Below are positions 1-64,000 of a DNA stretch of 64,000 nt, in pieces. Where the stretch lies: positions 74,594 to 138,593 of the forward strand of contig JAIORP010000068.1 of NCBI GenBank assembly GCA_021108075.1, written 5' to 3'. Position 1 is the stretch's first letter; every line of letters starts with the position of its first letter. The notes beneath the pieces were generated by a model that had not been told where the DNA came from, did no database searches, and worked only from the letters and a program-made list of their open reading frames with translations. This DNA comes from Candidatus Omnitrophota bacterium (GTDB taxonomy: Bacteria; Omnitrophota; Gorgyraeia; Zapsychrales; Zapsychraceae). The position numbers and the translations under genes were made by a program.

Positions 1-576
1 GAAATTGTCGCTCTGACCATCTTACAGGGATACGTTATAGCCCGCTTCTATTCGCACCGGGTGCTCATCAATCGAGGATTAGCCTTATTGTTGCTGGTTA
101 CCCTGATATCACTTTGGTATGTTTCGGTCTTTCCGGTGTTGGCCTTCCGGCACCAATATGCTTTAATTCCAGATTTTGCCCGCTGGGTTGGGCAATCCAC
201 TGAAAAAAACGCCAAGGTCATCGTAGGAGATGAAGGCGCATGGATCAGATATTACGGTCATCGTGATGTGCTGGAACAAGTCAAAACTATCAACTACCGA
301 CTGGAATTTAAAGAACAACTTGACATTTTACACCAAGATTTTGATCAGTATAAAAGAAAACTTTTAAATCTGCTCGACCAGGGCATTCCCATTTATATTA
401 CGGACATCGGACTCGAAAGCAACAACACGGATCATCTTTTCCAACGTTTCATTGAAGATAATTTTCAAATGGAAAACATTGGATCAGCACCCTTTGAAGT
501 ATGGAACCGGAATAGTATCCGCCACCGCGTGATAAGGGTCCGGCTATACAAAATGACACCCAAAGAGAACCCATAA
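1..576 (+). CDS. hypothetical protein, 5'-partial (the frame is open back to base 1)
   Basis: Frame 1 is open from position 1. The GTG at 61 is only the first in-window start. There is an N-terminal hydrophobic segment and no recognisable motif. Confidence 0.4.
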   Translation, partial: EIVALTILQGYVIARFYSHRVLINRGLALLLLVTLISLWYVSVFPVLAFRHQYALIPDFARWVGQSTEKNAKVIVGDEGAWIRYYGHRDVLEQVKTINYRLEFKEQLDILHQDFDQYKRKLLNLLDQGIPIYITDIGLESNNTDHLFQRFIEDNFQMENIGSAPFEVWNRNSIRHRVIRVRLYKMTPKENP

Positions 577-702
577 CCCCATGACGGCGCAACTCTGCGC
601 AGACCCGAATTCCAGTGTGGTCTTCCCACAAGAACGGGGCGGTGTAACCTATACTGCGGATAAGAGGGACGTGTTCACTACTGCGATCCTATGTCTGTTA
701 TA

Positions 703-852
703 ATACCAATTCCATTAAATAATGACCGATGTTAATTTCGCGTTTCTCGACGCTTCAACGAGAAACGCACCATTCAAATTGAAGACTTTAATAAATGGAT
801 TTGGTATAAATTGCTCTATCTTAATTCTGAAAAGCAGAATTGGTTTTGGTAT
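703..852. repeat. Degenerate or nested copies of the ~82-bp MITE-like element. One is a reverse-orientation copy whose core is replaced by the hairpin cgtttctcg...cgagaaacg. It abuts a forward-orientation core fragment.
   Basis: Terminal motifs ataccaattccattaaataatgacc (703-727) and aataaatggatttggtat (790-807) match the ends of the element family. Positions 808-850 match the family core (ttctatcttaattctgaaaagcagaattgg). Confidence 0.6.
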
Positions 853-1029
853 CTCCTTCATGATTTCCTGCAATGGGATAAATGGAAAATTTTACTCCAG
901 GAGGCTGTCCGAGAATAAATTTTTTGTTCAGATCAAAGCGCGAGACGACAGAAAACCGCAGGTGTACATGTGTACGTTGAGGATTTTTTGGAGTTTTGCA
1001 ACGTAGAACTGAATAAAAAGATCATTCTC

Positions 1030-2875
1030 GGACAGCCTCCTAGGAGCTTGTCCGAGAACTAGTTATTTCAAAGGACAACCTTGTTAAAAAACATAAAAAT
1101 TTGCAGTTAAAGCATAATGCGTTTAAAAAATATTTTCAAAACTGTTCTTTGACATAATGACAAAGCTTTTTCGTTAATTTTATGCCAGTGCTGGGGCTAA
1201 TCTTCCTGATTTAATACATACCGCTCCTCTGAAAATAGCTCTGGCTATCTTTAAAAAGTTATGTGCCATGCAAACCAAGGAAAATTCTCCGGCAACTTTT
1301 GGTGAGCCACGTACACTAAACTGTCTAAAACCAGTATTCTTGATTTGTCCGAATACAGGTTCGACAATGTGTTTGCGGTTTTTGTAAATTTCACCAGAAG
1401 ATTTTTGTTTCATTTTTTCAATCATGGCTGCACGTAAATGTTCTTTATCATCAACTGTAATAATTCGGGGTTCACCTTTTTGGGATTTGCAACATCGGCT
1501 TTTAGCAGAGCAAACATTGCAATCATATTTGCTCGCTTGATAAATTTTTCTTCCATTGGCTCGTTCTCTTTTTAATGGCAATGAATGACCTTCTGGACAA
1601 GTAAAACAATCTGTTTGCTCGTTGTATTTAAAATCTGATTTTTCCAACTCATGGTCATCATTTCTTATCTCTAGCGTCGTTGTTTCTTTAGAACAAGCAA
1701 CATAAGCATCAACTTTGGATTCTTCTAAAATTTCAAGATTAGTGCCGGAAAAATAACCATTATCCAGGCTCATTTTTTCAGGAAGCGTCTCTGTGTTTTT
1801 CTGAATTTGACCAAGAGCTTCTGAAACTTCATTTTTATCATTTGCTTTTTGACTGACATGTTGCCCGACAATTATTTGATTATCTTCATCCACGCTGATT
1901 TGAGGATTGTAGTTATAATCGAATTGCCCCTTTTTTCCCATAATGCGTGCATCATGATCAGCAAAGCTAATTTGTTTTTTATCTTCAATATTTTTATTGG
2001 GATTAAGTTCTTGTTCTCGTTTTTCTAAGGCTTCTTTAGCAGCCGTAATCTTTTTAAGTCGTTTTTCTTTATGTTTAAGATCCTCCGGAATTTCATAGCC
2101 TGTTTGATCTTTGTATTGCTGATCTTCTTCTTCGTCGCATTTTGCAGCTTTTTCTATAAGTTTTTCGATTTCATTGGTTAGTTGCTTTTCTTGCTCTTTT
2201 AATCGTTTATAACTCATTGCTTTATGCTTAGAGGTATTCGCTTTAAATTTTGAACCGTCAAGACTAACATGGCCTAGCGATGCTAATCCAGCTTCTATGG
2301 CCAATTGTACACTTTGTTTAAAACATGCCTTAAAAAATGTTTTATTGTTTTTTCTAAAGTCACTTAAGACTCTAAAATCGGGTTTTTGTGCATGAGCGAT
2401 ATACATAAAACTTAGGTCTTCTTTATTCTTTTGCTGAATTTCTCGTGCGCTAAAAATGCCTTGGCTGTAAGCATAAATTAAGATAGATGTTAACAATCGG
2501 GGATCAAAGGCATGCTGACCTTGATCACTATAGTTTTTCATGAGTGAAGATGTATCTATTTGTTGAAATATATCCTCAAAAATGAAACAATAATGATCCT
2601 TGGATAACAGATTGAATATATTTGGAGGAAACAGCATACCCTGCTGATATTCTTCTGGATCTTTTTTAAAAGGAATGTTCATGTTTTCTCCTGAGTTCAA
2701 TGGAATAATTATCGAATTAAATGATTTATTATATCCTGTTTTATCGTCGAGGTAAACATCGATTTTGATTATATTCAATATTTTTAAACAACTTACGTGA
2801 TAAAAAAATCAATTTAGAAGTAACGGATTCTACAAATAAAAACTAGTTCTCGGACAAGCTCCTAGGAGGCCGTCC
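1030..2875 (-). mobile_element. Insertion sequence, IS5/IS1182-like, ~1.85 kb, with 35-bp terminal inverted repeats
   Basis: IRL at 1030-1064 (ggacagcctcctaggagcttgtccgagaactagtt) matches the reverse complement of IRR at 2841-2875 at 34 of 35 positions. Each IR is itself an imperfect palindrome centred on cctagg. A single transposase ORF lies inside. Confidence 0.7.
1180..2778 (-). CDS. DDE transposase, IS5/IS1182 family-like
   Basis: The 532-aa protein has a C-terminal block (HIVEPVFGQIKNTGFRQFSVRGSPKVAGEFSLVCMAHNFLKI) typical of IS1182/IS5-group transposases. It is Lys/Glu-rich in the middle and is flanked by the TIRs. Confidence 0.75.
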   Translation of the reverse strand: MNIIKIDVYLDDKTGYNKSFNSIIIPLNSGENMNIPFKKDPEEYQQGMLFPPNIFNLLSKDHYCFIFEDIFQQIDTSSLMKNYSDQGQHAFDPRLLTSILIYAYSQGIFSAREIQQKNKEDLSFMYIAHAQKPDFRVLSDFRKNNKTFFKACFKQSVQLAIEAGLASLGHVSLDGSKFKANTSKHKAMSYKRLKEQEKQLTNEIEKLIEKAAKCDEEEDQQYKDQTGYEIPEDLKHKEKRLKKITAAKEALEKREQELNPNKNIEDKKQISFADHDARIMGKKGQFDYNYNPQISVDEDNQIIVGQHVSQKANDKNEVSEALGQIQKNTETLPEKMSLDNGYFSGTNLEILEESKVDAYVACSKETTTLEIRNDDHELEKSDFKYNEQTDCFTCPEGHSLPLKRERANGRKIYQASKYDCNVCSAKSRCCKSQKGEPRIITVDDKEHLRAAMIEKMKQKSSGEIYKNRKHIVEPVFGQIKNTGFRQFSVRGSPKVAGEFSLVCMAHNFLKIARAIFRGAVCIKSGRLAPALA

Positions 2876-2983
2876 ATAAATGTCTAATGTTAAAACACGG
2901 GCACTTCTCAGGGACGTTTATTTTTTTTAATCACACATTGTTTTGTGATAAAATACGAATAAGTTTATTACATACCATCAATT

Positions 2984-3065
2984 ATACCAAATCCATTAAT
3001 AAATTGTTCTATCTTAATTCTGAAAAGCAGAATTGGGTTTGGTCATTATTTAATGGAATTGGTAT
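2984..3065 (+). repeat. MITE-like palindromic element, full 82-bp copy, forward orientation
   Basis: Sequence is ataccaaatccattaataaattgttctatcttaattctgaaaagcagaattgggtttggtcattatttaatggaattggtat. It has ~17-bp terminal inverted repeats, an internal palindrome, and no coding capacity. Confidence 0.8.
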
Positions 3066-3235
3066 TATCAGACATATCTGATAAGTGATATTGCAGGCTG
3101 AAAGTGGTTTATTGTGTCCGTCCCTCTGATAAAATTAGCATTTTTTATCTGAAAGTCGGAGGGTTAGTTTTTTTTAGTCCTGAAAGTTTTATAGGTACGT
3201 CGTAAATTAATTATTATGAAAAAAATCCTTGAGAT

Positions 3236-3769
3236 ATGAAGATAAAAGAGTCAGAGGCTCAGAAACTCAAAATTATTAGACAAGTTTTTGTGCTTGAACT
3301 CATTGCTTTTATTTCCGTTGGTGCATACTTGTACCTACTGTTTGGCCATTGTATTAATTTTGGCAGATGTATTCTTACAATTTTAATTTATATGATCCCT
3401 GCACAAATTCCACTTGCATTCATTGTTATTGTTTATCACAAATTGATCAACCCTCCTGTTGTTAAGGAAAAAGTGCTATATGATGAAACTAATAAATTGA
3501 ATCATACTTTGAATATCTTCACAAAAACGTTTTTAATAATTTTAAAATGGATAGGGAGTTATGTTTTGTCATTCATTGTTCTTTTTTATGTATGGGCTCT
3601 ATATTGTTTCCATTCTACAACAAGTGAAGCAGGACAAGCTATGGGATTAGTTATTGGTTTGATTTATATCCTTATTGGATTGACAATACTTTTTATTATA
3701 GTTGGTGTTTTGAAGTTTCAAAAAAATAAAAAATTTAAAACATTCCAGCGGACCCAGTCACCGCCCTGA
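3236..3769 (+). CDS. hypothetical multi-pass membrane protein
   Basis: Four to five hydrophobic helices. No known motif. Confidence 0.45.
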   Translation: MKIKESEAQKLKIIRQVFVLELIAFISVGAYLYLLFGHCINFGRCILTILIYMIPAQIPLAFIVIVYHKLINPPVVKEKVLYDETNKLNHTLNIFTKTFLIILKWIGSYVLSFIVLFYVWALYCFHSTTSEAGQAMGLVIGLIYILIGLTILFIIVGVLKFQKNKKFKTFQRTQSPP

Positions 3770-3820
3770 GGTCTTCGCCTGTGCCGCTGGTTTCAAGTGT
3801 TGGGCCTTTGACGTACTCAA

Positions 3821-4684
3821 GTGGAGATTGCTGCGATGACGATCAAAAAAAAGGATCGGAAGCTTTTAGAAGCCGTGAAAAAGGTGGGCTACCAAGAAGG
3901 CGAAACGTTTTTTGGCGGCAGAGCGGTAAACGATATCGGCCTTGAAACAGTTCAGTCTTTGATACGGAACGGGGCAAATGTCAATATGCAGGATGAGGGA
4001 AACGGGTCGACGCCATTGATTCACGCCATTCAAAATTGTAATTTTAAAATTGCCGATTTCCTTATAAGTTCAGGTGCTGATGTTAACCTGCCCAATCGAG
4101 CCGGAGTCTCCCCACTGCACATGGCCGCCATGGTCAGTACTAAAGCGGTATCATTTCTCCTTGAAAAGGGAGCCGATTACAGTTTAAAGACAAAAGACGG
4201 CGTTTCAATTATTGAATGGGCGGAACAAAATAATCTCACAGGCGCTATCGAGACGATAATGGCATGGAAGAATAGGCCCCAGAAGAAGAATAACCCCATG
4301 GGCTTTCTGAAGAAACTTTTTGGCAAAAGAAAAATCACGGAAAGGTCAGTCGACGCCAAACAGTCATCGCAAGGGGCGAAGAAGCTGCCAGATATATTTT
4401 GCGTTGTGACTGATGTGCCTGTGGAAGATCCCGGCGGAGTTGGGAACAGTGTTCTGGATAAGTATGACATAGAAATAGGCCTTGATACGGCTGTTTTGGT
4501 GGTATGCAATAACCGTGTGGTGTGTCAGGCTGAACCGGACCTTCCCTATTTTATGGCGATAGCAATGAGAATAGCAAAGGATAAAGGGTGGCCTCAGGAC
4601 AAAATTAATTATGATAAAATTGTCTGTCGCAGATTTATAATAGATTCGCCCCAAAGAACCAGGGGGTATATCATGACCGTTTAA
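3821..4684 (+). CDS. ankyrin-repeat protein
   Basis: Three to four ankyrin repeats (GANVNMQDEGNGSTPLIHAIQNCNFKIADFLISSGADVNLPNRAGVSPLHMAA...LLEKGADYSLKTKDG) followed by a ~150-aa region of unknown function. Confidence 0.75.
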   Translation: MEIAAMTIKKKDRKLLEAVKKVGYQEGETFFGGRAVNDIGLETVQSLIRNGANVNMQDEGNGSTPLIHAIQNCNFKIADFLISSGADVNLPNRAGVSPLHMAAMVSTKAVSFLLEKGADYSLKTKDGVSIIEWAEQNNLTGAIETIMAWKNRPQKKNNPMGFLKKLFGKRKITERSVDAKQSSQGAKKLPDIFCVVTDVPVEDPGGVGNSVLDKYDIEIGLDTAVLVVCNNRVVCQAEPDLPYFMAIAMRIAKDKGWPQDKINYDKIVCRRFIIDSPQRTRGYIMTV

Positions 4685-4811
4685 GGTGAATAAAGGCATT
4701 GGGTCGGTTTACATTCTTGTCAGATTTTTGAAATGCTATGAGTCTAGAGCCTCATGACAACTGCCCAACAAGACAATCCAGAGGACGTTTTGCAACTGCC
4801 GCTGATTTCAA

Positions 4812-5468
4812 GTGTTGGAGACAAAAAACATGAAACATATAAAAATATTTGTAATAATTATTACGATTTTATTCCTTGCTTCCTATTCATATTCACAGAT
4901 TGAACATTTCGAAATTGGTAAAAATTTAGAAATATCATCAAAATTAATAAAAAAAATTAAAGTTGTGCTTCCTGAGGATTGGAAGATTAAAATTCAGGAA
5001 CAAAAGTTGCGATTCGAAAGGAAGAAAACAATTTCAGCGGTAATCATCGCTCCGAGTATGCCGCCAGGACTTGTAAAACCAAATGAAATTTTATACTATT
5101 GCGTATTGGCAGTAACAGAATTTATATCACCAGATACATTTGCAAAAATAAATAAAAATAATCTAAGATTAGAGAAAGAAGCTGAGTTATTGTATCTCGA
5201 GAAAAAAATTTATGATATTCCAGCAAAAAAATTCAAAGCGCCACCGTGGGAATATGAATATTATCCACGCACACCTGAAGAGTCATCAATTGTCGAGAGA
5301 TACAAATATTTGTATTCTCAAATCCAAATACTCCCAGACTACTATTGTAATGATCAAAGCTTCTTCTTTTATCAGCAAAGATTAAAATATAAAAACGTTA
5401 ATGAAGAAAAAGAATGTAAAAAAATAACACAAAGAATACTAGAATTATTAAATAAATATGAAAAATAA
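4812..5468 (+). CDS. hypothetical secreted protein
   Basis: N-terminal signal peptide (MKHIKIFVIIITILFLASYSYSQ). Lys-rich. No known domain. The start may be the internal ATG at 4830. Confidence 0.5.
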   Translation: MLETKNMKHIKIFVIIITILFLASYSYSQIEHFEIGKNLEISSKLIKKIKVVLPEDWKIKIQEQKLRFERKKTISAVIIAPSMPPGLVKPNEILYYCVLAVTEFISPDTFAKINKNNLRLEKEAELLYLEKKIYDIPAKKFKAPPWEYEYYPRTPEESSIVERYKYLYSQIQILPDYYCNDQSFFFYQQRLKYKNVNEEKECKKITQRILELLNKYEK

Positions 5469-5720
5469 AAAATTTCTAATAAATCGCTCTACACCGACCA
5501 AATTTACCGCCTAAAAAGCGGCGTCAAATCTGGAGGGAGGGCTTAAATGTTAAACGAATATGAAGATCGACTGGACTAAATCCCAACGAATAGAGTAAAA
5601 AGTTCGTAGACGCTGTCCACATCGGCCTTGATATCGAGTTGTTAGGAATAAAACCCGGGCCGAGGTGATGGATTGGATTGAAAATATAAATACGGCAGGG
5701 TTATATTAATGTTGGAACTA

Positions 5721-5802
5721 ATACCAAATCCATTAACAAATTGTCCTATTTTAATTCTGAAAAGCAGAATTGGCTTTGGTCATTATTTAATGGAATTGGT
5801 AT
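5721..5802 (+). repeat. MITE-like palindromic element, 82-bp copy, forward orientation
   Basis: Near-identical to the copy at 2984-3065. Confidence 0.8.
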
Positions 5803-5877
5803 AAATGGGGATAGATAAGTTCCAGACAGCGTCCGCGAATGTTTGTGACGCTTGTTTCAGATAGCAAGGAGTTGACA

Positions 5878-6462
5878 ATGAATGTTCAAAAAAAATGGCT
5901 TATGTTTATGACTATTTGTGTATTGTTTTTTAGTGATCCTTTGAACGCTTCTGCCGACAGATGTGCGGATGTCTTTGATAAAGGCCATCAGAAATTTAAA
6001 GCAGCTAAAGAAGCAGGAGGGCAAAAAAAATATAACCAATCGATTCGACTTTATAAAGAGGCGCAACGGCACTATTGGCAGGCTTCAAACATGATGAATT
6101 GCAAATGTCCTAAACTCAATAAGACGGCCAAGAATAATGTTAATATATGTGATGGCAATATTGAGATAATGAAAAAGAATCTGAAGACTCAAACGAAGTA
6201 CCAAAAGAATTTGAATACCGAGGCCAAGGCCTATGATAAGTATAATAAAGCCCAACGGATATTTGAACAGGGCGATTCATTTGCCAAACGAAAGCAATGG
6301 TCTCGGGCGTATGAAGCATATCGGGAAGCGGCTATGCTTTGGGAGAGCGTTGCAATGACAAACCGATCTGAAAATGGACGGAAGGCCAGGCAAGCTGCCC
6401 GGCAAGCACGCGATCTCGCGAAAAAAGCCCGGCAGCAAAAACGTCAATCGTCTGGAAGGTAA
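5878..6462 (+). CDS. hypothetical secreted Lys/Ala-rich protein
   Basis: AAGGAG RBS 7 nt upstream of ATG 5878. Signal peptide MNVQKKWLMFMTICVLFFSDPLNASA. Basic coiled-coil-like C-terminus. Confidence 0.5.
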   Translation: MNVQKKWLMFMTICVLFFSDPLNASADRCADVFDKGHQKFKAAKEAGGQKKYNQSIRLYKEAQRHYWQASNMMNCKCPKLNKTAKNNVNICDGNIEIMKKNLKTQTKYQKNLNTEAKAYDKYNKAQRIFEQGDSFAKRKQWSRAYEAYREAAMLWESVAMTNRSENGRKARQAARQARDLAKKARQQKRQSSGR

Positions 6463-6489
6463 ATTAAAATGGTTCGAAAAAAATGGGGT

Positions 6490-6540
6490 ATCGCAGACGC
6501 TGTATTGATCAGTATGAGGTAGAATCACATGCGAATAAAA
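6490..6540 (+). repeat. Left copy of a ~50-bp direct repeat flanking the GC-rich island. It contains a TAGAAT hexamer and a conserved hairpin.
   Basis: tcgcagacgctgtattgatcagtatgaggtagaatcacatgcgaataaaat aligns with 7962-8014 at ~85% identity. The stem tcgca/tgcga covaries with ttcgta/tacgaa in the partner copy. Confidence 0.6.
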
Positions 6541-6698
6541 TGCGGGTGTCTCCCCGTCTATACGCCTGTCAGCGGCGTCAGGATTTCGATCGAGGATGGA
6601 ATTGTTTTGTGAGTCTGAGGGCAGATTGTCGCTGCGGACAGCGTCTGCACCAGAATTCGATAAAGAAATATTAAGATTGATCTAATCGAGGGGGCCTT

Positions 6699-7958
6699 AT
6701 GACTAATGAAACGTCAAGACAAACTTCGTCCAGTTCTGGTCCTACGATCTTTCAAGCCTTTATTTGGGGTTTCATGGTCGCGGCGTTTGGCTCACTCTTC
6801 GCCTTCATCGGGAGCCTGATAAGCGATAAACCCGTGCTGCCCCCGGCAGCTGATACCCTTCACGGTGCTTCCACGCCCGCAGAGATGAATCGGGTTGTCG
6901 ATACGCTCCTCTCGGTTGGGAATTTGGCGATCGAACATGATAGCGCGCTGGTCTTGAAGCTGGGATTTACCATCATTGCCTTGTGCGTTCTGACCGTTAT
7001 AGCCACGGTGTGGATCGTCACTCATCGGCGACAGCTTCAGCGCGCGTTGGTCCCGACGTGGCACACGGTGTTACTGATCCTGATGCTGGCTGTGCCGCCT
7101 ATCATCATCACCGTTGGGGCTTGTTTCATGAAAGGCAGCTTGTTCCAGTCTTCTGAGATATCCCACGCCCTGCAAAACGAGAACACTCGCCCGCCGGTCG
7201 TCCGGAAAGGGGCAATGGTAACGGTGCTTATCCCGACAACCTTGCAGTCGTTCTTTGCTTATCACAAGTGTGATTCGTTTAAAATAGAGCATGCCATGGC
7301 TGCGTTGCCCTCGGGTGAGCGCATACCCGTGACCCTGGCTGATGCCCGTTTCAATGACGGCGGACGCAAGCCCGGCAGTACCGACTTCATCCCGCTGATG
7401 GAAAATGTCAAGCTGCGCCTGCAGTTCACCTTGCCGGATGACCCTGAACTTTACGGTGCTGTGATCGACCTGGGCGTTTCCGGATCGCTTAACCTGATTC
7501 CCAGCAGTAGCAAAGAACCGACAGACCGCGAAAATTTCGACATGACAGCGCGTTTTCGTGTCGCGCGTGACCAGGAAGCGGATTTCCAGGAAGACTACGA
7601 TGCGCTTACGTCGAGAGTGACGCGCTACAACTGGTTCTCTTTCCCTTCGGCTGGGTTTGCGATCCTTGGGATCATATTTTTCAGCCCGTGGATGTGCCGG
7701 AAATGCCGTGGGCGGGTCAGCGCCTTCAAGATCAGGGAAGATCATCTTTGTCCGAAGTGCTTTGAAGAACGGCAGAAGGCTGCCGAGGTTAAGAAGAAGA
7801 CCGCTGCGAAAAAAATTTTTTCCGCGCCAGCCACTGACGATCCAAAAAAGCAAGCTGCGCAGAATGAGGCTTCAAAGCTTTCCTGTCCGAATGGTCACGG
7901 GCCCTTACGATTGTGGGATGGCAAACTAAAATGTTGGACCTGTGGGTGGGAGTCCTAA
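6699..7958 (+). CDS. hypothetical membrane protein with C-terminal zinc-ribbon motifs. GC-rich and probably horizontally acquired.
   Basis: GC ~55-58% against ~38% in the flanks. Three to four TM helices. Cys pairs CRKCRG...CPKCFEE and CPNGH...CWTCGW. Confidence 0.5.
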   Translation: MTNETSRQTSSSSGPTIFQAFIWGFMVAAFGSLFAFIGSLISDKPVLPPAADTLHGASTPAEMNRVVDTLLSVGNLAIEHDSALVLKLGFTIIALCVLTVIATVWIVTHRRQLQRALVPTWHTVLLILMLAVPPIIITVGACFMKGSLFQSSEISHALQNENTRPPVVRKGAMVTVLIPTTLQSFFAYHKCDSFKIEHAMAALPSGERIPVTLADARFNDGGRKPGSTDFIPLMENVKLRLQFTLPDDPELYGAVIDLGVSGSLNLIPSSSKEPTDRENFDMTARFRVARDQEADFQEDYDALTSRVTRYNWFSFPSAGFAILGIIFFSPWMCRKCRGRVSAFKIREDHLCPKCFEERQKAAEVKKKTAAKKIFSAPATDDPKKQAAQNEASKLSCPNGHGPLRLWDGKLKCWTCGWES

Positions 7959-7961
7959 AAC

Positions 7962-8014
7962 GTTCGTAGACGCTGAATTGATCTGAATGCGGTAGAATCA
8001 CATACGAACAAAAT
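7962..8014 (+). repeat. Right copy of the ~50-bp direct repeat flanking the GC-rich island
   Basis: gttcgtagacgctgaattgatctgaatgcggtagaatcacatacgaacaaaat. The same core (gacgctg...ttgatc...ggtagaatcacat.cgaa) is present in the left copy. Confidence 0.6.
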
Positions 8015-8270
8015 ATAGAATAAGGGGTCACAACTTGGCAACCAGACTATCTTTACTCAAAGACCTGGGCCAAAGAGAGCCTGAAAAATGTGGTAGAATA
8101 ACGCGTGAAAGAGCCAGAAATAAAGGAGTAATCACCATCACCCTATTCATTCGACCCCGCCCGTCAACCCCGGTCCTGGGGGGCTTTTATGCGAAAGATT
8201 CTCTTTTTTTGTTAGTCCTGAATTTTTTAATGGGAAAGTCGTGGATTAATTGTTTTATGGAAGAAATACA

Positions 8271-8981
8271 ATGAAAGATATCAATGTCATAAATATCAAC
8301 AGTACTAATTTTTATTTACTTAAATGTAAAGAAGGTTATTTGCTTATAGATGCCGGGTGGGTTGGTAAATATAATAATTTTAAAAAGGCGTTAAGCAGAC
8401 TTAATATTAGCATCGATTCCATAAAATTTATATTGATAACGCATCACCATCATGATCACACCGCTCTGGTTCAAGATATTCGTAAAGAAACCAAATGTAA
8501 AATTATCTTACATAAATATGAAACCGGTTATATTGAAAAAGGAATTACCTGTATCAATGAAACCAGGCAGTTCAATATTTATTTACGCTTACTGGACAGG
8601 GTCCTCTCTCCATTTATTAAATATGATTACACTCCAATAGCATTGAATGAATCTGACATAATCATCAATAATGGTCATTACAACATTTATGACCTTACAG
8701 GAATAAAAGGGGAAATATTCCATACGCCGGGACATTCAAAGGGTTCTATTTCATTGCTGTTGTCAAATGGAGACGCTTTCGTCGGGGATGTCGCGATGAA
8801 CATCTTAAAAGTGTTTGGTCATAAATATCGACCGGTTGAAGCGGAAGATTATAGTGAAATATATAAAAGCTGGGAGAAATTAATTCAATACGGCGCAAGA
8901 AATATATATCCTTCGCATGGTCATAAATTTTCTGTTGACGAATTGAGAAAATGTTTATCAGAAGAAAGAAAGTTTATATAA
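8271..8981 (+). CDS. MBL-fold metallo-hydrolase
   Basis: HxHxDH motif (ITHHHHDHTALV) plus downstream His/Asp ligands (HTPGHS, GDVA). A ggaag RBS lies before ATG 8271. Confidence 0.8.
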   Translation: MKDINVININSTNFYLLKCKEGYLLIDAGWVGKYNNFKKALSRLNISIDSIKFILITHHHHDHTALVQDIRKETKCKIILHKYETGYIEKGITCINETRQFNIYLRLLDRVLSPFIKYDYTPIALNESDIIINNGHYNIYDLTGIKGEIFHTPGHSKGSISLLLSNGDAFVGDVAMNILKVFGHKYRPVEAEDYSEIYKSWEKLIQYGARNIYPSHGHKFSVDELRKCLSEERKFI

Positions 8982-8991
8982 TAATGGGATA

Positions 8992-9054
8992 ATACCAATT
9001 TTATTAAATAATGACCGGCATCGAAATAGAACAATGAATAAATGGATTTGGTAT
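8992..9054 (-). repeat. MITE-like element, internally deleted copy (63 bp), reverse orientation
   Basis: Both terminal inverted repeats are retained (ataccaattttattaaataatgacc ... aataaatggatttggtat). Confidence 0.6.
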
Positions 9055-9124
9055 AAACACGGAATTGAAAAAACGGACGATTTTTTAAACCGTTTATTCG
9101 GGGGGGTAAACGAGAAAATAAAAT

Positions 9125-9592
9125 ATGAAATTTGAAATAAAACAAATCGGAACCATCCGTTCTCCATACAAAAGTAAAAAGGAATGCCCGATTCAAGGAG
9201 GCATCAAACCCGGAGGAATAGGCGGAATAGAGATATTCCCGGAATATGAAGAAGCATTGGAAACAATAGAAACATTTTCACATATCATACTATTGTATAT
9301 ATTTGACAGGGCGGATGAAATAAAATTATCCGGACCGACTTTCCTTGATGACGCTTTCCATGGAGTCTTCGCCTCCCGTCACCCCTGCAGGCCGAATGGA
9401 ATTGGAATCTCTATAGTAAAATTAGAAAAAAGAAACAAAAATATTTTAGAAGTCAGCGAAATAGACGTTTTAGACAATACGCCGCTTGTTGACATAAAAC
9501 CATATATTCCAAGATTTGATTATCGGGAAAATGCTAACAATGGTTGGACTGAAATAAAAAAAATACGTGAGAAACCGTCAGGTCGAGAATAA
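9125..9592 (+). CDS. TsaA/YaeB-family (TrmO-like) SAM-dependent methyltransferase domain protein
   Basis: IGTIRSPYKSKKECPIQGG ... FASRHPCRPNGIGISIVKL ... DVLDNTPLVDIKPYIP fits the TsaA-like fold signature (N-terminal RSP...P.Q motif). Confidence 0.7.
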   Translation: MKFEIKQIGTIRSPYKSKKECPIQGGIKPGGIGGIEIFPEYEEALETIETFSHIILLYIFDRADEIKLSGPTFLDDAFHGVFASRHPCRPNGIGISIVKLEKRNKNILEVSEIDVLDNTPLVDIKPYIPRFDYRENANNGWTEIKKIREKPSGRE

Positions 9593-10491
9593 GATAAAAA
9601 TTTGTAACACATGCACGGTTCCCGTTGTTAGGGAGAAAGACTTCCCTGGCGAAGATTTTCAATGATTTTTTATAGTTGTAAAGAATTTATTTCATTAACG
9701 CGTTTTTGTGTTTTTAGATGTTTCGGGATGCGGGAAGCCTATTGAGAGAATCACACCCGGATCTCTCAATAGTAATTTTCAATTTATTTTATTTGACCCC
9801 CGGTTGATGGATACAAAATAATAGATTTATTCCTTGTCGAATATCAGCCATTTTCCTGAATAATAAGAATGGAAAGAACAGCTGTTTCTTTTTTTAGGAT
9901 AAAACGCTTGATTCCGGTCAAAGGACATGATTGAATACGTATATATCAAATATCAAAATTTAAGAATAATATCAGGGAAGTGGTGCTTTTGTGTTTTTTA
10001 AATTACCAGGGAATGCGCTGGTTTTTTTAATATAGCTGATCCTGAAGAGCGACTAAAATGCTTGAAACAGTTAAAGTTAAGTTAAAAAACATGGTATGGT
10101 TTGCAAGAACACGACGGGAAAAAAAGGAAAACCCGCAAGATAAAACCACAAAAAATAAATGCGATTTATAGTGCGACCTGTTTAAAATCGAGTTAATTCG
10201 GATCATTGATCCGAATCATCCGCTGGCAAATCTGATGAAACAAATAACGGCTCAGCATTTGATCAACGATTTGAGAAGCATTTTGCGGATGAAGGACGGC
10301 CAGCGAGCTCGAAACGATTGATGGTCAGTTTATATTATTTGGTCGGTCCTGAAAAAGCCTGTTTTTAGGCTGTCAGGATCATCTGCTTTAGTAACAGACA
10401 TATGCCGTAACCGGAATGAGATAAAATTTATTTAATTCAGGTCATGGCGCGTGTCTGACATTTATAACCCGGATTTCTTTTGGAGGATAAC

Positions 10492-13400
10492 ATGAAAAGG
10501 TTTATTTACTTATCCCTGATTTCCCTGTTGATGCTTCCGTCCTTACATCATCAAACAGTTTATGCTAAAGAAGAGATGACGCAAGGGATCGGTCAAGAGC
10601 GGCAGGATCGCGGGAATGACTCTCAGTTCAGCATTCAAGAAATTTATGTTCCTTATGAAAATTTGAATGAGGCTTTACAAAAAAAAGAGAAGGGTGTTTT
10701 GATCCCGTATTCTGATTTTTTGCGCTTATGGGAGAAAGCGTCTAAAAAGCCGCCGTCAAAGGCTCCTCCGGTTCCCCCCGTGGACGCGGCTATCATTCAC
10801 TCGGAATACAAGGGAAAGGTTCTTGATGATATTGCCGAGTTTGAAGCGGAACTGAAAATTTCCGCCTTAAAAGAAAAATGGGCTAAATTACATTTAAATA
10901 TAAAAGATATCGCGATTACATCCTTATCTCTTAACGGGAAAACTCCTCTTTTGAAACCGGTTAAAGGGGGATTAGAACTGATCCTGCCGGAAAAAGGTGA
11001 GTATATTCTTAAAGTGAATTTTTCCGCGCAAGTCAATACGTCTCCCGGAGAAAAATTCATCCATTTCCGCGTCCCGTCATCACCTCTTACCAAAATAGAT
11101 ATGACTGTTCCCGGCAAAGATTTAGATGTTAAAATTGAGCCGATGCTTTCTAAGAAAAGTAATGTCGACGGAGATAATACGAAATTCTCCGCGTTTCTCG
11201 CTCCGGGAGGCGATGTGAATATCCGGTGGTTAGCGAAAACAACGGACACGAAAGTAACCAGGAGTCTTATCTTCGCGAAATTATTGAATGAAGTGAATAT
11301 TAAAGAATCTGTTTATTTAATCAACACAAAAATTAATTTTTCGATTATGCAGGCGGAAACAGATTCCTTCCAGGTCAAGATTCCCAAAGCGTTAAGTCTT
11401 GTCCGCGTGGATGGAAAAAACATTAAAGATTGGGAAATGAGTGAAGAGGGGGTCCTAACGGTTAACCTCTATGAAAAAATAGACGGTCAGTATATTCTTT
11501 CTGTGAGCACGGAAAAATACCGTGATTTAGAAGAGAACTCTTTTGAAATCCCTCAGTTTGAAGTGCTTAATGCCAAGAGAGAAGAGGGGGAAATTATTAT
11601 TAAAGCCGAACCGTCTTTACGCGTTCAGGTTGAGAAAAAAGACCGCGTCACACAAATTGATCCGAAAGAACTTCAAGGCCGGGTGACATTTAATGAACTT
11701 GTCTCAGCTTTTAAATATTTTCGACGTCCCTTTCATGTCAGTTTAAATATTTCTAAAATTCAGCCTAAAATTACCGCTGAACAGAATGTTTTTATTTCTT
11801 TTTCTGAAACAATTATTGATTATTACACGAATGTAAAATTTACGGTAAAGGACGCGGGGTTGTTTAAGTTCAGATTTATTATTCCGGATAATTTTAGAAT
11901 CGTTGAGGTCGGATCAGATCAAACGGTTGATAGCTTTGATGTTTCTAAAGAAAAGGATCAGAATATTTTAACTGTTATTTTGAAGAATAAAGCTTACGCC
12001 AATTTTTTGTTACCGATTCATCTGGAAGCCGATAAGGAGGATAAGGATGTTGTGTTGGCTTTGCCGAAAGTTCAATGTTTAGACGCGGAAAAGGAAGAGG
12101 GGATTATTACTCTTTCTCTTCGTAAAAATCTTAAATTATCGACGGACGATATGAAATCTTTGCGTCCGATCAGTCTGGAAGAATTAAAGTCCCAGGGGAC
12201 AAGAGATCCGGATATCAAGAATGAGATAGCAGCAGGTTATCGCTACGCGACACCGGATTATTCCTGTCGTTTGAAAATTGATAAAAGAAAGACAAAAATT
12301 ATCGCGAGTGTTGAACGGAATATTGATGTTGAAGAAGCTGTCATGAAAATTAATGATGTTATCCGTTACAATATTTTATACGCTCCGACAAGTTTGTTCC
12401 GGATAGAGCTTCCTGCCGCGATCGCGAAAGACGTTATTATCAGCGGGAACAATATTAAGGAAAAACGGCTGGCCGTTAATGAAGAAATTCAAAAAGGCGT
12501 TTGGACCATTGAACTTCATTCTCCGACGCTGAATAATTTTGATTTAAATGTTAGTTTCGAAAAGAAACTTCCGTCGATCAAGACAGGAGATGAAAGAATA
12601 ATTGAGGTGCCGGGGATCAGGGTCATTGATGTTTTTAATGAGACCGGGTATATCTCAGTATCGAAAAGTCCTGATCTTCAGGTTGAAGCTAAAGAAAAGA
12701 ATTTAGATCCCGTGGATTCAAAAGAAATTCCTGCCGCTATGAATCGTAGCCAGAGTGTGCTCGCTTTTAGATATTTAAGTCATCCGTACGCGCTTTCTCT
12801 GGAAACGACGAAACATGAGTATGAAAAAATATTGGATGCTGTTGTTAATCAAGCTCATTTTGATATTGTTGTTTCTAATGAAGGTGTCGCGAAAACAGAA
12901 GGGGTTTTCAGAATACAAAATACCAACCGGCAGAGTCTTGAGTTGACCATGCCGGAAGGAATAGATAAAATTTATTCTGTTTTTATTTCCGGTAAAAAAG
13001 CGGGTATATCAAAGGGGGGTTCGGATAGAAGTAAAATTATTATGTTGCCTAAAGATATCGCGCCGGGTAAAGAATTCACGTTGAGAATTATTTATCAAAC
13101 CCAGATAAAATCTAAATTTGGATTCTGGGGCGGACTTCACGTGAAAGGCGCGGAGATTATGGATATTCCCTGTTCGAAGATTACCTGGAGGCTGTATCTT
13201 CCGAATGAATACAGTTATCTGTATTTAAAAGGTTCCATTAATCCCGGCAGAGATGAGCATCGCGCTTATAATCATGTTAATGCTGCTGTGCAATCCCGAC
13301 GGGTCCATCATCAAACAAAAATTAATTTAACCCGTAATCAGATTCCTCAGCAAACAGATGAAGGGACTCTTTACGGCTTAGATATTGAGATGGTCCGGGA

Positions 13401-13764
13401 GGGTCGAATGTTTTCTTTCTCTAAGTTGGATAAAAATGCTTATTTAAATGTGTGTTATCTGAAGAAAAACATTATGTTTCCCTTAAGCATTATTATTGTG
13501 GTCCTGTCAACGTTTTATTTTATAACCCTGACGCAAAGAAAAGATCCGAATAAAACTAAAATGACTTGTGCTATTATCGGAGCGGTGATTGCGTTATATG
13601 TTATTCTGCCTCAAGGGTTTAAACATTTTATGTTTTTGATGCTGGTGGGGGTTGTTTTTTCCGGGGTTGTTTTGGTTATTCAAGCTTATCGGAAGAAAAA
13701 GAAAATGGGTTTAAATGCAGAAACAAACTGTAAAACTTCCGTTCAAAAAGAGAAGAAAATTTAA
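10492..13764 (+). CDS. giant-protein module 1: secreted ~1090-aa protein of unknown family with a C-terminal 3-TM anchor
   Basis: GGAGG RBS before ATG 10492. Signal peptide MKRFIYLSLISLLMLPSLHHQTVYA. Three hydrophobic helices in the last ~100 aa. Shares motifs (GVLIPY, RYF.RPF, TW..Y.PNEYSYLYL) with the downstream giant ORF. Confidence 0.85.
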   Translation: MKRFIYLSLISLLMLPSLHHQTVYAKEEMTQGIGQERQDRGNDSQFSIQEIYVPYENLNEALQKKEKGVLIPYSDFLRLWEKASKKPPSKAPPVPPVDAAIIHSEYKGKVLDDIAEFEAELKISALKEKWAKLHLNIKDIAITSLSLNGKTPLLKPVKGGLELILPEKGEYILKVNFSAQVNTSPGEKFIHFRVPSSPLTKIDMTVPGKDLDVKIEPMLSKKSNVDGDNTKFSAFLAPGGDVNIRWLAKTTDTKVTRSLIFAKLLNEVNIKESVYLINTKINFSIMQAETDSFQVKIPKALSLVRVDGKNIKDWEMSEEGVLTVNLYEKIDGQYILSVSTEKYRDLEENSFEIPQFEVLNAKREEGEIIIKAEPSLRVQVEKKDRVTQIDPKELQGRVTFNELVSAFKYFRRPFHVSLNISKIQPKITAEQNVFISFSETIIDYYTNVKFTVKDAGLFKFRFIIPDNFRIVEVGSDQTVDSFDVSKEKDQNILTVILKNKAYANFLLPIHLEADKEDKDVVLALPKVQCLDAEKEEGIITLSLRKNLKLSTDDMKSLRPISLEELKSQGTRDPDIKNEIAAGYRYATPDYSCRLKIDKRKTKIIASVERNIDVEEAVMKINDVIRYNILYAPTSLFRIELPAAIAKDVIISGNNIKEKRLAVNEEIQKGVWTIELHSPTLNNFDLNVSFEKKLPSIKTGDERIIEVPGIRVIDVFNETGYISVSKSPDLQVEAKEKNLDPVDSKEIPAAMNRSQSVLAFRYLSHPYALSLETTKHEYEKILDAVVNQAHFDIVVSNEGVAKTEGVFRIQNTNRQSLELTMPEGIDKIYSVFISGKKAGISKGGSDRSKIIMLPKDIAPGKEFTLRIIYQTQIKSKFGFWGGLHVKGAEIMDIPCSKITWRLYLPNEYSYLYLKGSINPGRDEHRAYNHVNAAVQSRRVHHQTKINLTRNQIPQQTDEGTLYGLDIEMVREGRMFSFSKLDKNAYLNVCYLKKNIMFPLSIIIVVLSTFYFITLTQRKDPNKTKMTCAIIGAVIALYVILPQGFKHFMFLMLVGVVFSGVVLVIQAYRKKKKMGLNAETNCKTSVQKEKKI

Positions 13765-13783
13765 AACACGGGAAACAAGGATT

Positions 13784-16700
13784 ATGAAAAAAATTTGTAC
13801 ATCCCTGATTTGTCTTTCTGTCTTCTTTTCTTTTTCCGCTTATGCTGAAGACAGGTCTTCGACGCGGATCAAGAATCAAACAGCAGAAACGCTTATCTTT
13901 TTTCCTGAGAAGGAGATAGGGGAAATATTCAAGGCGGAAAAAGAAGGTGTTCTGATACCTTATAAAGAATACAAAAGTCTTTATGAAAAAGCCAGACAGG
14001 AGTACGGGGAAAAAAGAGAGCGGATCATTCTTAATGAAGACATTAAAGGTCCGCAGATCGTTCAAGCTCATTATGATGGATCTGTTCAGGGGGATTTACT
14101 GAAAGTTTCGGTCCGGTATCAGATTGTTCAGAATGACCCGGAGCCGCGAGTTTTACAATTGCCTTTTGGGATTGTTGAAAAATGTGCGGACGCAAGACCC
14201 TGCCGGATGAACGCGGGGGAGTATTTATCGCTGGCCGCGCAAACGAGTGGGAAAAAAACGCGGCAGACGGGTGTTTCGCGTCCGTCTGTTTCTAAAAATG
14301 TTCTTTTTTTGAAGGCGACGCTCAATAATGAGAACGCTCATATCTATAACGATAACAAAACGCCGTCCCTTATTATCCCTTCAAACGGAACCTTTACTTT
14401 AATAATTGATTTTTTTATTCCAATTAATTTTAAGGATAAGACAGGAAATATCGCTATCGATATACCTCCGGCGATGCTGGGGCAGGTCGCGATATCGACA
14501 GATATTTTTTATGATGTCCGTTTTAAAGATTTTCTTTTGACATCAAAAAAACAGGTTGATGACAAAATGGAGTTTCTTGGTTTTCTGCCGTCGATGGAAA
14601 CGTCATTGTCTTTTGAAATAACGAATCGGCGTTCTTCCGGAGAAAAAAGAGTTAAAATCAAGTCACAGGAAGAGCATCAGGCTTTTTTATCCGAGGATCT
14701 GATTGAACAGACGATTATGTATGATATGGATGTTGAAAACGGCGAGGTTGACAGGGTTGATATAATCATCGCGAAAGACCTTAATATTTATGATATATCC
14801 GGGTCTATTATTTCAAATTGGTCTCGGGAATCTAAAGAAGACACGGATATTCTGCATCTTTATTTTCATGTTCCCTTGAGTACGGGGATAACATTTGCTC
14901 TGAAAACATATCAGTATCCGGACGCGGCCTCCGGTATGTTTACTCTAGCGGACGTGCGCGTCGAGAATCTTTTTGAGAGGAAAGGAATTCTCGCGGTTTT
15001 TTATGATGATAGTATGCGGATAAACGCGCGTCAGGTTGATTTTTTATTACCGTTAAGCGGGGAAGGGGGAGTACGAAGACAGCATGAATCTGATCGGTAT
15101 GTTCTTTTTAGGGAGTATCATGTTTTTAATCTGCCTTATAAAATTTCTTTTTCTCAGAAAGATGTTCCCCTGGAGGTGACCCTGTTTCAAAATAATGAAA
15201 TAAAATTGGAACATGCCAGGATCCTATTTCAATCAGAGGTTACTCTGTCCGGGATTACTGAAGAGATAACACGGTTTAATTTTCAAGTTCCGGATAAATA
15301 TGTTTTAAGAAATTTAGACGCTTTTTTAAATGGTGAAGTTGTTAATGAAAATCATCGGCATTTTATGGAAACAGGAGAATTGTCCATTGACATCAGGAAT
15401 CCGGTGAACTTGAAAGATGAAATAACATTTCTGCTTACTTTTGAGCGAATTCTCAACGAGAAATTTTTTATGGATCAATCGTATCCGATTGCTATCCCCG
15501 CGATAACGTATCTGAACACAAAAAAGATGATCGGATCTCTTCAGGTTATAATTGATGAGGAGTTTTTGTTAGAGGATATTATCCTGAAAGGCTATTATCC
15601 CGCCCTGGAGATGATGACGGCTTCTTCATCCCAAACATTAAATAAAAATCTTTTATATGATTTTCGAACGCTCTCGCCGGAAGGATCGCTGGTTCTTTCT
15701 TATCGAAAAGCGGAACAGACAACTCAAACGATCACTTATGTGGCTGTTGACCAGGACCTTCTTCAAACGAATGCCTATATAAAATATGACATCACGGCCG
15801 GCAAGAAAGACCATTTTTATTTTGCTATTCCGCGATGGGAAGACAGCAAAATAAATATTGAAGGTCTTAATATTAAGGAAAAGAAGAAAATAAGTGAGGA
15901 GAAGTTAAAAGAGCTGCTGAAGGACCCCCTGATTCTTGACTTGAAGGATTATGATATTTGGAATGTTGTTCTTCAAAAAGAAATAATAGGTTCTTATTCG
16001 CTGGAAATTGATTATCAGAAAAAAATAGAAAAATTTGATGTCCTTACGGATATTCCTTTGATCATACCGCTCGATATTATTAATGATACCGGTTATATTG
16101 TTTTAGAAGCCAGTAAGAATACGGAAATTGACGCGCAAAAAGTCGGTTTAAATGATATTGAAATTTATGAAATTCCTCAGTGGCCTTCGTATAAACCGTC
16201 TAATCGTATTATTGAATCCTTGCGCTATTTTACACGTCCTTTTACGTTCCGCATTGCTGTTAGGCGCATGGATGAAACCCCTGTTCTTTCCTCGATAGCC
16301 GAAAGAGAAACAATTGTATATACCTTTGGAGAAGACTCGGATATTTTTTTTAAATGTGATTATGTCATCCGCAATACCAATCTTCAGTTTCTTGAAATTC
16401 AGCTCCCGAAAAGATTTGTTCTCTGGGGGGCCACGTTAAAAGGACAGGGAATTAAGCCCCGGAAAGGAAATGACAACCGTTTGTTTGTTCCTCTCCCGAC
16501 GGAAAGTGACCAGAATATTCATTTATCTCTGACCGGACAGATGGTCCGTAAGGGGAAATTCAGGGCCTGGGAATCATTTGATTTTCAAAGTCCCCGATTG
16601 AGTATCCCCTGTCTGCAGTCAAATACCACTGTTTATTTTCCGGAAAAATATTCTCTTCTCAATATTGGAGGTAATTTTGAAAAGTATCCGGAAGCGGAGT

Positions 16701-19700
16701 ATCACAGACCGTTATTGTTTCTTTCTTTAAAAGATCTATGTTTTTTTATCGGAGGAAACGCGATCAATTTGTTTTCTCCCGGATATATATCGCGCGGTCT
16801 TCAGGGACGAATCAGAAGTGTCAACGAGGATATCGGCGATCAATTTGCTCCCGGGAATGCGGTGTTTACGCAGCAAGGACAGGTCCGTGATGCTCCTCAA
16901 GATTTTCAATCGGGAGAACAGTTCGAGGGAGGTATCGGAGCAACGATGCAGTATGAGCCTTATTATTTAGAATCAAATTATGAGGTCACAAGAGATAGAG
17001 AGGTGGCTGTGTCGGAGGAAGAGTCTCTTGAAGAGCAGATGGTGAATTATGACGGACGGCAGCAAATGATGCGGTATGAAAGGAAATACAGTAAAAAGAA
17101 AGGTATTCTTTCCTTGAATATTGATATCCCGCGAGAGGGGCAATCTTTAGCCGCCTATAAACTGTGGGGGAATAGCCGCCTTCAGGTGACATTTATTTCC
17201 GATGTCTGGAAAAGGGTTTTTCATTTTTGTTTTCTTTTTCTTTTTATTGTTTTAGGTTTTCACGTAAAAAGAAAAAAAATAATGTCGTCTTTTATGTTTC
17301 TTGTTTTGACCCTTGTGGTTTGCACGCTTATTCCTCTTGTTGTTTTAAAATCATTTCTTTTTATTTTTAACGGCGCTGCTTTAGGCGCTATCGCGTTTGT
17401 TTTTATTCTGGGGGGTATGAAGCTGGTCAGGAAATTTGCCGGAAAATTCGGTTTTTATAGTGTTCTTTTTTGTCTGGTAGCTTTAACAGGTTTTGCTTGT
17501 CCACGGAACGGGTACGCTGAGGTAAGGGCCGGGAATATGGGTGAACGCCTGTATTCGCCGGACGGTTGTTGTCCTGATGAGGAAGAGAACGACGCGTTTC
17601 CGTCTGTCCGTGTGTACATCCCTTATTCAGAAAATTTTTTGAACGAGATTCAGGGTCATAGTAGAGTTTATATCCCCACTCAAGATTATTTCCGCCTTAA
17701 ATTTTTGGCGGAACCGCCGTATGAACCGAAAGATACGTTTAAATTTGAAAACGAATATGATATTACCGGATTGTTTTTAGCCGGGGAGCTGCAGACAGAT
17801 CGGATTCAGTTTGCGGCAACCGTTGATATTTTTATTAATAACGATAAATGGATACTGGTTGATCTTCCGTTTAAGAATGTGTTTATTGAAAAGTTGACCC
17901 TGGACGGACAATCAATTCCGGTTAAAGTGAAACAATCCGGACCGGGGTGTTTTGAAAGCTTTTTCAAGAGCGCGGAGCCGTATTGTTCGCCGGGGGAGGC
18001 GGATCTTTATGAAATTCCTGTTCTTGGCCGCGGACATCATTCGGTGGACTTAATATTCTTTGTGGAAATTCAATCTTCGCCGGGGAAGAAGACTTTGTCT
18101 TTCGGGCTTCCTCCTGCTCTTTTTTCGGATTTTTCTTTGGATTTAAAGCGTAAGGATGTTTTTCTTGAATTTGAAAAACCGAATAATAGTTTTTATTTGG
18201 ATGAAAGCGGTGTGAACCCTGTTGTTAAGGCGTCTTTGTCCCGACAATCAGAATTAAAACTGTCCTGGTTTCCTAAAAAATATCTTAAAAAGACAGAAAA
18301 ACCTCTTATTTACGCGGACTGCAATATTGATATGCTGATGGGTTATGAAGAAATTATTATTGTTCAAGAAACAAAGATCAGGGTAGAGAAATCTTCAATC
18401 GCGTCATTAAGTTTTTTCCTGGAACCGGATATTGTTATTGTGGATGTTTTTTCGAATAAGGTTAAGAATTGGCAAACACGACAGGAGAAAGGACAATCGG
18501 TCTTAGATGTTATTTTTAAACATGAGATCACGGACACCGTCGATATTGTCATTAAAGCGAAACGGAATGTGAGGCCGGATACGGTTTCTCCGGTGATATT
18601 TTTAAAGCCCCAGACAACAAAAAGGATTCACGGGACACTTAATTTGTTTGCGTCCGAAGAGGATAAACTTATTATTGAAAATGTGACGAATTTAAACCCG
18701 GCGGGGACAACCCGGCAGCACCAGCAAGGGGTGCCGGGCATGAAATTGCTTAAAAGTTATTCTTTCCTGACAGGAGATTTCAGCGCGCGGATTGAAAAGG
18801 TTCCGGAAGAACGAAAAGTCGCCGCCCGGATGAATAGTCAGCATGTTTTCTCGGAAAACCTTTTGAATTCCACATATGACATTAATTTGAATATCAAAAA
18901 GAATTTTCTTACAGCGATACAAATTATTCTTCCCCGGGGGCAAAAGATTGATGCTATCCATGCGGAAAACACGTCAGATTATAGTTTGCAGGATAATATT
19001 CTTGTTTTGCCTTTTAAAAGGGCGGTTAAAGGAAAGTACCGTTTTCAATTAAAGCTGGAAAGAGAAATAGACAATTTTTCTTCAGCCGCTATTGAAAGCA
19101 TTCAACTGCCTGATGTGCAAAAGGTAACCGGCGCTTCGGTTGTATTGTTCCCGCGTGGGTATGATGTTAAGGAGGTGTCTGTTTCGGGTTTAAGGTCGGC
19201 TAACATCAATACGGTGACTCCGTTAATCAAAACGGATCAAGGAGATTACGGCGCGAAATATGCCTATGTTCTTCGTGAAAAGAATTATACGGCCCGGTAT
19301 AACATATTCAAAAAAGATTCTTCTTTGGATGTGATTAAAATTTATCATTCAACCGTGAAAGATAATCTTGTCAGCGTTAAGCTTTTGAGTATTTTTAATA
19401 TCAAGAATGCCCCTGTCGACCATTTTGATATTATCGTCCCGGTTGATTTGAAAGATTCTATTGAAATTCAAGGTGAGGGAATTCAAACGATTCTTAAAAA
19501 AGTTATTAATGAGGGAAAAAGTGTCGCGATTACGGTTAATACAATAGCTAAGATCGATCATTCCTATATGCTACAGGTTTCTTTTAATCGTTATTTCGGT
19601 AATGATAAAACTTTTCATATGCCGCGCATTGTTTTTCCTCAGGCAAAAAACAAAACAGAGTTTATCGCTGTTGAAGCGGACACGGTTTATCATGTGGAAT

Positions 19701-21790
19701 CTTTTGTGAGTGAGTCTCTGTATGAGGCGGAACCGGACAGGATTCCCGCGTTGCCGGATGGGATTGATTTAAATAAAATTCTTTGGTCTTACCAATCCTC
19801 AGGGTCCGCGGAGTGGCAGTGTCGCCTGGAATTAAAACGGTTAGAACGTGAAAAATTGGTTAAAGCCAAGATATTGAGAGAAGACATAAAAACACTTCTT
19901 ATTCCGAATGGTCACGCGTTACATCAAATTGAAATAAAGATAAACAATCGAACGCTTCAGTTTTTGCCTGTTCACTTGCCGTCAACAGCATCTCTTTGGA
20001 GTCTTAAAGTTGCCGGAGAAAATGTTAGAGCGTCGTTAGTCCCGTCAGATAAGAAGGGACAAAAAAAATATTTGATCCCTCTTATTAAAAGCGGGGTCGG
20101 GGATAGAAGTTTTGATATTAAATTGATTTACATTACGCCCCTTAAAGAATTAGGGTTGTTCGGCCGGATTAATTTGTCGAATATGATCAAAACAGGCGAT
20201 GTTCCGGTTGAAAAAACAACATGGTCGGTTTTTGTTCCGGATAATTATTCTTATTTTTATTTCCGATCGAATTTAGATGAAAGTGATATTTCTATTATTG
20301 AAGCTGAAAAGACTCTGGAATTAGCTAAAGAGTATAAGTATTGGACAGATCTGGCCAGTTCAACAAAAGGAGGATTGCGGGAAAAGGCCCTGGATAATCG
20401 GAAAAAGGTTATGAAGGATTATGGGGCTCAATATTCAAGCTACCAGCGTGTGGAGACAGATTTAGCAGGACGGGAAGGAGATAACACATATAATCAGGGG
20501 ATCATTCACAAAGCCAGGTCTCAGAATACGCGGATGCTGGATGAAGCTTCGAAAATTGTTGAATATAACAAAGCCGATTCGCGGACCGTCAATCGCCAGT
20601 TGATTCAATCGGACAAAAAAGCCATGTCAGGACGGAGAAATGTAAAGGGCTGGCAAATTAAAACAAATGATTTCGGCGGGGAAGATCAGGTTGAACAGTC
20701 GATTACAAATTATCTTCAGCAGGAAGATTTGAAACAGTCTGTTAAAGGTAAGGGCGGAAAAGATAAAGGACGCAAATATTCCAAGTCGCAGCTTTTGGGG
20801 AGGAAACAGGCGCAATCAGCCCGTCAAAAAAAGGATATGGCCAGATCGTCTTTGAAGGGCCGGGCGCGTCAACAAGGCGGGTATCAAACGTCACAGACAA
20901 TGGACGTCTATGATTATGAGGATCAAACAACTCAGACAGAGCATATTTTTTATAAACAAAGCGATATGTCTGAGGGGAAAATGATAGTTAATGGGCTTGC
21001 GCGGGGTGCTGGTCGAGAGAAGGAAGAGTCTGGTTCCTTTTGGGGAGCGGATGGGTCTGCCCCGGCTCCAATTGTTCAAATTTTTTCCGGGGCAGGTAAC
21101 AAGATGCCGATTCAACAGCAGCAGGAAAAAAGAAGCACACTTCTTAAGGGACTTCGATCTATTGATATTCCTATTCCGGAACAAGGTATACGCTATTCTT
21201 ATAAGAAGTTAGGGGGAAATCCGCAAATAAAATTCTATTACCGCAGGAAAGGAAGCCTGTTGAAAATATGTTTGCTTTTGATGTGTATGGTTGCTGTCGG
21301 CGGGATTTATAAGTTTCGTCAATACCGTTTTCCTAAGGAGAAATTATTAGGAGTTTTTAAAGGAATAAACCCGGTAACTATTGTCCGTAAGATTATAGAC
21401 TCGCAGTTGCTAAGAATTGTGATTGTTGTTCTTATTGTTCCGACCTTTTTTATGCAGTCGCCGATTTGTGTTGTGTTAGTAGGCCTTTCCAGTGTTTTTC
21501 TTTTGACGCATATCTCTAAGAAACGTTATCGGAAGATAGGATATGTCCCGGTGTATAGTTTTATAATATTTTTAAAATATTTTATTTCCTACGCGATTCT
21601 GCTCGTGTCCTTCTTGAGCTTTTTTCATATGTCTTTTCTTTTTCTCGTCGGTGTTGGAATATTTTTTAATGTTATATGGATTGTTATTTATAGTATTGTT
21701 ACATTGTGCACAAAGAAAGTTGTGCTTAAGAATCCTGAAAATTCAAACGATGAGGGCGTATCGTCTTTTTCCGGTGAGGGGCCGGCATAG
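13784..21790 (+). CDS. giant ~2668-aa protein of unknown family, made of two tandem modules paralogous to 10492-13764
   Basis: Signal peptide at ATG 13784 (MKKICTSLICLSVFFSFSAYA). A central cluster of four TM helices at ~17200-17500 is followed by a signal-peptide-like segment (LTGFACPRNGYAEV). A second TM bundle lies at the C-terminus. The recurring motifs are EGVLIPYKEYKSLYEKA, RVYIPTQDYFRLKF, RYFTRPF and TWSVFVPDNYSYFYF. Confidence 0.85.
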   Translation: MKKICTSLICLSVFFSFSAYAEDRSSTRIKNQTAETLIFFPEKEIGEIFKAEKEGVLIPYKEYKSLYEKARQEYGEKRERIILNEDIKGPQIVQAHYDGSVQGDLLKVSVRYQIVQNDPEPRVLQLPFGIVEKCADARPCRMNAGEYLSLAAQTSGKKTRQTGVSRPSVSKNVLFLKATLNNENAHIYNDNKTPSLIIPSNGTFTLIIDFFIPINFKDKTGNIAIDIPPAMLGQVAISTDIFYDVRFKDFLLTSKKQVDDKMEFLGFLPSMETSLSFEITNRRSSGEKRVKIKSQEEHQAFLSEDLIEQTIMYDMDVENGEVDRVDIIIAKDLNIYDISGSIISNWSRESKEDTDILHLYFHVPLSTGITFALKTYQYPDAASGMFTLADVRVENLFERKGILAVFYDDSMRINARQVDFLLPLSGEGGVRRQHESDRYVLFREYHVFNLPYKISFSQKDVPLEVTLFQNNEIKLEHARILFQSEVTLSGITEEITRFNFQVPDKYVLRNLDAFLNGEVVNENHRHFMETGELSIDIRNPVNLKDEITFLLTFERILNEKFFMDQSYPIAIPAITYLNTKKMIGSLQVIIDEEFLLEDIILKGYYPALEMMTASSSQTLNKNLLYDFRTLSPEGSLVLSYRKAEQTTQTITYVAVDQDLLQTNAYIKYDITAGKKDHFYFAIPRWEDSKINIEGLNIKEKKKISEEKLKELLKDPLILDLKDYDIWNVVLQKEIIGSYSLEIDYQKKIEKFDVLTDIPLIIPLDIINDTGYIVLEASKNTEIDAQKVGLNDIEIYEIPQWPSYKPSNRIIESLRYFTRPFTFRIAVRRMDETPVLSSIAERETIVYTFGEDSDIFFKCDYVIRNTNLQFLEIQLPKRFVLWGATLKGQGIKPRKGNDNRLFVPLPTESDQNIHLSLTGQMVRKGKFRAWESFDFQSPRLSIPCLQSNTTVYFPEKYSLLNIGGNFEKYPEAEYHRPLLFLSLKDLCFFIGGNAINLFSPGYISRGLQGRIRSVNEDIGDQFAPGNAVFTQQGQVRDAPQDFQSGEQFEGGIGATMQYEPYYLESNYEVTRDREVAVSEEESLEEQMVNYDGRQQMMRYERKYSKKKGILSLNIDIPREGQSLAAYKLWGNSRLQVTFISDVWKRVFHFCFLFLFIVLGFHVKRKKIMSSFMFLVLTLVVCTLIPLVVLKSFLFIFNGAALGAIAFVFILGGMKLVRKFAGKFGFYSVLFCLVALTGFACPRNGYAEVRAGNMGERLYSPDGCCPDEEENDAFPSVRVYIPYSENFLNEIQGHSRVYIPTQDYFRLKFLAEPPYEPKDTFKFENEYDITGLFLAGELQTDRIQFAATVDIFINNDKWILVDLPFKNVFIEKLTLDGQSIPVKVKQSGPGCFESFFKSAEPYCSPGEADLYEIPVLGRGHHSVDLIFFVEIQSSPGKKTLSFGLPPALFSDFSLDLKRKDVFLEFEKPNNSFYLDESGVNPVVKASLSRQSELKLSWFPKKYLKKTEKPLIYADCNIDMLMGYEEIIIVQETKIRVEKSSIASLSFFLEPDIVIVDVFSNKVKNWQTRQEKGQSVLDVIFKHEITDTVDIVIKAKRNVRPDTVSPVIFLKPQTTKRIHGTLNLFASEEDKLIIENVTNLNPAGTTRQHQQGVPGMKLLKSYSFLTGDFSARIEKVPEERKVAARMNSQHVFSENLLNSTYDINLNIKKNFLTAIQIILPRGQKIDAIHAENTSDYSLQDNILVLPFKRAVKGKYRFQLKLEREIDNFSSAAIESIQLPDVQKVTGASVVLFPRGYDVKEVSVSGLRSANINTVTPLIKTDQGDYGAKYAYVLREKNYTARYNIFKKDSSLDVIKIYHSTVKDNLVSVKLLSIFNIKNAPVDHFDIIVPVDLKDSIEIQGEGIQTILKKVINEGKSVAITVNTIAKIDHSYMLQVSFNRYFGNDKTFHMPRIVFPQAKNKTEFIAVEADTVYHVESFVSESLYEAEPDRIPALPDGIDLNKILWSYQSSGSAEWQCRLELKRLEREKLVKAKILREDIKTLLIPNGHALHQIEIKINNRTLQFLPVHLPSTASLWSLKVAGENVRASLVPSDKKGQKKYLIPLIKSGVGDRSFDIKLIYITPLKELGLFGRINLSNMIKTGDVPVEKTTWSVFVPDNYSYFYFRSNLDESDISIIEAEKTLELAKEYKYWTDLASSTKGGLREKALDNRKKVMKDYGAQYSSYQRVETDLAGREGDNTYNQGIIHKARSQNTRMLDEASKIVEYNKADSRTVNRQLIQSDKKAMSGRRNVKGWQIKTNDFGGEDQVEQSITNYLQQEDLKQSVKGKGGKDKGRKYSKSQLLGRKQAQSARQKKDMARSSLKGRARQQGGYQTSQTMDVYDYEDQTTQTEHIFYKQSDMSEGKMIVNGLARGAGREKEESGSFWGADGSAPAPIVQIFSGAGNKMPIQQQQEKRSTLLKGLRSIDIPIPEQGIRYSYKKLGGNPQIKFYYRRKGSLLKICLLLMCMVAVGGIYKFRQYRFPKEKLLGVFKGINPVTIVRKIIDSQLLRIVIVVLIVPTFFMQSPICVVLVGLSSVFLLTHISKKRYRKIGYVPVYSFIIFLKYFISYAILLVSFLSFFHMSFLFLVGVGIFFNVIWIVIYSIVTLCTKKVVLKNPENSNDEGVSSFSGEGPA

Positions 21791-21956
21791 GTTTTTTTGA
21801 TCCTTTTTATTTAATGCCGCGTTTCAGGGGACATTATCAAGAATTGTGTCTCTTTTTTTTTGATGTTTGGCCAACGTCACTTCCTGATGGGTCATTTATA
21901 AAGGATATTATAAAATACGAAATCAGTCAGTTTTTGGCGCGCTCGTTCTATTGATA

Positions 21957-22038
21957 ATACCAATTCCAGTAAATAATGACCAAAACCAATTTTGCTTTTC
22001 AGAATTAAGATAAAACAATTTATTAATGGATTTGGTAT
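21957..22038 (-). repeat. MITE-like palindromic element, 82-bp copy, reverse orientation
   Basis: ataccaattccagtaaataatgaccaaaaccaattttgcttttcagaattaagataaaacaatttattaatggatttggtat. Confidence 0.8.
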
Positions 22039-22316
22039 AAGATATGTTCATAAGAGTAAAGAAGAAATTATAATATTTTTTGTTTAGACGCGTCCGGTAT
22101 TCTCAGCCGGATTAGCGGGATCCCCAAAAGTTTTTTAATCAGAAATTTTTGAAAATTAGCGCCAACAGTTCTTGAAGCAGTAAGTACAACGGGTGTGAGC
22201 CCGTGGGAAGCTATTCAGTCATTTTTATTGCAAAATTTGGGTTGAATGTCAGGTTTAAAATTATGGTAGTGAATAAAAACAACATTTATCAAAAAGAAAA
22301 AATACTGGAAGCAAGA

Positions 22317-22766
22317 ATGAAGACATCTCCAATCGTTATTATTTTTTTTCTCCTTTTTGCGATAGTGATGTTTTCAGTTGGAATCCCGCGCTATCTGAAA
22401 ACTAAAAAATTTATTGATGATTCTTTCTCAACAAGCGGTATTATTTCTGAAATTGAGAAAGAGTCTCGGAAGACACGCGCAGGAACAACTAAGATTACCT
22501 ATTATGTCATTTACACGTTCCTAACAAAAAACGGAGAGGAAATAAAAGGGAAATCTTCTGTGCCCAGAGGTCCTTCTGATTTCAAAATCAGTGATCAAAT
22601 TACAATATTATATGATCCTGATAATCCTAATAATTCTAAAATGAATACTTTTTCTGATTTGTGGATGGATTCTTTTTGTTTGAATTTATTAGGCATTTTT
22701 TTAATTATTTCAAGCGTTGTTGTATCAATACAATATAAAAAATACATATCAAGGCGACCTATCTGA
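22317..22766 (+). CDS. DUF3592-like membrane-anchored protein
   Basis: N-terminal TM helix, then a beta-rich region (TTKITYYVIYTFLTKNGEEIKGKSSV...ITILYDPDNP) and a C-terminal TM helix, as in DUF3592 proteins. Confidence 0.45.
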   Translation: MKTSPIVIIFFLLFAIVMFSVGIPRYLKTKKFIDDSFSTSGIISEIEKESRKTRAGTTKITYYVIYTFLTKNGEEIKGKSSVPRGPSDFKISDQITILYDPDNPNNSKMNTFSDLWMDSFCLNLLGIFLIISSVVVSIQYKKYISRRPI

Positions 22767-22830
22767 CCATTTTTTGCGTCTGAAAAACGGCAGGTGACCT
22801 TTGTGTTGTACGGATAAAAAAAGGAAAAAA

Positions 22831-24054
22831 ATGAAAAATAAACTTAAAATTATTCAAAGTATTGCGGTTGCCACCTTTTTTTTAAGCCCTTCTTTTATTT
22901 TCGCGGAAACAAGTCGTGATTTACAAACAGTGGTAAAAGGCAATAGTAATTTCGGTTTCGATTTATACCAAAATCTTAAAGGGGAAGAAGGGAATTTATT
23001 CTTTTCACCCTATAGCATCTCTACAGCACTCGCAATGACATATGCGGGCGCTCGGGGCCAAACAGAAAAAGAAATGGCAAGAGTCTTGCATTTTTCTTTG
23101 GAACAGGATTCCCTCCATTTTTCACTTTCAAAACTTCAGACCCATCTGAATGCCATTCAAAATAAAGGACATATTAAACTGAGTATAGCTAATTCATTAT
23201 GGGCGCAAAAGAATTATCTTTTTTTGGACACTTTTTTTGATTTGAACAAAAAGTACTACGGTGCTGGTTTAAATTTTGTTGATTTTGAAAAAGAAACCGA
23301 AACGGCAAGAATAGCCATAAATACATGGGTCGAAAATGAAACGCAGCAAAAAATCAAAGAGTTAATCAAACGGGGCGGGATTGATTCCGTAACGACATTG
23401 GTCCTCTGTAATGCGATTTATTTTAAAGGTAATTGGTTCAGTCAATTTGATAAAGAAAGGACAGCGGATGCTGATTTTTATATTTCACCCGTCAAAACCA
23501 TAAAGATTCCTATGATGAGCAAAAAATCAGAGTTTAAATTTAAAGATTTTGGTAATTTTAGCGCTATAGAGTTTCCGTACGAAGGAAATGATCTGTCCAT
23601 GATTGTTTTTCTCCCCAAAGAAATAGATGGCCTGGTAGAATTTGAAAGAAACCTGACAGATGATAACGTAGGAATTTGGACCGATAAACTGATAGCGTCT
23701 TATAAGTCGGAAATTTTGGTTGACTTTCCTAAATTTAAAACTACTTGTGAATTTGAATTATCGAAAATGTTTAGTGGCATGGGTATGCCGAGTGCTTTTT
23801 CGCTTCCCCCTGCTGATTTTTCCGGCATGACAGGCCGAAAAGACCTTTTTATAAGTAAAATTATTCATAAGGCTTTCATAGACGTCAATGAAGAAGGAAC
23901 AGAAGCTGCCGCGGCAACGGCCGTGGTTATGCAGATGTTCGCAATAAGTAGACCGTTAACATTTCGAGCAAACCATCCCTTTGTTTTTTTAATACGTGAA
24001 AGTCGAACAGGAAGCATTTTGTTTATTGGCAGGATTCTTGATCCAACAAAATAA
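22831..24054 (+). CDS. serpin (serine protease inhibitor), secreted
   Basis: Serpin motifs are FSPYSISTALAMTYAGARGQT, NAIYFKGNW, the hinge EEGTEAAAATAV and the C-terminal HPFVFLIRE...SILFIGRILDP. An N-terminal signal peptide is present. Confidence 0.85.
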   Translation: MKNKLKIIQSIAVATFFLSPSFIFAETSRDLQTVVKGNSNFGFDLYQNLKGEEGNLFFSPYSISTALAMTYAGARGQTEKEMARVLHFSLEQDSLHFSLSKLQTHLNAIQNKGHIKLSIANSLWAQKNYLFLDTFFDLNKKYYGAGLNFVDFEKETETARIAINTWVENETQQKIKELIKRGGIDSVTTLVLCNAIYFKGNWFSQFDKERTADADFYISPVKTIKIPMMSKKSEFKFKDFGNFSAIEFPYEGNDLSMIVFLPKEIDGLVEFERNLTDDNVGIWTDKLIASYKSEILVDFPKFKTTCEFELSKMFSGMGMPSAFSLPPADFSGMTGRKDLFISKIIHKAFIDVNEEGTEAAAATAVVMQMFAISRPLTFRANHPFVFLIRESRTGSILFIGRILDPTK

Positions 24055-24145
24055 ATAAAACGTACAACAAATCGCACGCTTGCCCGGTGGTGTGGAGGGG
24101 AAAAGCCCGTGAGGGTTCTCTCCATGCCGATTATAAGAGAAATAA

Positions 24146-24533
24146 AAATGAAAATTATGGCAATTTAAATTTGGTTGATTTTCGTGAATGTTGTATACGC
24201 TGAAACTCCGTATGAATTTGAAAAATATAAGGCATATTATGACGGTCCGATTTAGCCATCGCAGAAACGGTATTAAAAGATACTGACGCAAAAGTTAAAA
24301 CAAAAAAAGATGCTAAAAAAATAGTTATGTTGACGCTTCGTGCTGAAGAATCTGTCGCAGTTGTAGGTGTTTTCAAATTAGCTGGCGACATAAAGGATTT
24401 TTCTGAATCGACAGATTGGCTTTGGATCGTTCATCGGAATAGCAATATCAATCATCCAGGAAAGATTAAAGTTGAATGGATTAATTCTCGTACAGGTGGT
24501 ATTTTAAAACTGGATGAAGTTTTAAACGATTAG
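24146..24533 (+). pseudogene. possible decayed gene for a small secreted protein, with an in-frame TAA after MKIMAI and a frame change near 24250
   Basis: The signal-like N-terminus MKIMAI*IWLIFVNVVYAETP... is interrupted by a stop. The downstream frame (...DLAIAETVLKDTDAKVK...MLTLRAEESVAVVGVFKLAGD...) continues without an ATG until 24327. Confidence 0.3.
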
Positions 24534-24649
24534 ACCTATAACCATTTCATCCAGCAGACGTAAAAAAGCTGTGCTTTTCCTCCGCTGATGTTGATGTTCG
24601 ACAGTAGAAGAGATGCACCCCCGGAAACAAATGAAGAAAGGAGAAAACG

Positions 24650-25237
24650 ATGCACACAGTACTGAATAGAAATATTTTCTTCGTTAAAGAACACGTAGGA
24701 ATGTTCAAGGCAGCCAATAATTATGATATCTATGACCCCGACACCGAGTCGGTCATCATGGAGTGCCGAGAGGACCGACTGGGCATTCTGACCAGGATTT
24801 TAAGGTTCACAGACTACAAGCGAATGACCCCGTTTGATATACAGATCAGGACTCCGGAAGGACAGCAGGTCATTCGTGTGAAGAGGGGAATATCGTTGTT
24901 TCTGTCGAAGGTGCAGGTTCTGGATGAAAATGATCATGTCATCGGTATGTTTAAGCAGAAGTTTTTCTCGTTAGGTGGAGCCTTTACGGTACTCGACGCC
25001 AGTGAAAACCCGGTGTGCCAACTCAAAGGTAAATGGACGGGATGGGACTTTAAGTTTTTGGACGGTGAAACTGAACTGGCGCATGTTACTAAAAAGTGGG
25101 CGGGAATAGGTAAGGAGTTTTTTACCAGCGCGGATAACTATGTGTTGCAGATTTCAGACTGCGTGCCTACCGATGATGTGGCACGGTACCTGATCGTTGC
25201 CGCTGTAATGTGTATTGACATGGTATTAAAAGAATAG
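24650..25237 (+). CDS. tubby C-terminal-like / LURP-one-related (DUF567-like) protein
   Basis: ~195 aa with a pattern of alternating beta strands (FDIQIRTPEGQQVIRVKRGISLFLSKVQVLDENDHVIGMFKQKFFSLGGAFTVLD...) that resembles the scramblase/LURP1 fold. The assignment is tentative. Confidence 0.4.
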   Translation: MHTVLNRNIFFVKEHVGMFKAANNYDIYDPDTESVIMECREDRLGILTRILRFTDYKRMTPFDIQIRTPEGQQVIRVKRGISLFLSKVQVLDENDHVIGMFKQKFFSLGGAFTVLDASENPVCQLKGKWTGWDFKFLDGETELAHVTKKWAGIGKEFFTSADNYVLQISDCVPTDDVARYLIVAAVMCIDMVLKE

Positions 25238-25434
25238 TCGGAATCAGAGTCGAACAAGTGTGTTAACCGGAGTTCACGGGGCGGAGCGACGGGGAAATTC
25301 GGTTAATACCGGCGTTAGCTTCCTAAATATGAAAAAATAATTAATACAACAAAGGCATTAACAGAAATTTTAAATGATTTTCATGATGTTTTCCTTAATC
25401 GGACCCGATAGAATTATTTTTTAGAAGAGAAGGC

Positions 25435-26364
25435 ATGAAAAAAATTATTATTTTAAGTGTTTTATTATTTTTTACCTCACAATCGCACGCGTCCAAAACA
25501 ACCGCATTTTTTGGGGTGGAGCACCGGGAGCTTATCCGGGAAGATATCTTGCGGGAATCCGTGGAATATGGGGATTATCACATCAAGATTTATCGTGACG
25601 GGGATATCGGAACTTTCGGCATCTTGCGAATATTCAAGAATGGAGCTTTAGTCTTTGAGGAGGAGCGGCACAGTTATTTTTTGGGTGCAGGCGATGGGGA
25701 TTCGCGTTTGGAGTATTACCCTGAAATCGGACAGGATATAACCGGTGATGGCGAGCCAAATCTGCTCGTTTCGCATTGGTCCGGAGGGGCGCACTGCTGT
25801 TATGATGTGTATATTTTTTCTATCGGTGACGAGTTTAGGTTCATTGATAAAATTGAGGGGGCGCACGGGGTTGTCAGTTTTAAAGATTTAAATGCGGATA
25901 GCATTTATGAATCTATAACCTGTGATTGGGCTTTCGCTTATTGGCATGAATGTTTTGCCGGTTCGCCGGCGCCCCAAGTCGTATTGAGTTATAACAACGG
26001 AGTTTATCAGCCGGATTTTAATTTAATGAAAAGGCCTTTGCCGGACATTGAAAAAGAATACACTGAACGGGCTAACGATGATTATTATCAGGAAGACTGT
26101 ACCGATAAATCTTTTTGGTGGAAAAAAAACGGCGCTTGTGTGAAAACTCCGGTTTGGACGCATATGTTGAATTTAATCTATGGCGGATATCCGAATCTTG
26201 CCTGGAAATTTTTGGATGATGTTTGGGAATCGGATGAACAGACAAAAACGGATTTTATCGTGGATTTCAAACGGCAATTATCATTGAGTCGATACGCTGA
26301 TTGGTTGCCGGTTGATTTAGAAGGATACGGGTCGAATACCCGGGATGAAGCGGATAAAGAATAA
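25435..26364 (+). CDS. hypothetical secreted protein
   Basis: Signal peptide MKKIIILSVLLFFTSQSHAS. Cys-containing. No known domain. Confidence 0.55.
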   Translation: MKKIIILSVLLFFTSQSHASKTTAFFGVEHRELIREDILRESVEYGDYHIKIYRDGDIGTFGILRIFKNGALVFEEERHSYFLGAGDGDSRLEYYPEIGQDITGDGEPNLLVSHWSGGAHCCYDVYIFSIGDEFRFIDKIEGAHGVVSFKDLNADSIYESITCDWAFAYWHECFAGSPAPQVVLSYNNGVYQPDFNLMKRPLPDIEKEYTERANDDYYQEDCTDKSFWWKKNGACVKTPVWTHMLNLIYGGYPNLAWKFLDDVWESDEQTKTDFIVDFKRQLSLSRYADWLPVDLEGYGSNTRDEADKE

Positions 26365-26418
26365 AATTTATGACGGAGAGCAGAAGATGCGCGGAGATTT
26401 TCGGAAAAAGCGTTATTA

Positions 26419-26500
26419 ATACCAATTCCATTAAATAATGACCAAAACCAATTCTGCTTTTCAGAATTAAGATAGAACAATTTATTAATGGATTTGGTAT
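26419..26500 (-). repeat. MITE-like palindromic element, 82-bp copy, reverse orientation
   Basis: ataccaattccattaaataatgaccaaaaccaattctgcttttcagaattaagatagaacaatttattaatggatttggtat. Confidence 0.8.
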
Positions 26501-26613
26501 AAAGAAGAACCGGGCGATGTGATGGCATAAAGACAAAATGTTGTGATATCGCCCCGTAGAGATTGATATAAGGCAAAGGATAAATAAGGAACATTTTAAA
26601 TAGGGGGAAGATC

Positions 26614-26886
26614 ATGCCGGACTTTCTGGATGTTACAAAGAGCGGAGTTCTGATTGCCCGGAATCGTCAGGAATATGTTTTTGATATTCTCCCTGACTTC
26701 CAACGGAACGGAAGCGAACGCCGTGGTTCCAAAGTTTATCAGGACAAAGATGGCCGCCGGATTATGGCTGATATATACTGTTTCCCTTCCGGGAGTGAGT
26801 TTATTATCGGCTATTACCAGCCCGAAGACGATGTTGATATAAGTCTGGGGGCATTACTGGATGAAATAGCCGTCGAGGACGAGTAG
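26614..26886 (+). CDS. hypothetical small acidic protein
   Basis: The ORF follows a GGGGGAAG RBS-like sequence. No similarity recognised. Confidence 0.3.
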   Translation: MPDFLDVTKSGVLIARNRQEYVFDILPDFQRNGSERRGSKVYQDKDGRRIMADIYCFPSGSEFIIGYYQPEDDVDISLGALLDEIAVEDE

Positions 26887-27404
26887 GCCGACAGCGGTCA
26901 TTTTATTTTTATGGACGTTTCTGATATTTTTATTTTGTGCCTTCTCGTTACGATTCCAATTGCATTTTCCGGGTTAAAGGAATCCCAAATAATTGCGAAG
27001 CAATCAAACAAGGAGAGAATGAGGATGACGTGATGTGTTATTTGTCGACGGAGGTATCAGTTATCCGTCTATCCTCGCTAAAGTTTTACCTGCTCAAAAT
27101 ATCGTCTGTCTGTACATTCCTCCGGATGAAAGCCGCCGGCAATGGGAACAGGCTGAAGCAAGAAAACCGATGAAAGACATGATTTTCGATTGCCCCCCTC
27201 AAAAAAGATCAGGTGATTTAAACATAAAGACATTTTTTTAATACGGTCGTAACCCCTTCCTGGCCTTACTTTTTTGTCGCTGCTGATTCACCCTTTTCAG
27301 CCCCGGTTCGTTATATATTATTATATATAGACATATTTTAATTTATATTTTACACTTATATTAGATTTTCGAATTGGTTCTTCCTCAAATCCCGGGATAT
27401 CACG

Positions 27405-30400
27405 ATGTATACTTTGTATAAAGACAATTTTTATTGCTTCAATAAATTCATATTCCTATTAGTCTATATATATATTATTTTTAGTATTTCTCCGGCCTGT
27501 TTATGGGCTCAAACACAGGTTGTTTCCGCGCCGGAGATGTTGAATCTTCCATCCCCTGGCAAGATGGTCCAGCTGAGTTCGGATTTTGTGCCGACGGTTC
27601 TGACCGGGATCAAGGTTTATCCGGACAATCCGTTTCGTTTTGATTTTATCATGGACGCCGGGGAAGAAGACGTCCATGACGAGGCCTTAGCCGCAGAGGG
27701 AGAGACATTGATCAATTATTTTTTGACCGCTTTAACTGTTCCGGAAGATGATTTATGGGTCAACTTATCTCCGTATGAACAAGACAGAATCATTCCGGAA
27801 AAGTTCGGCCACACGGACATGGGACGGGATTTATTAGCCCAGGATTATGTGTTGAAACAGTTAACTTCCAGCCTCATGCATCCGGACAGCGCGCTGGGTC
27901 AGAGGTTTTGGGATAAGGTGTATGAAAAAGCGCGAAAAAAATACGGTTCATTGGACATTCCCCTGAGTACTTTTCATAAAATTTGGATCGTGCCCCGGAA
28001 AGCCGTGGTTTATGAACAAGGCCATTCCGCTTTTGTCGTGGAAACACATTTAAAGGTTATGCTTGAAGAAGATTATTTGGCCCTGCGGCATACCAGAGGG
28101 GAAAAGATGACGGATAGAACAGGACCGGTTGCGGACAGCGGTCCTGTCCTGGCGGGCGAGGCCCGAAAGCAGTCCATGCCGCCTGAAGCTTCAAACGCGA
28201 TCAAAGAAATCCTGATCCCTGAAATTGAAAAGGAAGTCAATGAAGGCAAAACCTTCTCTCGTCTGCGGAAAATATTTCACTCCATGGTTTTAGCCACTTG
28301 GTTTAAAAGGAAACTTAAAAACAGCATCCTGGGCAAGACCTATGTGGGTCAGAATAAGGTTGTCGGCATAGATATCGCTGATAAAGAGGTTAAGCAAAAG
28401 ATTTACGGCCAGTATCTTGAAGCTTTCCGCGTCGGTGTTTTTGACTGTATCCGCGAGGATTATGATGTTCAAACGCAGGAACTGATCCCCAGAAGATATT
28501 TTTCCGGCGGTATTCAGGGCATGACGTCTTTTCATGATTCCGCCATGCTGATTGTCAATGACGAGGCCTCAAGGTCATTGGTTCAAAGCCGGTTTATCCG
28601 GCCGTATGTTTTGTCGACAGATTTAACCATCGCCCAGGAACGTCTGGGTGACAGGTTTTTAAAAATGCAGGAACTCCTGGCGCGTTTTGTTCAGCTGAAT
28701 TTTCAAAATAATTGGAACGATTTCTTTGATTATCTAGAACAACAGCAAAGCGCCGAAGACGCGGGTTTAAAAGAGCCGTTATTGCGGAGTTTGGAAAATA
28801 TCGGATTGTCCGGGGAGGACATCCAGTCGGTCAGGACCGGTATTGTTTTCGTCAATGAACGGGCCCGCAGACTGAACCGGGGCGAAGACGAGATCGGAGG
28901 GATTATCGTCCGTCATAAAGCGGACTTTAAGATGCTGCTGCCGCGCTACAGTTATCAAGATTCAGGATCAATGAACGATTTCATTCATTTTTTTCATGAA
29001 GTTGTGGAAATCTTGTTATTAAACACGGGTGTTACCTATGATGTCGCGCATCAAGAGGCTCTGGCCTTGAACGAGGGGATCGGCGAGAGCGAAAATTTTG
29101 CCGCAGTCTTAGCGAAAGCCCGGGAGGTTGTCGCGGCCGTTAAGATGAATCTTTCAGAGAACAGATACGCGTTAAGAGATGTGTCTTTGGATGTGGACGG
29201 CCTGATCGGCTCGAGCATGACCCGCCGGGATTTTCTTAAATGGGGCAGTATTTTTACGGCTGGCGCTCTTTTTAGTATTCCGTTTATTGAACAGATTTTA
29301 GTGCGGAATAAAACGTCTTCGGTCAAAATATCCGAGGCGTTTATTAATAATTTTGTGCGGCGAAGGCTGCAGACAGGCGCTTTTTTTGAATCTTATTTAA
29401 CGAAAAATTTTTCTGATCAGGTGGATGTTGAAGGCTTAAAATGGAAACAGTTTAAGCACGCCCTGGATATTAGCGATTGGATGCAGGCCGCAATTTTAAT
29501 GGACGATGTTATTCCGGTTAAGGTTAAAGACGATGAAAACATTGCCTGGCTGTTCCAGGGGTTGAGCGCCGTAAAAGATGTCCTTCGTTTTCACAACCCG
29601 TATTCCAATAGTTACGACCAGGAAGGCGGATGGTATTATGGCAAAACACCGTTGATTACAAAAAACATCGTCCCGGTAAAATATCATGATGATGTGCAGC
29701 GTCTGCACGATAGCCAGCATATTTTTGGATTTCTGGACGCGTTTAACAATATTTTTCAGGAGCCGGCCTATCTTAGAAACGGAGCGCCGGTTTATAGCGG
29801 TCAGGAACATCACTGGGCGTATTTAGCCTGGAAAAAGGCGGAGAATGACGGGTTCCTTCCACTGGCAGACCGGACTGACGCGTCACAGAAAACACAAAAG
29901 ACGGTTTTGGTCCGTTGGGATGCCCACCCGGACATGGGGGCGACCTTGTCCGGAGATAAATTACTGAAATGGCTTAACACGATCAGGTCCCAGAAATTTC
30001 AGGACGTGTCTTTAGCGGAGTCAGCGGCCGATGATATGACCCTGTCAGATTTTACGACCCCGGCGATATGGGAGGGTTTGGTGGATAAATTGATTTTTGT
30101 TTTTCCGTATGATTTCCTGAACGAAGAAGCGCGGGATTACTATTGGCCTGCTGTTGAAGAAAGTTCCGGAGAACTGGAGATCGGTATCTATGAAAAAGAC
30201 GGGAAACCGACCCTGGGGTATTGGAGCGACCATCCGAATTTATCCGGACGGGGCGGGTTCTTAACCGAAGAAGAATGGGAACAGGCGAAACCGCGTTATA
30301 CCCGAAAGATCGAAGTGCAATACGTGAGCCCGGACAGGATCGCCTCACAGCCTCAGAAATATATTCAAGGCGATGATTTCGTGATCTTCGATCATGACCT

Positions 30401-30959
30401 GGATGACCTGGGAACCCGAAATCCCAATGATATTGATGTGTATCCGAATTACGCTTTAACAGAATCGCAGTTCAATCAGTCTTTAGAGTACAAAGCGCGT
30501 TTTTTTAATCAGGTGCAGGAACAGATCGCCGTGGCCGGTCTTTACCTGTCGCCGAATTATTCAAGAAAGATATATGAGCGCCAGCTCTTGGCGCGCATGT
30601 TAGATATAATCCTTCCCTCAGATGATAGGGGTTCTTATACTTCGCCGTGGGCCGAGGATGAATTAGCGAACCTGAAGCTTGTGGGCCAGGCTACGATTGC
30701 CAAAAATCAAGCTGTGGATGCCGATAGCGCGATGTTAACACCCGTTGGTGGTATTGATTTAGACGCGCGAAATTTGGAGCTGGAGATCAAAGGAGATGAG
30801 CTTGATTTTGATAACCTGTATTTGAAAAGGATTGAAAGCATGTATGTTCCTGTGAAAGGATATTCGCCGGTGATCTTTCACATCGCGCCGGCCAATGTTC
30901 CGATGCTGTTAGGCGTGTCCAGCGACGAGACCGGTCCGTTAGCCGGTGTGGATATTTAA
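27405..30959 (+). CDS. large hypothetical protein (1184 aa) with an N-terminal signal peptide and an internal twin-arginine-like motif
   Basis: N-terminus FIFLLVYIYIIFSISPACLWAQ. At residue ~605 (ATG 29217) there is MTRRDFLKWGSIFTAGALFSIPF, a textbook Tat signal pattern. No known catalytic motifs. Confidence 0.55.
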   Translation: MYTLYKDNFYCFNKFIFLLVYIYIIFSISPACLWAQTQVVSAPEMLNLPSPGKMVQLSSDFVPTVLTGIKVYPDNPFRFDFIMDAGEEDVHDEALAAEGETLINYFLTALTVPEDDLWVNLSPYEQDRIIPEKFGHTDMGRDLLAQDYVLKQLTSSLMHPDSALGQRFWDKVYEKARKKYGSLDIPLSTFHKIWIVPRKAVVYEQGHSAFVVETHLKVMLEEDYLALRHTRGEKMTDRTGPVADSGPVLAGEARKQSMPPEASNAIKEILIPEIEKEVNEGKTFSRLRKIFHSMVLATWFKRKLKNSILGKTYVGQNKVVGIDIADKEVKQKIYGQYLEAFRVGVFDCIREDYDVQTQELIPRRYFSGGIQGMTSFHDSAMLIVNDEASRSLVQSRFIRPYVLSTDLTIAQERLGDRFLKMQELLARFVQLNFQNNWNDFFDYLEQQQSAEDAGLKEPLLRSLENIGLSGEDIQSVRTGIVFVNERARRLNRGEDEIGGIIVRHKADFKMLLPRYSYQDSGSMNDFIHFFHEVVEILLLNTGVTYDVAHQEALALNEGIGESENFAAVLAKAREVVAAVKMNLSENRYALRDVSLDVDGLIGSSMTRRDFLKWGSIFTAGALFSIPFIEQILVRNKTSSVKISEAFINNFVRRRLQTGAFFESYLTKNFSDQVDVEGLKWKQFKHALDISDWMQAAILMDDVIPVKVKDDENIAWLFQGLSAVKDVLRFHNPYSNSYDQEGGWYYGKTPLITKNIVPVKYHDDVQRLHDSQHIFGFLDAFNNIFQEPAYLRNGAPVYSGQEHHWAYLAWKKAENDGFLPLADRTDASQKTQKTVLVRWDAHPDMGATLSGDKLLKWLNTIRSQKFQDVSLAESAADDMTLSDFTTPAIWEGLVDKLIFVFPYDFLNEEARDYYWPAVEESSGELEIGIYEKDGKPTLGYWSDHPNLSGRGGFLTEEEWEQAKPRYTRKIEVQYVSPDRIASQPQKYIQGDDFVIFDHDLDDLGTRNPNDIDVYPNYALTESQFNQSLEYKARFFNQVQEQIAVAGLYLSPNYSRKIYERQLLARMLDIILPSDDRGSYTSPWAEDELANLKLVGQATIAKNQAVDADSAMLTPVGGIDLDARNLELEIKGDELDFDNLYLKRIESMYVPVKGYSPVIFHIAPANVPMLLGVSSDETGPLAGVDI

Positions 30960-31266
30960 TCGGATAAATAAATTTTTTTTAAGCCTTCCAATGCGTATTA
31001 TTTTCTTAAAAGCCGAGTGATCCCTTTTCAGGATCAGATTTCGTCCGGCCCATTCAACCCGGCGTTATAGGCGAATTCTAAAAAATATGGCATCAAAAGA
31101 TGTTTAATGAGGTACAATTATTGTCATCGGGGCGATGTTTTGTTAAATCTGTATTGTTTTTAAGACAGATCTATCCTTCACGCTGCTGTTCGACGAGATA
31201 GTCGTTAAAGGCCGTTAAAGAGAAAAATGATATTTTTTTATAACGAGTATAAGAAGGGTAAACAAA

Positions 31267-31980
31267 ATGAGTGATGGGGAAACGCGGTATTTTTTGTTTT
31301 TGTTTTGTCTTGCTATTGTTGTGACGGTCTTCACTGTTTCAAAAAAGTTGAGGTATAAGATCTTTAAATCCAGATCGCCGGTCTATAAATTGACGTTTGA
31401 TCTTAAGAACGGTCAGAAAATCAGCCTTGAGGATGTTGTGGTTATTGTTCCTCAAAGCATTGTTATGCAGGCCGTCAAGGAATTTGGATCGATGCAGAAA
31501 ATCCCCAGGATTGATTCAAAGGATCTTACCCGTTTTGAAACAGATATGTATAATGATTATGATGATAACGCTTATGTTAAAGGCGCGATTAAGACGTTTC
31601 GGGCCTGGCATGCCGGTTTTATATTGAAGATTGTTGACCCGCTGAATATTTTTCCGGAAGAGGAACGGTCCGTCTATGTGCCGAAGATAAATGAAGAGGA
31701 TTTCCAGGATTTTATTTATGTCGTTTTTATGGATATCAACAATGCGGAAACCATGCCTGAGACAACAAAACGGATCCGCCGGCAATTTGATGTTTTTTTG
31801 GCGAAATTTTTTTCGGATGAGAACGAGTTTTTGATCTCCTGGGCCGAACGTTGTCTGTTAACAAATAAACGGGTAGTGATTATGACGAACGATGAGATCC
31901 CTGACCTGCAGCACAGCATTCCGCTTGATCAGATTGTTCAGTACACGGAGATCGCCGGGGACAAGAGGTTTGTTGCTTAG
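31267..31980 (+). CDS. hypothetical protein with an N-terminal TM anchor
   Basis: One N-terminal hydrophobic helix. The rest is unassigned. Confidence 0.45.
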   Translation: MSDGETRYFLFLFCLAIVVTVFTVSKKLRYKIFKSRSPVYKLTFDLKNGQKISLEDVVVIVPQSIVMQAVKEFGSMQKIPRIDSKDLTRFETDMYNDYDDNAYVKGAIKTFRAWHAGFILKIVDPLNIFPEEERSVYVPKINEEDFQDFIYVVFMDINNAETMPETTKRIRRQFDVFLAKFFSDENEFLISWAERCLLTNKRVVIMTNDEIPDLQHSIPLDQIVQYTEIAGDKRFVA

Positions 31981-32065
31981 CGCGCGCACATCGGCTGTTT
32001 GCGTCGTACGCGTTGAGAAAGGATCTGAAGGGATTATGAAAAAAAGAAGAGGGGAGACTTAAAGG

Positions 32066-33319
32066 ATGACTCATTTTTCCAGCCACCGTGACCAGGACTT
32101 TTTAGAACATCCGACCCGGTTTTTAAGCGATAAGCTTATGCCCAAATATTGGCCGCCGCGGCCGAATTGGTTTTGGAAAAAAATGATTCATGTGCTGCTC
32201 GCTTATTATGTTCGCAATCACTGGAAATTTTTAGACATTCACATCGATGGCGCCGAAGAAACATTTCAAAAGTTTGGCCCTAACGACGGCGTGCTTATTA
32301 CGCCGAACCATAGCCATGAGGGCGACCCGCATATCCTTCTAAAAGCGGCAAAAAAGTTTCATAAAAAATTTTATTTTATGGCTGCCTGGCAGGCTTTTTG
32401 CGGGCACGGGGGGCTTGATGGCCGCATTTTACAGCGCATGGGCGTCTTCAGTGTTGACCGGGATGGGTGCGACCGCCGGGCGGTCCGGACGGCGGTTGAG
32501 TTGCTGTGCGCGGGGCAGTATCTTGTTGTTTTTCCGGAAGGTGAAATCCACAGGTTAAACGACCGGCTGAAACCGTTGTGTGACGGGGTCGCGTATATGG
32601 CTTTGAGCGCGCAGCGTGAATTGAAAAAGAATGCTTCCGATGCAAAGATTTGGATATTGCCCTCCGCGATTCGATATGAGATGACAGATGATGTGATCCC
32701 TGAGTTGGAACAGGCGATGAAACGGCTTGAAGCCCATTTTTTATGGTGGAAGCCGCCTAAAGACGCGTCGTTGCAGGAACGGATCGTTCTGTTCGGAGAG
32801 ATGCTTTTGACGATAAAAGAAAAAGAGAAGACAGGCAAATCTTTTAAGGAATCCGGAGATCTTCCTCACCGGATCCAGAAAATGATCAAAAATATTTTAG
32901 CGCAGCACGAAAAGAAATATCTGAAACGGTCGGCAACGGCCAGCAATGTCGCCATGCGGGTTAAAGCCCTGCGGCGGCAATTGCTCGATCTTTGGTTGGA
33001 TGACGCCCAAACGCCGGACGTGCGGCAAGAGGCGTATCAGGCCTTAGATGATGTGCAGTTGGTCCTGCAATTGTCGAGTTATCCGGGTGATTATATCTCG
33101 GAAAAGCCCAATGTCCTGCGTCTGGCCGAAACGATCGAGAAGTTCGAAGAAGATATTTTCGGCCTGAACCATTCGATCGGTTCCCGACGGGCAAAATTAA
33201 TTTTCGGGCAAGCCATTGATATGAGCTGTGATGTTGACCTGAGTCATATGCGCGCTGCTATCTCAGGTTTAACGGATCGTTTGGAAGAAACGATTCAGTC
33301 CTTGATGGATCAATTTTGA
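32066..33319 (+). CDS. lysophospholipid / glycerol-phosphate acyltransferase family protein (PlsC-like)
   Basis: HX4D motif (NHSHEGDPH) and an FPEGxx block (VFPEGEIHR), which are characteristic of the acyltransferase family. Confidence 0.55.
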   Translation: MTHFSSHRDQDFLEHPTRFLSDKLMPKYWPPRPNWFWKKMIHVLLAYYVRNHWKFLDIHIDGAEETFQKFGPNDGVLITPNHSHEGDPHILLKAAKKFHKKFYFMAAWQAFCGHGGLDGRILQRMGVFSVDRDGCDRRAVRTAVELLCAGQYLVVFPEGEIHRLNDRLKPLCDGVAYMALSAQRELKKNASDAKIWILPSAIRYEMTDDVIPELEQAMKRLEAHFLWWKPPKDASLQERIVLFGEMLLTIKEKEKTGKSFKESGDLPHRIQKMIKNILAQHEKKYLKRSATASNVAMRVKALRRQLLDLWLDDAQTPDVRQEAYQALDDVQLVLQLSSYPGDYISEKPNVLRLAETIEKFEEDIFGLNHSIGSRRAKLIFGQAIDMSCDVDLSHMRAAISGLTDRLEETIQSLMDQF

Positions 33320-33375
33320 AAGAGGGGTGCTTCAGGAACAGCCGACAAGTTGGCCGTCAAGATAAAGGATAACTT

Positions 33376-34002
33376 ATGCCAAAGAAAAAATTCGCCGGCG
33401 TCGTTTTATTGGCGGCCTTGTTTATTGTTTGCGGTGCCGGGAAACTGTATTCGACCACCGGGATTTTTCGATATCGGCAGCCCAGAATTTTTACGGAAGC
33501 GTCCTTTATGCGCACATTCTCGTCCCCTAAAATGTCTGAAGACGAACGGGAAGATTTTTTGAATAGCGAGCATGGACAAAATTTGTTAAGGCTATTGAAC
33601 CGGTTAATTGAGAGCCGGCTGATTGACCGGCAGGTGTTTTTTTATTATACGCTGGTCCAGCTGTTATTAGGGTCGATGCTGATAGCTATGGGCATTGGAC
33701 TGATCAACCTGAAAGAATGGGCGCGGATATTTACGGTTTATTATCACCTGCTTGTTATGCCGCTCGCGTTACTTGTTGCAGATATGTACATTTATAAAAT
33801 TTGGCAAGTCGTGAAGAGTGTGTTTGCGCTTGGGGAATCGGAAAGTTTTGTCGTCGGTGCTTTGGCGGTCAAAACCTGTCTCGGCGTGGTCATTGCCTTT
33901 TTGATTGCTTTTTTCTTTTCGCGAGACAAAATTAAAGATCAATTTGAACCTGGTCAAACCACCGGTGAACAGGTTCCCTCGGAAGAACGTCAAATCGTTT
34001 AA
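33376..34002 (+). CDS. hypothetical membrane protein
   Basis: Signal/TM segment followed by three TM helices. Confidence 0.45.
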   Translation: MPKKKFAGVVLLAALFIVCGAGKLYSTTGIFRYRQPRIFTEASFMRTFSSPKMSEDEREDFLNSEHGQNLLRLLNRLIESRLIDRQVFFYYTLVQLLLGSMLIAMGIGLINLKEWARIFTVYYHLLVMPLALLVADMYIYKIWQVVKSVFALGESESFVVGALAVKTCLGVVIAFLIAFFFSRDKIKDQFEPGQTTGEQVPSEERQIV

Positions 34003-34429
34003 CAGGATTAATGGGTAGTGAGATTTGGTAAGAAAAAATTTTGGTCCTGTTTTCCCCTGTGTTTGTGTATGCTGTTTTGTTTGTCATTGCCGGTTGCTCG
34101 GGCGTGGGCTCATATGCAGCGCAGGTTGATTCGTCACGGTGGCAGTTAAGGAATTTGGAATAGTTGGGCCCCGCCCTTATCGGATCGCCCGTGGAAATAT
34201 GTTTATTGGTGTGCTTATAGGGTGATTCTTATCGGCGTTATTGAATTGATTATGGTGGTAAATCCGTGAAATAAAATAATAAAAAGGTCTGAAGCCAGGC
34301 TGATCTTTCACAATTTTTGCGTCTGATAACATTAAGATGTGTTTTAATGGGACCTAAGACATTTTTTTATTTCTTGTTGCTAAATATTTTTTAATATTGT
34401 TAAATAATTATTTTTTATGAGGTTATCCT

Positions 34430-35062
34430 ATGAAAAGAAAAGTGTCACGGTTTATTTTGATCGTTTTTTTACTTGTTTCGTCGGGGTGCTATCAGCGCTC
34501 GGGTACAAAAAAAGAATATTACGAGACAGGCGAATTGATGTCCGAGTGCGATTATGTCGGCTATGATTATCATGGCACGTGTAAGTTTTATTATCGCAAT
34601 GGCGCGCTGAAAGAATCCTCGTTGTTTGTTCAGGGGGAACAAACAGGGTTGCTGCAGCTTTACAATGAGCGGGGGCGGTTGATTGAAGCATCGATGCTGA
34701 AAGACGGCGAAAGGCAGGGGCTCATGCGGCTGTATGACGATGATGGGAAACTGCTAAAGGAAGGCAATGTTATCGACGGTAAACCGGAAGGTCTTGTGCG
34801 GGAGTATTATGATGATGGCCAGATTGCCCGTGAAGCCTTTTATTCCAATTCAGCGCAGACGATCGATGTGATCGAGTTTTATGAAAACGGAGCCAGGAAG
34901 TCACGTTATAAAAAGGACGGATTGCAGTACGTCGGAATGTATTTTGAGTATCATATAAATGGCCGGATCGCCGAAGAGTCCGAATACAAAGACGGTCAGC
35001 GCCTTTCGCAGAAAAGGTTTGACCGTCAGGGTAATTGTTATGCCGGAGATTGCAAACAGTAG
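34430..35062 (+). CDS. MORN-repeat (YwqK-like) lipoprotein
   Basis: Lipoprotein-like signal (LLVSSGCY) followed by ~7 tandem ~23-aa repeats of the form G.L.E...Y..DG.....G (MORN variant). Confidence 0.6.
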   Translation: MKRKVSRFILIVFLLVSSGCYQRSGTKKEYYETGELMSECDYVGYDYHGTCKFYYRNGALKESSLFVQGEQTGLLQLYNERGRLIEASMLKDGERQGLMRLYDDDGKLLKEGNVIDGKPEGLVREYYDDGQIAREAFYSNSAQTIDVIEFYENGARKSRYKKDGLQYVGMYFEYHINGRIAEESEYKDGQRLSQKRFDRQGNCYAGDCKQ

Positions 35063-35069
35063 AAAAAAA

Positions 35070-35123
35070 GTAAGGACGGTTAGTACTTTTTTAAAAAAAG
35101 CACCAACCGTCCTTACTTTTTTT
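35070..35123. terminator. bidirectional rho-independent terminator between convergent genes
   Basis: Stem gtaaggacggtt (35070-35081) pairs with aaccgtccttac (35105-35116). It is flanked by an A-run upstream and a T-run (35117-35123) downstream, so it works in both orientations. Confidence 0.6.
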
Positions 35124-36744
35124 GAATGATCATCGTCCCATGGTTTTTCGACCACATCGGTTCATTATCCCAATCCCCGAACATCATAACCCGTTCATAA
35201 TTCTGATCGATGTAATTATGCAATAGTTTACAATGCGTTTTTCCAAAACGGCCAATCCCCTGTTCATTGGACGATATCCGGTTAGACATGACGAGATAAC
35301 GCAGGGCCGGATTTTTAAGCCGGTTGATGATGTCCTGTTCCTGGCTCGTCGGCATGTACAGAAAGTCGACCATGATGATATATTTGGTGGGATTGTTTTT
35401 TTCGGTTAAGAAATAATATAACGGGTCATAGGGAAACGCGAAAAAGGTTTCATTGTCTTTGAGGTGTGTTTGAAGAAAATGTGTTGTCTGCTGGACCGTC
35501 TGAATCCACTGGCTGTCGTTGCGCACCAATATTTGCACGCGGGGATGGGCAAAGAAATTGGTCTGTAATTTTAAGAAATATTGAAACTTAATATATTGAA
35601 AACTGACAATAAAAATCACAAGGGCGATGATAAACAATTGAATGACGCGGTGCAGCTTTGGAATGCAATGATAAACGGTCATGGATAAAAAAATGATAAA
35701 GAATGGTGTCGACCAATTGATCCGATAATAAACACCGCTCAAAATGAATTCATGCAAATACGTCAGGGCAAATAACAGGACAAAAAAGGTGCCAAGGATC
35801 AATTGACGGTCTGCCTGTGATTCTTTGAAATTTTTTTCTTTGATTAAAATATGGGAATAAGATGCGAATAAAACCGTTAACCCTCCACTGATAAATAAGG
35901 CTAAGGGAGAACGTGTCATCTGAAAAATTAAAAATTTAAAGAATTCAGCGACGCCCGCGAGTATATGGATATTAAAGGGATGGTCAGAAGATAAATAGGG
36001 TAAACATTGATGTACCCATGGGGCAGGCAGATTGCGGACATAAAGAAAGTAAATGCCCGTGACAGTTGCCGGCAGGATAACAATCCCCAGAAAAAAGAAT
36101 TTTTTTGGAGAAAATATTTTATCCGGGCGAAAGAGGTTCGTGATCAAGACGGCGACAAAAACATTGAACAAAGAGACTAACCCGTAATTAACTTTAATCA
36201 AAAATAAAATAAAAACGCAAAGCAAAGCGGCATACACATATTTTTTTGAATTTTTGTGTAAGAAACAGATCAGATAGTAGAAGCAGGCCAAAGACGCAAC
36301 AACGGCGCCCGTGTGACTGTAGGTGTGCCAGAAGTATTGGAAGAACACCCAGAAATAGATCGTGCCCAGGAGTCCCCACATATAGTTTGTGAGTCGGCGT
36401 AAAGCGCCGAAGAAAAAAAGACCAGCGGTCACTTTTAACAGGGTTTCCCCCAGCAGGACACTTTGAACAGAAATTCCAAATATTTTTAAAAAGAGAGCGA
36501 AGTAGTAAGGCATCAAAGGTCCGTAAGGCCACCAGAAATCCCTGAAGGGATGCCCGCCTTGCATGGTCTTTAAAAAGGCCATCAAGTTGCTTCCGTGGTC
36601 ACCGGTCGTTAAGAAGGCTTGATAGTATAAATTGTGTGATAAGATAAGGAACCCAACGAGAAAGAGGCAGGTATAAAAAATAATATGATTGCAATTTATT
36701 TTTGAAGTCATACGCAACATTAGAGATGATGGATTATGTGACAT
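35113..36744 (-). CDS. polytopic membrane protein, possibly a GT-C-type glycosyltransferase, with a C-terminal soluble domain
   Basis: ~12 TM helices in the N-terminal ~380 aa, then a ~150-aa hydrophilic domain. No catalytic motif was confirmed. Confidence 0.5.
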   Translation of the reverse strand: MSHNPSSLMLRMTSKINCNHIIFYTCLFLVGFLILSHNLYYQAFLTTGDHGSNLMAFLKTMQGGHPFRDFWWPYGPLMPYYFALFLKIFGISVQSVLLGETLLKVTAGLFFFGALRRLTNYMWGLLGTIYFWVFFQYFWHTYSHTGAVVASLACFYYLICFLHKNSKKYVYAALLCVFILFLIKVNYGLVSLFNVFVAVLITNLFRPDKIFSPKKFFFLGIVILPATVTGIYFLYVRNLPAPWVHQCLPYLSSDHPFNIHILAGVAEFFKFLIFQMTRSPLALFISGGLTVLFASYSHILIKEKNFKESQADRQLILGTFFVLLFALTYLHEFILSGVYYRINWSTPFFIIFLSMTVYHCIPKLHRVIQLFIIALVIFIVSFQYIKFQYFLKLQTNFFAHPRVQILVRNDSQWIQTVQQTTHFLQTHLKDNETFFAFPYDPLYYFLTEKNNPTKYIIMVDFLYMPTSQEQDIINRLKNPALRYLVMSNRISSNEQGIGRFGKTHCKLLHNYIDQNYERVMMFGDWDNEPMWSKNHGTMIIQKK

Positions 36745-37116
36745 TGTTTTGTCAGCGGGCGATTTATCTTAAGACTTATATAAATTAACATATAATTCAT
36801 CCATGTTGATAGAAAACATGTTTTATTTCTTTACAATCAATTCTTGTATTTGCAGAGGTCTGCTGAGCGTTGGGAAATGGATCGTTTCTTTTGCTATTTG
36901 AAGATGGATATGATATTATTCTTTTTTATAAGGCTTATATTAACATATTAATATTTATCGTCATTAAGCAAAGATTCTTTCGGGACCATGGGCTTTGAGC
37001 GAAGATGAGGATTTGAATGTCCTTGCCTTTCCGCGCGCGTTTCATGTGTGCTTTTTTTGGGACAAACTCCGGACAATATTCATTTATAGACTGTTATCAG
37101 AAGAAAGGTTTTTGTT

Positions 37117-37437
37117 ATGGCAACAATTGAAGATTTAGTGAAATTAAAGCTGCAAATTGCTGAAATTAAAGAGGTTAATGAACACCCTGATGCGGATCGT
37201 CTGTATGTTTTAAAGATTGATTTAGGAGGGGATGAACGGCAATTGGTTGCAGGGATCCGAAAGAATTATGCGCCGGATGAGCTTGTGGGCAAGCAAATTG
37301 TGGTCATTAGCAATCTGGAGCCGGCTGTTATAAGAGGTCAGGAGTCGCAAGGCATGTTGTTAGCCGCTTTATCAGAGGACGGCCCGGTCATTCTAACCCC
37401 TGAAAAAAAGGTTACATTAGGATCAAATATCCGGTAA
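37117..37437 (+). CDS. tRNA-binding domain protein (CsaA/Trbp111-like)
   Basis: LKLQIAEIKEVNEHPDADRLYVLKIDLGGDERQLVAGIRKNYAPDELVGKQIVVISNLEPAVIRG matches the EMAP/MetRS-C tRNA-binding OB fold. Confidence 0.75.
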   Translation: MATIEDLVKLKLQIAEIKEVNEHPDADRLYVLKIDLGGDERQLVAGIRKNYAPDELVGKQIVVISNLEPAVIRGQESQGMLLAALSEDGPVILTPEKKVTLGSNIR

Positions 37438-37505
37438 GGTTGATCAGGGAATAACCCCGTGAACGAATCCGGGGGGTTAAGCTTTTTTTATCAAAGGAGG
37501 TCGCG

Positions 37506-37925
37506 ATGGCTGTGGAAACAGAATATATCCATTTGTCGACACGTGGGCACGCAGATGTCCATGATATTACCGGGCAAGTGGCCCAAAAACTGGAAGGCTT
37601 AAAAAAGATCAAAGATGGAATTGTCACGATCAATGTTTGCGGTTCCACAGGGGCATTAACCACCTGTGAATATGAATCAGGGCTAGTTGAAGACATCCGT
37701 GATATTTTTAATAAACTCATTCCTCCGGGACAATATCAGCATGATCAAGCCTGGGGTGACGGTAATGGCCATTCGCATTTGCGGGCCTCTATCGTTGGGC
37801 CATCGTTAACCTTGCCGTTTAACAATAGTTGCCTCATTTTAGGAACCTGGCAGCAGATTATCTTCATTGATTTTGATAATCGTTCCCGTGACCGAAAGTT
37901 GGTTTTGCAGTTTATAGGAGAGTGA
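37506..37925 (+). CDS. YjbQ family protein (UPF0047, secondary thiamine-phosphate synthase-like)
   Basis: HLSTRGHADVHDIT...HLRASIVGPSLTLPFNNSCLILGTWQQIIFIDFD is the YjbQ signature. Confidence 0.8.
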   Translation: MAVETEYIHLSTRGHADVHDITGQVAQKLEGLKKIKDGIVTINVCGSTGALTTCEYESGLVEDIRDIFNKLIPPGQYQHDQAWGDGNGHSHLRASIVGPSLTLPFNNSCLILGTWQQIIFIDFDNRSRDRKLVLQFIGE

Positions 37926-37926
37926 T

Positions 37927-38448
37927 ATGCTGTTAAATTTTCCCCAAGTGGTTCCATCGGACGTTTGTTTAGCCTGCGATGGCTGCTGCCGGTTTGAACA
38001 TGCGCGAAGTCCCTGGCGCCCGCAAATCGCGCGGGAAGAACAATCGTTTTTTGTGGAAAAAAAGGGGTGTATGTGCCCCGTCAATACTGCCGACGAGGAT
38101 TTTCCGCAGCCCTGTTATGTCTCGACCAAACCCTGGCACGCGCAGGTGAAATGCTGTTATTTCCAGGCCAAGACACATCGTTGCGATATTTATAACGAGC
38201 GTCCTTTTGACTGTCAGCTCTATCCTTTTTTGTTGGTCAAAGAAGGTCAGCAGCATAAATTAGGATTACACTTAAGTTGTCCTTTTGTTTTAGAAAAACG
38301 TTATCAGCCTTCTTTTGAGGAATTGATAGGGAGAGTGAAGACATATTTTCAAACAAAAGAAATGGCTTTATTTGTCCAGAGTAATTCTCAGATGTTTTCG
38401 GCTTATGAGGAACACCGCCCAGAAATTGAGGTTTTAGATTCGATTTAA
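37927..38448 (+). CDS. YkgJ-family Cys-cluster protein (UPF0153)
   Basis: CLACDGCCRFE motif near the N-terminus. The start codon overlaps the preceding stop (ATATG). Confidence 0.55.
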   Translation: MLLNFPQVVPSDVCLACDGCCRFEHARSPWRPQIAREEQSFFVEKKGCMCPVNTADEDFPQPCYVSTKPWHAQVKCCYFQAKTHRCDIYNERPFDCQLYPFLLVKEGQQHKLGLHLSCPFVLEKRYQPSFEELIGRVKTYFQTKEMALFVQSNSQMFSAYEEHRPEIEVLDSI

Positions 38449-38490
38449 TTTAGATTTTATACGAAGACGGAAACCTGTCTTGAGAATTTT

Positions 38491-39378
38491 ATGCTGTCGT
38501 TAAAAGAACAACAAGAAGTCACGCGCTGTTTACGTCATCAATCCCGGATGCTTTCCGTTTATTCTTATTCAGCATTAAGGCTATGGCAGGACTTTTTTTC
38601 GTTTGATTTTCGAGGCTTTGATGGCCAGCCCTGTTTGTTTGCCCACAGTCCGATTGGGGTGTTTCAATTTTGGCCGCCGTTGTCAGATCGTATCACGCCG
38701 TCGGCGCTTTCTTCCTGTTTTGATTATATGGAAACAGTGAATGGGGGCGCGGGGATTACGCGCATCGAACATGTCGCGTTAAGTCAGGTGCGGTGGTTTC
38801 AAACAGATTATAACGTGCGCTTAAAAGGGTGTGAGTATTTATACCGGTCTAAAGATATTGCCGGACTAAAAGGGAACCGGTATAAGCGTCAACGCGCGGC
38901 GTATAATCAATTTGTTAAGGCGTATGATTTTTTATATGAGTCCTTTGATGTTTGTAATGGTGCGGCCTGTCTGGAACTGTATGATCAATGGATGCGAGGC
39001 CGGCAGGAAAAATGCTCGGATGATCTGTACCAGCAGATGCTGATAGATAACCGGACGGTTCATAAAAGACTTTTTAACGATTTTGAACAGTTGGATCTCC
39101 TTGGGCGCTTGATAAAAGTTGACAATGAGGTGGTCGCGTTTACGTTTGGCTATCCTGTCCGTTCGGACATGTTTTGTGTCTTTTGTGAAATTGCTGATCT
39201 TCGATTGGCAGGGGTTGCCATTGCTGTTTTCCGGTTGTTTTGCCAAGAGTTAATGTCCCTGGGGTATGTGTGGATTAATGTGATGGATGATATCGGCTTG
39301 CCGAATATTAAACGGACAAAAGAATCATTTTTTCCGGCTGCCCTGATCCCATCTTATAATGTTACGAGGAAGGAATAA
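38491..39378 (+). CDS. DUF2156-like (MprF C-terminal-like, GNAT-fold) protein
   Basis: ~295 aa. Tentative resemblance to the DUF2156 family. No catalytic motif was confirmed. Confidence 0.35.
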   Translation: MLSLKEQQEVTRCLRHQSRMLSVYSYSALRLWQDFFSFDFRGFDGQPCLFAHSPIGVFQFWPPLSDRITPSALSSCFDYMETVNGGAGITRIEHVALSQVRWFQTDYNVRLKGCEYLYRSKDIAGLKGNRYKRQRAAYNQFVKAYDFLYESFDVCNGAACLELYDQWMRGRQEKCSDDLYQQMLIDNRTVHKRLFNDFEQLDLLGRLIKVDNEVVAFTFGYPVRSDMFCVFCEIADLRLAGVAIAVFRLFCQELMSLGYVWINVMDDIGLPNIKRTKESFFPAALIPSYNVTRKE

Positions 39379-39379
39379 T

Positions 39380-40204
39380 ATGAGCTTTTTAAACGATGTG
39401 ACGATTGCCATTGTCGACGTTGAAACAACGGGATTGTCTCCTATTCATGGGGACCGCCTCGTGGAGATAGCGGCCATGAAAATAAAGGGGATGAAAATTG
39501 TCGACCGTTGGGAATCGTTGATTTATCCCGGGCGGGAAATGACGGTAGAGGCATCGATGGTCAATGGAATTACGGATGATATGTTGGTCGGTCAGCCGAT
39601 GGCCAAAGATATGCTTCCGTCGTTTATGGATTTTATTGAAGGGGCTTATATGATGGGGCACAATGTGAAGTTTGACTGGAAGTTCATCAATAATGAACTG
39701 GATTTAGCCGGTTATGATCCCATCAAAGAAGATGTTTTGATTGATACGATAAAAATATCACGGGGCATTGTTCCAGGTTTGCCCAGTTACGCATTGCTGG
39801 CGTTAAGTCGATTTTTCGGGATTCGTCAGACCCAAATGCATCGCGCTATGTCTGACGTTGAGTTAACGTTTCAGGTCTTTTGCCGGTTGATGGAACAGAT
39901 CGATAATAAGGGATATTGGGAATTTGAAAATTTTATCAATGTTTTTGGCGTGAAGAAATTGCGGAAACAGCATGTTCGGCATAAGATAAAAGTGATTCAA
40001 GAGGCTTCCAACAGACAAGAAGCTGTTAAAGTTTTGTATGTCGGCGGGGGCAGAAAAACAAGCTACCGCAAAGTAATGCCTAAAAAAATTGTGGGGGAAG
40101 GAAAAGAGACGGTTATCGTCGGGTATTGTTATTTAAGGGAAAATGAACGTTATTTTCGATTGGATCGGATTGTTGCCGTTGAGCCGCTTGAAATTTTATT
40201 TTAG
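39380..40204 (+). CDS. DnaQ-like 3'-5' exonuclease with a C-terminal extension
   Basis: Exo I IVDVETTGL, Exo II GHNVKFDWKFI and Exo III HRAMSDVELTFQVF motifs. Confidence 0.75.
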   Translation: MSFLNDVTIAIVDVETTGLSPIHGDRLVEIAAMKIKGMKIVDRWESLIYPGREMTVEASMVNGITDDMLVGQPMAKDMLPSFMDFIEGAYMMGHNVKFDWKFINNELDLAGYDPIKEDVLIDTIKISRGIVPGLPSYALLALSRFFGIRQTQMHRAMSDVELTFQVFCRLMEQIDNKGYWEFENFINVFGVKKLRKQHVRHKIKVIQEASNRQEAVKVLYVGGGRKTSYRKVMPKKIVGEGKETVIVGYCYLRENERYFRLDRIVAVEPLEILF

Positions 40205-40237
40205 CATAGCCGGTTATTGTTATGATGGGAATGATTT

Positions 40238-41680
40238 ATGTTAACGAAAATTATTGTTTTTGACCAAGATCCTATTGAATTGGCTCATTTCTTCAGGAAC
40301 GAGTCCTATTTCTTTTTTTTAGACAGCAGCCAGCAGGAACAATCGCGGGACCGTTTTTCTTTTATGGGCTTTGATCCTTTTGACATCTTTGAATCTAAGT
40401 CGCAAGCAGCGTTACCGTTATTAAAGCAAAGGGTGCAAAAGTTTTTTGATTTGTGGCAACAAGACGCACAGGATCTGGGCGGGCTGTTCAACCGGTCTTC
40501 TGACAGGATGCCCTGCCCCGGATTAGTCGGTTTTATCGCCTATGACCACGGTTTATCTTTAGAGTCCATCCCTCCGCAGGCCATGGATGATTTAAAATTA
40601 CCTGATGTTTTATTTGGTTTTTATGATTTCGTGCTCGTGTTTGATCATCTTAAAAAAACATTAACGATCATCAGTACCGGGTTTCCGCATGCTGACCGTC
40701 AAGCCCGGGAAAGAAAAGCCCGACAACGGTTAACCCTGATCCTCGATAAAATTCAACAGGGATTCAAACAGGCTTCTTCTTTTTCCTGTCCGGGTATGTC
40801 TTATGACGGCCCGGAGGGAGAACCCCGTTTCCAAAGCAATTTTTCCAGAGAACAATATTGTCGGATGATTGAGACGGCGCAACAGCATATCGCTGCCGGC
40901 GATATTTATCAGGTGAATTTATCCCAGCGGTATGAATTTGATCCTGATGACGGGGGCATAGACCCGTTTGATGTTTACCGTCATTTACGGTCTTTATCGC
41001 CCTGTCCGTTTGGCTGTTATTTTCAGGCCGGAGCTTTTCAAATTTTATGCAATTCTCCTGAGCGTTTTTTAAAACTGCAAGATGGCGTGGTTCAGACCTG
41101 CCCCATGAAAGGCACGCGTCCGCGCGGAGGAAATGAGGAGGAAGACGCATTGATGCGCCAACAAATTATAGAAAGTAAAAAAGAAAAAGCCGAGTTGCTC
41201 ATGATCACGGATTTAGAACGGAATGATTTGGGGCGTGTCTGCCAGTATGGTTCTGTTCGTGTCGTGTCCTTAAGAGTCCTGGAGGAATATCCCACTGTGT
41301 ATCAGACGACGTCGACGATCGAAGGCCGGATCCAAGGCAATAAGGATTGTTTTGATGTCTTGCAGGCTTGTTTTCCAGGCGGATCGATAACAGGATGTCC
41401 TAAAATCCGGGCGATGGAAATCATTGAAGAGCTGGAGCCTCATCGACGGGGAATTTATACCGGAACAATGGGCTATATCGATTATTCCGGCAACATGGAT
41501 TTTAATATCCTCATTCGAACATTGTTATCGTATCAGAATAAATATTATTATCAGGTCGGAGGCGGTATCGTCACGGATTCAATCGCGGAGCACGAATACC
41601 AGGAAACCCTTGTTAAGGCCAAAGCGATCCAACAGGCATTAACGGATATTTTTGGAGCGCGCCATCTTCATGAAAAATGA
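40238..41680 (+). CDS. pabB: aminodeoxychorismate synthase component I (chorismate-binding enzyme family)
   Basis: Chorismate-binding C-terminal motifs (PMKGTRPRG, ITDLERNDLGRV, GGSITGCPKIRAMEIIEELE, GIYTGTMGY). It is adjacent to a class IV aminotransferase. Confidence 0.75.
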   Translation: MLTKIIVFDQDPIELAHFFRNESYFFFLDSSQQEQSRDRFSFMGFDPFDIFESKSQAALPLLKQRVQKFFDLWQQDAQDLGGLFNRSSDRMPCPGLVGFIAYDHGLSLESIPPQAMDDLKLPDVLFGFYDFVLVFDHLKKTLTIISTGFPHADRQARERKARQRLTLILDKIQQGFKQASSFSCPGMSYDGPEGEPRFQSNFSREQYCRMIETAQQHIAAGDIYQVNLSQRYEFDPDDGGIDPFDVYRHLRSLSPCPFGCYFQAGAFQILCNSPERFLKLQDGVVQTCPMKGTRPRGGNEEEDALMRQQIIESKKEKAELLMITDLERNDLGRVCQYGSVRVVSLRVLEEYPTVYQTTSTIEGRIQGNKDCFDVLQACFPGGSITGCPKIRAMEIIEELEPHRRGIYTGTMGYIDYSGNMDFNILIRTLLSYQNKYYYQVGGGIVTDSIAEHEYQETLVKAKAIQQALTDIFGARHLHEK

Positions 41681-42533
41681 AAAAAATAAGGTCACTATTT
41701 TTATCGACGGGAATGATCAGAGGTGTTCCGCGTCTGAAGCGGCGGAATTTGTTCCTGGACGATTGGATGGCACAGGTGCTTTTGAAACCATGCGTTTATA
41801 TAAAAATACTGTTTTGTTTTGGCCCGGTCACTGGCTGCGTTGGCGAAGAGGTCTAAGGCGACTGGGGCTGACAATGAATTTTTCTGAGCGAAAGATAAAA
41901 ACAATGATCGTTGCGATAATCCGGAAGAATCACATGACAGACGGCCGTCTGCGGCTCATGCGCTGGCGGAATAAAAAGCAAGAGCATCTGGCCATTGTTC
42001 CTGGTTTTAATATCCCTCAGGCAAAAGATTATCGGTGTGGATATCGCGCTTGCTTCTCGGCTGTTCGACGGCCCCGGCATCCGTATACTCATCTGAAAAT
42101 ACTTCAATATCATTGTTTTCGCTTGAGTTTAATGGAGGCACGTGATCAGGGGTATGATGAAGGGATTTTATTAAACAATAAAAAAGAAGTGGTTGAAAGT
42201 TCCCGGGGAAATATTTTTTATTATTTGAAGGGAGAGTTGAAAACCCCGGCCATAAAAAGCGGGTGTATTAACGGGATTACCCGTCAGCAGGTCATGGCCT
42301 TAGCGCGTGATTCAGGCTTAAAGTGTGATCCTGTGCGGGCTGATGCCGAGGATTTTATACGGGCCGAGGAAGTCTTTATCACCAACGCGGTCATGGGGCT
42401 GATGCCGGTCGTTTCCATTTTTGAGCATCCAATCGGAAAGGGCTGTCCGGGGCCTGTCCTGCAAAGTTTAAGACGAGCATACCGGGAAAAAATTGAAAAT
42501 TATTGTTTGTCTCTGGGGGATAAGATTATATAA
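41652..42533 (+). CDS. pabC: aminodeoxychorismate lyase (class IV aminotransferase fold)
   Basis: Class IV motif ESSRGNIFYY. Overlaps the pabB stop. Confidence 0.65.
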   Translation: MERAIFMKNEKNKVTIFIDGNDQRCSASEAAEFVPGRLDGTGAFETMRLYKNTVLFWPGHWLRWRRGLRRLGLTMNFSERKIKTMIVAIIRKNHMTDGRLRLMRWRNKKQEHLAIVPGFNIPQAKDYRCGYRACFSAVRRPRHPYTHLKILQYHCFRLSLMEARDQGYDEGILLNNKKEVVESSRGNIFYYLKGELKTPAIKSGCINGITRQQVMALARDSGLKCDPVRADAEDFIRAEEVFITNAVMGLMPVVSIFEHPIGKGCPGPVLQSLRRAYREKIENYCLSLGDKII

Positions 42534-42609
42534 TTTTTTTAAATCTCTCAAAAATGTTTTCAAATTGGCGGTTGCTCTATTTTATTAATATAAGTATAAT
42601 TAATGTACT

Positions 42610-43602
42610 ATGAATAAAAAAATATATTTGTTTCTTATTCTCATTTTATTTTCTATATGCTCCCTGTCAGCAGCAGAGGGGCGTTCTGTCGATTCAACCG
42701 TTTTTTATAAGGAATCGGAAATGCCGAACGATTCTTTGGGTTATATAAAGGAAGAAATTATGCTGTTGATTCAAAAGAACGATGCCCTCACGTATGAATA
42801 CAAACTATTAAAAAAGCAGTATGAAAGTTTATATCAAAAAATGAAACAAAAAAGCAGTGAGTTTGGATCAGGCGAACAGTATTTCGCCCTGCTTCAGCAA
42901 AAGCTGGGTGTCGTCCAGACGCAGACCAACGCTATTGACCGGAATTTAAATGAATTAGAGAATAACCTTTTCAAGGAACAATTCCGCGTCGACCTTTTAC
43001 AGAATCAAGTGCGGGAGAATGAGGAGCAAAAGCAATTGTTAGCCGGGCGCTTGAAAAGTTTAAGAAACCAAAAATACTCAATGGATTTGATATTAGAAGA
43101 GAAGAAAATTGAACTGACACGTCTGGATAAGGATCAATCCGAGGATTTGGAGGAATTAAGAGTTCAAATTAAATTTAATATGGAAGAGGAAAAGAACCTG
43201 ACAAAAAGGCTGTATGAGTTAGAAAAAGAATATATTCTGTTTCCCAAAAAGGCGCAGTTATTCAAGAGCAGCAACAAAGATCTTCAGGCGGCCTTAAACC
43301 GCATTACGCGGCATAAGCAGTTGAAGGAAGACGAAACCCGTCATCTCCAGGATAAGAAAGAGTTGCTGCTTCAATCCACACAAGAAGTCATTGATCAACA
43401 GCAGCTCGAAAAGACGAATTTAGAGAACATTGTCTCTGAATTAGATATGGAATATAAGACCTTGAATAAAAAAGTCGAAGTATTTATTGATCGACGCCAA
43501 AGAAAAAAGGTCGTGCTGAGTCAAATTATCGCGATTGATAAAGAAAATCAGCAATTGCGGGAGAAAATTGAGGAATTGCAAATCGTCCTTGATTTAAAAT
43601 AA
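42610..43602 (+). CDS. secreted coiled-coil protein
   Basis: Signal peptide MNKKIYLFLILILFSICSLSAAEG, then ~300 aa that are heptad-rich in Gln/Glu/Lys/Leu. Confidence 0.5.
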   Translation: MNKKIYLFLILILFSICSLSAAEGRSVDSTVFYKESEMPNDSLGYIKEEIMLLIQKNDALTYEYKLLKKQYESLYQKMKQKSSEFGSGEQYFALLQQKLGVVQTQTNAIDRNLNELENNLFKEQFRVDLLQNQVRENEEQKQLLAGRLKSLRNQKYSMDLILEEKKIELTRLDKDQSEDLEELRVQIKFNMEEEKNLTKRLYELEKEYILFPKKAQLFKSSNKDLQAALNRITRHKQLKEDETRHLQDKKELLLQSTQEVIDQQQLEKTNLENIVSELDMEYKTLNKKVEVFIDRRQRKKVVLSQIIAIDKENQQLREKIEELQIVLDLK

Positions 43603-43718
43603 TAAGAGGGATGGGCCGTTCATTAATGTCGAATGGATTTTCGATTTTTTGTTTTATATTTTATGTATGTGGTTCACTAAAGATTTATTAAAAAAGATTT
43701 TTTCAGAAAGGGTTTATC

Positions 43719-44204
43719 ATGGATGAGATTTTGGAAATATTATCGAATGACGCACGCGTCACACCAGAAGAAATATCTAAAATGACGGGTTGCAGCGTTG
43801 AGAGCATTAAGAAAGCCATTAAAAAATATGAGAAAAACGGCGTTATTGTCAAATATAAGACCGTCATTAACCCGGACCTTGTGGCAGAAAAACCTGCGCG
43901 TGTTCGGGCTCTCATTGAGGTGAGTATCACGCCGCAAAAGGATGTGGGCTTTGATTATATTGCCGAGCGGATTTACAGCTTTCCGGAAGTAACCAGTTGT
44001 TCTTTAGTCTCAGGGACTTATGACCTTCTTTTAATCGTGGAAGGAGATGACCTGCACACCGTTTCAAATTTTATCGCTTCAAAATTGTCTCCGATGGCCC
44101 AGGTCAGAAGCACGGTCACGCATTTCTTATTAAAGAAATATAAAGAAGATGGGTTAGTTTTAAAGAAAAAGAAGAATGGGAAAAGATTAAATATTTCCTA
44201 TTGA
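43719..44204 (+). CDS. Lrp/AsnC family transcriptional regulator
   Basis: N-terminal HTH (ILEILSNDARVTPEEISKMTGCSVESIKKAIKKYEKNGVI) plus a RAM domain. Confidence 0.8.
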   Translation: MDEILEILSNDARVTPEEISKMTGCSVESIKKAIKKYEKNGVIVKYKTVINPDLVAEKPARVRALIEVSITPQKDVGFDYIAERIYSFPEVTSCSLVSGTYDLLLIVEGDDLHTVSNFIASKLSPMAQVRSTVTHFLLKKYKEDGLVLKKKKNGKRLNISY

Positions 44205-44326
44205 TACCTGCTGGCCGCGTTGATACCCCTGATGGCGCTGTTTGGACCCAGGGACAATAGACCGATTTTTTAAGCGTAAACATTGATTATATTGAAATAG
44301 ATAGTATATTTGTTTGAAAGCACATT

Positions 44327-44470
44327 ATACCAAACGCATTAATGAATTGTTCTATTTCAATTTTGATGTTCTCGTTAAAGTGTTGAGAAAAGCAGAATCG
44401 GTTTTGGCAATTATTTAATGAAATGAATTCCTCTGAGATCTGTTGCGAGGAGATTCACTGGAATTGGTAT
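44327..44470 (+). repeat. MITE-like element, 144-bp variant with two internal hairpin insertions
   Basis: The termini ataccaaacgcattaatgaattg ... ttatttaatg...ggaattggtat match the family. The core contains the extra stem-loops ttctcg..cgagaa-like and tcctc..gagga. Confidence 0.65.
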
Positions 44471-44497
44471 TAATTGAATCTTTAAAAAAGAGTGATC

Positions 44498-45658
44498 ATG
44501 GATTATCATATATCAAAAAAAGTTGAGCAAATGGCGCCTTCGGGAATACGCGCTTTTTTTGACCTTGTCCTGGGGATGAAAGATGTTATTTCTTTGGGCG
44601 TTGGCGAGCCTGATTTTGTTTCCCCCTGGCATATCCGCGAAAAAGCGATTTACTCATTAGAGCAAGGCTTCACCTCTTACACGTCGAATAAAGGGATGCC
44701 TCAACTGCGTAAGCAGATTGCCGGTTTTTTAAAGGCCCGTTATGGCTTGAGATATGATCCCGAAGAAGAAATATTGATCACCGTCGGCGTGAGTGAAGGG
44801 CTCGATCTTGCGATGCGGGCGTTATTGAACCCGGGTGATAAGGTTCTCATTCCTGAGCCGGTTTATGTCTCCTATATCCCGACAGTTGAGATGGCGGGTG
44901 GTAAAGTGACGGTTTTAAAGACGGATATTAGTAATGGGTTTAAATTAACACCTGATCAGATTGACAAAGCCGCCGCCCATGGAGCAAAGATGCTGGTTTT
45001 AAATTACCCGTGTAACCCAACCGGTGTTTCTTACACAAAGAAAGAATTGACGGCTATTGCTAAAATTGTTAAAAAACATGAGTTGATATTAGTCAGCGAT
45101 GAAGTCTATGATGAGCTGACGTATGATTTTGCGCATACACCATTTGCGTCTCTTAAGGGGATGAAAGATCATGTGGTTTATCTGAATGGGTTCTCAAAGT
45201 CTTACGCGATGACAGGCTTTCGGGTCGGTTGGGCCTGTGGACCGAGAAAAGCGATTGCCGCGATGACGAAAATTCATCAATATACGATTTTATGCGCCCC
45301 TATTAATGGGCAAATGGCTGCTCAAGAAGCGTTAAAAAATGGAAATCCGCAGGTTCAGGCCATGAAGCGCGAATATAACCGCCGTCGAAAATATATCATT
45401 GGCGCTTTGAATGATATTGGTTTGTCCTGTCATTTGCCGGAAGGTGCGTTTTATGCGTTTCCTTGTATTAAAGCGGCAAACATGTCGTCAATGGATTTTG
45501 CCAGTCAATTGCTTCAGAAAAAGAAAGTCGCACTTATTCCTGGAGTAGCGTTTGGGTCGGAGTGTGATGATTATGTCCGGATTTCCTATGCGTCGAGTTA
45601 CGAGAATTTAAAAGAAGCGATTGCGCGCATCCAAAGTTTTATGGCCAATCAAAAATAA
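44498..45658 (+). CDS. pyridoxal-phosphate-dependent aminotransferase, class I (aspartate aminotransferase family)
   Basis: PLP-lysine region YLNGFSKSYAMTGFRVGW, the NP.NPTG motif (NYPCNPTGVSY), and a family-typical N-terminus. Confidence 0.85.
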   Translation: MDYHISKKVEQMAPSGIRAFFDLVLGMKDVISLGVGEPDFVSPWHIREKAIYSLEQGFTSYTSNKGMPQLRKQIAGFLKARYGLRYDPEEEILITVGVSEGLDLAMRALLNPGDKVLIPEPVYVSYIPTVEMAGGKVTVLKTDISNGFKLTPDQIDKAAAHGAKMLVLNYPCNPTGVSYTKKELTAIAKIVKKHELILVSDEVYDELTYDFAHTPFASLKGMKDHVVYLNGFSKSYAMTGFRVGWACGPRKAIAAMTKIHQYTILCAPINGQMAAQEALKNGNPQVQAMKREYNRRRKYIIGALNDIGLSCHLPEGAFYAFPCIKAANMSSMDFASQLLQKKKVALIPGVAFGSECDDYVRISYASSYENLKEAIARIQSFMANQK

Positions 45659-45679
45659 TACGATAGCAGGTAGTTTAAA

Positions 45680-46093
45680 ATGATAGATGAAGACCATTTG
45701 GCTGAATCAGGCCAAAACATTGAACAGGAAGATCTTTTTTTTGAGATTTCTTTTTGCAAAGGGATTTTGAAGAGAAATCCGAACTTTATGCGGGCACTGA
45801 TACTGCTCGGCGATTTGTATACCCGTTCCGGTCAGTATCCAGAGGGCCTGGTCATCGACCTCAAGTTACAGGAATTGTCTCCGGACGATCCGTATATTTT
45901 GTATAATTTGTCCTGTAGCTATTCTTTGCTGAAACAGTGTGATAAAGCCTTTTTGGCCATTCAACAGGCCATTGCCTGCGGTTATCAAGACTTTGAATTT
46001 TTAGAAAAAGATAAGGATTTAATGTATCTTCGCAATGATGTCCGGTTTCAAGAGTATTATGAAAAGTTAAAGAATCAGATGTGTCATGAATAA
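45680..46093 (+). CDS. TPR-repeat protein
   Basis: Two to three TPR-like helices (ALILLGDLYTRSGQYPEG..., ILYNLSCSYSLLKQCDKAFLAIQQAIACGY). Confidence 0.5.
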   Translation: MIDEDHLAESGQNIEQEDLFFEISFCKGILKRNPNFMRALILLGDLYTRSGQYPEGLVIDLKLQELSPDDPYILYNLSCSYSLLKQCDKAFLAIQQAIACGYQDFEFLEKDKDLMYLRNDVRFQEYYEKLKNQMCHE

Positions 46094-47243
46094 AATCATT
46101 CCTTCCGTTGGCCCAATAAAGACGACTCTCCGGGATTTGGATCAATCAAAGCGGTACCATCAATTAAAAAATCGGCTGTATTTTTTCAGCCTTTTTATTG
46201 ACGTGTTGGTTCTGCTTTTTATTTTTTTCAGCGGTTACAGCCAGAACATCAAACTGTGGGCCCAACGGCTTTCGGGCATGCCCGTGATTTTTAATGGATT
46301 GTATTTGATTGTTTTTAGTTTGCTGATGTCTGTCGTTCATTTTCCTATGAGTGTTTTTTCCGGTTTTTATTGGGAGCATCGTTTTCAACTGTCGAACCAG
46401 AGTTTTACACAGTGGTTCTGGGATGATTTAAAGAAGACCCTGCTGGGTTTAGCCTTAGTCCTGGTGATGATTGAGTTTGTGTACTTCTTTTTGGCTCAAT
46501 TTCCCGATTCGTGGTGGTTATGGGCCGGTGCCTTCTGGCTTTTTATTTCTTTTGTCATCGTGAAGATCACCCCGCATTTTATCATTCCGTTATTTTATAA
46601 ATATAAGAACATCGAAGATGAAGAGCTGCGGCAGCGCATTTTTATTTTGTTTAAGAACTGTCAGGTTTCGTTGAATGATATCTATGCGATTGATATGTCC
46701 AGCAAGACGAAAGCCGCCAATGCTTTTTTGTGCGGGATGGGCAGGACCCGGCGCGTCGTCTTAAGCGATACCTTGATTTCAAACTTTTCAATTGATGAAA
46801 TTGAGAGTGTTGTCGCTCATGAACTCGGCCACTATAAACATCATGATATTTTACGTTTGCTGGCTGTAAACACGGTCGTTATTTTTAGTCTTTTTTATAT
46901 GATGTATCGACTATTTGATTCAGCGGTTCCTTATTTTGGTCTGACCGGAATTGATGATATTTCTTTTTTTCCTGTTTTTATCCTGACATTTATTCTTGTC
47001 AGTTTTCTGATCACGCCCGCGTTGAATGCCTTCAGCCGTTTGCTGGAGCGTGATGCCGATTTGTACGGCCTACAGAACACCACCAACAAAGGATCGTTTG
47101 TTTCGATGATGAATAAATTAGGCGAGATGAATTTGGCTGAGAAAAATCCAAGTCCTATGGTCGAGATGTTTTTTTATGACCACCCGCCAGTCGGTAAGCG
47201 TATAGCTTTTGCTCAGCAATATGTTGAAACAAATGCTGTATAA
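46086..47243 (+). CDS. M48-family zinc metallopeptidase (Ste24/HtpX-like)
   Basis: HELGH motif (VVAHELGHYKHHD) in a polytopic membrane protein. Confidence 0.8.
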   Translation: MNKIIPSVGPIKTTLRDLDQSKRYHQLKNRLYFFSLFIDVLVLLFIFFSGYSQNIKLWAQRLSGMPVIFNGLYLIVFSLLMSVVHFPMSVFSGFYWEHRFQLSNQSFTQWFWDDLKKTLLGLALVLVMIEFVYFFLAQFPDSWWLWAGAFWLFISFVIVKITPHFIIPLFYKYKNIEDEELRQRIFILFKNCQVSLNDIYAIDMSSKTKAANAFLCGMGRTRRVVLSDTLISNFSIDEIESVVAHELGHYKHHDILRLLAVNTVVIFSLFYMMYRLFDSAVPYFGLTGIDDISFFPVFILTFILVSFLITPALNAFSRLLERDADLYGLQNTTNKGSFVSMMNKLGEMNLAEKNPSPMVEMFFYDHPPVGKRIAFAQQYVETNAV

Positions 47244-47249
47244 GTAGCT

Positions 47250-49052
47250 TTGACCAGGTCAATCGTTTGTTATTGGAGGGGGATCAATATTTTAGATTAT
47301 CGACGTATTCATCCGCTTTATGTGCTTGGTTTTTTAACCGTGTTGACATTTTGTAATTGTCTTTTGAACGGATTTGTCGGCGATGACGGGTTTTTGATTG
47401 TTCACAATACATTTTTTCAGAAATGGGAAAATGTTCGGCTATTATTTGATCCGTCCGTCATGACCCAGTCCGATAATGTTTTTAATTCTTCCCAATATTT
47501 TCATACAGGGTCGGTTGCCTTCCGTCCGGTTTTATCTCTCAGTTATTTTCTGGATTTTGCCCTTTTCCAGAAGAACGCCTGGGGGTATCATCTGCACAGT
47601 TTGCTTATTCATGTGCTGAATGTTGTGGGTGTTTACACCCTCTTGCGGTTTCTTTCTGATAAAAAATTTTTAGCGCTTAGTGTCGCGCTTCTTTTTAGTC
47701 TACATCCCTTAAAAAGTGATCCGGTTTGCAGTATCGGCTATCGCGCAGACTTATTGGCCTGTCTGTGGATGCTGGGGGCCTTTTTGAGTTACGCGGCGGG
47801 TAAAGGTCGTGGAGATGGGAAAAAGAGGCGCGCTTTAGGCGCGGTTTCGTATCTTTGTTATGCTTTAGCTCTTTTGTCCAAGGAGTCAACCATTATTTTT
47901 CCCGTCCTATTAATCTCTTATGATGTGGTTGTTAAGAGGGAAAAGGTTTTTTCAGTGCCTGAGTTTTTGGGAAGATACGGTGGTTATCTTTTCCTTCTGT
48001 TTCTTTATTTGTTTGCCTATGTTTTTTTCATGAAGAACCATACCCTGCAGTCGATGGCCTATTGGGGAGGGAATATTTTTTCCCATATGGGGATGATGCT
48101 ACAAATATTTTTTCATTATGCGCTCAGCTTTATCTGGCCATTGCATGTCAAGGTGCTCCCTCCGGGGTATTTGCCCGCCTGGAGCGGATTCAGTCTATGG
48201 GTGATTGCCTGTGGATGCGTATTTTTGGTGCTGTTAGCGGTTGTATATAAAAAGGCGTTGAAAACAGATCGATTAAAATCTTTTTTTATCATCTGGTTTT
48301 TTGTTTGTCTTCTGCCTGTTGCGAATGTGGTTCCCATTGCTAATCCTATGGCGAACCGCTTTTTATACCTGCCTTCGATCGGAATTGCGTATTTACTCGC
48401 GGTCTGGATGCTGGCTTTCATGGCGTATTTGAAAACGCGGTTTTCAAAAGCGTCATACGATAAGATGTTTTATGTTGGCATTATCGGAGTATGTTCGCTC
48501 ATGACAATGACCTTAAATACAGCCTGGAAAAGTGACTCTGTTCTGGCCCTTCATATGATGAAAGACTATCCGCATGCGCCACAGGGGTACTTGCTGTTAG
48601 CCCTGCAGGTCTTTGATGAGGGATTGCTACATGAAGCCAAAGACCTGGCTGATAAAAGCCTTGAACTCGGCATTTCAGATCCAAGGGCATACTATATCGC
48701 GGGCGCGACGCGATTAACCTTTTTAGACAAGTCAAAACCTTATTTTGAACGCTGTATTCAGGAATTCCCGCAGTATGCATTGGCTTATGTGGCCTTGGGG
48801 CGCATATATTTTTTTAAAGAGGATGATAATAAGGCTTTGCATTATTTCCAAAAAAGTATACAATTATCTTCATCTTATGCCGCTTATGCCTATATGATGC
48901 AAATATACATCAAAGATGGAAATATTTCAGAAGCCCAACGCTTGTTTCATGAGGCCCGGCAGCACATACAGAAGAAGGAATACCTTCTCTCATTAGAAAA
49001 TATTTTAAAGATCGCGGGCGATTGGCGAGGCCCTGTAGATGTTGGGATATAA
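47250..49052 (+). CDS. polytopic membrane protein with C-terminal TPR repeats (TMTC / DUF1736-like putative GT-C glycosyltransferase)
   Basis: ~11 TM helices, then TPR repeats (HMMKDYPHAPQGYLLLALQVFDEG..., YALAYVALGRIYFFKEDDNKALHYFQKSIQL). Confidence 0.5.
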   Translation: MTRSIVCYWRGINILDYRRIHPLYVLGFLTVLTFCNCLLNGFVGDDGFLIVHNTFFQKWENVRLLFDPSVMTQSDNVFNSSQYFHTGSVAFRPVLSLSYFLDFALFQKNAWGYHLHSLLIHVLNVVGVYTLLRFLSDKKFLALSVALLFSLHPLKSDPVCSIGYRADLLACLWMLGAFLSYAAGKGRGDGKKRRALGAVSYLCYALALLSKESTIIFPVLLISYDVVVKREKVFSVPEFLGRYGGYLFLLFLYLFAYVFFMKNHTLQSMAYWGGNIFSHMGMMLQIFFHYALSFIWPLHVKVLPPGYLPAWSGFSLWVIACGCVFLVLLAVVYKKALKTDRLKSFFIIWFFVCLLPVANVVPIANPMANRFLYLPSIGIAYLLAVWMLAFMAYLKTRFSKASYDKMFYVGIIGVCSLMTMTLNTAWKSDSVLALHMMKDYPHAPQGYLLLALQVFDEGLLHEAKDLADKSLELGISDPRAYYIAGATRLTFLDKSKPYFERCIQEFPQYALAYVALGRIYFFKEDDNKALHYFQKSIQLSSSYAAYAYMMQIYIKDGNISEAQRLFHEARQHIQKKEYLLSLENILKIAGDWRGPVDVGI

Positions 49053-49076
49053 GAAGGGGAGTCAGTATATCAAAAG

Positions 49077-49508
49077 GTGGAGGACAAGATGAAGAGTTAT
49101 CGGGAAGAATTATGGTTTAACACACAAACGCGCCGGGAATATATCAATATATCCCGGGAGGTTCAGAAAACGCTTAATCAGAGCGGTATTAAAGAGGGCT
49201 TGTGTTTGGTGAATGCCATGCATATCACCGCAAGTGTATATATTAATGATGATGAACGGGGTTTGATCTCTGATTATGACCAATGGTTGGAACAGCTCGC
49301 TCCGCATGAGCCGATTTCCCATTACCGTCATAATAACACGGGGGAGGATAATGGGGATGCGCATTTAAAACGTCAGGTCATGGGCCGTGAAGTTGTTGTT
49401 GCGGTGACAAATGGTCGTTTGGATTTTGGTCCATGGGAGCAGATTTTTTATGCCGAGTTCGATGGACGCAGAAGAAAAAGAGTTTTGGTTAAGATTATTG
49501 GTGAATAA
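49077..49508 (+). CDS. YjbQ family protein (second paralog)
   Basis: [52 protein letters not shown] matches the YjbQ C-terminal signature. Confidence 0.75.
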
Positions 49509-49561
49509 TAGTCATTCCCTGTCAATATGGGTGACTGGAGAGAAGAACAGGAGGTTTTCAT

Positions 49562-50467
49562 ATGAGTTTGATCGCCCTAGGAACGATTGCTTTGGATAAT
49601 ATCAAGACGGTATCTGGTTTGAAGAAAAATTTATTAGGCGGATCGGCCGCTCATTTTAGTATGAGTTCAAGTTTGTTCACGGATGTCCACATCGTTAGTG
49701 TTATTGGTCAGGATTTTCCGGCCAAACATAAAAAATTTTTAGAGGATAAGGGCGTGAACCTTGAATCTGTGATTGAGAACCCCGGACCGTCGTTTGCGTG
49801 GACAGGGGAATACAGGAAAGGTGATTACAATAATGCGATCACGTTAAAGACAGAATTGGGTGTCTTGTTAGATTATCAGCCATTTGTGAGCGAGGCCCAA
49901 AAAAATATTTCACATGTTTTTTTAGCCAACTTTGATCCACAGATTCAAATGGCTTTTTTGAAACAAATGAAGAACCCCCAATTCGTTGGCCTGGACACGA
50001 TGAATTTATGGATTCAGCACCAGAAAAAGACGGTCTTGAAATTGATGAAGAAAATCCATCTTTTTGTGCTTAATGATGGTGAGGCCTGTGCTCTTACCGG
50101 CGAGACCAATTTGATTAAAGCCGCGAAGAAATTACGGAGGATGGGGCCTGCATATGTTGTGATCAAAAAAGGCGAACATGGCGTTCTGTTTTATTCGGAT
50201 GACTTTATGTTTTCCTATTCCGCTTATCCCGTTGAGAAGGTTGTTGATCCAACGGGCGCGGGTGATACGTTTGCCGGCGGTCTGATGGGATATTTAAGCA
50301 AGGCCTCGAAAGTGAATGAAACAACAATGCGAAAGGCTGTTATTTATGCGACGACATTGGCCTCCTTTAACGTCGAGGCCTTTGGGATGTCGAAGACCTC
50401 GGGCTTAACAATGGTGACGGTTAATGAACGCAGGAAGCATTACTTGAGGTTTATTTCTCCTAAATGA
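49562..50467 (+). CDS. PfkB-family carbohydrate/nucleoside kinase
   Basis: Ribokinase motif DPTGAGDTFAGG. Confidence 0.8.
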   Translation: MSLIALGTIALDNIKTVSGLKKNLLGGSAAHFSMSSSLFTDVHIVSVIGQDFPAKHKKFLEDKGVNLESVIENPGPSFAWTGEYRKGDYNNAITLKTELGVLLDYQPFVSEAQKNISHVFLANFDPQIQMAFLKQMKNPQFVGLDTMNLWIQHQKKTVLKLMKKIHLFVLNDGEACALTGETNLIKAAKKLRRMGPAYVVIKKGEHGVLFYSDDFMFSYSAYPVEKVVDPTGAGDTFAGGLMGYLSKASKVNETTMRKAVIYATTLASFNVEAFGMSKTSGLTMVTVNERRKHYLRFISPK

Positions 50468-50538
50468 TTGTCCTTTGTTGACCTTAGCGGAGTCATCCCG
50501 CGGGTGCCGTCTTAGATCGTTCAGCCTCTATTTTAGAG

Positions 50539-50886
50539 TTGCCTGTGTTTGAGGATGGAAATAGACGTATCAAATTTACCGAGACAGGGAAAGAAATATT
50601 TATGCCTGATAAATTTATGGATCAAATCGCACTGGTGGCTGCCATTGTTTTGCCGCTTTTCAACATCCCGTTAATCGTTAAGATTCTTCGACGGAAATCC
50701 TCTCAGGATTTAAGCCTGTGCTGGGTCCTGGGGGTGTGGACGTGCATCGTTTTGATGGCCCCTTCGGGCATGCGCTCAGAAGATATTGTTTGGCGGGTCT
50801 TTAATTATGTTAATATCGTATTGTTTACTTTTGTTATGATTGTGACAGTCAAATATAGAAAAGGAATGAAAACGCATGCCGGATAA
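50539..50886 (+). CDS. small membrane protein (hypothetical)
   Basis: Two to three hydrophobic helices. The start may be ATG 50602. Confidence 0.35.
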   Translation: MPVFEDGNRRIKFTETGKEIFMPDKFMDQIALVAAIVLPLFNIPLIVKILRRKSSQDLSLCWVLGVWTCIVLMAPSGMRSEDIVWRVFNYVNIVLFTFVMIVTVKYRKGMKTHAG

Positions 50887-51835
50887 ATCGCGCAATAAAG
50901 AAAACAAGGAGATCAAAAAGGAACAGACCCGTTGCGGTTTTGTTTCGGTGGTTGGACGTCCAAATGTTGGCAAATCAACACTTGTTAATAAAATGATTGG
51001 AGAAAAAATATCAATTGTCTCACGTGTTCCGCAAACGACACGAAGACAGATCAGGGGCATTTATACGGATGAGCGCGGCCAGATCATTTTTATTGATACC
51101 CCTGGTTTGCACCTGGGCTCAGACCGCTTGGATCGATTTATGAACCGTTCTTCAACCGGGACGTTAGATGAAGTTGATTGTGTGATTCATCTGGTTGATC
51201 CTAGCCGCAGGGTCGGGGAAGAAGAGAAAAATGTTGTCCAGCATTTGAAGTCCATTAAAGTTCCGATTATTTTGGGTTTAAATAAAGTCGATTTGAAAAG
51301 CCTTGATTTTACCCCTTACATCTCACTATGGGAGAAGATGGCTGGAAAAGCGATTACAGATATTAAGCATTTAACCATGATCGCTATATCAGGCAAATCA
51401 GGGATCAACCTGGACAAACTGATGGATATTATTTTTCATTCTTTGCCCAGAGGTCCGCTGTTATACCCTCAGGATATTATTTGTGATCTGCCCCGCCGTT
51501 TGGCTATGGCGGATATTATTCGGGAAAAATTGTTTAATCTGATGCGCCAGGAAATACCGCATTCCCTTGAAGTTTATATCGAACATGTCCAACCGCGCAA
51601 GGGGAACATGTTGAATGTTAAGGCCTTGATCATGGTGGCCCGCCCCGGACAAAAAGAGATCGTGATAGGAAAAAAAGGAGAAATTTTGAAGCTGATTGGA
51701 ACAAAGGCCCGTAAGGAGCTGGAAATCCTTTTAGAATCGAAAGTCTTTCTCGACCTTCATGTTAAGGCCAAAAAGGGCTGGCGCGACAACCTTTCTGTTC
51801 TGCAGGACCTCGGTTATGAATTTTTTATTGATTAG
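50876..51835 (+). CDS. era: GTPase Era
   Basis: G1 GRPNVGKST, G2/G3 (DTPG) and a C-terminal KH domain. Confidence 0.9.
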   Translation: MPDKSRNKENKEIKKEQTRCGFVSVVGRPNVGKSTLVNKMIGEKISIVSRVPQTTRRQIRGIYTDERGQIIFIDTPGLHLGSDRLDRFMNRSSTGTLDEVDCVIHLVDPSRRVGEEEKNVVQHLKSIKVPIILGLNKVDLKSLDFTPYISLWEKMAGKAITDIKHLTMIAISGKSGINLDKLMDIIFHSLPRGPLLYPQDIICDLPRRLAMADIIREKLFNLMRQEIPHSLEVYIEHVQPRKGNMLNVKALIMVARPGQKEIVIGKKGEILKLIGTKARKELEILLESKVFLDLHVKAKKGWRDNLSVLQDLGYEFFID

Positions 51836-51960
51836 GCCTGTTTCCTGTTTTTTGACAGAGAAACAACCCCGCACGATCATTCCATAATAGACTATCTTTT
51901 CTCGCTGGAATTGAATATACTGATGAATAATATTAACGCCGCAAGCATATTCTATCTCAT

Positions 51961-52638
51961 ATGAAATCAAACTTTATGTCTGTCAAGCAAATCCAGGAGC
52001 TGGATCGTATGGCCATTGAAGAGAAGAGGGTTCCTTCGGTCGCTTTGATGGAGAATGCCGGCCGTTCGGTTGCGGATCATGTGTCCGCGCTGCTTGAAAA
52101 AAAGAAAGAAGCGTGTGTCTGTGTTCTGTGCGGGCTTGGAAATAACGCCGGAGATGGTTTTGTGGCCGCCAGACATTTGTGGAATGCAGAAATGAATGTT
52201 TCTGTGTTTTTGCTCGGACCTTCTGATAAGTTGAAGAATGATGCCCGCATCAATTATGAAATTTTAAAACGCTGTCATTACCCCGTTAAGGAAATCTTCC
52301 GTTTAACGCCCACTTTAAAGACGGTATTGGCGAAGGCTGATGTTGTTGTCGACGCCATTTTTGGAGTTGGTTTAAATCGAGACATCGAAGGGTTATTTCG
52401 TTCGTGCATAGCGTTGGTCAATGATTTGCGGTGTCAGGTCGTTGCGGTGGATATTCCTTCTGGCCTGGACGGAACAACCGGGCATATTTACCAGGTCTGC
52501 ATAAAGGCGAAAAGGACTGTGACCTTCAGTGCTCCCAAGGCCGGGTTTTATCGTCAGGAAGGTCCACGATATGTCGGTGATGTCGTGACCGTTGATATCG
52601 GTATTCCGCGTAAATTGTTTAAAGGCCGTAAGAAATAG
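51961..52638 (+). CDS. nnrE: NAD(P)H-hydrate epimerase (YjeF N-terminal domain)
   Basis: VALMENAGRSVADHV ... CGLGNNAGDGFVAARHL matches the YjeF-N signature. The protein is standalone (225 aa). Confidence 0.75.
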   Translation: MKSNFMSVKQIQELDRMAIEEKRVPSVALMENAGRSVADHVSALLEKKKEACVCVLCGLGNNAGDGFVAARHLWNAEMNVSVFLLGPSDKLKNDARINYEILKRCHYPVKEIFRLTPTLKTVLAKADVVVDAIFGVGLNRDIEGLFRSCIALVNDLRCQVVAVDIPSGLDGTTGHIYQVCIKAKRTVTFSAPKAGFYRQEGPRYVGDVVTVDIGIPRKLFKGRKK

Positions 52639-52667
52639 CTGCAGGCAAAATAGATGGAAAGCAAGAG

Positions 52668-53327
52668 ATGTTAAATAATCAACATATTGACCGAGTGATA
52701 ACCTTGCTGCGCAAGGGCGTTAAGGATTTGCCTGATCCGTCGGTCACAATGGTCGGTAAACAGTGGGGTGATCCTTTTTTAGTCTTGATATCCTGTATCA
52801 TGAGCTTACGCACAAAAGATGAAACGACTTTGCCCGCTGCGTCACGATTGTTTAAGACCGCCAGAACACCCCGGGGTATCCTTAATCTGACCGCAAAACA
52901 AATTGAGAAATTGATTTATCCTGTCGGTTTTTATAAAACAAAAGCGAAAACCATCCGTGCGATATGCCGGAAGCTGTTGGAGGAATTTAATGGCCAGGTG
53001 CCGGATGATTTAGATGTTTTGCTGACTTTTAAAGGGGTTGGCCGTAAAACGGCCAACCTGGTTGTAACTGAAGGTTTTCATAAACTGGGAATTTGTGTCG
53101 ATACACATGTGCACCGTATTTCAAATCGCTTGGGATATGTAGCCACGTCCACGCCGAACGACACAGAAATGGTTTTGCGCGAAAAGTTGCCAAAAAAGCA
53201 TTGGATCGCCTACAATACTCTGCTAGTATTGTGGGGGCAGAACGTCTGTCGTCCGATATCACCCTTTTGTTCGCAATGTCCCATCTGCAAATATTGTGCG
53301 CGATGTCAAGTGGAGAAGAGTCGATAA
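52668..53327 (+). CDS. nth: endonuclease III (HhH-GPD base-excision glycosylase with a 4Fe-4S cluster)
   Basis: HhH-GPD region FKGVGRKTANLVV and a C-terminal C-x6-C-x2-C-x5-C cluster. Confidence 0.8.
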   Translation: MLNNQHIDRVITLLRKGVKDLPDPSVTMVGKQWGDPFLVLISCIMSLRTKDETTLPAASRLFKTARTPRGILNLTAKQIEKLIYPVGFYKTKAKTIRAICRKLLEEFNGQVPDDLDVLLTFKGVGRKTANLVVTEGFHKLGICVDTHVHRISNRLGYVATSTPNDTEMVLREKLPKKHWIAYNTLLVLWGQNVCRPISPFCSQCPICKYCARCQVEKSR

Positions 53328-53331
53328 AATT

Positions 53332-54618
53332 ATGCGTTTATTTGTATATTTATCAGAAATTTTAGGCCGTAATGTTTGTGACGCCCGCAACCATGTTGTT
53401 GGAAAAATATATGATGTTTCGATGCGGATGAGTGAAGAGGTTTTTCCCCGGACGGAAAGTATCCTTGTCCGGCGGGGATTTTTTAAAAAAGAATATGCCA
53501 AAATCCCCATAGCCGATTGTGCTGATTTGGGCCGGCCTTTGCGGTTGAAAATATCAAAAGAGAAGGTCGTTTTTCAGGAAGAAAAAATTAGGAGTACCTT
53601 TTCCCTTTGTCGGCACATCCTGGATCAGCAAGTTGTTGATATTAATGACCAGAAGGTTGTGCGTGTCAATGATGTGCATTTGCTGCGCATTGATAATCAG
53701 TTTCACCTGGCACATGTTGATATCGGAATCCGTGGGATTATTCGGCGCTTGGAGTGGAATAAAATGATCGATGGCGTGGTTCGTTTGTTCGCCCCTGATT
53801 CGAGCTTCTTAACTCAGGAAGATTTTATCTCATGGAAGAACACGCAAGTGCTGACGATCGGGCGCAGTCATAATGTGCTCAGGTCAAACATGGCACGCCA
53901 AAAATTATCACGCATACCTCCCACGCAGTTGGCGGAGATCATGGAGGATTTAGACGTTTTTGAGAAAGTGTCCCTGTTTAAGTCCTTTTCCGTTGACATG
54001 CAGCACAAAGTTTTTACGGACATGGCGTTGCAGGAAAAAGAGGAATTGATCGACCAGCTCAGTAACCATGATGCCGTGAGGATTATCGAGAATATCCCCA
54101 AAGATGAGGCGACGGATTTGCTTCTGAATTTGCCGAAAGATAAGATGATGAATTTGTTGAGGCTGATGAAACGCGAAAACGCCATGATTTTGAAGAAATT
54201 ATTGGGCTTCGAGAAAGATTCGGCGGGCGGCTTGATGACGACGGAATATTTATCATTGCCAGAGGATTCTTTCGTTAAAGATGCCTTGCAGGAAATCAAA
54301 AATAATGTGGAAAAACCTGTTAACTTATTCCATATTTATATCGTTGATAATGATAACCGTCTTTTAGGGTCGACGTCCTTGAGAAACTTTATTAACGCGG
54401 ACTTGAACACGCCGATTACCGAGACGTGTTTTTCATACCGAATATTCGTGCGGACGGATGATGATATCGAAGAGGTTGCGTTGATACTGGAGAAATATAA
54501 ATTTTCATCCATTCCTGTTTTGAACGAAGACGATATTTTGCAGGGCGTCATTACCATTGATGACGTGGTCGAAGAATTAATTTCGATTGCCTGGAAAAAA
54601 TATGATGGGCAATTGTAG
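53332..54618 (+). CDS. MgtE-type cytoplasmic sensor module (PRC-barrel-like, MgtE_N and tandem CBS domains) without a transmembrane domain
   Basis: MgtE_N helices (DEATDLLLNLPKDKMMNLLRLM), then AGGLMTTEYLSL (the MgtE CBS start) and a second CBS domain. The ORF ends without any hydrophobic helices. Confidence 0.7.
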   Translation: MRLFVYLSEILGRNVCDARNHVVGKIYDVSMRMSEEVFPRTESILVRRGFFKKEYAKIPIADCADLGRPLRLKISKEKVVFQEEKIRSTFSLCRHILDQQVVDINDQKVVRVNDVHLLRIDNQFHLAHVDIGIRGIIRRLEWNKMIDGVVRLFAPDSSFLTQEDFISWKNTQVLTIGRSHNVLRSNMARQKLSRIPPTQLAEIMEDLDVFEKVSLFKSFSVDMQHKVFTDMALQEKEELIDQLSNHDAVRIIENIPKDEATDLLLNLPKDKMMNLLRLMKRENAMILKKLLGFEKDSAGGLMTTEYLSLPEDSFVKDALQEIKNNVEKPVNLFHIYIVDNDNRLLGSTSLRNFINADLNTPITETCFSYRIFVRTDDDIEEVALILEKYKFSSIPVLNEDDILQGVITIDDVVEELISIAWKKYDGQL

Positions 54619-54649
54619 GCAGGGGGCTAACGGTACCATATAAAAAAGC

Positions 54650-55930
54650 ATGAAAAAATTTTGGGAAACATTTAAAAATTCACGCCCGATAAAAAGCTTG
54701 CTGCTTTTTTTAGCTGTCATGGGCCCTGGCATCATTACCGCTAATGTGGACAACGATGCTGGCGGTATCGCGACGTATTCTCTGGCAGGGGCTCATTTTG
54801 GATATACGCTCATGTGGTCTTTGGTCCCGATCACATTGGCGCTCATCCTTGTCCAGGAAATGTGCGCGCGCATGGCCGTGGCCACGGGAAAGGGGCTGGC
54901 CGATTTAATTAGAGAGAATTACGGCGTGAAGGTGACGTTCTATCTCATGTTTGTGCTGTTTTTGGTCAATCTCACAAATGTGATGGCCGAGTTTTCCGGG
55001 ATTGCCATGAGCTTAGAACTTTTTCATATCAGCCGGTTTTTGTCCGTGCCGGTCAGCGCAATACTCGTTTGGATGCTGGTCGTTAAAGGAACGTATAAGT
55101 CCGTTGAAAAAATATTTTTATTCGCCTGCCTATTTTATGTGGCTTATATCTTTTCTGGTTTTATGGCCAAACCGGATTGGACGGATGTCTTGCATCAGAC
55201 ACTTCATCCCAAAATGGAATGGAAGCTGGATTACACGATCATGCTGGTTGGCCTGGTCGGGACAACGATTGCGCCCTGGATGCAGTTTTATCTGCAGTCA
55301 TCCATCGTCGAGAAGGGCGTGACACCGGAAGAGTATAAACATATTAAGATTGATGTGGTCGGGGGATGCATTCTTGCTCCCGTGATTGCTTTTTTTATTG
55401 TCGTGGCGTGTGGGGCAACCCTGTTTCAGGAAGGGATTATGATTGAGTCCGCGCAGGAAGCGGCGGTGGCTTTGAAGCCTTTAGCGGGGCAATATGCGAG
55501 TGTCCTCTTTGCGTTGGGATTGTTTAACGCTTCGTTTTTTGCCGCGTCTGTTTTGCCCTTGTCGACGTCATATTGTGTTTGCGAAGGGATGGGGTGGGAC
55601 GCTGGTATTGATAAACGGTTTGAAGAGGCCCCGCATTTTTTTTGGATGTATACATTTATGATTGCCATCGGGGCAGGCGTTGTTTTGATCCCGCGGTTCC
55701 CCTTATTGGGGATGATGTATTTTTCCCAGGTCGGGAACGGTATTCTTTTGCCTTTTATCCTTATTTTTATGCTGAAGCTCATTAATGATAAAGAATTGAT
55801 GGGCGAGTTTGCTAATTCGAAATTTTTAAATATTATCACTTGGGTCGCAGTTGCGATTATCATCGCTCTCACCTTAACGATGGTTGTTTTTGCTTTATCA
55901 AATTCAGACGCCTTATTTGGAATTAAATAG
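54650..55930 (+). CDS. Nramp-related divalent cation transporter with a non-canonical metal site (NRMT-like, putative Mg2+ transporter)
   Basis: 11-12 TM helices. The TM1 motif is GPGIITANVDNDAGGIATYSLAGA (DAGG in place of DPGN). The TM6 motif is GTTIAPWMQFYLQSS (T..A in place of A..M of the canonical MPH). Confidence 0.7.
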   Translation: MKKFWETFKNSRPIKSLLLFLAVMGPGIITANVDNDAGGIATYSLAGAHFGYTLMWSLVPITLALILVQEMCARMAVATGKGLADLIRENYGVKVTFYLMFVLFLVNLTNVMAEFSGIAMSLELFHISRFLSVPVSAILVWMLVVKGTYKSVEKIFLFACLFYVAYIFSGFMAKPDWTDVLHQTLHPKMEWKLDYTIMLVGLVGTTIAPWMQFYLQSSIVEKGVTPEEYKHIKIDVVGGCILAPVIAFFIVVACGATLFQEGIMIESAQEAAVALKPLAGQYASVLFALGLFNASFFAASVLPLSTSYCVCEGMGWDAGIDKRFEEAPHFFWMYTFMIAIGAGVVLIPRFPLLGMMYFSQVGNGILLPFILIFMLKLINDKELMGEFANSKFLNIITWVAVAIIIALTLTMVVFALSNSDALFGIK

Positions 55931-56082
55931 GATCCGTCGACTGGGATTGTCCTGATTCCCCCGGAAAATAGACTTTTTTGTGCTTCTGATTTGAGGATAT
56001 TTCAAGACGAGTGCCATAGATTTCAGGAACAGTATTGCCGGTGCTTGCCGGGAGGATGCCTTATTCCTGGCACGGAGGCAAA

Positions 56083-56426
56083 ATGAAAAAAATGGAAGCG
56101 ATCGTACGTAATGAAAAATTCGAAGAGATGTGCCAGGTCTTAGAGGATTCCGGAATAGGTGGTATAACCGTTGCAGAGGCTCCGGGATCTGGTCACCACC
56201 GCAATGGTCCTTGTCCGAAAATCAAAATTGACGTTTATTGTGATGAATTTTGGATTGATAAGGTTGTTGATATTGTTCGGTAGGGGGTCGTATGGGTGAA
56301 CCCGGAGACGGAAAGATCGCGGTAATTGGGTTAGACAATTTGAATCGAATCCTAACAGGCGGACAGGTCGCGAGTGCTATTCAGGGTTGGAACATTTTCT
56401 TTACTTTTCATAAAAGTGTAATATAA
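56083..56426 (+). pseudogene. P-II (GlnB-like) signal-transduction protein gene, interrupted by a -1/+2 frameshift at a G5 run
   Basis: The 5' part (MKKMEAIVRNEKFEEMCQVLEDSGIGGITVAEAPGSGHH...VVDIVR*) matches the P-II N-half. The 3' part, in another frame from 56283, reads GGRMGEPGDGKIAVIGLDNLNRILTGGQ and matches the P-II C-terminal GDGKIFV...IRTGE region. The junction is at ggggg (56283-56287). Confidence 0.45.
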
Positions 56427-56529
56427 TGGGTGATACTTTTTTATTTTGGTTTTTGTTGAGTTTATAGAGTATAATTAAAATATTAATATGGAAGGTTGTA
56501 TCTGAATAACAAAGGGTGGTGAATGTTTC

Positions 56530-56691
56530 ATGATTGAAATTAGAGTTTCTGATCAGAATAATTTTGAGAGGGCTATGAAAATCTTTAAGAAGGCTTGTCA
56601 AAAAGATGGTTTTATGATGGAATTGAAAGAGCGCAGATTTTATTCCAAGCCTTCAGAACGTAAACGTCATAAAATGAAGAAGAAACGATAG
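56530..56691 (+). CDS. rpsU: 30S ribosomal protein S21
   Basis: The 53-aa ORF MIEIRVSDQNNFERAMKIFKKACQKDGFMMELKERRFYSKPSERKRHKMKKKR aligns with bacterial S21 ([44 protein letters not shown]). It is below the length cut-off of the ORF track. Confidence 0.8.
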   Translation: MIEIRVSDQNNFERAMKIFKKACQKDGFMMELKERRFYSKPSERKRHKMKKKR

Positions 56692-56704
56692 GTTGTAAAA
56701 TTTT

Positions 56705-56754
56705 GGGACAGATACCGGATGAATATTCCGTTGGGTCTGTCCCTTATTTTTTTT
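56705..56754 (+). terminator. rho-independent terminator after rpsU
   Basis: Stem gggacaga (56705-56712) pairs with tctgtccc (56736-56743), followed by ttatttttttt. Confidence 0.55.
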
Positions 56755-56767
56755 AAGGTTAGCTGAT

Positions 56768-58324
56768 ATGATTAAAGTAAAGCGAGCATTGATTAGTGTT
56801 TCAGACAAGGGAGGGCTTGTCCCTTTTGCCCAGGGTTTAGCGCGTTTAGGTATTGAGATTATTTCCACAGGGGGAACATCCCGCATTTTACAAGAAGCCG
56901 GCATTGAGGTTAAAGAGGTTTCAGACTTTACCGGTTTCCCGGAAATGTTGGACGGTCGCGTTAAGACGTTGCACCCCAAAATCCACGCAGGATTACTTGC
57001 CATTCGCTCCAATGAGGAACACATGCAGCAACTCAAAAAACACCGTATGAAGTTGATTGATATGGTTGTTGTGAATTTATATCCGTTTGAAAGCGTCATT
57101 CAAAAGAAACGCGTTGCCTTTGAGGCAGCGATTGAAAATATTGATATTGGCGGGCCGACCATGTTGCGTGCTGCGGCCAAGAATTTCAACAGTGTTGCTG
57201 TTGTTTGCAATCCCGGACGGTATGATGATATCCTTACGGAACTCGAGAATAAGAGTGGTTTGTTGTCGGATACCGTGTTGTTTAGTTTAGCGGTCGAAAC
57301 ATTTAAGCATACGGCCAGCTATGACAATGTTATTGCTGAATATCTCGGCCAGTGTCAATCCATGGACGATTTTGGGTCCATGCCCGCAAACGTCAGCTGG
57401 TCTTTTGCGAAGATTCAGGATCTCCGTTATGGGGAAAATCCTCATCAATCGGGTGCTTTTTATTCTGTCGCAGGGCAAAAAAAGGGTTTAGCCTCTTTAC
57501 GGCAATTGCACGGAAAAGAATTGTCTTTTAATAATATTTTAGACCTGCACGCAACGGTCGCGTGTGTGCGGGAGTTTGAAAATCCTGCCGCTGTGATTAT
57601 TAAACATAACAATGCGACCGGTGTGGCCGAAGACAAATTTTTAACCACGGCATTTCAAAACGCGTTAAAGTGTGATCCGGTTTCTGCGTTTGGCGGTATT
57701 ATTGGACTGAATCGATCTGTCGACGAAAAAACCGCACAATTGATTGTTAAGAGCGGGTTTATGGAATGTGTTATCGCGCCGTCTTTTCAGAAGGCCGCCT
57801 TAAAGGTCTTGACCCGGAAGAAGAACTTGCGCCTATTGACGTTAGATTTCCGTAAAATCAACAAGAATGGCTATGATTTTAAACAAGTGTTTGGCGGTTT
57901 GTTGCTGCAGGACCGTGACGAACGGGCTTTGACCACAAACGAATTAAAGTTTGTGACCAAAAAAAAACCCACCAGGACTCAGCTTGATGCGATTATGTTT
58001 GGCTGGAAAGTCGTCAAGCATATTCGGTCCAATGCTATTATTCTTGTTAAAGGCCAAAAAACCGTTGGCATTGGCTGTGGGCAAACCAGTCGAGTTGAAA
58101 GTGTCCGGATCGCTATTCATAAAGCCGGGGCACAGGCTCAAAATGCGACGCTCATTTCGGATGCGTTTATTCCAAAGACGGATAATGTCGACCTGGCTGC
58201 TCAGGCCGGAATAAAACTGATTGTCCAGACAGGGGGGTCAATAGCTGATAAAGAAGTGATTGCGGCCGCAGACAAAGCCGGGGTTGCTATTGTTATGACC
58301 GGTGTTCGCCATTTTAAACATTAG
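56768..58324 (+). CDS. purH: bifunctional AICAR transformylase / IMP cyclohydrolase
   Basis: N-terminal MGS-like region ALISVSDKGGLVPFAQGLARLGIEIISTGGT ... KTLHPKIHAGLLA, and full length (~518 aa). Confidence 0.9.
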   Translation: MIKVKRALISVSDKGGLVPFAQGLARLGIEIISTGGTSRILQEAGIEVKEVSDFTGFPEMLDGRVKTLHPKIHAGLLAIRSNEEHMQQLKKHRMKLIDMVVVNLYPFESVIQKKRVAFEAAIENIDIGGPTMLRAAAKNFNSVAVVCNPGRYDDILTELENKSGLLSDTVLFSLAVETFKHTASYDNVIAEYLGQCQSMDDFGSMPANVSWSFAKIQDLRYGENPHQSGAFYSVAGQKKGLASLRQLHGKELSFNNILDLHATVACVREFENPAAVIIKHNNATGVAEDKFLTTAFQNALKCDPVSAFGGIIGLNRSVDEKTAQLIVKSGFMECVIAPSFQKAALKVLTRKKNLRLLTLDFRKINKNGYDFKQVFGGLLLQDRDERALTTNELKFVTKKKPTRTQLDAIMFGWKVVKHIRSNAIILVKGQKTVGIGCGQTSRVESVRIAIHKAGAQAQNATLISDAFIPKTDNVDLAAQAGIKLIVQTGGSIADKEVIAAADKAGVAIVMTGVRHFKH

Positions 58325-58333
58325 TATCCAGGG

Positions 58334-59779
58334 TTGGCATCCGTCTTTCGTTCGAGAATGTTTCTATTTAATGATTTTGACCTGCCAGATATGAAGACAC
58401 AAGACATTGAATCTTATCTCTCATCATTTCCTAATTATGAAGTTAATCTGACCGAAAAGAAATACGTGGATTTTTCTTTGTGCCGTATTCATGCCTTATT
58501 AAAAAAAATGTGTGACCCGCAGGAAGCATTAACCATCGTGCATGTCGCCGGATCGAAGGGCAAGGGATCGACTTGTGTCATGGTGGCACATATTTTAAAG
58601 GCCGCAGGTTATGTTGTCGGATTGTACACATCCCCCCACTTGTATCGGCTTAATGAGCGGATTCGTTTATTGAGACCCGAACAGGACAAAAAGAAAATCC
58701 GTGTTGCGTCCGGACAGGTGCTGTATGACGATGAGATCGCAGCGGAAGAATTAGCGGACGTGATCCGCGCGTTAAAACCTGTTTTAGACGGGTCTCGCTT
58801 TCACCCTGAACAGGGTTACTTAACGTATTTTGAATTGTTGACAGCGCTAGGTCTCTACTATTTCAGAGAGCAAAAAGCGGATGTTGCCGTTTTGGAGACA
58901 GGATTGGGAGGGCGCTATGATGCGACAAATAGTGTTGATGCGGATTGCATTGCGATAACATCGATCAGCCTGGAGCACACGGCCTTACTAGGGACGTCCT
59001 TGCCAGCTATTGCCCGGGAGAAAGTAGCGATTGTTAAGCATTCGGATCAAAGGGTTGTATTGGCGCCGCAATCTTCTGATGTGTTGCACGTCCTTCAGTC
59101 TTATTGCGCGCGTCTTCAGGTTAATCCGATTATGGCCCAGGAACCGATTGGTGGTCAAATTGTTAAGTCGCATGGCTCTGGGTGTGGTCAAGTTTTCAAT
59201 GTCCAATCAAGCCGGGGACGATATAAAAATCTTTTTTTACCTTTGTTGGGAGCGCATCAACGGATCAACGCGGCCGTGGCCATTGAACTGGCCGAACAGC
59301 TGAAGGCCTTGTCTTTTAAGGTCCATCCGCAGGATATTCGACAGGGGTTGTCGGATATTTTTTGGCCTATTCGTTTTGAAGTGCTGCAGCACGCACCGGT
59401 TATGATTTTAGATGCGGCGCATAATGCATATTCCATGTCATTGCTGGCTCAAGATGTCCAAGACCTGTATCCGCAACGCAAGGTTTACGCCTTGGTCGGT
59501 TTTTTAAAAGATAAGAATGTTCAGGCGATGTTCGATGTGTTATCCCGATTTTCTGATGAAATCATCGTCACGCAAAGTCATCATCCCCGAGCTTATGCCT
59601 GTGAAGAGATGGATGTTCGCTTAGCAAAGAATATGGTATCATTAATGACAATCAAAAATGTAGAAGAAGCGGTCGAATGCGTCTTGGCCAAGGCGCGGCC
59701 AGAGGATGTTATTGTCGTTTCAGGATCCATTTTTGTTGTCGCTCATGTACGGCAATATATGGTTTTGAAGAACGCGTAA
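58334..59779 (+). CDS. folC: folylpolyglutamate synthase / dihydrofolate synthase
   Basis: Mur-ligase P-loop VAGSKGKGST and FolC-like domain organisation. Confidence 0.8.
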   Translation: MASVFRSRMFLFNDFDLPDMKTQDIESYLSSFPNYEVNLTEKKYVDFSLCRIHALLKKMCDPQEALTIVHVAGSKGKGSTCVMVAHILKAAGYVVGLYTSPHLYRLNERIRLLRPEQDKKKIRVASGQVLYDDEIAAEELADVIRALKPVLDGSRFHPEQGYLTYFELLTALGLYYFREQKADVAVLETGLGGRYDATNSVDADCIAITSISLEHTALLGTSLPAIAREKVAIVKHSDQRVVLAPQSSDVLHVLQSYCARLQVNPIMAQEPIGGQIVKSHGSGCGQVFNVQSSRGRYKNLFLPLLGAHQRINAAVAIELAEQLKALSFKVHPQDIRQGLSDIFWPIRFEVLQHAPVMILDAAHNAYSMSLLAQDVQDLYPQRKVYALVGFLKDKNVQAMFDVLSRFSDEIIVTQSHHPRAYACEEMDVRLAKNMVSLMTIKNVEEAVECVLAKARPEDVIVVSGSIFVVAHVRQYMVLKNA

Positions 59780-59795
59780 AGTTGAAAGGTTTTTT

Positions 59796-61211
59796 ATGTA
59801 TCAATATCAAGGAATGGAAGATACGATTGTCGCGATTGCCACCCCCATGGGGCAGGGTGGCATAGGGCTTGTTCGTTTAAGTGGGCAGCAATCCATCGCG
59901 ATCGCCGACAAAATGTTTTTAGGCCGTTCAGGGCAGAAGCCATCTGGATTTAAAACTTTTTCCGTCCATTATGGTGATGTTTTTTATCCGCAAGTGGAGT
60001 CCTTATCCTCAAAAGCAAATGTTGTTGATGAGGTTTTATTGACTGTGATGCTGGCCCCGAAAAGTTACACGACTGAAGATGTTGTTGAAATAAGCTGTCA
60101 TGGTGGCCTTGTGGTTTTAGAAACAATTGTGAAGATCGCCATGCATCATGGAGCACGCTTGGCAGAACCGGGTGAATTTACAAAAAGGGCCTTTTTGAAC
60201 GGGCGTATAGATCTAACGCAGGCAGAAGCTGTTTTAGATGTTATTCAATCTAGGACCGATAAATTCTTGCAGGTCAGCACGCATCAATTGAAGGGGGACC
60301 TTTCTGTTTTTTTAGAAAGAATACGTACAAATTTAATGCATGAATACACCCATCTCGAAGCTTTGATCAATTTTCCCGAGGAGGAAATTGATAGTCAAGG
60401 CAGCAAGCCATCATCTGACCCGTTGATCGCGATCGAACAGGATATTAAGGCCCTTTTAGATTCATCGCGCAAAGGACAGATTCTCAAAGAAGGTTTAAAG
60501 GTTGTGTTTTGTGGCAAACCCAACGTGGGCAAATCATCGCTGCTGAATGTTTTATTAAAACATCCCCGCGCGATTGTCTCACATATTGCGGGAACGACAC
60601 GCGATACCATTGAGGAAGTGGCCCATATTCAAGGCATTCCCTTTCAATTGATTGATACCGCCGGAATTCTTGAGCCTTGTGATGCGATAGAGCAAGAAGC
60701 GGTTAGACGGAGCCATACGCACCGCCAAAGTGCGGATGTCGTTGTTTTGGTTTTAGACCAACATCAGGCATTGGATTGGAAGGATGAAAAAATTATTGAG
60801 GTTGTTCAGGGACAGAACGTTATCGTCTTGTTCAATAAATGTGACTTGCCTAAGGGGATCGATGATATTGTCTTAAAAGAAAAATTTCCGACACAAACGA
60901 TATTATTTGTTTCAGCCTTGACCCGAACAGGGATAGAGGCCTTTGAGGAAGCGATTGTTCAGCAGGTTTTAGGGGATTCATCCCCGGATCATTACGGTTT
61001 AATGATCAGCAATTTGAGACATGTTCAATCGCTGCGGGATTGTCAGAAACAAATTTTGTCTGCCTTAGACGACCGTCAAAAGAATTTGTCCTTAGAATTT
61101 GTTTCTGACCGGATTAAGCGCGCGGTAAACTCTTTGGATCAGATTACCGGTCGAAATATTGATTTTGATTTGATTGATCAAATTTTTTCACAGTTTTGCA
61201 TCGGGAAGTAA
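59796..61211 (+). CDS. mnmE: tRNA modification GTPase MnmE
   Basis: N-terminal DTIVAIATPMGQGGIGLVRLSG, G-domain GKPNVGKSSLLN, and the C-terminal CIGK tetrapeptide. Confidence 0.9.
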   Translation: MYQYQGMEDTIVAIATPMGQGGIGLVRLSGQQSIAIADKMFLGRSGQKPSGFKTFSVHYGDVFYPQVESLSSKANVVDEVLLTVMLAPKSYTTEDVVEISCHGGLVVLETIVKIAMHHGARLAEPGEFTKRAFLNGRIDLTQAEAVLDVIQSRTDKFLQVSTHQLKGDLSVFLERIRTNLMHEYTHLEALINFPEEEIDSQGSKPSSDPLIAIEQDIKALLDSSRKGQILKEGLKVVFCGKPNVGKSSLLNVLLKHPRAIVSHIAGTTRDTIEEVAHIQGIPFQLIDTAGILEPCDAIEQEAVRRSHTHRQSADVVVLVLDQHQALDWKDEKIIEVVQGQNVIVLFNKCDLPKGIDDIVLKEKFPTQTILFVSALTRTGIEAFEEAIVQQVLGDSSPDHYGLMISNLRHVQSLRDCQKQILSALDDRQKNLSLEFVSDRIKRAVNSLDQITGRNIDFDLIDQIFSQFCIGK

Positions 61212-61314
61212 TACCAAATCCATTAATTAATTGTTCTATTTCAATTCTGATATTCTCGCTAAAGCGTCGAGAAAAGCAGAATCGGTTTTGGTCATTATTT
61301 AATGGAATTGGTAT
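61211..61314 (+). repeat. MITE-like element, 104-bp variant with one internal hairpin insertion
   Basis: ataccaaatccattaattaattgttctatttcaattctga[tattctcgctaaagcgtcgagaaa]agcagaatcggttttggtcattatttaatggaattggtat. It lies immediately after the mnmE stop. Confidence 0.75.
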
Positions 61315-61345
61315 AAACAGAAATAAATCAATGGGGTGGTAGGGG

Positions 61346-62086
61346 TTACTCGCTTAAAATTTTAGCGTTCATTTTCAATATGTTTTTCATGAGTTCTTTG
61401 TTGTTTAACAGGGAACGAATTTTTGGGTGGGATATTAATTTCGCCATATTTTTTTCTTCAACCATTTTTTTTATTTCTTCATCTTCGATAAATTCAATAA
61501 AATCTTCTTCACCCATGAGAGCTTGATACTCTTCTGAGTTCTTTATTTTTATGATTTTTTTAGGGTCATTGATTGTCTTCGTGACTTGAGCAACACTCTC
61601 TGCTGTCGGTAACCGGTTTTTTGTGATCGATTGGATAAAGAGATAACTGTTTGAATGGTATATTTTTTCTTGAATCGTGGAAATCCACGGAAATATGGCT
61701 GGAGCCGGCAAAAGAGTCAGTAAATAAATGACGATGATCATGAAAGATCCTTTCCAGATAAGATGAAAGAGTCCGCCAATGAACCGGCTGAGCTGGGACA
61801 GGTCTTCCTCTTTTTCTTTGGTCATTTTATTCCAGGTAAAAAGGAAAAGATTGAGGATCAAAGCGAGAAGGAACGGCCCGAAGGAGGCTAATAAAAGGGC
61901 GATTTTGAGATCTTCATTCTTTTGATAATGAAAATAGGCAAGGGCGGTACAAATCATCAGTGAAACGGGACCAATGACGGATCGCAGAAATCCCTTGTGA
62001 TATCCCCGCCAAATGAAGTAGGTACAGCAAAGGATGATAACATAGTCGACAATATAGGTTAAGAAATATTTGGCTATTATTTCCAT
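61346..62086 (-). CDS. CvpA-family membrane protein
   Basis: N-terminal TM helices with the R/K-G-F-x-R/K motif after TM1 (IWRGYHKGFLRSV) and a C-terminal soluble region. Confidence 0.5.
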   Translation of the reverse strand: MEIIAKYFLTYIVDYVIILCCTYFIWRGYHKGFLRSVIGPVSLMICTALAYFHYQKNEDLKIALLLASFGPFLLALILNLFLFTWNKMTKEKEEDLSQLSRFIGGLFHLIWKGSFMIIVIYLLTLLPAPAIFPWISTIQEKIYHSNSYLFIQSITKNRLPTAESVAQVTKTINDPKKIIKIKNSEEYQALMGEEDFIEFIEDEEIKKMVEEKNMAKLISHPKIRSLLNNKELMKNILKMNAKILSE

Positions 62087-62562
62087 TTTTTAGTACTCTC
62101 GTTCATAATATAGTCATGAAATTGTTATAAGTATATCATAAATAGACTAAAATCGACATTTTTTTCGTAAAGAGACAGTGTCTTTTTACAGTAATTCAAG
62201 GTTTTTGTGCGTGGTTGTGACGATAATGTGGCAAAAAAGGAACATTGAGAGCTCATATGATTTTTTGAGAATGAAAAAAAGTATATTAAAAGGACGAAGA
62301 AAAGATCAATGTTGTAAATTAATTCTTTTTATAGTGTTAGGACAAACATTTTCTTGAATGTGATAAAATTTATTTGTTTTAATCGTTGATTTTTTTTGTT
62401 TAATGTATTATATTTAAAATAAAGAAAACGTTTTCAGTGACAGGTTTTCAGATTTGCTCTTTAGACAAATTTTTAAGGTATATTCAGGAAAAACAAGAAC
62501 AAACAGAAAAATAAGAACGACATTAGGGTTGTCGTTTTAATCAGCCGTATTGAGTAATATTT

Positions 62563-62901
62563 ATGAGTGAAAACAACAATAATAAAAGAAAAAATAAACG
62601 TCTTCATTGTGAGGTTCCTGTCTATGGCAAAGCCAATACTCGCTATGACCGCGTAACAACGGTTGATTTTTGTAAGGATGGGATGGGATTGATCACGGAA
62701 GATGAAATATCTGTTAATGAAGAAATTGCGATCCAAATTGACTTAGATGAAGATGATCCTGTTTTTGTTATCGGCAAAGTTAAATGGATCAATCCAATTG
62801 CTGATTCGCAAAAATACCGAATCGGTATGTCCTTTGAAAATGTTTTTCGCGGATCAAAAACACGTCTGAAAAAGTTTTTCAACGGAAAAAATGAAGAATG
62901 A
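62563..62901 (+). CDS. PilZ-domain protein
   Basis: KRKNKRLHCEVP (an RxxxR-like element) and D.G.GLIT. Small size (112 aa). Confidence 0.5.
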   Translation: MSENNNNKRKNKRLHCEVPVYGKANTRYDRVTTVDFCKDGMGLITEDEISVNEEIAIQIDLDEDDPVFVIGKVKWINPIADSQKYRIGMSFENVFRGSKTRLKKFFNGKNEE

Positions 62902-63242
62902 TCACAACCAGCCCTCCAGGTTTTGAGCGTCGTTTATTTGAACGATTTATTATTCGTTTCCCCACAAAGTTTAAAGATTCCCGCGATGATTTTGGCTCAA
63001 ATGTTTTTCTGCATGAAGCTTCCGCCAGCGGTTTACGCATTACAACCAAGGAACGTCTGTTTGTCAATGATGTGGTTGTTTTAGAAATCGAAGTTCCTGA
63101 TCAAGCTCCGCCGTTGAACTTAAAAGGTGAGGTCGTTTGGGTGAAAAGTATCGAGCCCTATGGCTGGGAGTCTGGCCTAAAATTCCCTAAATTGAATTTG
63201 TTGCGGTTAGAACGTTTATATAAATTTATTGCTGACCGTTAA
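62898..63242 (+). CDS. PilZ-domain protein (second, overlapping the previous gene by ATGA)
   Basis: ERRLFERFIIRFP (RxxxR) and ASASGLRITT (D/N-x-S-x-x-G). Confidence 0.55.
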   Translation: MITTSPPGFERRLFERFIIRFPTKFKDSRDDFGSNVFLHEASASGLRITTKERLFVNDVVVLEIEVPDQAPPLNLKGEVVWVKSIEPYGWESGLKFPKLNLLRLERLYKFIADR

Positions 63243-63649
63243 TTTCTTTTTTGATCGTCCCCGGTCCATCAGACGGACTCAATTTCCTTTTGTTGTTTTT
63301 TTCCCATCTGGTTTCCGTTTATTTCTATTTATTTCTATAAAGGTTTGTGATCAGATTCTTGCAAGTCATTCTCTTTTTGATTTTGAGATTGTTATTTGTT
63401 AAATAGCCTCTGTTGGCTGAAAGCCTTACAGGACAAGTAGTTATATCGCTGCTTTTATTATATGTTCTGCTCGAGAAGAACAGGACTTATCATCGTTTGC
63501 CTTCAAGAAAGGTCTTTGCTGTTTTTGACAATTAAAAAATTAGATGTTATACTCAGGTTTCTTAAAGATTAATACTCTTTTTATTTCAATGCCTTATATA
63601 AATTTTACCATTAATTTATATAGGAATCATTAAATTCTGGGGAGAAGGT

Positions 63650-64000
63650 AATGAAAAAAATAGCCCATGTTGTCTGTGTTGTTATCGTGGGTGTTGCCAT
63701 TTTTTGTAATATCACGGGATGCGTGAGAACGCCACCAGAGAAAAATGTAGTCACGGTGTGGCATTGGATGACCGACCGGGATCAGGCTTTTAAGGAATTA
63801 GCCGCGCGGTATGAAGAACAAACAGGTATTAAGATTAAGATCAACTTGTATGCCCCTTCGGATGCTTTTAGCCGAAAAGTCGTTGCTTCTGCTCAAGCCA
63901 AAGTCCTTCCAGATATTTATGGCATTTTAGGCAAGAAAAAAATTTTTGCATCTTTCATTGAAGGCGGTTTTGTTGTTGATCTCACGGCTGAATTTCAAAA
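63650..64000 (+). CDS. ABC transporter substrate-binding lipoprotein (family 1), 3'-partial
   Basis: Lipoprotein signal VAIFCNITGC, then VVTVWHWMTDRDQAFKELAARYEEQTGIKI, typical of sugar-type SBPs. The ORF runs off the window end. Confidence 0.65.

What the first reader, a model, noticed from the sequence alone, without database searches (positions are those of the whole stretch)
17200..17560. Giant ORF B looks like an in-frame fusion of two formerly separate genes
In the middle of ORF B there is a cluster of four hydrophobic helices. It has the same character as the C-terminal anchor of ORF A, and is followed by a segment resembling a cleavable signal peptide (…LFCLVALTGFACPRNGYAEV). After that the module-3 N-terminal motif (VRVYIPYSENF…RVYIPTQDYFRLKF) restarts. 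So the C-terminal anchor of module 2 and the signal peptide of module 3 are joined without a stop codon. This would be a record of gene fusion, or of stop-codon loss, within a tandem paralog array. It also means the mature product could be processed into two polypeptides.
Basis: partly seen in the sequence, partly recalled or inferred. Interest (0 to 1): 0.6.

Follow-up and report, generated by a model that had tools for sequence, protein, structure and literature searches.

The report
Two-module membrane protein, internal signal peptide
The giant gene really does encode two complete "signal peptide, large outer domain, membrane anchor" units joined without a stop codon, but this is an ancient design shared by many bacteria from several phyla, not a recent accident in this genome.

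Summary
ORF B (13784-21790, 2668 aa from its likely start) has four hydrophobic helices at 17216-17497. The first three match the 3-helix C-terminal anchor of ORF A. The fourth has the three-part build of a signal peptide: KLVRKFAGK / FGFYSVLFCLVALTGFA / CPRNGYA|EV. The N-terminal motif of the module then restarts. A, B-N and B-C are paralogues (E 1e-9 to 1e-35).

Every complete orthologous locus I found (Omnitrophota, Auribacterota, Desulfobacterales and others, with A down to 25% identity) has the same pair: a single-module gene A followed by a fused double-module gene B. I found no ortholog with B-N and B-C as separate genes.

A profile search found 9,676 relatives. All 77 proteins over 2,000 aa among the best 150 have a mid-protein helix cluster. 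Across 86 such proteins, the helix before module 2 resembles an N-terminal signal peptide and differs from ordinary membrane helices (p ~1e-15).

Best reading: an old, selected fusion in which the internal signal peptide exports module 2 and is probably cut by signal peptidase. Cleavage is untested. The family has no Pfam, NCBIfam or PDB match.

The parts
10492..13764 (+). ORF A: single-module paralogue, 1090 aa. Signal peptide MKRFIYLSLISLLMLPSLHHQTVYA|KEE, an all-beta ectodomain, and a 3-helix C-terminal anchor at 13477-13530, 13564-13611 and 13627-13689.
   Evidence: It is 100% identical to a Candidatus Omnitrophica MAG protein. AF2 model pLDDT 79: tandem beta-sandwiches plus 3 C-terminal helices.
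13784..21790 (+). ORF B: double-module gene, 2668 aa from the likely start. It begins 19 nt after the stop codon of A.
   Evidence: Called as a single 2668-aa gene in the source records and identical in 3 assemblies.
13784..13846 (+). N-terminal signal peptide of B: MKKICTSLICLSVFFSFSAYA|EDRS.
   Evidence: orthologs start in the same way.
13847..17215 (+). Module B-N: ectodomain plus the pre-anchor beta motif (KKGILSLNIDIPREG..KLWGNSRL).
   Evidence: HMM match to B residues 1-968; the pre-anchor motif is shared by all three modules.
17216..17419 (+). Three-helix anchor of module B-N (17216-17266, 17285-17347, 17354-17419). It is homologous to the C-terminal anchor of ORF A and carries the conserved FIFNGA motif.
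   Evidence: Invariant residues F1154-F1205 in 7 orthologs. The loops follow the positive-inside rule: KRKKIM inside, KS outside.
17420..17518 (+). Internal signal-peptide-like element: n-region KLVRKFAGK (+4), h-region FGFYSVLFCLVALTGFA (17 aa), c-region CPRNGYA. The predicted signal peptidase I site lies between A1245 and E1246 (17518|17519).
   Evidence: Its character is conserved in all orthologs, but no residue is invariant between F1205 and F1272.
17519..17596 (+). Acidic linker of variable length (EVRAGNMGERLYSPDGCCPDEEENDA).
   Evidence: Length varies from ~3 to 40 aa among orthologs; disordered in the AF2 model.
17597..17722 (+). Restart of the module's N-terminal motif (FPSVRVYIPY....RVYIPTQDYFRLKFLAEPPY).
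17723..21256 (+). Rest of module B-C: ectodomain, a long charged stalk and the pre-anchor beta motif.
   Evidence: HMM match to B residues 1269-2168.
21257..21709 (+). C-terminal anchor of B, about five helices (21257-21310, 21407-21454, 21464-21514, 21560-21625, 21635-21709).

Best explanation
ORF B is a genuine, conserved gene for an inner-membrane protein with two large exported ectodomains.

Origin (inferred). A complete gene unit (signal peptide, ~900-aa beta-sandwich ectodomain, 3-helix anchor) was duplicated long ago and the copies were joined in frame. This happened before the cassette 'single-module A + double-module B' spread through several phyla.

Mechanism (inferred from topology):
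1. The N-terminal signal peptide sends module B-N across the membrane.
2. Three helices anchor it and bring the chain back to the cytoplasm.
3. The positively charged loop KLVRKFAGK plus the fourth, short hydrophobic helix then act as a second, internal signal peptide. This restarts Sec translocation and puts module B-C on the same outer side.
4. The conserved small-x-small motif (GYA|E here) makes it likely, at about 55-60%, that signal peptidase I cuts there. That would give two membrane-anchored chains in fixed 1:1 ratio.
5. These two chains would assemble with the third paralogue, A.

The biochemical role of the beta-sandwich arrays is unknown. My guess is an envelope scaffold or binding complex.
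For: Paralogy and architecture:
- Three collinear paralogous modules.
- The A-profile matches B as module, anchor, module.

Conservation:
- The fused gene is present in all complete orthologous loci: L001-L004, L010-L012, L016-L018, L027.
- Genome neighbourhoods differ, so the cassette is self-contained.
- The single+double pair recurs in a third subfamily (L025).
- 9,676 relatives were found. All 77 proteins over 2,000 aa among the best 150 have a mid-protein helix cluster.

Signal-peptide character of helix 4:
- An n-h-c build with small residues at -3/-1 in every ortholog: ARA|E, LRA|E, ALC|E, ACA|E, ALA|E, ADA|K, AWS|D, ASA|E, GYA|E.
- No invariant residue lies in it, whereas helices 1-3 have many.
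- In 86 double-module proteins, small-x-small occurs in 97% against 69% for other helices and 88% for N-terminal signal peptides.
- AxA occurs in 45% against 10% (Fisher p 1.4e-15).
- Net charge of the next 15 aa is -0.70 against +1.11 (Mann-Whitney p 4e-16). N-terminal signal peptides give -0.88.

Topology: K/R-rich loops lie on the predicted cytoplasmic side. AF2 gives four helices, the fourth less confident.

Realism of fusion/fission: L007/L008 has the two units in one frame, separated by one stop codon.
Against: - No experiment and no dedicated signal-peptide predictor (SignalP, DeepTMHMM) was available. My site scoring is a home-made rule.
- A small-x-small motif occurs by chance after 69% of ordinary helices in these proteins.
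- The h-region of 17 aa is at the long end for cleaved signal peptides and could stay in the membrane.
- I found no ortholog with separate B-N and B-C genes, so 'formerly separate genes' is inferred from architecture only.
- An in-frame tandem duplication inside one gene would look the same.
- Distances between subfamilies are saturated, so one versus many fusion events is unresolved.
- The 86 proteins are related, so the p-values overstate independence.
Confidence: 0.6

Rival explanations
1. Uncleaved polytopic protein. The fourth helix is simply a fourth transmembrane helix (in-to-out) that returns the chain to the outer side. B stays one ~290-kDa chain with two giant outer domains, and the small-x-small motif is incidental.
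For: The h-region is 17 aa, the orthologs have 13-18 aa, and AF2 builds it as a helix next to the bundle. Small-x-small is common after ordinary helices (69%).
Against: AxA is enriched 4.5-fold, and the acidic downstream flank matches N-terminal signal peptides and not the other helices. Helix 4 has no invariant residue, unlike helices 1-3. In distant members the h-regions are very short (10-13 aa) and could not span a membrane stably (examples).
Confidence: 0.3
2. Artefact, or a recent lineage-specific event: an assembly or sequencing error or a recent stop-codon loss merged two neighbouring genes in this genome only.
For: None beyond the unusual architecture.
Against: The ORF is identical in three assemblies. 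The fused gene is present in all orthologs at 39-52% identity and in loci where A is only 25-44% identical.
Confidence: 0.02
3. Internal translation start. Module B-C is also, or instead, made separately from the in-frame ATG at 17417-17419 (MKLVRKFAGK...). The 'fusion' would then be two overlapping cistrons.
For: The signal-like element begins with Met in the window. It also does in L004 (MGMKR...) and in some distant members.
Against: The Met is absent in most orthologs (P0001-P0004, L002, L012). The only purine-rich run (GGGGGG) lies 1 nt from the ATG, too close for a ribosome-binding site.
Confidence: 0.06

Closest known systems
Bradyrhizobium japonicum FbcH cytochrome b/c1 precursor (from my own knowledge: Thony-Meyer et al., Cell 1989 and PNAS 1991; I could not retrieve either paper here)
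   Same: One bacterial ORF encodes a polytopic membrane part followed by an internal signal peptide and a second, exported, membrane-anchored part. The precursor is cut at the internal signal peptide to give two subunits of one complex.
   Different: The proteins are unrelated. In FbcH the two parts are not paralogues. Cleavage has been shown for FbcH and is only inferred here.
Viral envelope glycoprotein polyproteins (bunyavirus Gn-Gc, alphavirus p62-6K-E1, flavivirus prM-E); own knowledge
   Same: Ectodomains alternate with membrane anchors and internal signal peptides. Signal peptidase cuts the precursor, giving membrane-anchored partners in fixed stoichiometry.
   Different: Those are eukaryotic ER systems with unrelated folds. 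Here the protein is bacterial and its anchors have several helices.
Ribophorin I / Ost1 and the integrin alpha-chain legs (structural resemblance only)
   Same: A string of beta-sandwich domains on the outer side, held by C-terminal transmembrane helices. These are the top Foldseek PDB matches to the model of ORF A (E 3e-10 to 1e-7).
   Different: TM-scores are only 0.10-0.16 and sequence identity 8-12%. A profile search of PDB sequences found nothing. This is a generic fold resemblance, not evidence of shared function.

Membership tests
Sec-type cleavable signal peptide (signal peptidase I substrate) | Positively charged n-region | tested here: met
   KLVRKFAGK has 4 K/R and no D/E. The mean n-region charge in 86 family members is +1.1.
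Sec-type cleavable signal peptide (signal peptidase I substrate) | Hydrophobic h-region shorter than a normal membrane helix (about 7-17 aa) | tested here: inconclusive
   It is 17 aa here, 13-18 aa in the orthologs and 10-15 aa in many distant members. The N-terminal signal peptides of A and B have 15-16 aa. With my method the lengths did not differ from those of other helices (p 0.29).
Sec-type cleavable signal peptide (signal peptidase I substrate) | Polar c-region with small residues at -1 and -3 | tested here: met
   CPRNGYA|E here. Every ortholog has a small-x-small motif. Across the family it occurs in 97% against 69% for other helices, and AxA in 45% against 10%.
Sec-type cleavable signal peptide (signal peptidase I substrate) | Located at the N-terminus of the translated chain | tested here: not met
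   The element lies at residues 1213-1245 of 2668. It is an internal signal peptide at best.
Sec-type cleavable signal peptide (signal peptidase I substrate) | Actual cleavage by signal peptidase | not testable with these tools
   This needs proteomics or N-terminal sequencing.
Signal-peptidase-processed membrane polyprotein (FbcH type) | One ORF in which a membrane-anchored part is followed by an internal signal peptide and then a second exported part | tested here: met
Signal-peptidase-processed membrane polyprotein (FbcH type) | Two mature polypeptides are produced | not testable with these tools
   No experimental data exist for this uncultured lineage.
Recent gene fusion / stop-codon loss in this lineage | Orthologs in related genomes keep the two parts as separate genes | tested here: not met
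   All complete orthologous loci are fused. The only interruption is an in-frame TAG inside module B-C of L023, which is not at the junction.
Any curated protein family (Pfam-A, NCBIfam, PADLOC, PDB sequences) | A significant profile match | tested here: not met
   There is no credible match for A or B in Pfam-A, NCBIfam, PADLOC or PDB sequences. Five other family members also had no Pfam match to the module.

The most novel reading that the evidence does not exclude
A very large, so far unnamed superfamily of bacterial envelope proteins (about 10,000 clusters at 50% identity, in several phyla) routinely makes two paralogous giant ectodomains from one ORF. The ORF acts as a membrane 'polyprotein' that signal peptidase cuts at a conserved internal signal peptide; in a few members the internal signal may be a lipoprotein type. 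The two chains then join a third paralogue, encoded by the gene just upstream, to form a three-part complex. This would be a widespread bacterial counterpart of viral glycoprotein precursors.
Probability: 0.35. Interest if true: 0.7.

Novelty: new variant of a known kind. Interest (0 to 1): 0.5.

Why it matters
Internal signal peptides that are cut to release two membrane proteins from one bacterial ORF are known from very few cases. If this family works that way, the design is common and conserved across phyla rather than a curiosity.

It would also be a clean natural system for studying how the Sec machinery re-initiates export in the middle of a very long chain.

The work also defines a large family of roughly 1,100-aa beta-sandwich modules, with its typical gene pair (single plus double). 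Current domain databases do not cover this family.

Tried and rejected
- Pfam, NCBIfam and PADLOC scans of A and B, plus a PDB profile search with the A alignment: nothing credible. Five other family members also had no Pfam match to the module.
- Rfam and tRNA scans of the whole window: nothing.
- My first two signal-peptide scoring schemes were too permissive or anchored at the wrong place. I replaced them with the 'last hydrophobic segment before module 2' analysis.
- A neighbour-joining analysis of 279 modules, meant to count fusion events: distances saturate (d>2) between subfamilies, so it gave no answer.
- Literature searches for FbcH-type polyproteins returned nothing usable. Papers on Omnitrophota giant proteins concern other, much longer proteins.
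- A defence-island reading (CRISPR, toxin-antitoxin or TIR genes next to the cassette in L003 and L004) is rejected: the neighbours are not conserved and PADLOC found nothing.

Full report
**What is in the sequence**

The window comes from a Candidatus Omnitrophica metagenome-assembled genome, because ORF A is 100% identical to protein K8S27_04735.

- ORF A runs from 10492 to 13764 (1090 aa).
- ORF B is an open frame from 13715 to 21790.
- B most likely starts at the ATG at 13784, giving MKKICTSL... and 2668 aa. Orthologs begin the same way, an AAGGA motif precedes it, and the source records call it there.
- The 8007-nt ORF is identical in three assemblies, so the uninterrupted frame is not an assembly error.

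Hydropathy shows a cluster of four hydrophobic helices at B residues 1145-1238, which is window 17216-17497. An AlphaFold2 model of the junction fragment gives the same four helices. The first three have pLDDT 76-88 and the fourth about 57, followed by a disordered linker.

The loops follow the positive-inside rule:
- KRKKIM between helices 1 and 2 (4 K/R);
- KS between helices 2 and 3;
- KLVRKFAGK between helices 3 and 4 (4 K/R).

ORF A's C-terminal anchor has the same three-helix pattern and ends in a K/R-rich cytoplasmic tail.

A profile built from A orthologs matches B in three pieces:
- residues 1-968 against profile positions 1-910 (module);
- residues 1056-1209 against profile positions 897-1052, which is A's anchor (28.8 bits);
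- residues 1269-2168 against profile positions 35-911 (module).

BLASTP confirms three collinear paralogous modules: A~BN 1.6e-28, A~BC 3.9e-35, BN~BC 2.5e-9.

The fourth helix has the build of a signal peptide: n-region KLVRKFAGK, h-region FGFYSVLFCLVALTGFA, c-region CPRNGYA, then E1246. After an acidic linker the motif FPSVRVYIPY...RVYIPTQDYFRLKF begins. This is the same motif that follows the N-terminal signal peptides of A and B.

**Comparison with other genomes**

Close relatives of B (39-52% identity) are all 2,500-2,750 aa when complete. All keep the junction.

In every complete locus, a ~1,080-1,130-aa A ortholog sits directly upstream of a fused ~2,540-2,750-aa B ortholog:

| Locus | Source |
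|---|---|
| L001 | unnamed ENA metagenome contig, 584 kb |
| L002 | Desulfobacterales HSG16; A 44% identical |
| L003 | unnamed bacterium; A 53% identical |
| L004 | A only 25% identical |
| L010-L012, L016, L017 | GTDB genomes: four Omnitrophota and one labelled Planctomycetales (an Auribacterota locus, L015, is cut by its contig end) |
| L018 | metagenome contig |

Shorter cases are cut by contig ends. The only interruption is an in-frame TAG inside module B-C of L023, far from the junction. Genes flanking the pair differ from locus to locus, so the two-gene cassette is self-contained.

I found no ortholog with B-N and B-C as separate genes.

**The wider family**

A profile of A against 1.84 billion representatives found 9,676 proteins at E<=1e-3 and 3,445 at 1e-30. 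Lengths among the 148 of the best 150 that were analysed are bimodal: 62 are 900-1,400 aa and 77 are over 2,000 aa. All 77 long ones have a mid-protein hydrophobic cluster.

A third subfamily (P0016) again shows a single-module gene directly upstream of a double-module gene.

A, B and the family members I sampled match no Pfam or NCBIfam family. A and B match nothing in PADLOC, and the A profile matches no PDB sequence.

The AF2 model of A (pLDDT 79) is a string of beta-sandwich domains with three C-terminal helices. Its best PDB matches are ribophorin I/Ost1 and integrin alpha legs, at low TM-score. That resemblance is generic.

**Is the internal helix a signal peptide?**

In the orthologs the first three helices carry many invariant residues (for example the FIFNGA motif). 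There is no invariant residue between F1205 and F1272. Only the character of that stretch is kept:
- a basic n-region;
- a 13-18-aa hydrophobic core;
- a polar c-region ending in small-x-small, followed by a charged residue: ARA|E, LRA|E, ALC|E, ACA|E, ALA|E, ADA|K, AWS|D, ASA|E, GYA|E.

I compared three classes of hydrophobic segment across 86 non-identical double-module proteins:

| Feature | Last segment before module 2 | Other helices | N-terminal signal peptides |
|---|---|---|---|
| small-x-small within 10 aa | 97% | 69% | 88% |
| AxA | 45% | 10% | 29% |
| net charge of next 15 aa | -0.70 | +1.11 | -0.88 |

Fisher's test on AxA gives p = 1.4e-15. Mann-Whitney on the charge gives p = 4e-16. 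The sequences are related, so these p-values are optimistic, but the direction is clear.

Many distant members have textbook internal signal peptides, such as ...AATAMLGLALLLTSHAQA|DNDD. A few look like lipoprotein signals.

**How the fusion could arise**

In L007, and independently in L008, a 1,528-aa gene and a 1,229-aa gene lie in the same frame. They are separated by one stop codon and 14 codons:

...CKRLWSVARKA*DARIGPSNSGMGENPMNSRRMARVSLLMLVLLGAGAVMA|APAEK

The first gene encodes a module, helices, a pseudopilin-like H-X9-DG domain and an anchor. The second encodes a signal peptide, a module and an anchor.

Proteins of the P0010 type (2,200-2,550 aa) have the same order of parts in one ORF, with an internal signal-like helix at the equivalent point. 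Loss or gain of a single stop codon therefore converts one form into the other. I could not resolve whether fusion happened once or several times.

**Conclusion**

*Shown:* B is a real, conserved gene made of two complete paralogous units joined in frame. The junction consists of a 3-helix anchor homologous to A's anchor, plus a signal-peptide-like helix. This design is old and widespread.

*Inferred:*
- The fourth helix re-initiates export, so both ectodomains lie outside (about 85% likely).
- Signal peptidase I cuts after A1245, giving two chains in 1:1 ratio (about 55-60%).
- These two chains pair with A (speculative).

The main rival is the same topology without cleavage (about 30%). Artefact or a recent fusion is excluded. 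An internal translation start is unlikely, because the Met is not conserved.

The finding is correct as an observation. Its main interest lies in the possibility of a large family of bacterial membrane polyproteins.

Noticed in passing
L007:9860-10120 and L008:5389-5649: Two adjacent family genes (1,528 aa and 1,229 aa) lie in the same reading frame, separated by a single stop codon and 14 codons. The same arrangement appears in two assemblies. It is a natural 'split' counterpart of the fused double-module proteins of the P0010 type.
   Followed up: partly
L023:11847-11849 (protein P0009): An in-frame TAG interrupts module B-C of an otherwise intact B ortholog (..NMPLKR*IYADIF..), where relatives have a sense codon. 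It may be a nonsense mutation, a pseudogene or a sequencing error.
   Followed up: partly
P0010-P0013 residues ~1087-1210; L007_up residues ~1080-1200: A subfamily, apparently from Planctomycetes/Verrucomicrobia-like genomes, carries a pseudopilin-like 'H-X9-DG' domain. The domain is preceded by its own hydrophobic helix and is inserted between module 1 and the anchor.
   Followed up: no
Loci of P0010 and P0017 (L026:2961-7884): Distant double-module genes sit next to ECF sigma-factor genes. In L026 a 1,460-aa vWA/TPR protein lies between the two. This hints at envelope-stress regulation in those lineages.
   Followed up: no
P0115, P0134, P0145, P0166, P0176 (internal segment before module 2): Some internal signal-like helices end in lipobox-like motifs (for example LTGC, LPLGC, MALSC), and two begin with Met. 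This suggests internal lipoprotein-type signals or relic start codons.
   Followed up: no
window 9593-10491: About 900 nt upstream of ORF A have no ORF of 60 aa or more, no Rfam match and no tRNA. That is unusually long for a non-coding stretch in an otherwise tightly packed, same-strand gene array.
   Followed up: partly
window 3821-4684, 22801-24054, 24650-25237: The cassette is surrounded by genes typical of eukaryotes: an ankyrin-repeat protein, a full-length serpin (E 1e-122) and a scramblase-family protein.
   Followed up: no
window 6001-8000: GC content is 0.50 here, against 0.35-0.39 in the flanks. The region holds a 419-aa membrane protein with C-terminal Cys-rich zinc-ribbon-like motifs and no Pfam match (6699-7958).
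   Followed up: no

What the first reader, a model, noticed from the sequence alone, without database searches (positions are those of the whole stretch)
53332..55930. An MgtE Mg2+-sensing cytoplasmic domain is encoded as a separate protein next to an Nramp-related transporter with an NRMT-like binding site
The 53332-54618 protein has the MgtE_N helical domain plus the tandem CBS pair, including the AGGLMTTEY hallmark. It also has an N-terminal PRC-barrel-like domain, but it lacks the MgtE pore domain entirely. The next gene is an SLC11/Nramp-fold transporter whose canonical transition-metal ligands are replaced. The TM1 DPGN becomes DAGG (Asn to Gly). The TM6 A..M becomes T..A (Met to Ala). 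This is the substitution pattern reported for NRMT-type Mg2+ transporters. This suggests that an Mg2+ sensor module has been paired in trans with a non-MgtE Mg2+ transporter, a domain-shuffled regulatory arrangement.
Basis: partly seen in the sequence, partly recalled or inferred. Interest (0 to 1): 0.65.

Follow-up and report, generated by a model that had tools for sequence, protein, structure and literature searches.

The report
Known MgtE-like sensor plus NRMT operon
This is a real two-gene unit in an Omnitrophota genome: a membrane-less copy of the MgtE magnesium-sensing domain sits directly upstream of a magnesium-type Nramp transporter, but the pairing was published in 2014 and is the normal arrangement for this transporter family.

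Summary
Gene 53332-54618 encodes a soluble 428-aa protein with two PRC-barrel-like domains, an MgtE_N domain and a CBS pair, and no transmembrane segment. Gene 54650-55930 encodes an Nramp-fold transporter whose nearest solved relative is the Eggerthella lenta Mg2+ transporter EleNRMT (E=1.9e-116, against about 1e-28 for MntH). It has the same D-A-G-G and T-T-I-A-P-W site residues as EleNRMT.

The interpretation, a trans-acting Mg2+ sensor for a non-MgtE Mg2+ transporter, fits the comparative data but is not new. Shin et al. 2014 (PLoS Genet) reported that most nrmT genes sit beside a gene for an MgtE cytoplasmic-domain homologue and proposed feedback regulation.

My survey extends that report:
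- All 24 NRMT loci of at least 47% identity, from six or more phyla, carry the partner gene, and 22 have it immediately upstream.
- A 92%-identical natural relative of the crystallised EleNRMT construct has it 3 nt upstream.
- Three lineages put an M-box riboswitch in front of it. This window has none.

Additions that I did not find in the literature:
- The tandem PRC-barrel module is universal in the partners. It holds their most conserved block and also occurs on full-length MgtE channels.
- The acidic ligands of MgtE sites Mg4 and Mg6 are conserved, whereas the ATP-site residues and the acidic plug helix are not.

The function of the partner remains untested.

The parts
53332..54618 (+). 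Gene for the soluble MgtE-like partner protein (428 aa): PRC-PRC-MgtE_N-CBS-CBS, with no membrane domain
   Evidence: ORF. Pfam and NCBIfam domains. No hydrophobic segment. The identical protein is annotated in an Omnitrophica MAG. AF2 model has mean pLDDT 81. Foldseek top hits are MgtE cytoplasmic domains, 8gpv at E=3e-20.
53332..53595 (+). PRC-barrel-like domain 1 (residues 1-88)
   Evidence: The Pfam PRC hit is sub-threshold here but above threshold in homologues. The AF2 N-terminal model has pLDDT of about 90 or more in this domain. Foldseek hits are all PRC-barrel proteins: CdpB1/B2 8qzo, MTH1859 1pm3, reaction-centre H subunit and RimM.
53596..53847 (+). PRC-barrel-like domain 2 plus short helices (residues 89-172). 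It holds the most conserved block of the protein: LDQQVVD..KVVRVNDV...VD.G.RG..RRL
   Evidence: hhalign of domain 1 against domain 2 gives E=2.3e-4. Fourteen columns are at least 90% conserved across 24 partners from several phyla. The same motif occurs in PRC-bearing full-length MgtE proteins.
53899..54219 (+). MgtE_N helical domain (residues 190-296). D258 and D262 align with TtMgtE D91 (Mg4) and D95 (Mg6)
   Evidence: Pfam PF03448. Alignment to TtMgtE 2yvy. Conservation is 21/24 for D258 and 24/24 for D262. Site definitions are from PMC5882242.
54220..54582 (+). Tandem CBS pair (residues 297-417), including AGGLMTTEY (54223-54249). D411 aligns with TtMgtE D247 (Mg4) and E414 with D250 (Mg5)
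   Evidence: Pfam CBS.. The ATP-site residues of TtMgtE are only partly kept: R351 and F391 are retained, while Y170, D188 and N203 are replaced by H, N and F.
54583..54618 (+). Short C-terminal tail (SIAWKKYDGQL) that replaces the acidic MgtE plug helix, followed by the stop codon
   Evidence: TtMgtE E258 and D259 (Mg2, Mg3) correspond to K422 and K423. Partner tails are basic or truncated, whereas full-length PRC-MgtE proteins keep an acidic plug.
54650..55930 (+). Gene for an NRMT-type (Nramp-related Mg2+ transporter) SLC11 protein, 426 aa, starting 31 nt after the partner's stop codon
   Evidence: Pfam Nramp 2.6e-102. EleNRMT 7qia E=1.9e-116. About 10 hydrophobic segments.
54755..54766 (+). 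TM1 metal-site motif D36-A-G-G39 (Asn replaced by Gly)
   Evidence: Alignments. Coordinates.
55262..55279 (+). TM6 metal-site motif T205-T-I-A208-P-W210 (Ala to Thr, Met to Ala, His to Trp)
   Evidence: Alignments. The roles of T224, G58 and the lost histidines in EleNRMT are described in PMC8806188.

Best explanation
This is an ordinary member of the published 'mgtE-like - nrmT' operon.

The downstream gene encodes an NRMT. By homology to EleNRMT, this is a Mg2+ (and Mn2+) uptake carrier that is not coupled to protons and is driven by the membrane potential.

The upstream gene encodes a soluble protein derived from a PRC-barrel-bearing subfamily of MgtE channels that has lost the pore and the acidic plug helix.

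The most likely mechanism is inferred, not shown. The partner keeps the Mg2+-dependent closure between the MgtE_N domain and the CBS pair, through the conserved Asp ligands of sites Mg4 and Mg6. It would then bind the cytoplasmic face of the transporter and restrain uptake when cytosolic Mg2+ is high. That would reproduce in trans the feedback gating that MgtE performs in cis.

Shown here: domain architecture, transporter class, site residues, conservation of the gene pair, and M-box control in some lineages. Inferred: Mg2+ binding by the partner, physical contact with the NRMT, and the direction of regulation.
For: Transporter class:
- Closest to EleNRMT, with identical site residues.
- EleNRMT transports Mg2+ and Mn2+ without H+ coupling (PMC8806188).

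Partner architecture:
- Pfam domains.
- AF2 models with Foldseek matches to MgtE cytoplasmic domains and to PRC barrels.
- No transmembrane segment.

Gene-pair conservation:
- 24 of 24 NRMT loci of at least 47% identity carry a partner with both the N-terminal module and MgtE_N-CBS. They come from Omnitrophota, Acidobacteriota, Nitrospirota, Bdellovibrionota, a deltaproteobacterial MAG and Firmicutes.
- 22 of the 24 have it directly upstream, six with a 4-nt overlap.
- Two more distant DAGG-type homologues, from Verrucomicrobia and Planctomycetes, carry it directly downstream.
- A natural Eggerthellaceae NRMT that is 92% identical to the crystallised construct has it 3 nt upstream.

Link to Mg2+:
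- An M-box riboswitch lies upstream of the partner gene in L010, L026 and L027.
- The Mg4 and Mg6 acidic ligands are conserved in 21-24 of 24 partners.

Prior proposal: Shin et al. 2014 put forward the same idea.
Against: - Co-expressing the Acidobacterium capsulatum partner with its transporter in B. subtilis did not change rescue, and that transporter behaved mainly as a Mn2+ importer (PMC4072509).
- NRMTs work alone in complementation assays and in proteoliposomes.
- No interaction data exist, and I could not model the complex.
- Ligands of MgtE sites Mg5 and Mg7 are not conserved in this protein (K390 and K226), and sites Mg2 and Mg3 are absent.
- Two Omnitrophota lineages keep an intact partner with no Nramp gene beside it.
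- The PRC module also occurs on full-length MgtE, so it is not an NRMT-specific adaptor.
Confidence: 0.5

Rival explanations
1. The partner is an obligatory or activating subunit rather than a brake. It would stabilise or open the NRMT, or tune its Mg2+/Mn2+ selectivity, and would be needed for full activity in the native host, for example under Mg2+ starvation when the M-box turns the operon on.
For: The partner is always the first gene and is often translationally coupled to the NRMT. It is co-induced with the transporter by M-box riboswitches in three lineages. EleNRMT was poorly stable on its own and needed 11 consensus mutations.
Against: NRMTs complement Mg2+-transport mutants and transport in liposomes without the partner. 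Co-expression gave no improvement for the A. capsulatum pair.
Confidence: 0.2
2. The partner senses something other than Mg2+, such as Mn2+, an adenine nucleotide at the CBS pair, or a ligand or partner of the highly conserved second PRC-like domain, and passes that signal to the transporter.
For: The A. capsulatum pair acted mainly on Mn2+. CBS pairs commonly bind adenosine ligands, and TtMgtE binds ATP. The densest conservation lies in PRC-like domain 2, not in the MgtE part.
Against: The ATP-contact residues of TtMgtE are not conserved as a set. F227 is Leu in 16 of 24 partners, and N203 and D188 vary. The Mg4 and Mg6 acidic residues are conserved. M-box control points to Mg2+.
Confidence: 0.15
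3. The partner has a function independent of the NRMT, for example as a cytosolic Mg2+ buffer or chaperone, or as a regulator of another target. On this reading it is merely co-expressed with the transporter as part of a Mg2+-homeostasis regulon.
For: Intact orphan partners lie without an adjacent Nramp gene in L041, L042 and L046, with all conserved residues kept. In L018 and L025 the two genes are separated by 1 kb and 4.8 kb. Shin et al. also mention a metal-chaperone role.
Against: The adjacency is nearly universal, tight and often overlapping across phyla. It is preserved even where the gene order is inverted. That pattern is typical of physically interacting products.
Confidence: 0.12
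4. The upstream ORF is a decaying remnant of an mgtE gene that lost its membrane part and has no function.
For: It lacks the pore domain, and some databases name it 'magnesium transporter'.
Against: Full-length orthologues of 412-450 aa with the same architecture are conserved from Omnitrophota to Firmicutes and Actinobacteria. They share invariant residues in every domain.
Confidence: 0.01

Closest known systems
NrmT / NRMT operons with an 'MgtE cytoplasmic-domain-like' ancillary gene (Shin et al. 2014, PLoS Genet 10:e1004429; C. acetobutylicum Ca_c0685 operon, A. capsulatum Acp2976-Acp2977)
   Same: The gene order is the same, with the MgtE-like soluble protein immediately upstream of an Nramp-related transporter. 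The transporter clade is the same, and so is the proposed feedback-sensor role.
   Different: This copy has no M-box riboswitch and starts 4 nt after an unrelated nth gene. The host is an Omnitrophota MAG. The paper calls the partner a 'small' homologue of the MgtE N-terminal cytoplasmic domain and does not mention the roughly 185-residue tandem PRC-barrel module ('PRC' occurs 0 times in its text).
EleNRMT, Eggerthella lenta (PDB 7QIA/7QIC/7QJI/7QJJ; Ramanadane et al. 2022, eLife 11:e74589)
   Same: 47% identity over 402 residues. The site residues match: D-A-G-G, T-T-I-A-P-W, and the equivalents of E133 (E114) and Q379 (Q360). A natural close relative has the same type of partner gene 3 nt upstream.
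   Different: The second alpha-6b histidine position is Leu here and Asn in EleNRMT. Transport by this protein has not been measured. The eLife paper does not discuss the partner: 'operon' and 'CBS' each occur 0 times.
MgtE Mg2+ channel (Thermus thermophilus, PDB 2ZY9/2YVX) and its cytoplasmic Mg2+ sensor
   Same: The MgtE_N and CBS-pair fold matches (Foldseek rmsd 2.2-2.5 A over about 230 residues). The Mg4 ligands (D91, D247) and the Mg6 ligand (D95) are conserved.
   Different: There is no transmembrane pore. The plug-helix acidic residues (Mg2, Mg3) are replaced by Lys-Lys. The Mg5 and Mg7 ligands D226 and E59 are Lys here. An extra N-terminal tandem PRC-barrel module is present.
PRC-barrel-bearing full-length MgtE proteins (about 595-607 aa, e.g. 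P0222, P0240, P0252 from the representative library)
   Same: They share the N-terminal PRC module with the same conserved motif, followed by MgtE_N and CBS. They are probably the evolutionary source of the partner.
   Different: They keep the PF01769 membrane domain, 4-5 hydrophobic segments and an acidic plug helix.

Membership tests
NRMT (Nramp-related Mg2+ transporters, SLC11 outgroup clade) | SLC11/Nramp (LeuT-type) fold, Pfam PF01566 | tested here: met
   PF01566 at 2.6e-102, covering model positions 1-356 of 357.
NRMT (Nramp-related Mg2+ transporters, SLC11 outgroup clade) | TM1 site: conserved Asp kept, Asn replaced by Gly (D-x-x-G) | tested here: met
   D36-A-G-G39 aligns with EleNRMT D55-A-G-G58 and with DraNramp D-P-G-N.
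NRMT (Nramp-related Mg2+ transporters, SLC11 outgroup clade) | TM6 site: Ala to Thr and Met to Ala | tested here: met
   T205 and A208 align with EleNRMT T224 and A227 and with DraNramp A and M. The role of T224 is described in PMC8806188.
NRMT (Nramp-related Mg2+ transporters, SLC11 outgroup clade) | Loss of the proton-pathway histidines on alpha-6b | tested here: met
   W210 stands at the first His position and Leu at the second. EleNRMT has W and N there.
NRMT (Nramp-related Mg2+ transporters, SLC11 outgroup clade) | Closer in sequence to characterised NRMT than to MntH/Nramp | tested here: met
   E=1.9e-116 and 47% identity to EleNRMT, against about 3e-28 and 27% identity to DraNramp. The score is below the cut-off for NCBIfam MntH (153 bits against 430). 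No formal tree was built.
NRMT (Nramp-related Mg2+ transporters, SLC11 outgroup clade) | H+-uncoupled Mg2+ (and Mn2+) transport | not testable with these tools
   Needs proteoliposome or complementation assays.
NrmT-associated MgtE-cytoplasmic-domain protein (Shin et al. 2014) | Homology to the MgtE N domain plus CBS pair, without the membrane domain | tested here: met
NrmT-associated MgtE-cytoplasmic-domain protein (Shin et al. 2014) | Encoded next to, typically just upstream of, an nrmT gene | tested here: met
   The gap is 31 nt on the same strand. Orthologues show the same arrangement in L005-L027, L036, L038, L043, L044, L047 and L048.
NrmT-associated MgtE-cytoplasmic-domain protein (Shin et al. 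2014) | M-box riboswitch in front of the operon (frequent but not universal in the family) | tested here: not met
   There is no RF00380 hit in the window at the gathering threshold, or at E<=5 around the locus. It is present in L010, L026 and L027.
MgtE Mg2+ channel (TIGR00400 / PF01769) | C-terminal five-helix membrane pore domain | tested here: not met
   No PF01769 hit. TIGR00400 scores 155 bits against a cut-off of 232.75. No hydrophobic segment is present. The protein is therefore not an MgtE transporter, despite some database names.
PRC-barrel domain (PF05239) | Small beta-barrel fold of the reaction-centre H subunit, RimM or YlmC type | tested here: met
   Domain 1: Pfam is sub-threshold here but above threshold in homologues at 28-41 bits, and Foldseek hits are exclusively PRC-barrel proteins. 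Domain 2 is supported only by hhalign against domain 1 (E=2.3e-4, 34 columns) and by the two-domain match to CdpB1/B2. Its model confidence is lower, with pLDDT 60-85.

The most novel reading that the evidence does not exclude
The conserved tandem PRC-barrel module, especially the invariant LDQQvVD..KVVRVND / VD.G.RG..RRL block in its second domain, is the functional core of the system. It would act as a docking or second sensing element that lets an MgtE-type Mg2+ sensor gate a monomeric LeuT-fold carrier in trans. If so, this would be a soluble, detachable gating subunit for a secondary transporter, and the PRC module would have a parallel unrecognised role in a whole subfamily of full-length MgtE channels.
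Probability: 0.3. Interest if true: 0.6.

Novelty: already known. Interest (0 to 1): 0.25.

Why it matters
The pairing itself adds nothing new. It is one more instance, from Omnitrophota, of an operon type described in 2014.

The remaining value lies in an open question more than ten years old: what the MgtE-like protein does for an NRMT. NRMTs are uncoupled, potential-driven Mg2+ carriers, so some brake on uptake is expected, and this protein is the obvious candidate.

This analysis makes the question easier to test in four ways:
- A natural 92%-identical relative of the crystallised EleNRMT construct has the partner gene next door, so a partner very close to the characterised system is at hand.
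- The Mg4 and Mg6 aspartates (D258, D262, D411 here) are the residues to mutate.
- The partner always carries a tandem PRC-barrel module, with its most conserved motif, which published descriptions omit.
- The same module sits on a subfamily of complete MgtE channels.

Tried and rejected
- Rfam found no M-box or any other RNA family at the locus, either over the whole window at gathering thresholds or over 52400-56900 at E<=5.
- Promoter and terminator consensus scans gave counts equal to shuffled expectation, so they say nothing about the transcription unit.
- I did not attempt an AlphaFold prediction of the partner-NRMT complex. The tool folds single chains of window or database sequences and returns neither PAE nor coordinates, so a linker fusion could not have been evaluated.
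- I considered the P-II-like gene just downstream (56083-56426) as a possible third component and rejected it. It is found only in some Omnitrophota (window, L009, L043). In L009 it is separated from the NRMT by two unrelated genes, and in this window it is interrupted by a stop and a frameshift.
- I tested ATP sensing by the CBS pair, as in TtMgtE, by residue mapping. The contact residues are not conserved as a set.
- I rejected the pseudogene reading of the partner on conservation grounds.
- Literature searches for 'PRC-barrel' or 'PRC barrel' together with 'MgtE', and for 'NRMT' + 'MgtE' + 'CBS', returned no paper.
- I did not build a formal phylogenetic tree. Placement rests on E-values, identities and site motifs.
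Full report
**1. Observation**

The first ORF (53332-54618, 428 aa) gives Pfam hits to MgtE_N at residues 196-296 (2e-17) and to two CBS domains (6.8e-18). It also gives a sub-threshold PRC-barrel hit at residues 5-32.
- NCBIfam's mgtE equivalog matches only its cytoplasmic half, model positions 22-255 of 450. The score is 155 bits, below the 232.75 cut-off.
- There is no PF01769 pore domain. The most hydrophobic 19-residue window scores only 1.32 on the Kyte-Doolittle scale, so no membrane helix was missed.
- 'AGGLMTTEY' is at residues 298-306.

The second ORF (54650-55930, 426 aa) is a full-length Nramp-family protein (2.6e-102).
- Against all PDB sequences its best match is the Eggerthella lenta Mg2+ transporter EleNRMT (7QIA), at E=1.9e-116 and 47% identity over 402 residues. 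Canonical MntH/Nramp structures score about 1e-28 at 27% identity.
- In the alignment, D36-A-G-G39 lines up with EleNRMT D55-A-G-G58 and with D-P-G-N of Deinococcus MntH.
- T205-T-I-A208-P-W210 lines up with EleNRMT T224-T-I-A227-P-W229 and with A-T-V-M-P-H of MntH.
- These are the substitutions that Ramanadane et al. 2022 tie to Mg2+ selectivity and to the loss of proton coupling.

**2. Source and context**

The exact partner protein is annotated in NCBI as a CBS-domain protein of a 'Candidatus Omnitrophica bacterium' MAG. It occurs with identical synteny on contigs from several independent metagenome assemblies.

The pair lies in a long co-directional run of housekeeping genes: era, a YjeF_N gene, nth, the partner, nrmT, a P-II-like gene, rpsU and purH. 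The partner starts 4 nt after the nth stop codon.

No M-box or any other Rfam family is present. Promoter and terminator scans are at chance level.

**3. The arrangement is already published**

Shin et al. 2014 (PLoS Genet 10:e1004429) defined NrmT. [quoted passage not shown] The gene is often co-transcribed under an M-box riboswitch.

[quoted passage not shown] They also co-expressed the Acidobacterium capsulatum pair in B. subtilis and saw no additional effect.

Later structural and evolutionary papers on NRMTs do not discuss the partner.

**4. How general the pairing is**

I scanned one genome per GTDB species with the window's NRMT and obtained 33 loci.

All 24 loci whose transporter is at least 47% identical also encode a protein homologous to the window partner over both its N-terminal 185 residues and its MgtE_N-CBS part. 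These loci come from:
- Omnitrophota, including MAGs labelled Planctomycetales;
- Acidobacteriota (Vicinamibacterales, Terriglobus, Pyrinomonadaceae);
- Nitrospirota;
- a Bacteriovoracaceae MAG;
- a deltaproteobacterial MAG;
- Clostridium and Thermoanaerobacteraceae.

In 22 of the 24 the partner is immediately upstream, with gaps from -50 to +264 nt, and six cases show a 4-nt overlap. In Terriglobus one unrelated gene is inserted between the two. In one acidobacterial MAG the genes are 4.8 kb apart.

More distant homologues behave as follows:
- Two DAGG-type homologues at 34-36% identity (Verrucomicrobiia, Planctomycetia) have the partner immediately downstream.
- Four homologues at about 33% identity with a D-A-G-A motif have none within the flanks available (up to 6 kb each side, and far less in two short loci), and neither does one 25%-identity relative.

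I then searched with the EleNRMT sequence itself. A natural Eggerthellaceae protein 92% identical to the crystallised construct, which carries 11 consensus mutations, has a 450-aa PRC + MgtE_N + CBS gene ending 3 nt before it. That protein aligns end to end with the window partner at 28% identity (E=8e-53).

M-box riboswitches (RF00380, 120-147 bits) sit upstream of the partner gene in an acidobacterial, a Clostridium and a Thermoanaerobacteraceae locus.

From the partner side, four of six sampled Omnitrophota orthologues have the NRMT next door. Two, from one sublineage (L041/L042 and L046), have none and no remnant of one. They still keep every conserved residue.

**5. Anatomy of the partner**

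An AlphaFold2 model built from 59 homologues (mean pLDDT 81) shows the following:

| Residues | Element |
|---|---|
| 4-72 | beta domain 1 |
| 100-131 | beta domain 2, followed by short helices to about 161 |
| 173-188 | disordered linker |
| 184-291 | helical MgtE_N domain |
| 298-408 | CBS pair |
| 409-424 | terminal helix |

Foldseek against the PDB puts MgtE cytoplasmic domains first (8gpv at 3e-20; 2zy9 at rmsd 2.5 A).

A separate model of residues 1-190 (pTM 0.75) matches only PRC-barrel proteins. The archaeal CdpB1/CdpB2 proteins match over both domains (E=7e-5). MTH1859, a Rhodopseudomonas PRC protein, reaction-centre H subunits and RimM follow. A profile comparison of domain 1 with domain 2 gives E=2.3e-4 over the PRC N-terminal motif.

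Support for the second barrel is weaker.

A full HMMER scan of 1.84 billion representative proteins with residues 1-192 found 859 clusters at E<=1e-3.
- Most are proteins of about 415-450 aa, the length of this architecture; the few I scanned with Pfam (502 and 643 aa, plus fragments) show PRC + MgtE_N + CBS.
- Several are proteins of about 595-607 aa. Pfam and hydropathy analysis show at least four of these to be complete MgtE channels: PRC + MgtE_N + CBS + PF01769, with 4-5 hydrophobic segments.

The partner thus looks like a pore-less derivative of a PRC-bearing MgtE subfamily.

**6. Residues that bear on mechanism**

I used the site definitions of Maruyama et al. 2018 and an alignment of 24 partners with T. 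thermophilus MgtE.

| TtMgtE residue (site) | Window residue | Conservation in 24 partners |
|---|---|---|
| D91 (Mg4) | D258 | 21/24 Asp |
| D247 (Mg4) | D411 | 23/24 Asp |
| D95 (Mg6) | D262 | 24/24 Asp |
| E59 (Mg7) | K226 | acidic in 19/24 |
| D226 (Mg5) | K390 | never acidic |
| D250 (Mg5) | E414 | acidic in 14/24 |
| E258, D259 (Mg2, Mg3; plug helix) | K422, K423 | tails basic or truncated |

Partner C-terminal tails are basic or truncated in general. The PRC-bearing full-length MgtEs keep an acidic plug.

The ATP-contact residues of TtMgtE (Y170, R187, D188, N203, F227) are not conserved as a set.

Across phyla, the densest conservation is in PRC-like domain 2, with 14 columns at 90% or more. 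The conserved positions are D98, Q100, D103, R111, V112, N113, D114, D130, G135, R138, R139 and L140, plus L97 and W168. The same motif is present in the full-length PRC-MgtEs. It is therefore not an NRMT-specific adaptor.

**7. Most likely mechanism**

Shown:
- an NRMT-class carrier;
- a conserved, co-transcribed soluble MgtE-type module;
- retention of the acidic ligands that Mg2+ bridges when the MgtE N domain clamps onto the CBS/plug region;
- Mg2+-riboswitch control in some lineages.

Inferred:
- The partner undergoes Mg2+-dependent closure.
- It binds the transporter and limits uptake at high cytosolic Mg2+.

The rationale for the inference is that EleNRMT-type carriers are not proton-coupled and are driven by the membrane potential, so they need some brake. 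I give this model about 0.5.

The rivals are:
- an activating or stabilising subunit (0.2);
- a sensor of another ligand, such as Mn2+, a nucleotide, or whatever the PRC module binds (0.15);
- an NRMT-independent role with mere co-expression (0.12), which the orphan partners keep alive;
- a decaying pseudogene, which conservation excludes.

The main evidence against any regulatory model is the null co-expression result of Shin et al. and the autonomy of NRMTs in vitro. Neither experiment tested inhibition at high Mg2+.

**8. Comparison and novelty**

The transporter meets every sequence-level criterion for NRMT membership. Transport itself is untestable here.

The partner is a member of the published NrmT-associated MgtE-like family, without the optional M-box. 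It is not an MgtE channel, because it fails the pore criterion.

The overall finding is 'already known'. The minor new points are these:
- The tandem PRC-barrel module, its universality and its conserved motif are absent from the papers I could search. Database domain annotations do already show PRC.
- The module is shared with full-length MgtE channels.
- The conservation pattern is Mg4 and Mg6 kept, with the plug and the ATP site lost.
- A near-identical natural relative of the crystallised EleNRMT carries the partner gene.
- Orphan partners exist.

Interest is low to modest at 0.25. A specialist would not be surprised, but the role of the partner remains an open and now more tractable question.

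Noticed in passing
window 56083-56283 and 56292-56426 (+): A P-II-family gene lies 150 nt downstream of the NRMT and is broken by a stop codon plus a frame change after residue 66. The same break is present in three independent assemblies (L001-L003); L004 ends just before it. Intact 100-aa orthologues (L009 4907-5209; L043 3010-3312, 28 nt after its NRMT) carry a 12-residue T-loop deletion relative to E. coli GlnB. This gene occurs only in some Omnitrophota, and in L009 two unrelated genes separate it from the NRMT, so it is probably lineage synteny rather than part of the module.
   Followed up: partly
L041/L042 3001-4296; L046 2501-3796: In one Omnitrophota sublineage the PRC-MgtE_N-CBS partner is an orphan. 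It is 55% identical to the window protein and has the same upstream era-nth synteny. It is followed after about 260 nt by ATP-grasp and KamA-like radical-SAM genes, with no Nramp gene or remnant. All conserved partner residues are intact.
   Followed up: partly
proteins P0222, P0240, P0252, P0253 (representative library): These are complete MgtE channels of about 595-602 aa that carry the same N-terminal tandem PRC-barrel module and the conserved LLDrQiVD..KVVRVND..LRRL motif. They keep an acidic plug helix. This PRC-bearing MgtE subfamily is not discussed in the papers I could search.
   Followed up: partly
L033 5998-8955 (Candidatus Doudnabacteria MAG): An NRMT-like gene is broken into several frames. 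It is followed by separate ORFs for the PRC-like part (129 aa) and the MgtE_N-CBS part (209 aa) of the partner. This may be assembly frameshifts, or a genuine split like the one reported for C. acetobutylicum.
   Followed up: no
L029-L032 (Acidobacteriota, Fundidesulfovibrio): A separate Nramp-related group, about 33% identical to the window NRMT, has D-A-G-A in TM1 and T-T-I-A-P-W-Q in TM6. No partner gene lies within the flanks available (up to 6 kb each side; much less in the short loci L029 and L030).
   Followed up: no
window 10480-13764, 13715-21790 and 6699-7958 (+): Two very large ORFs (1094 and 2691 aa) and a 419-aa ORF have no Pfam match at E<=1e-3. The 419-aa ORF lies in the only block of the window with 50% G+C. 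The whole 64 kb has no tRNA and no Rfam hit at gathering thresholds.
   Followed up: no
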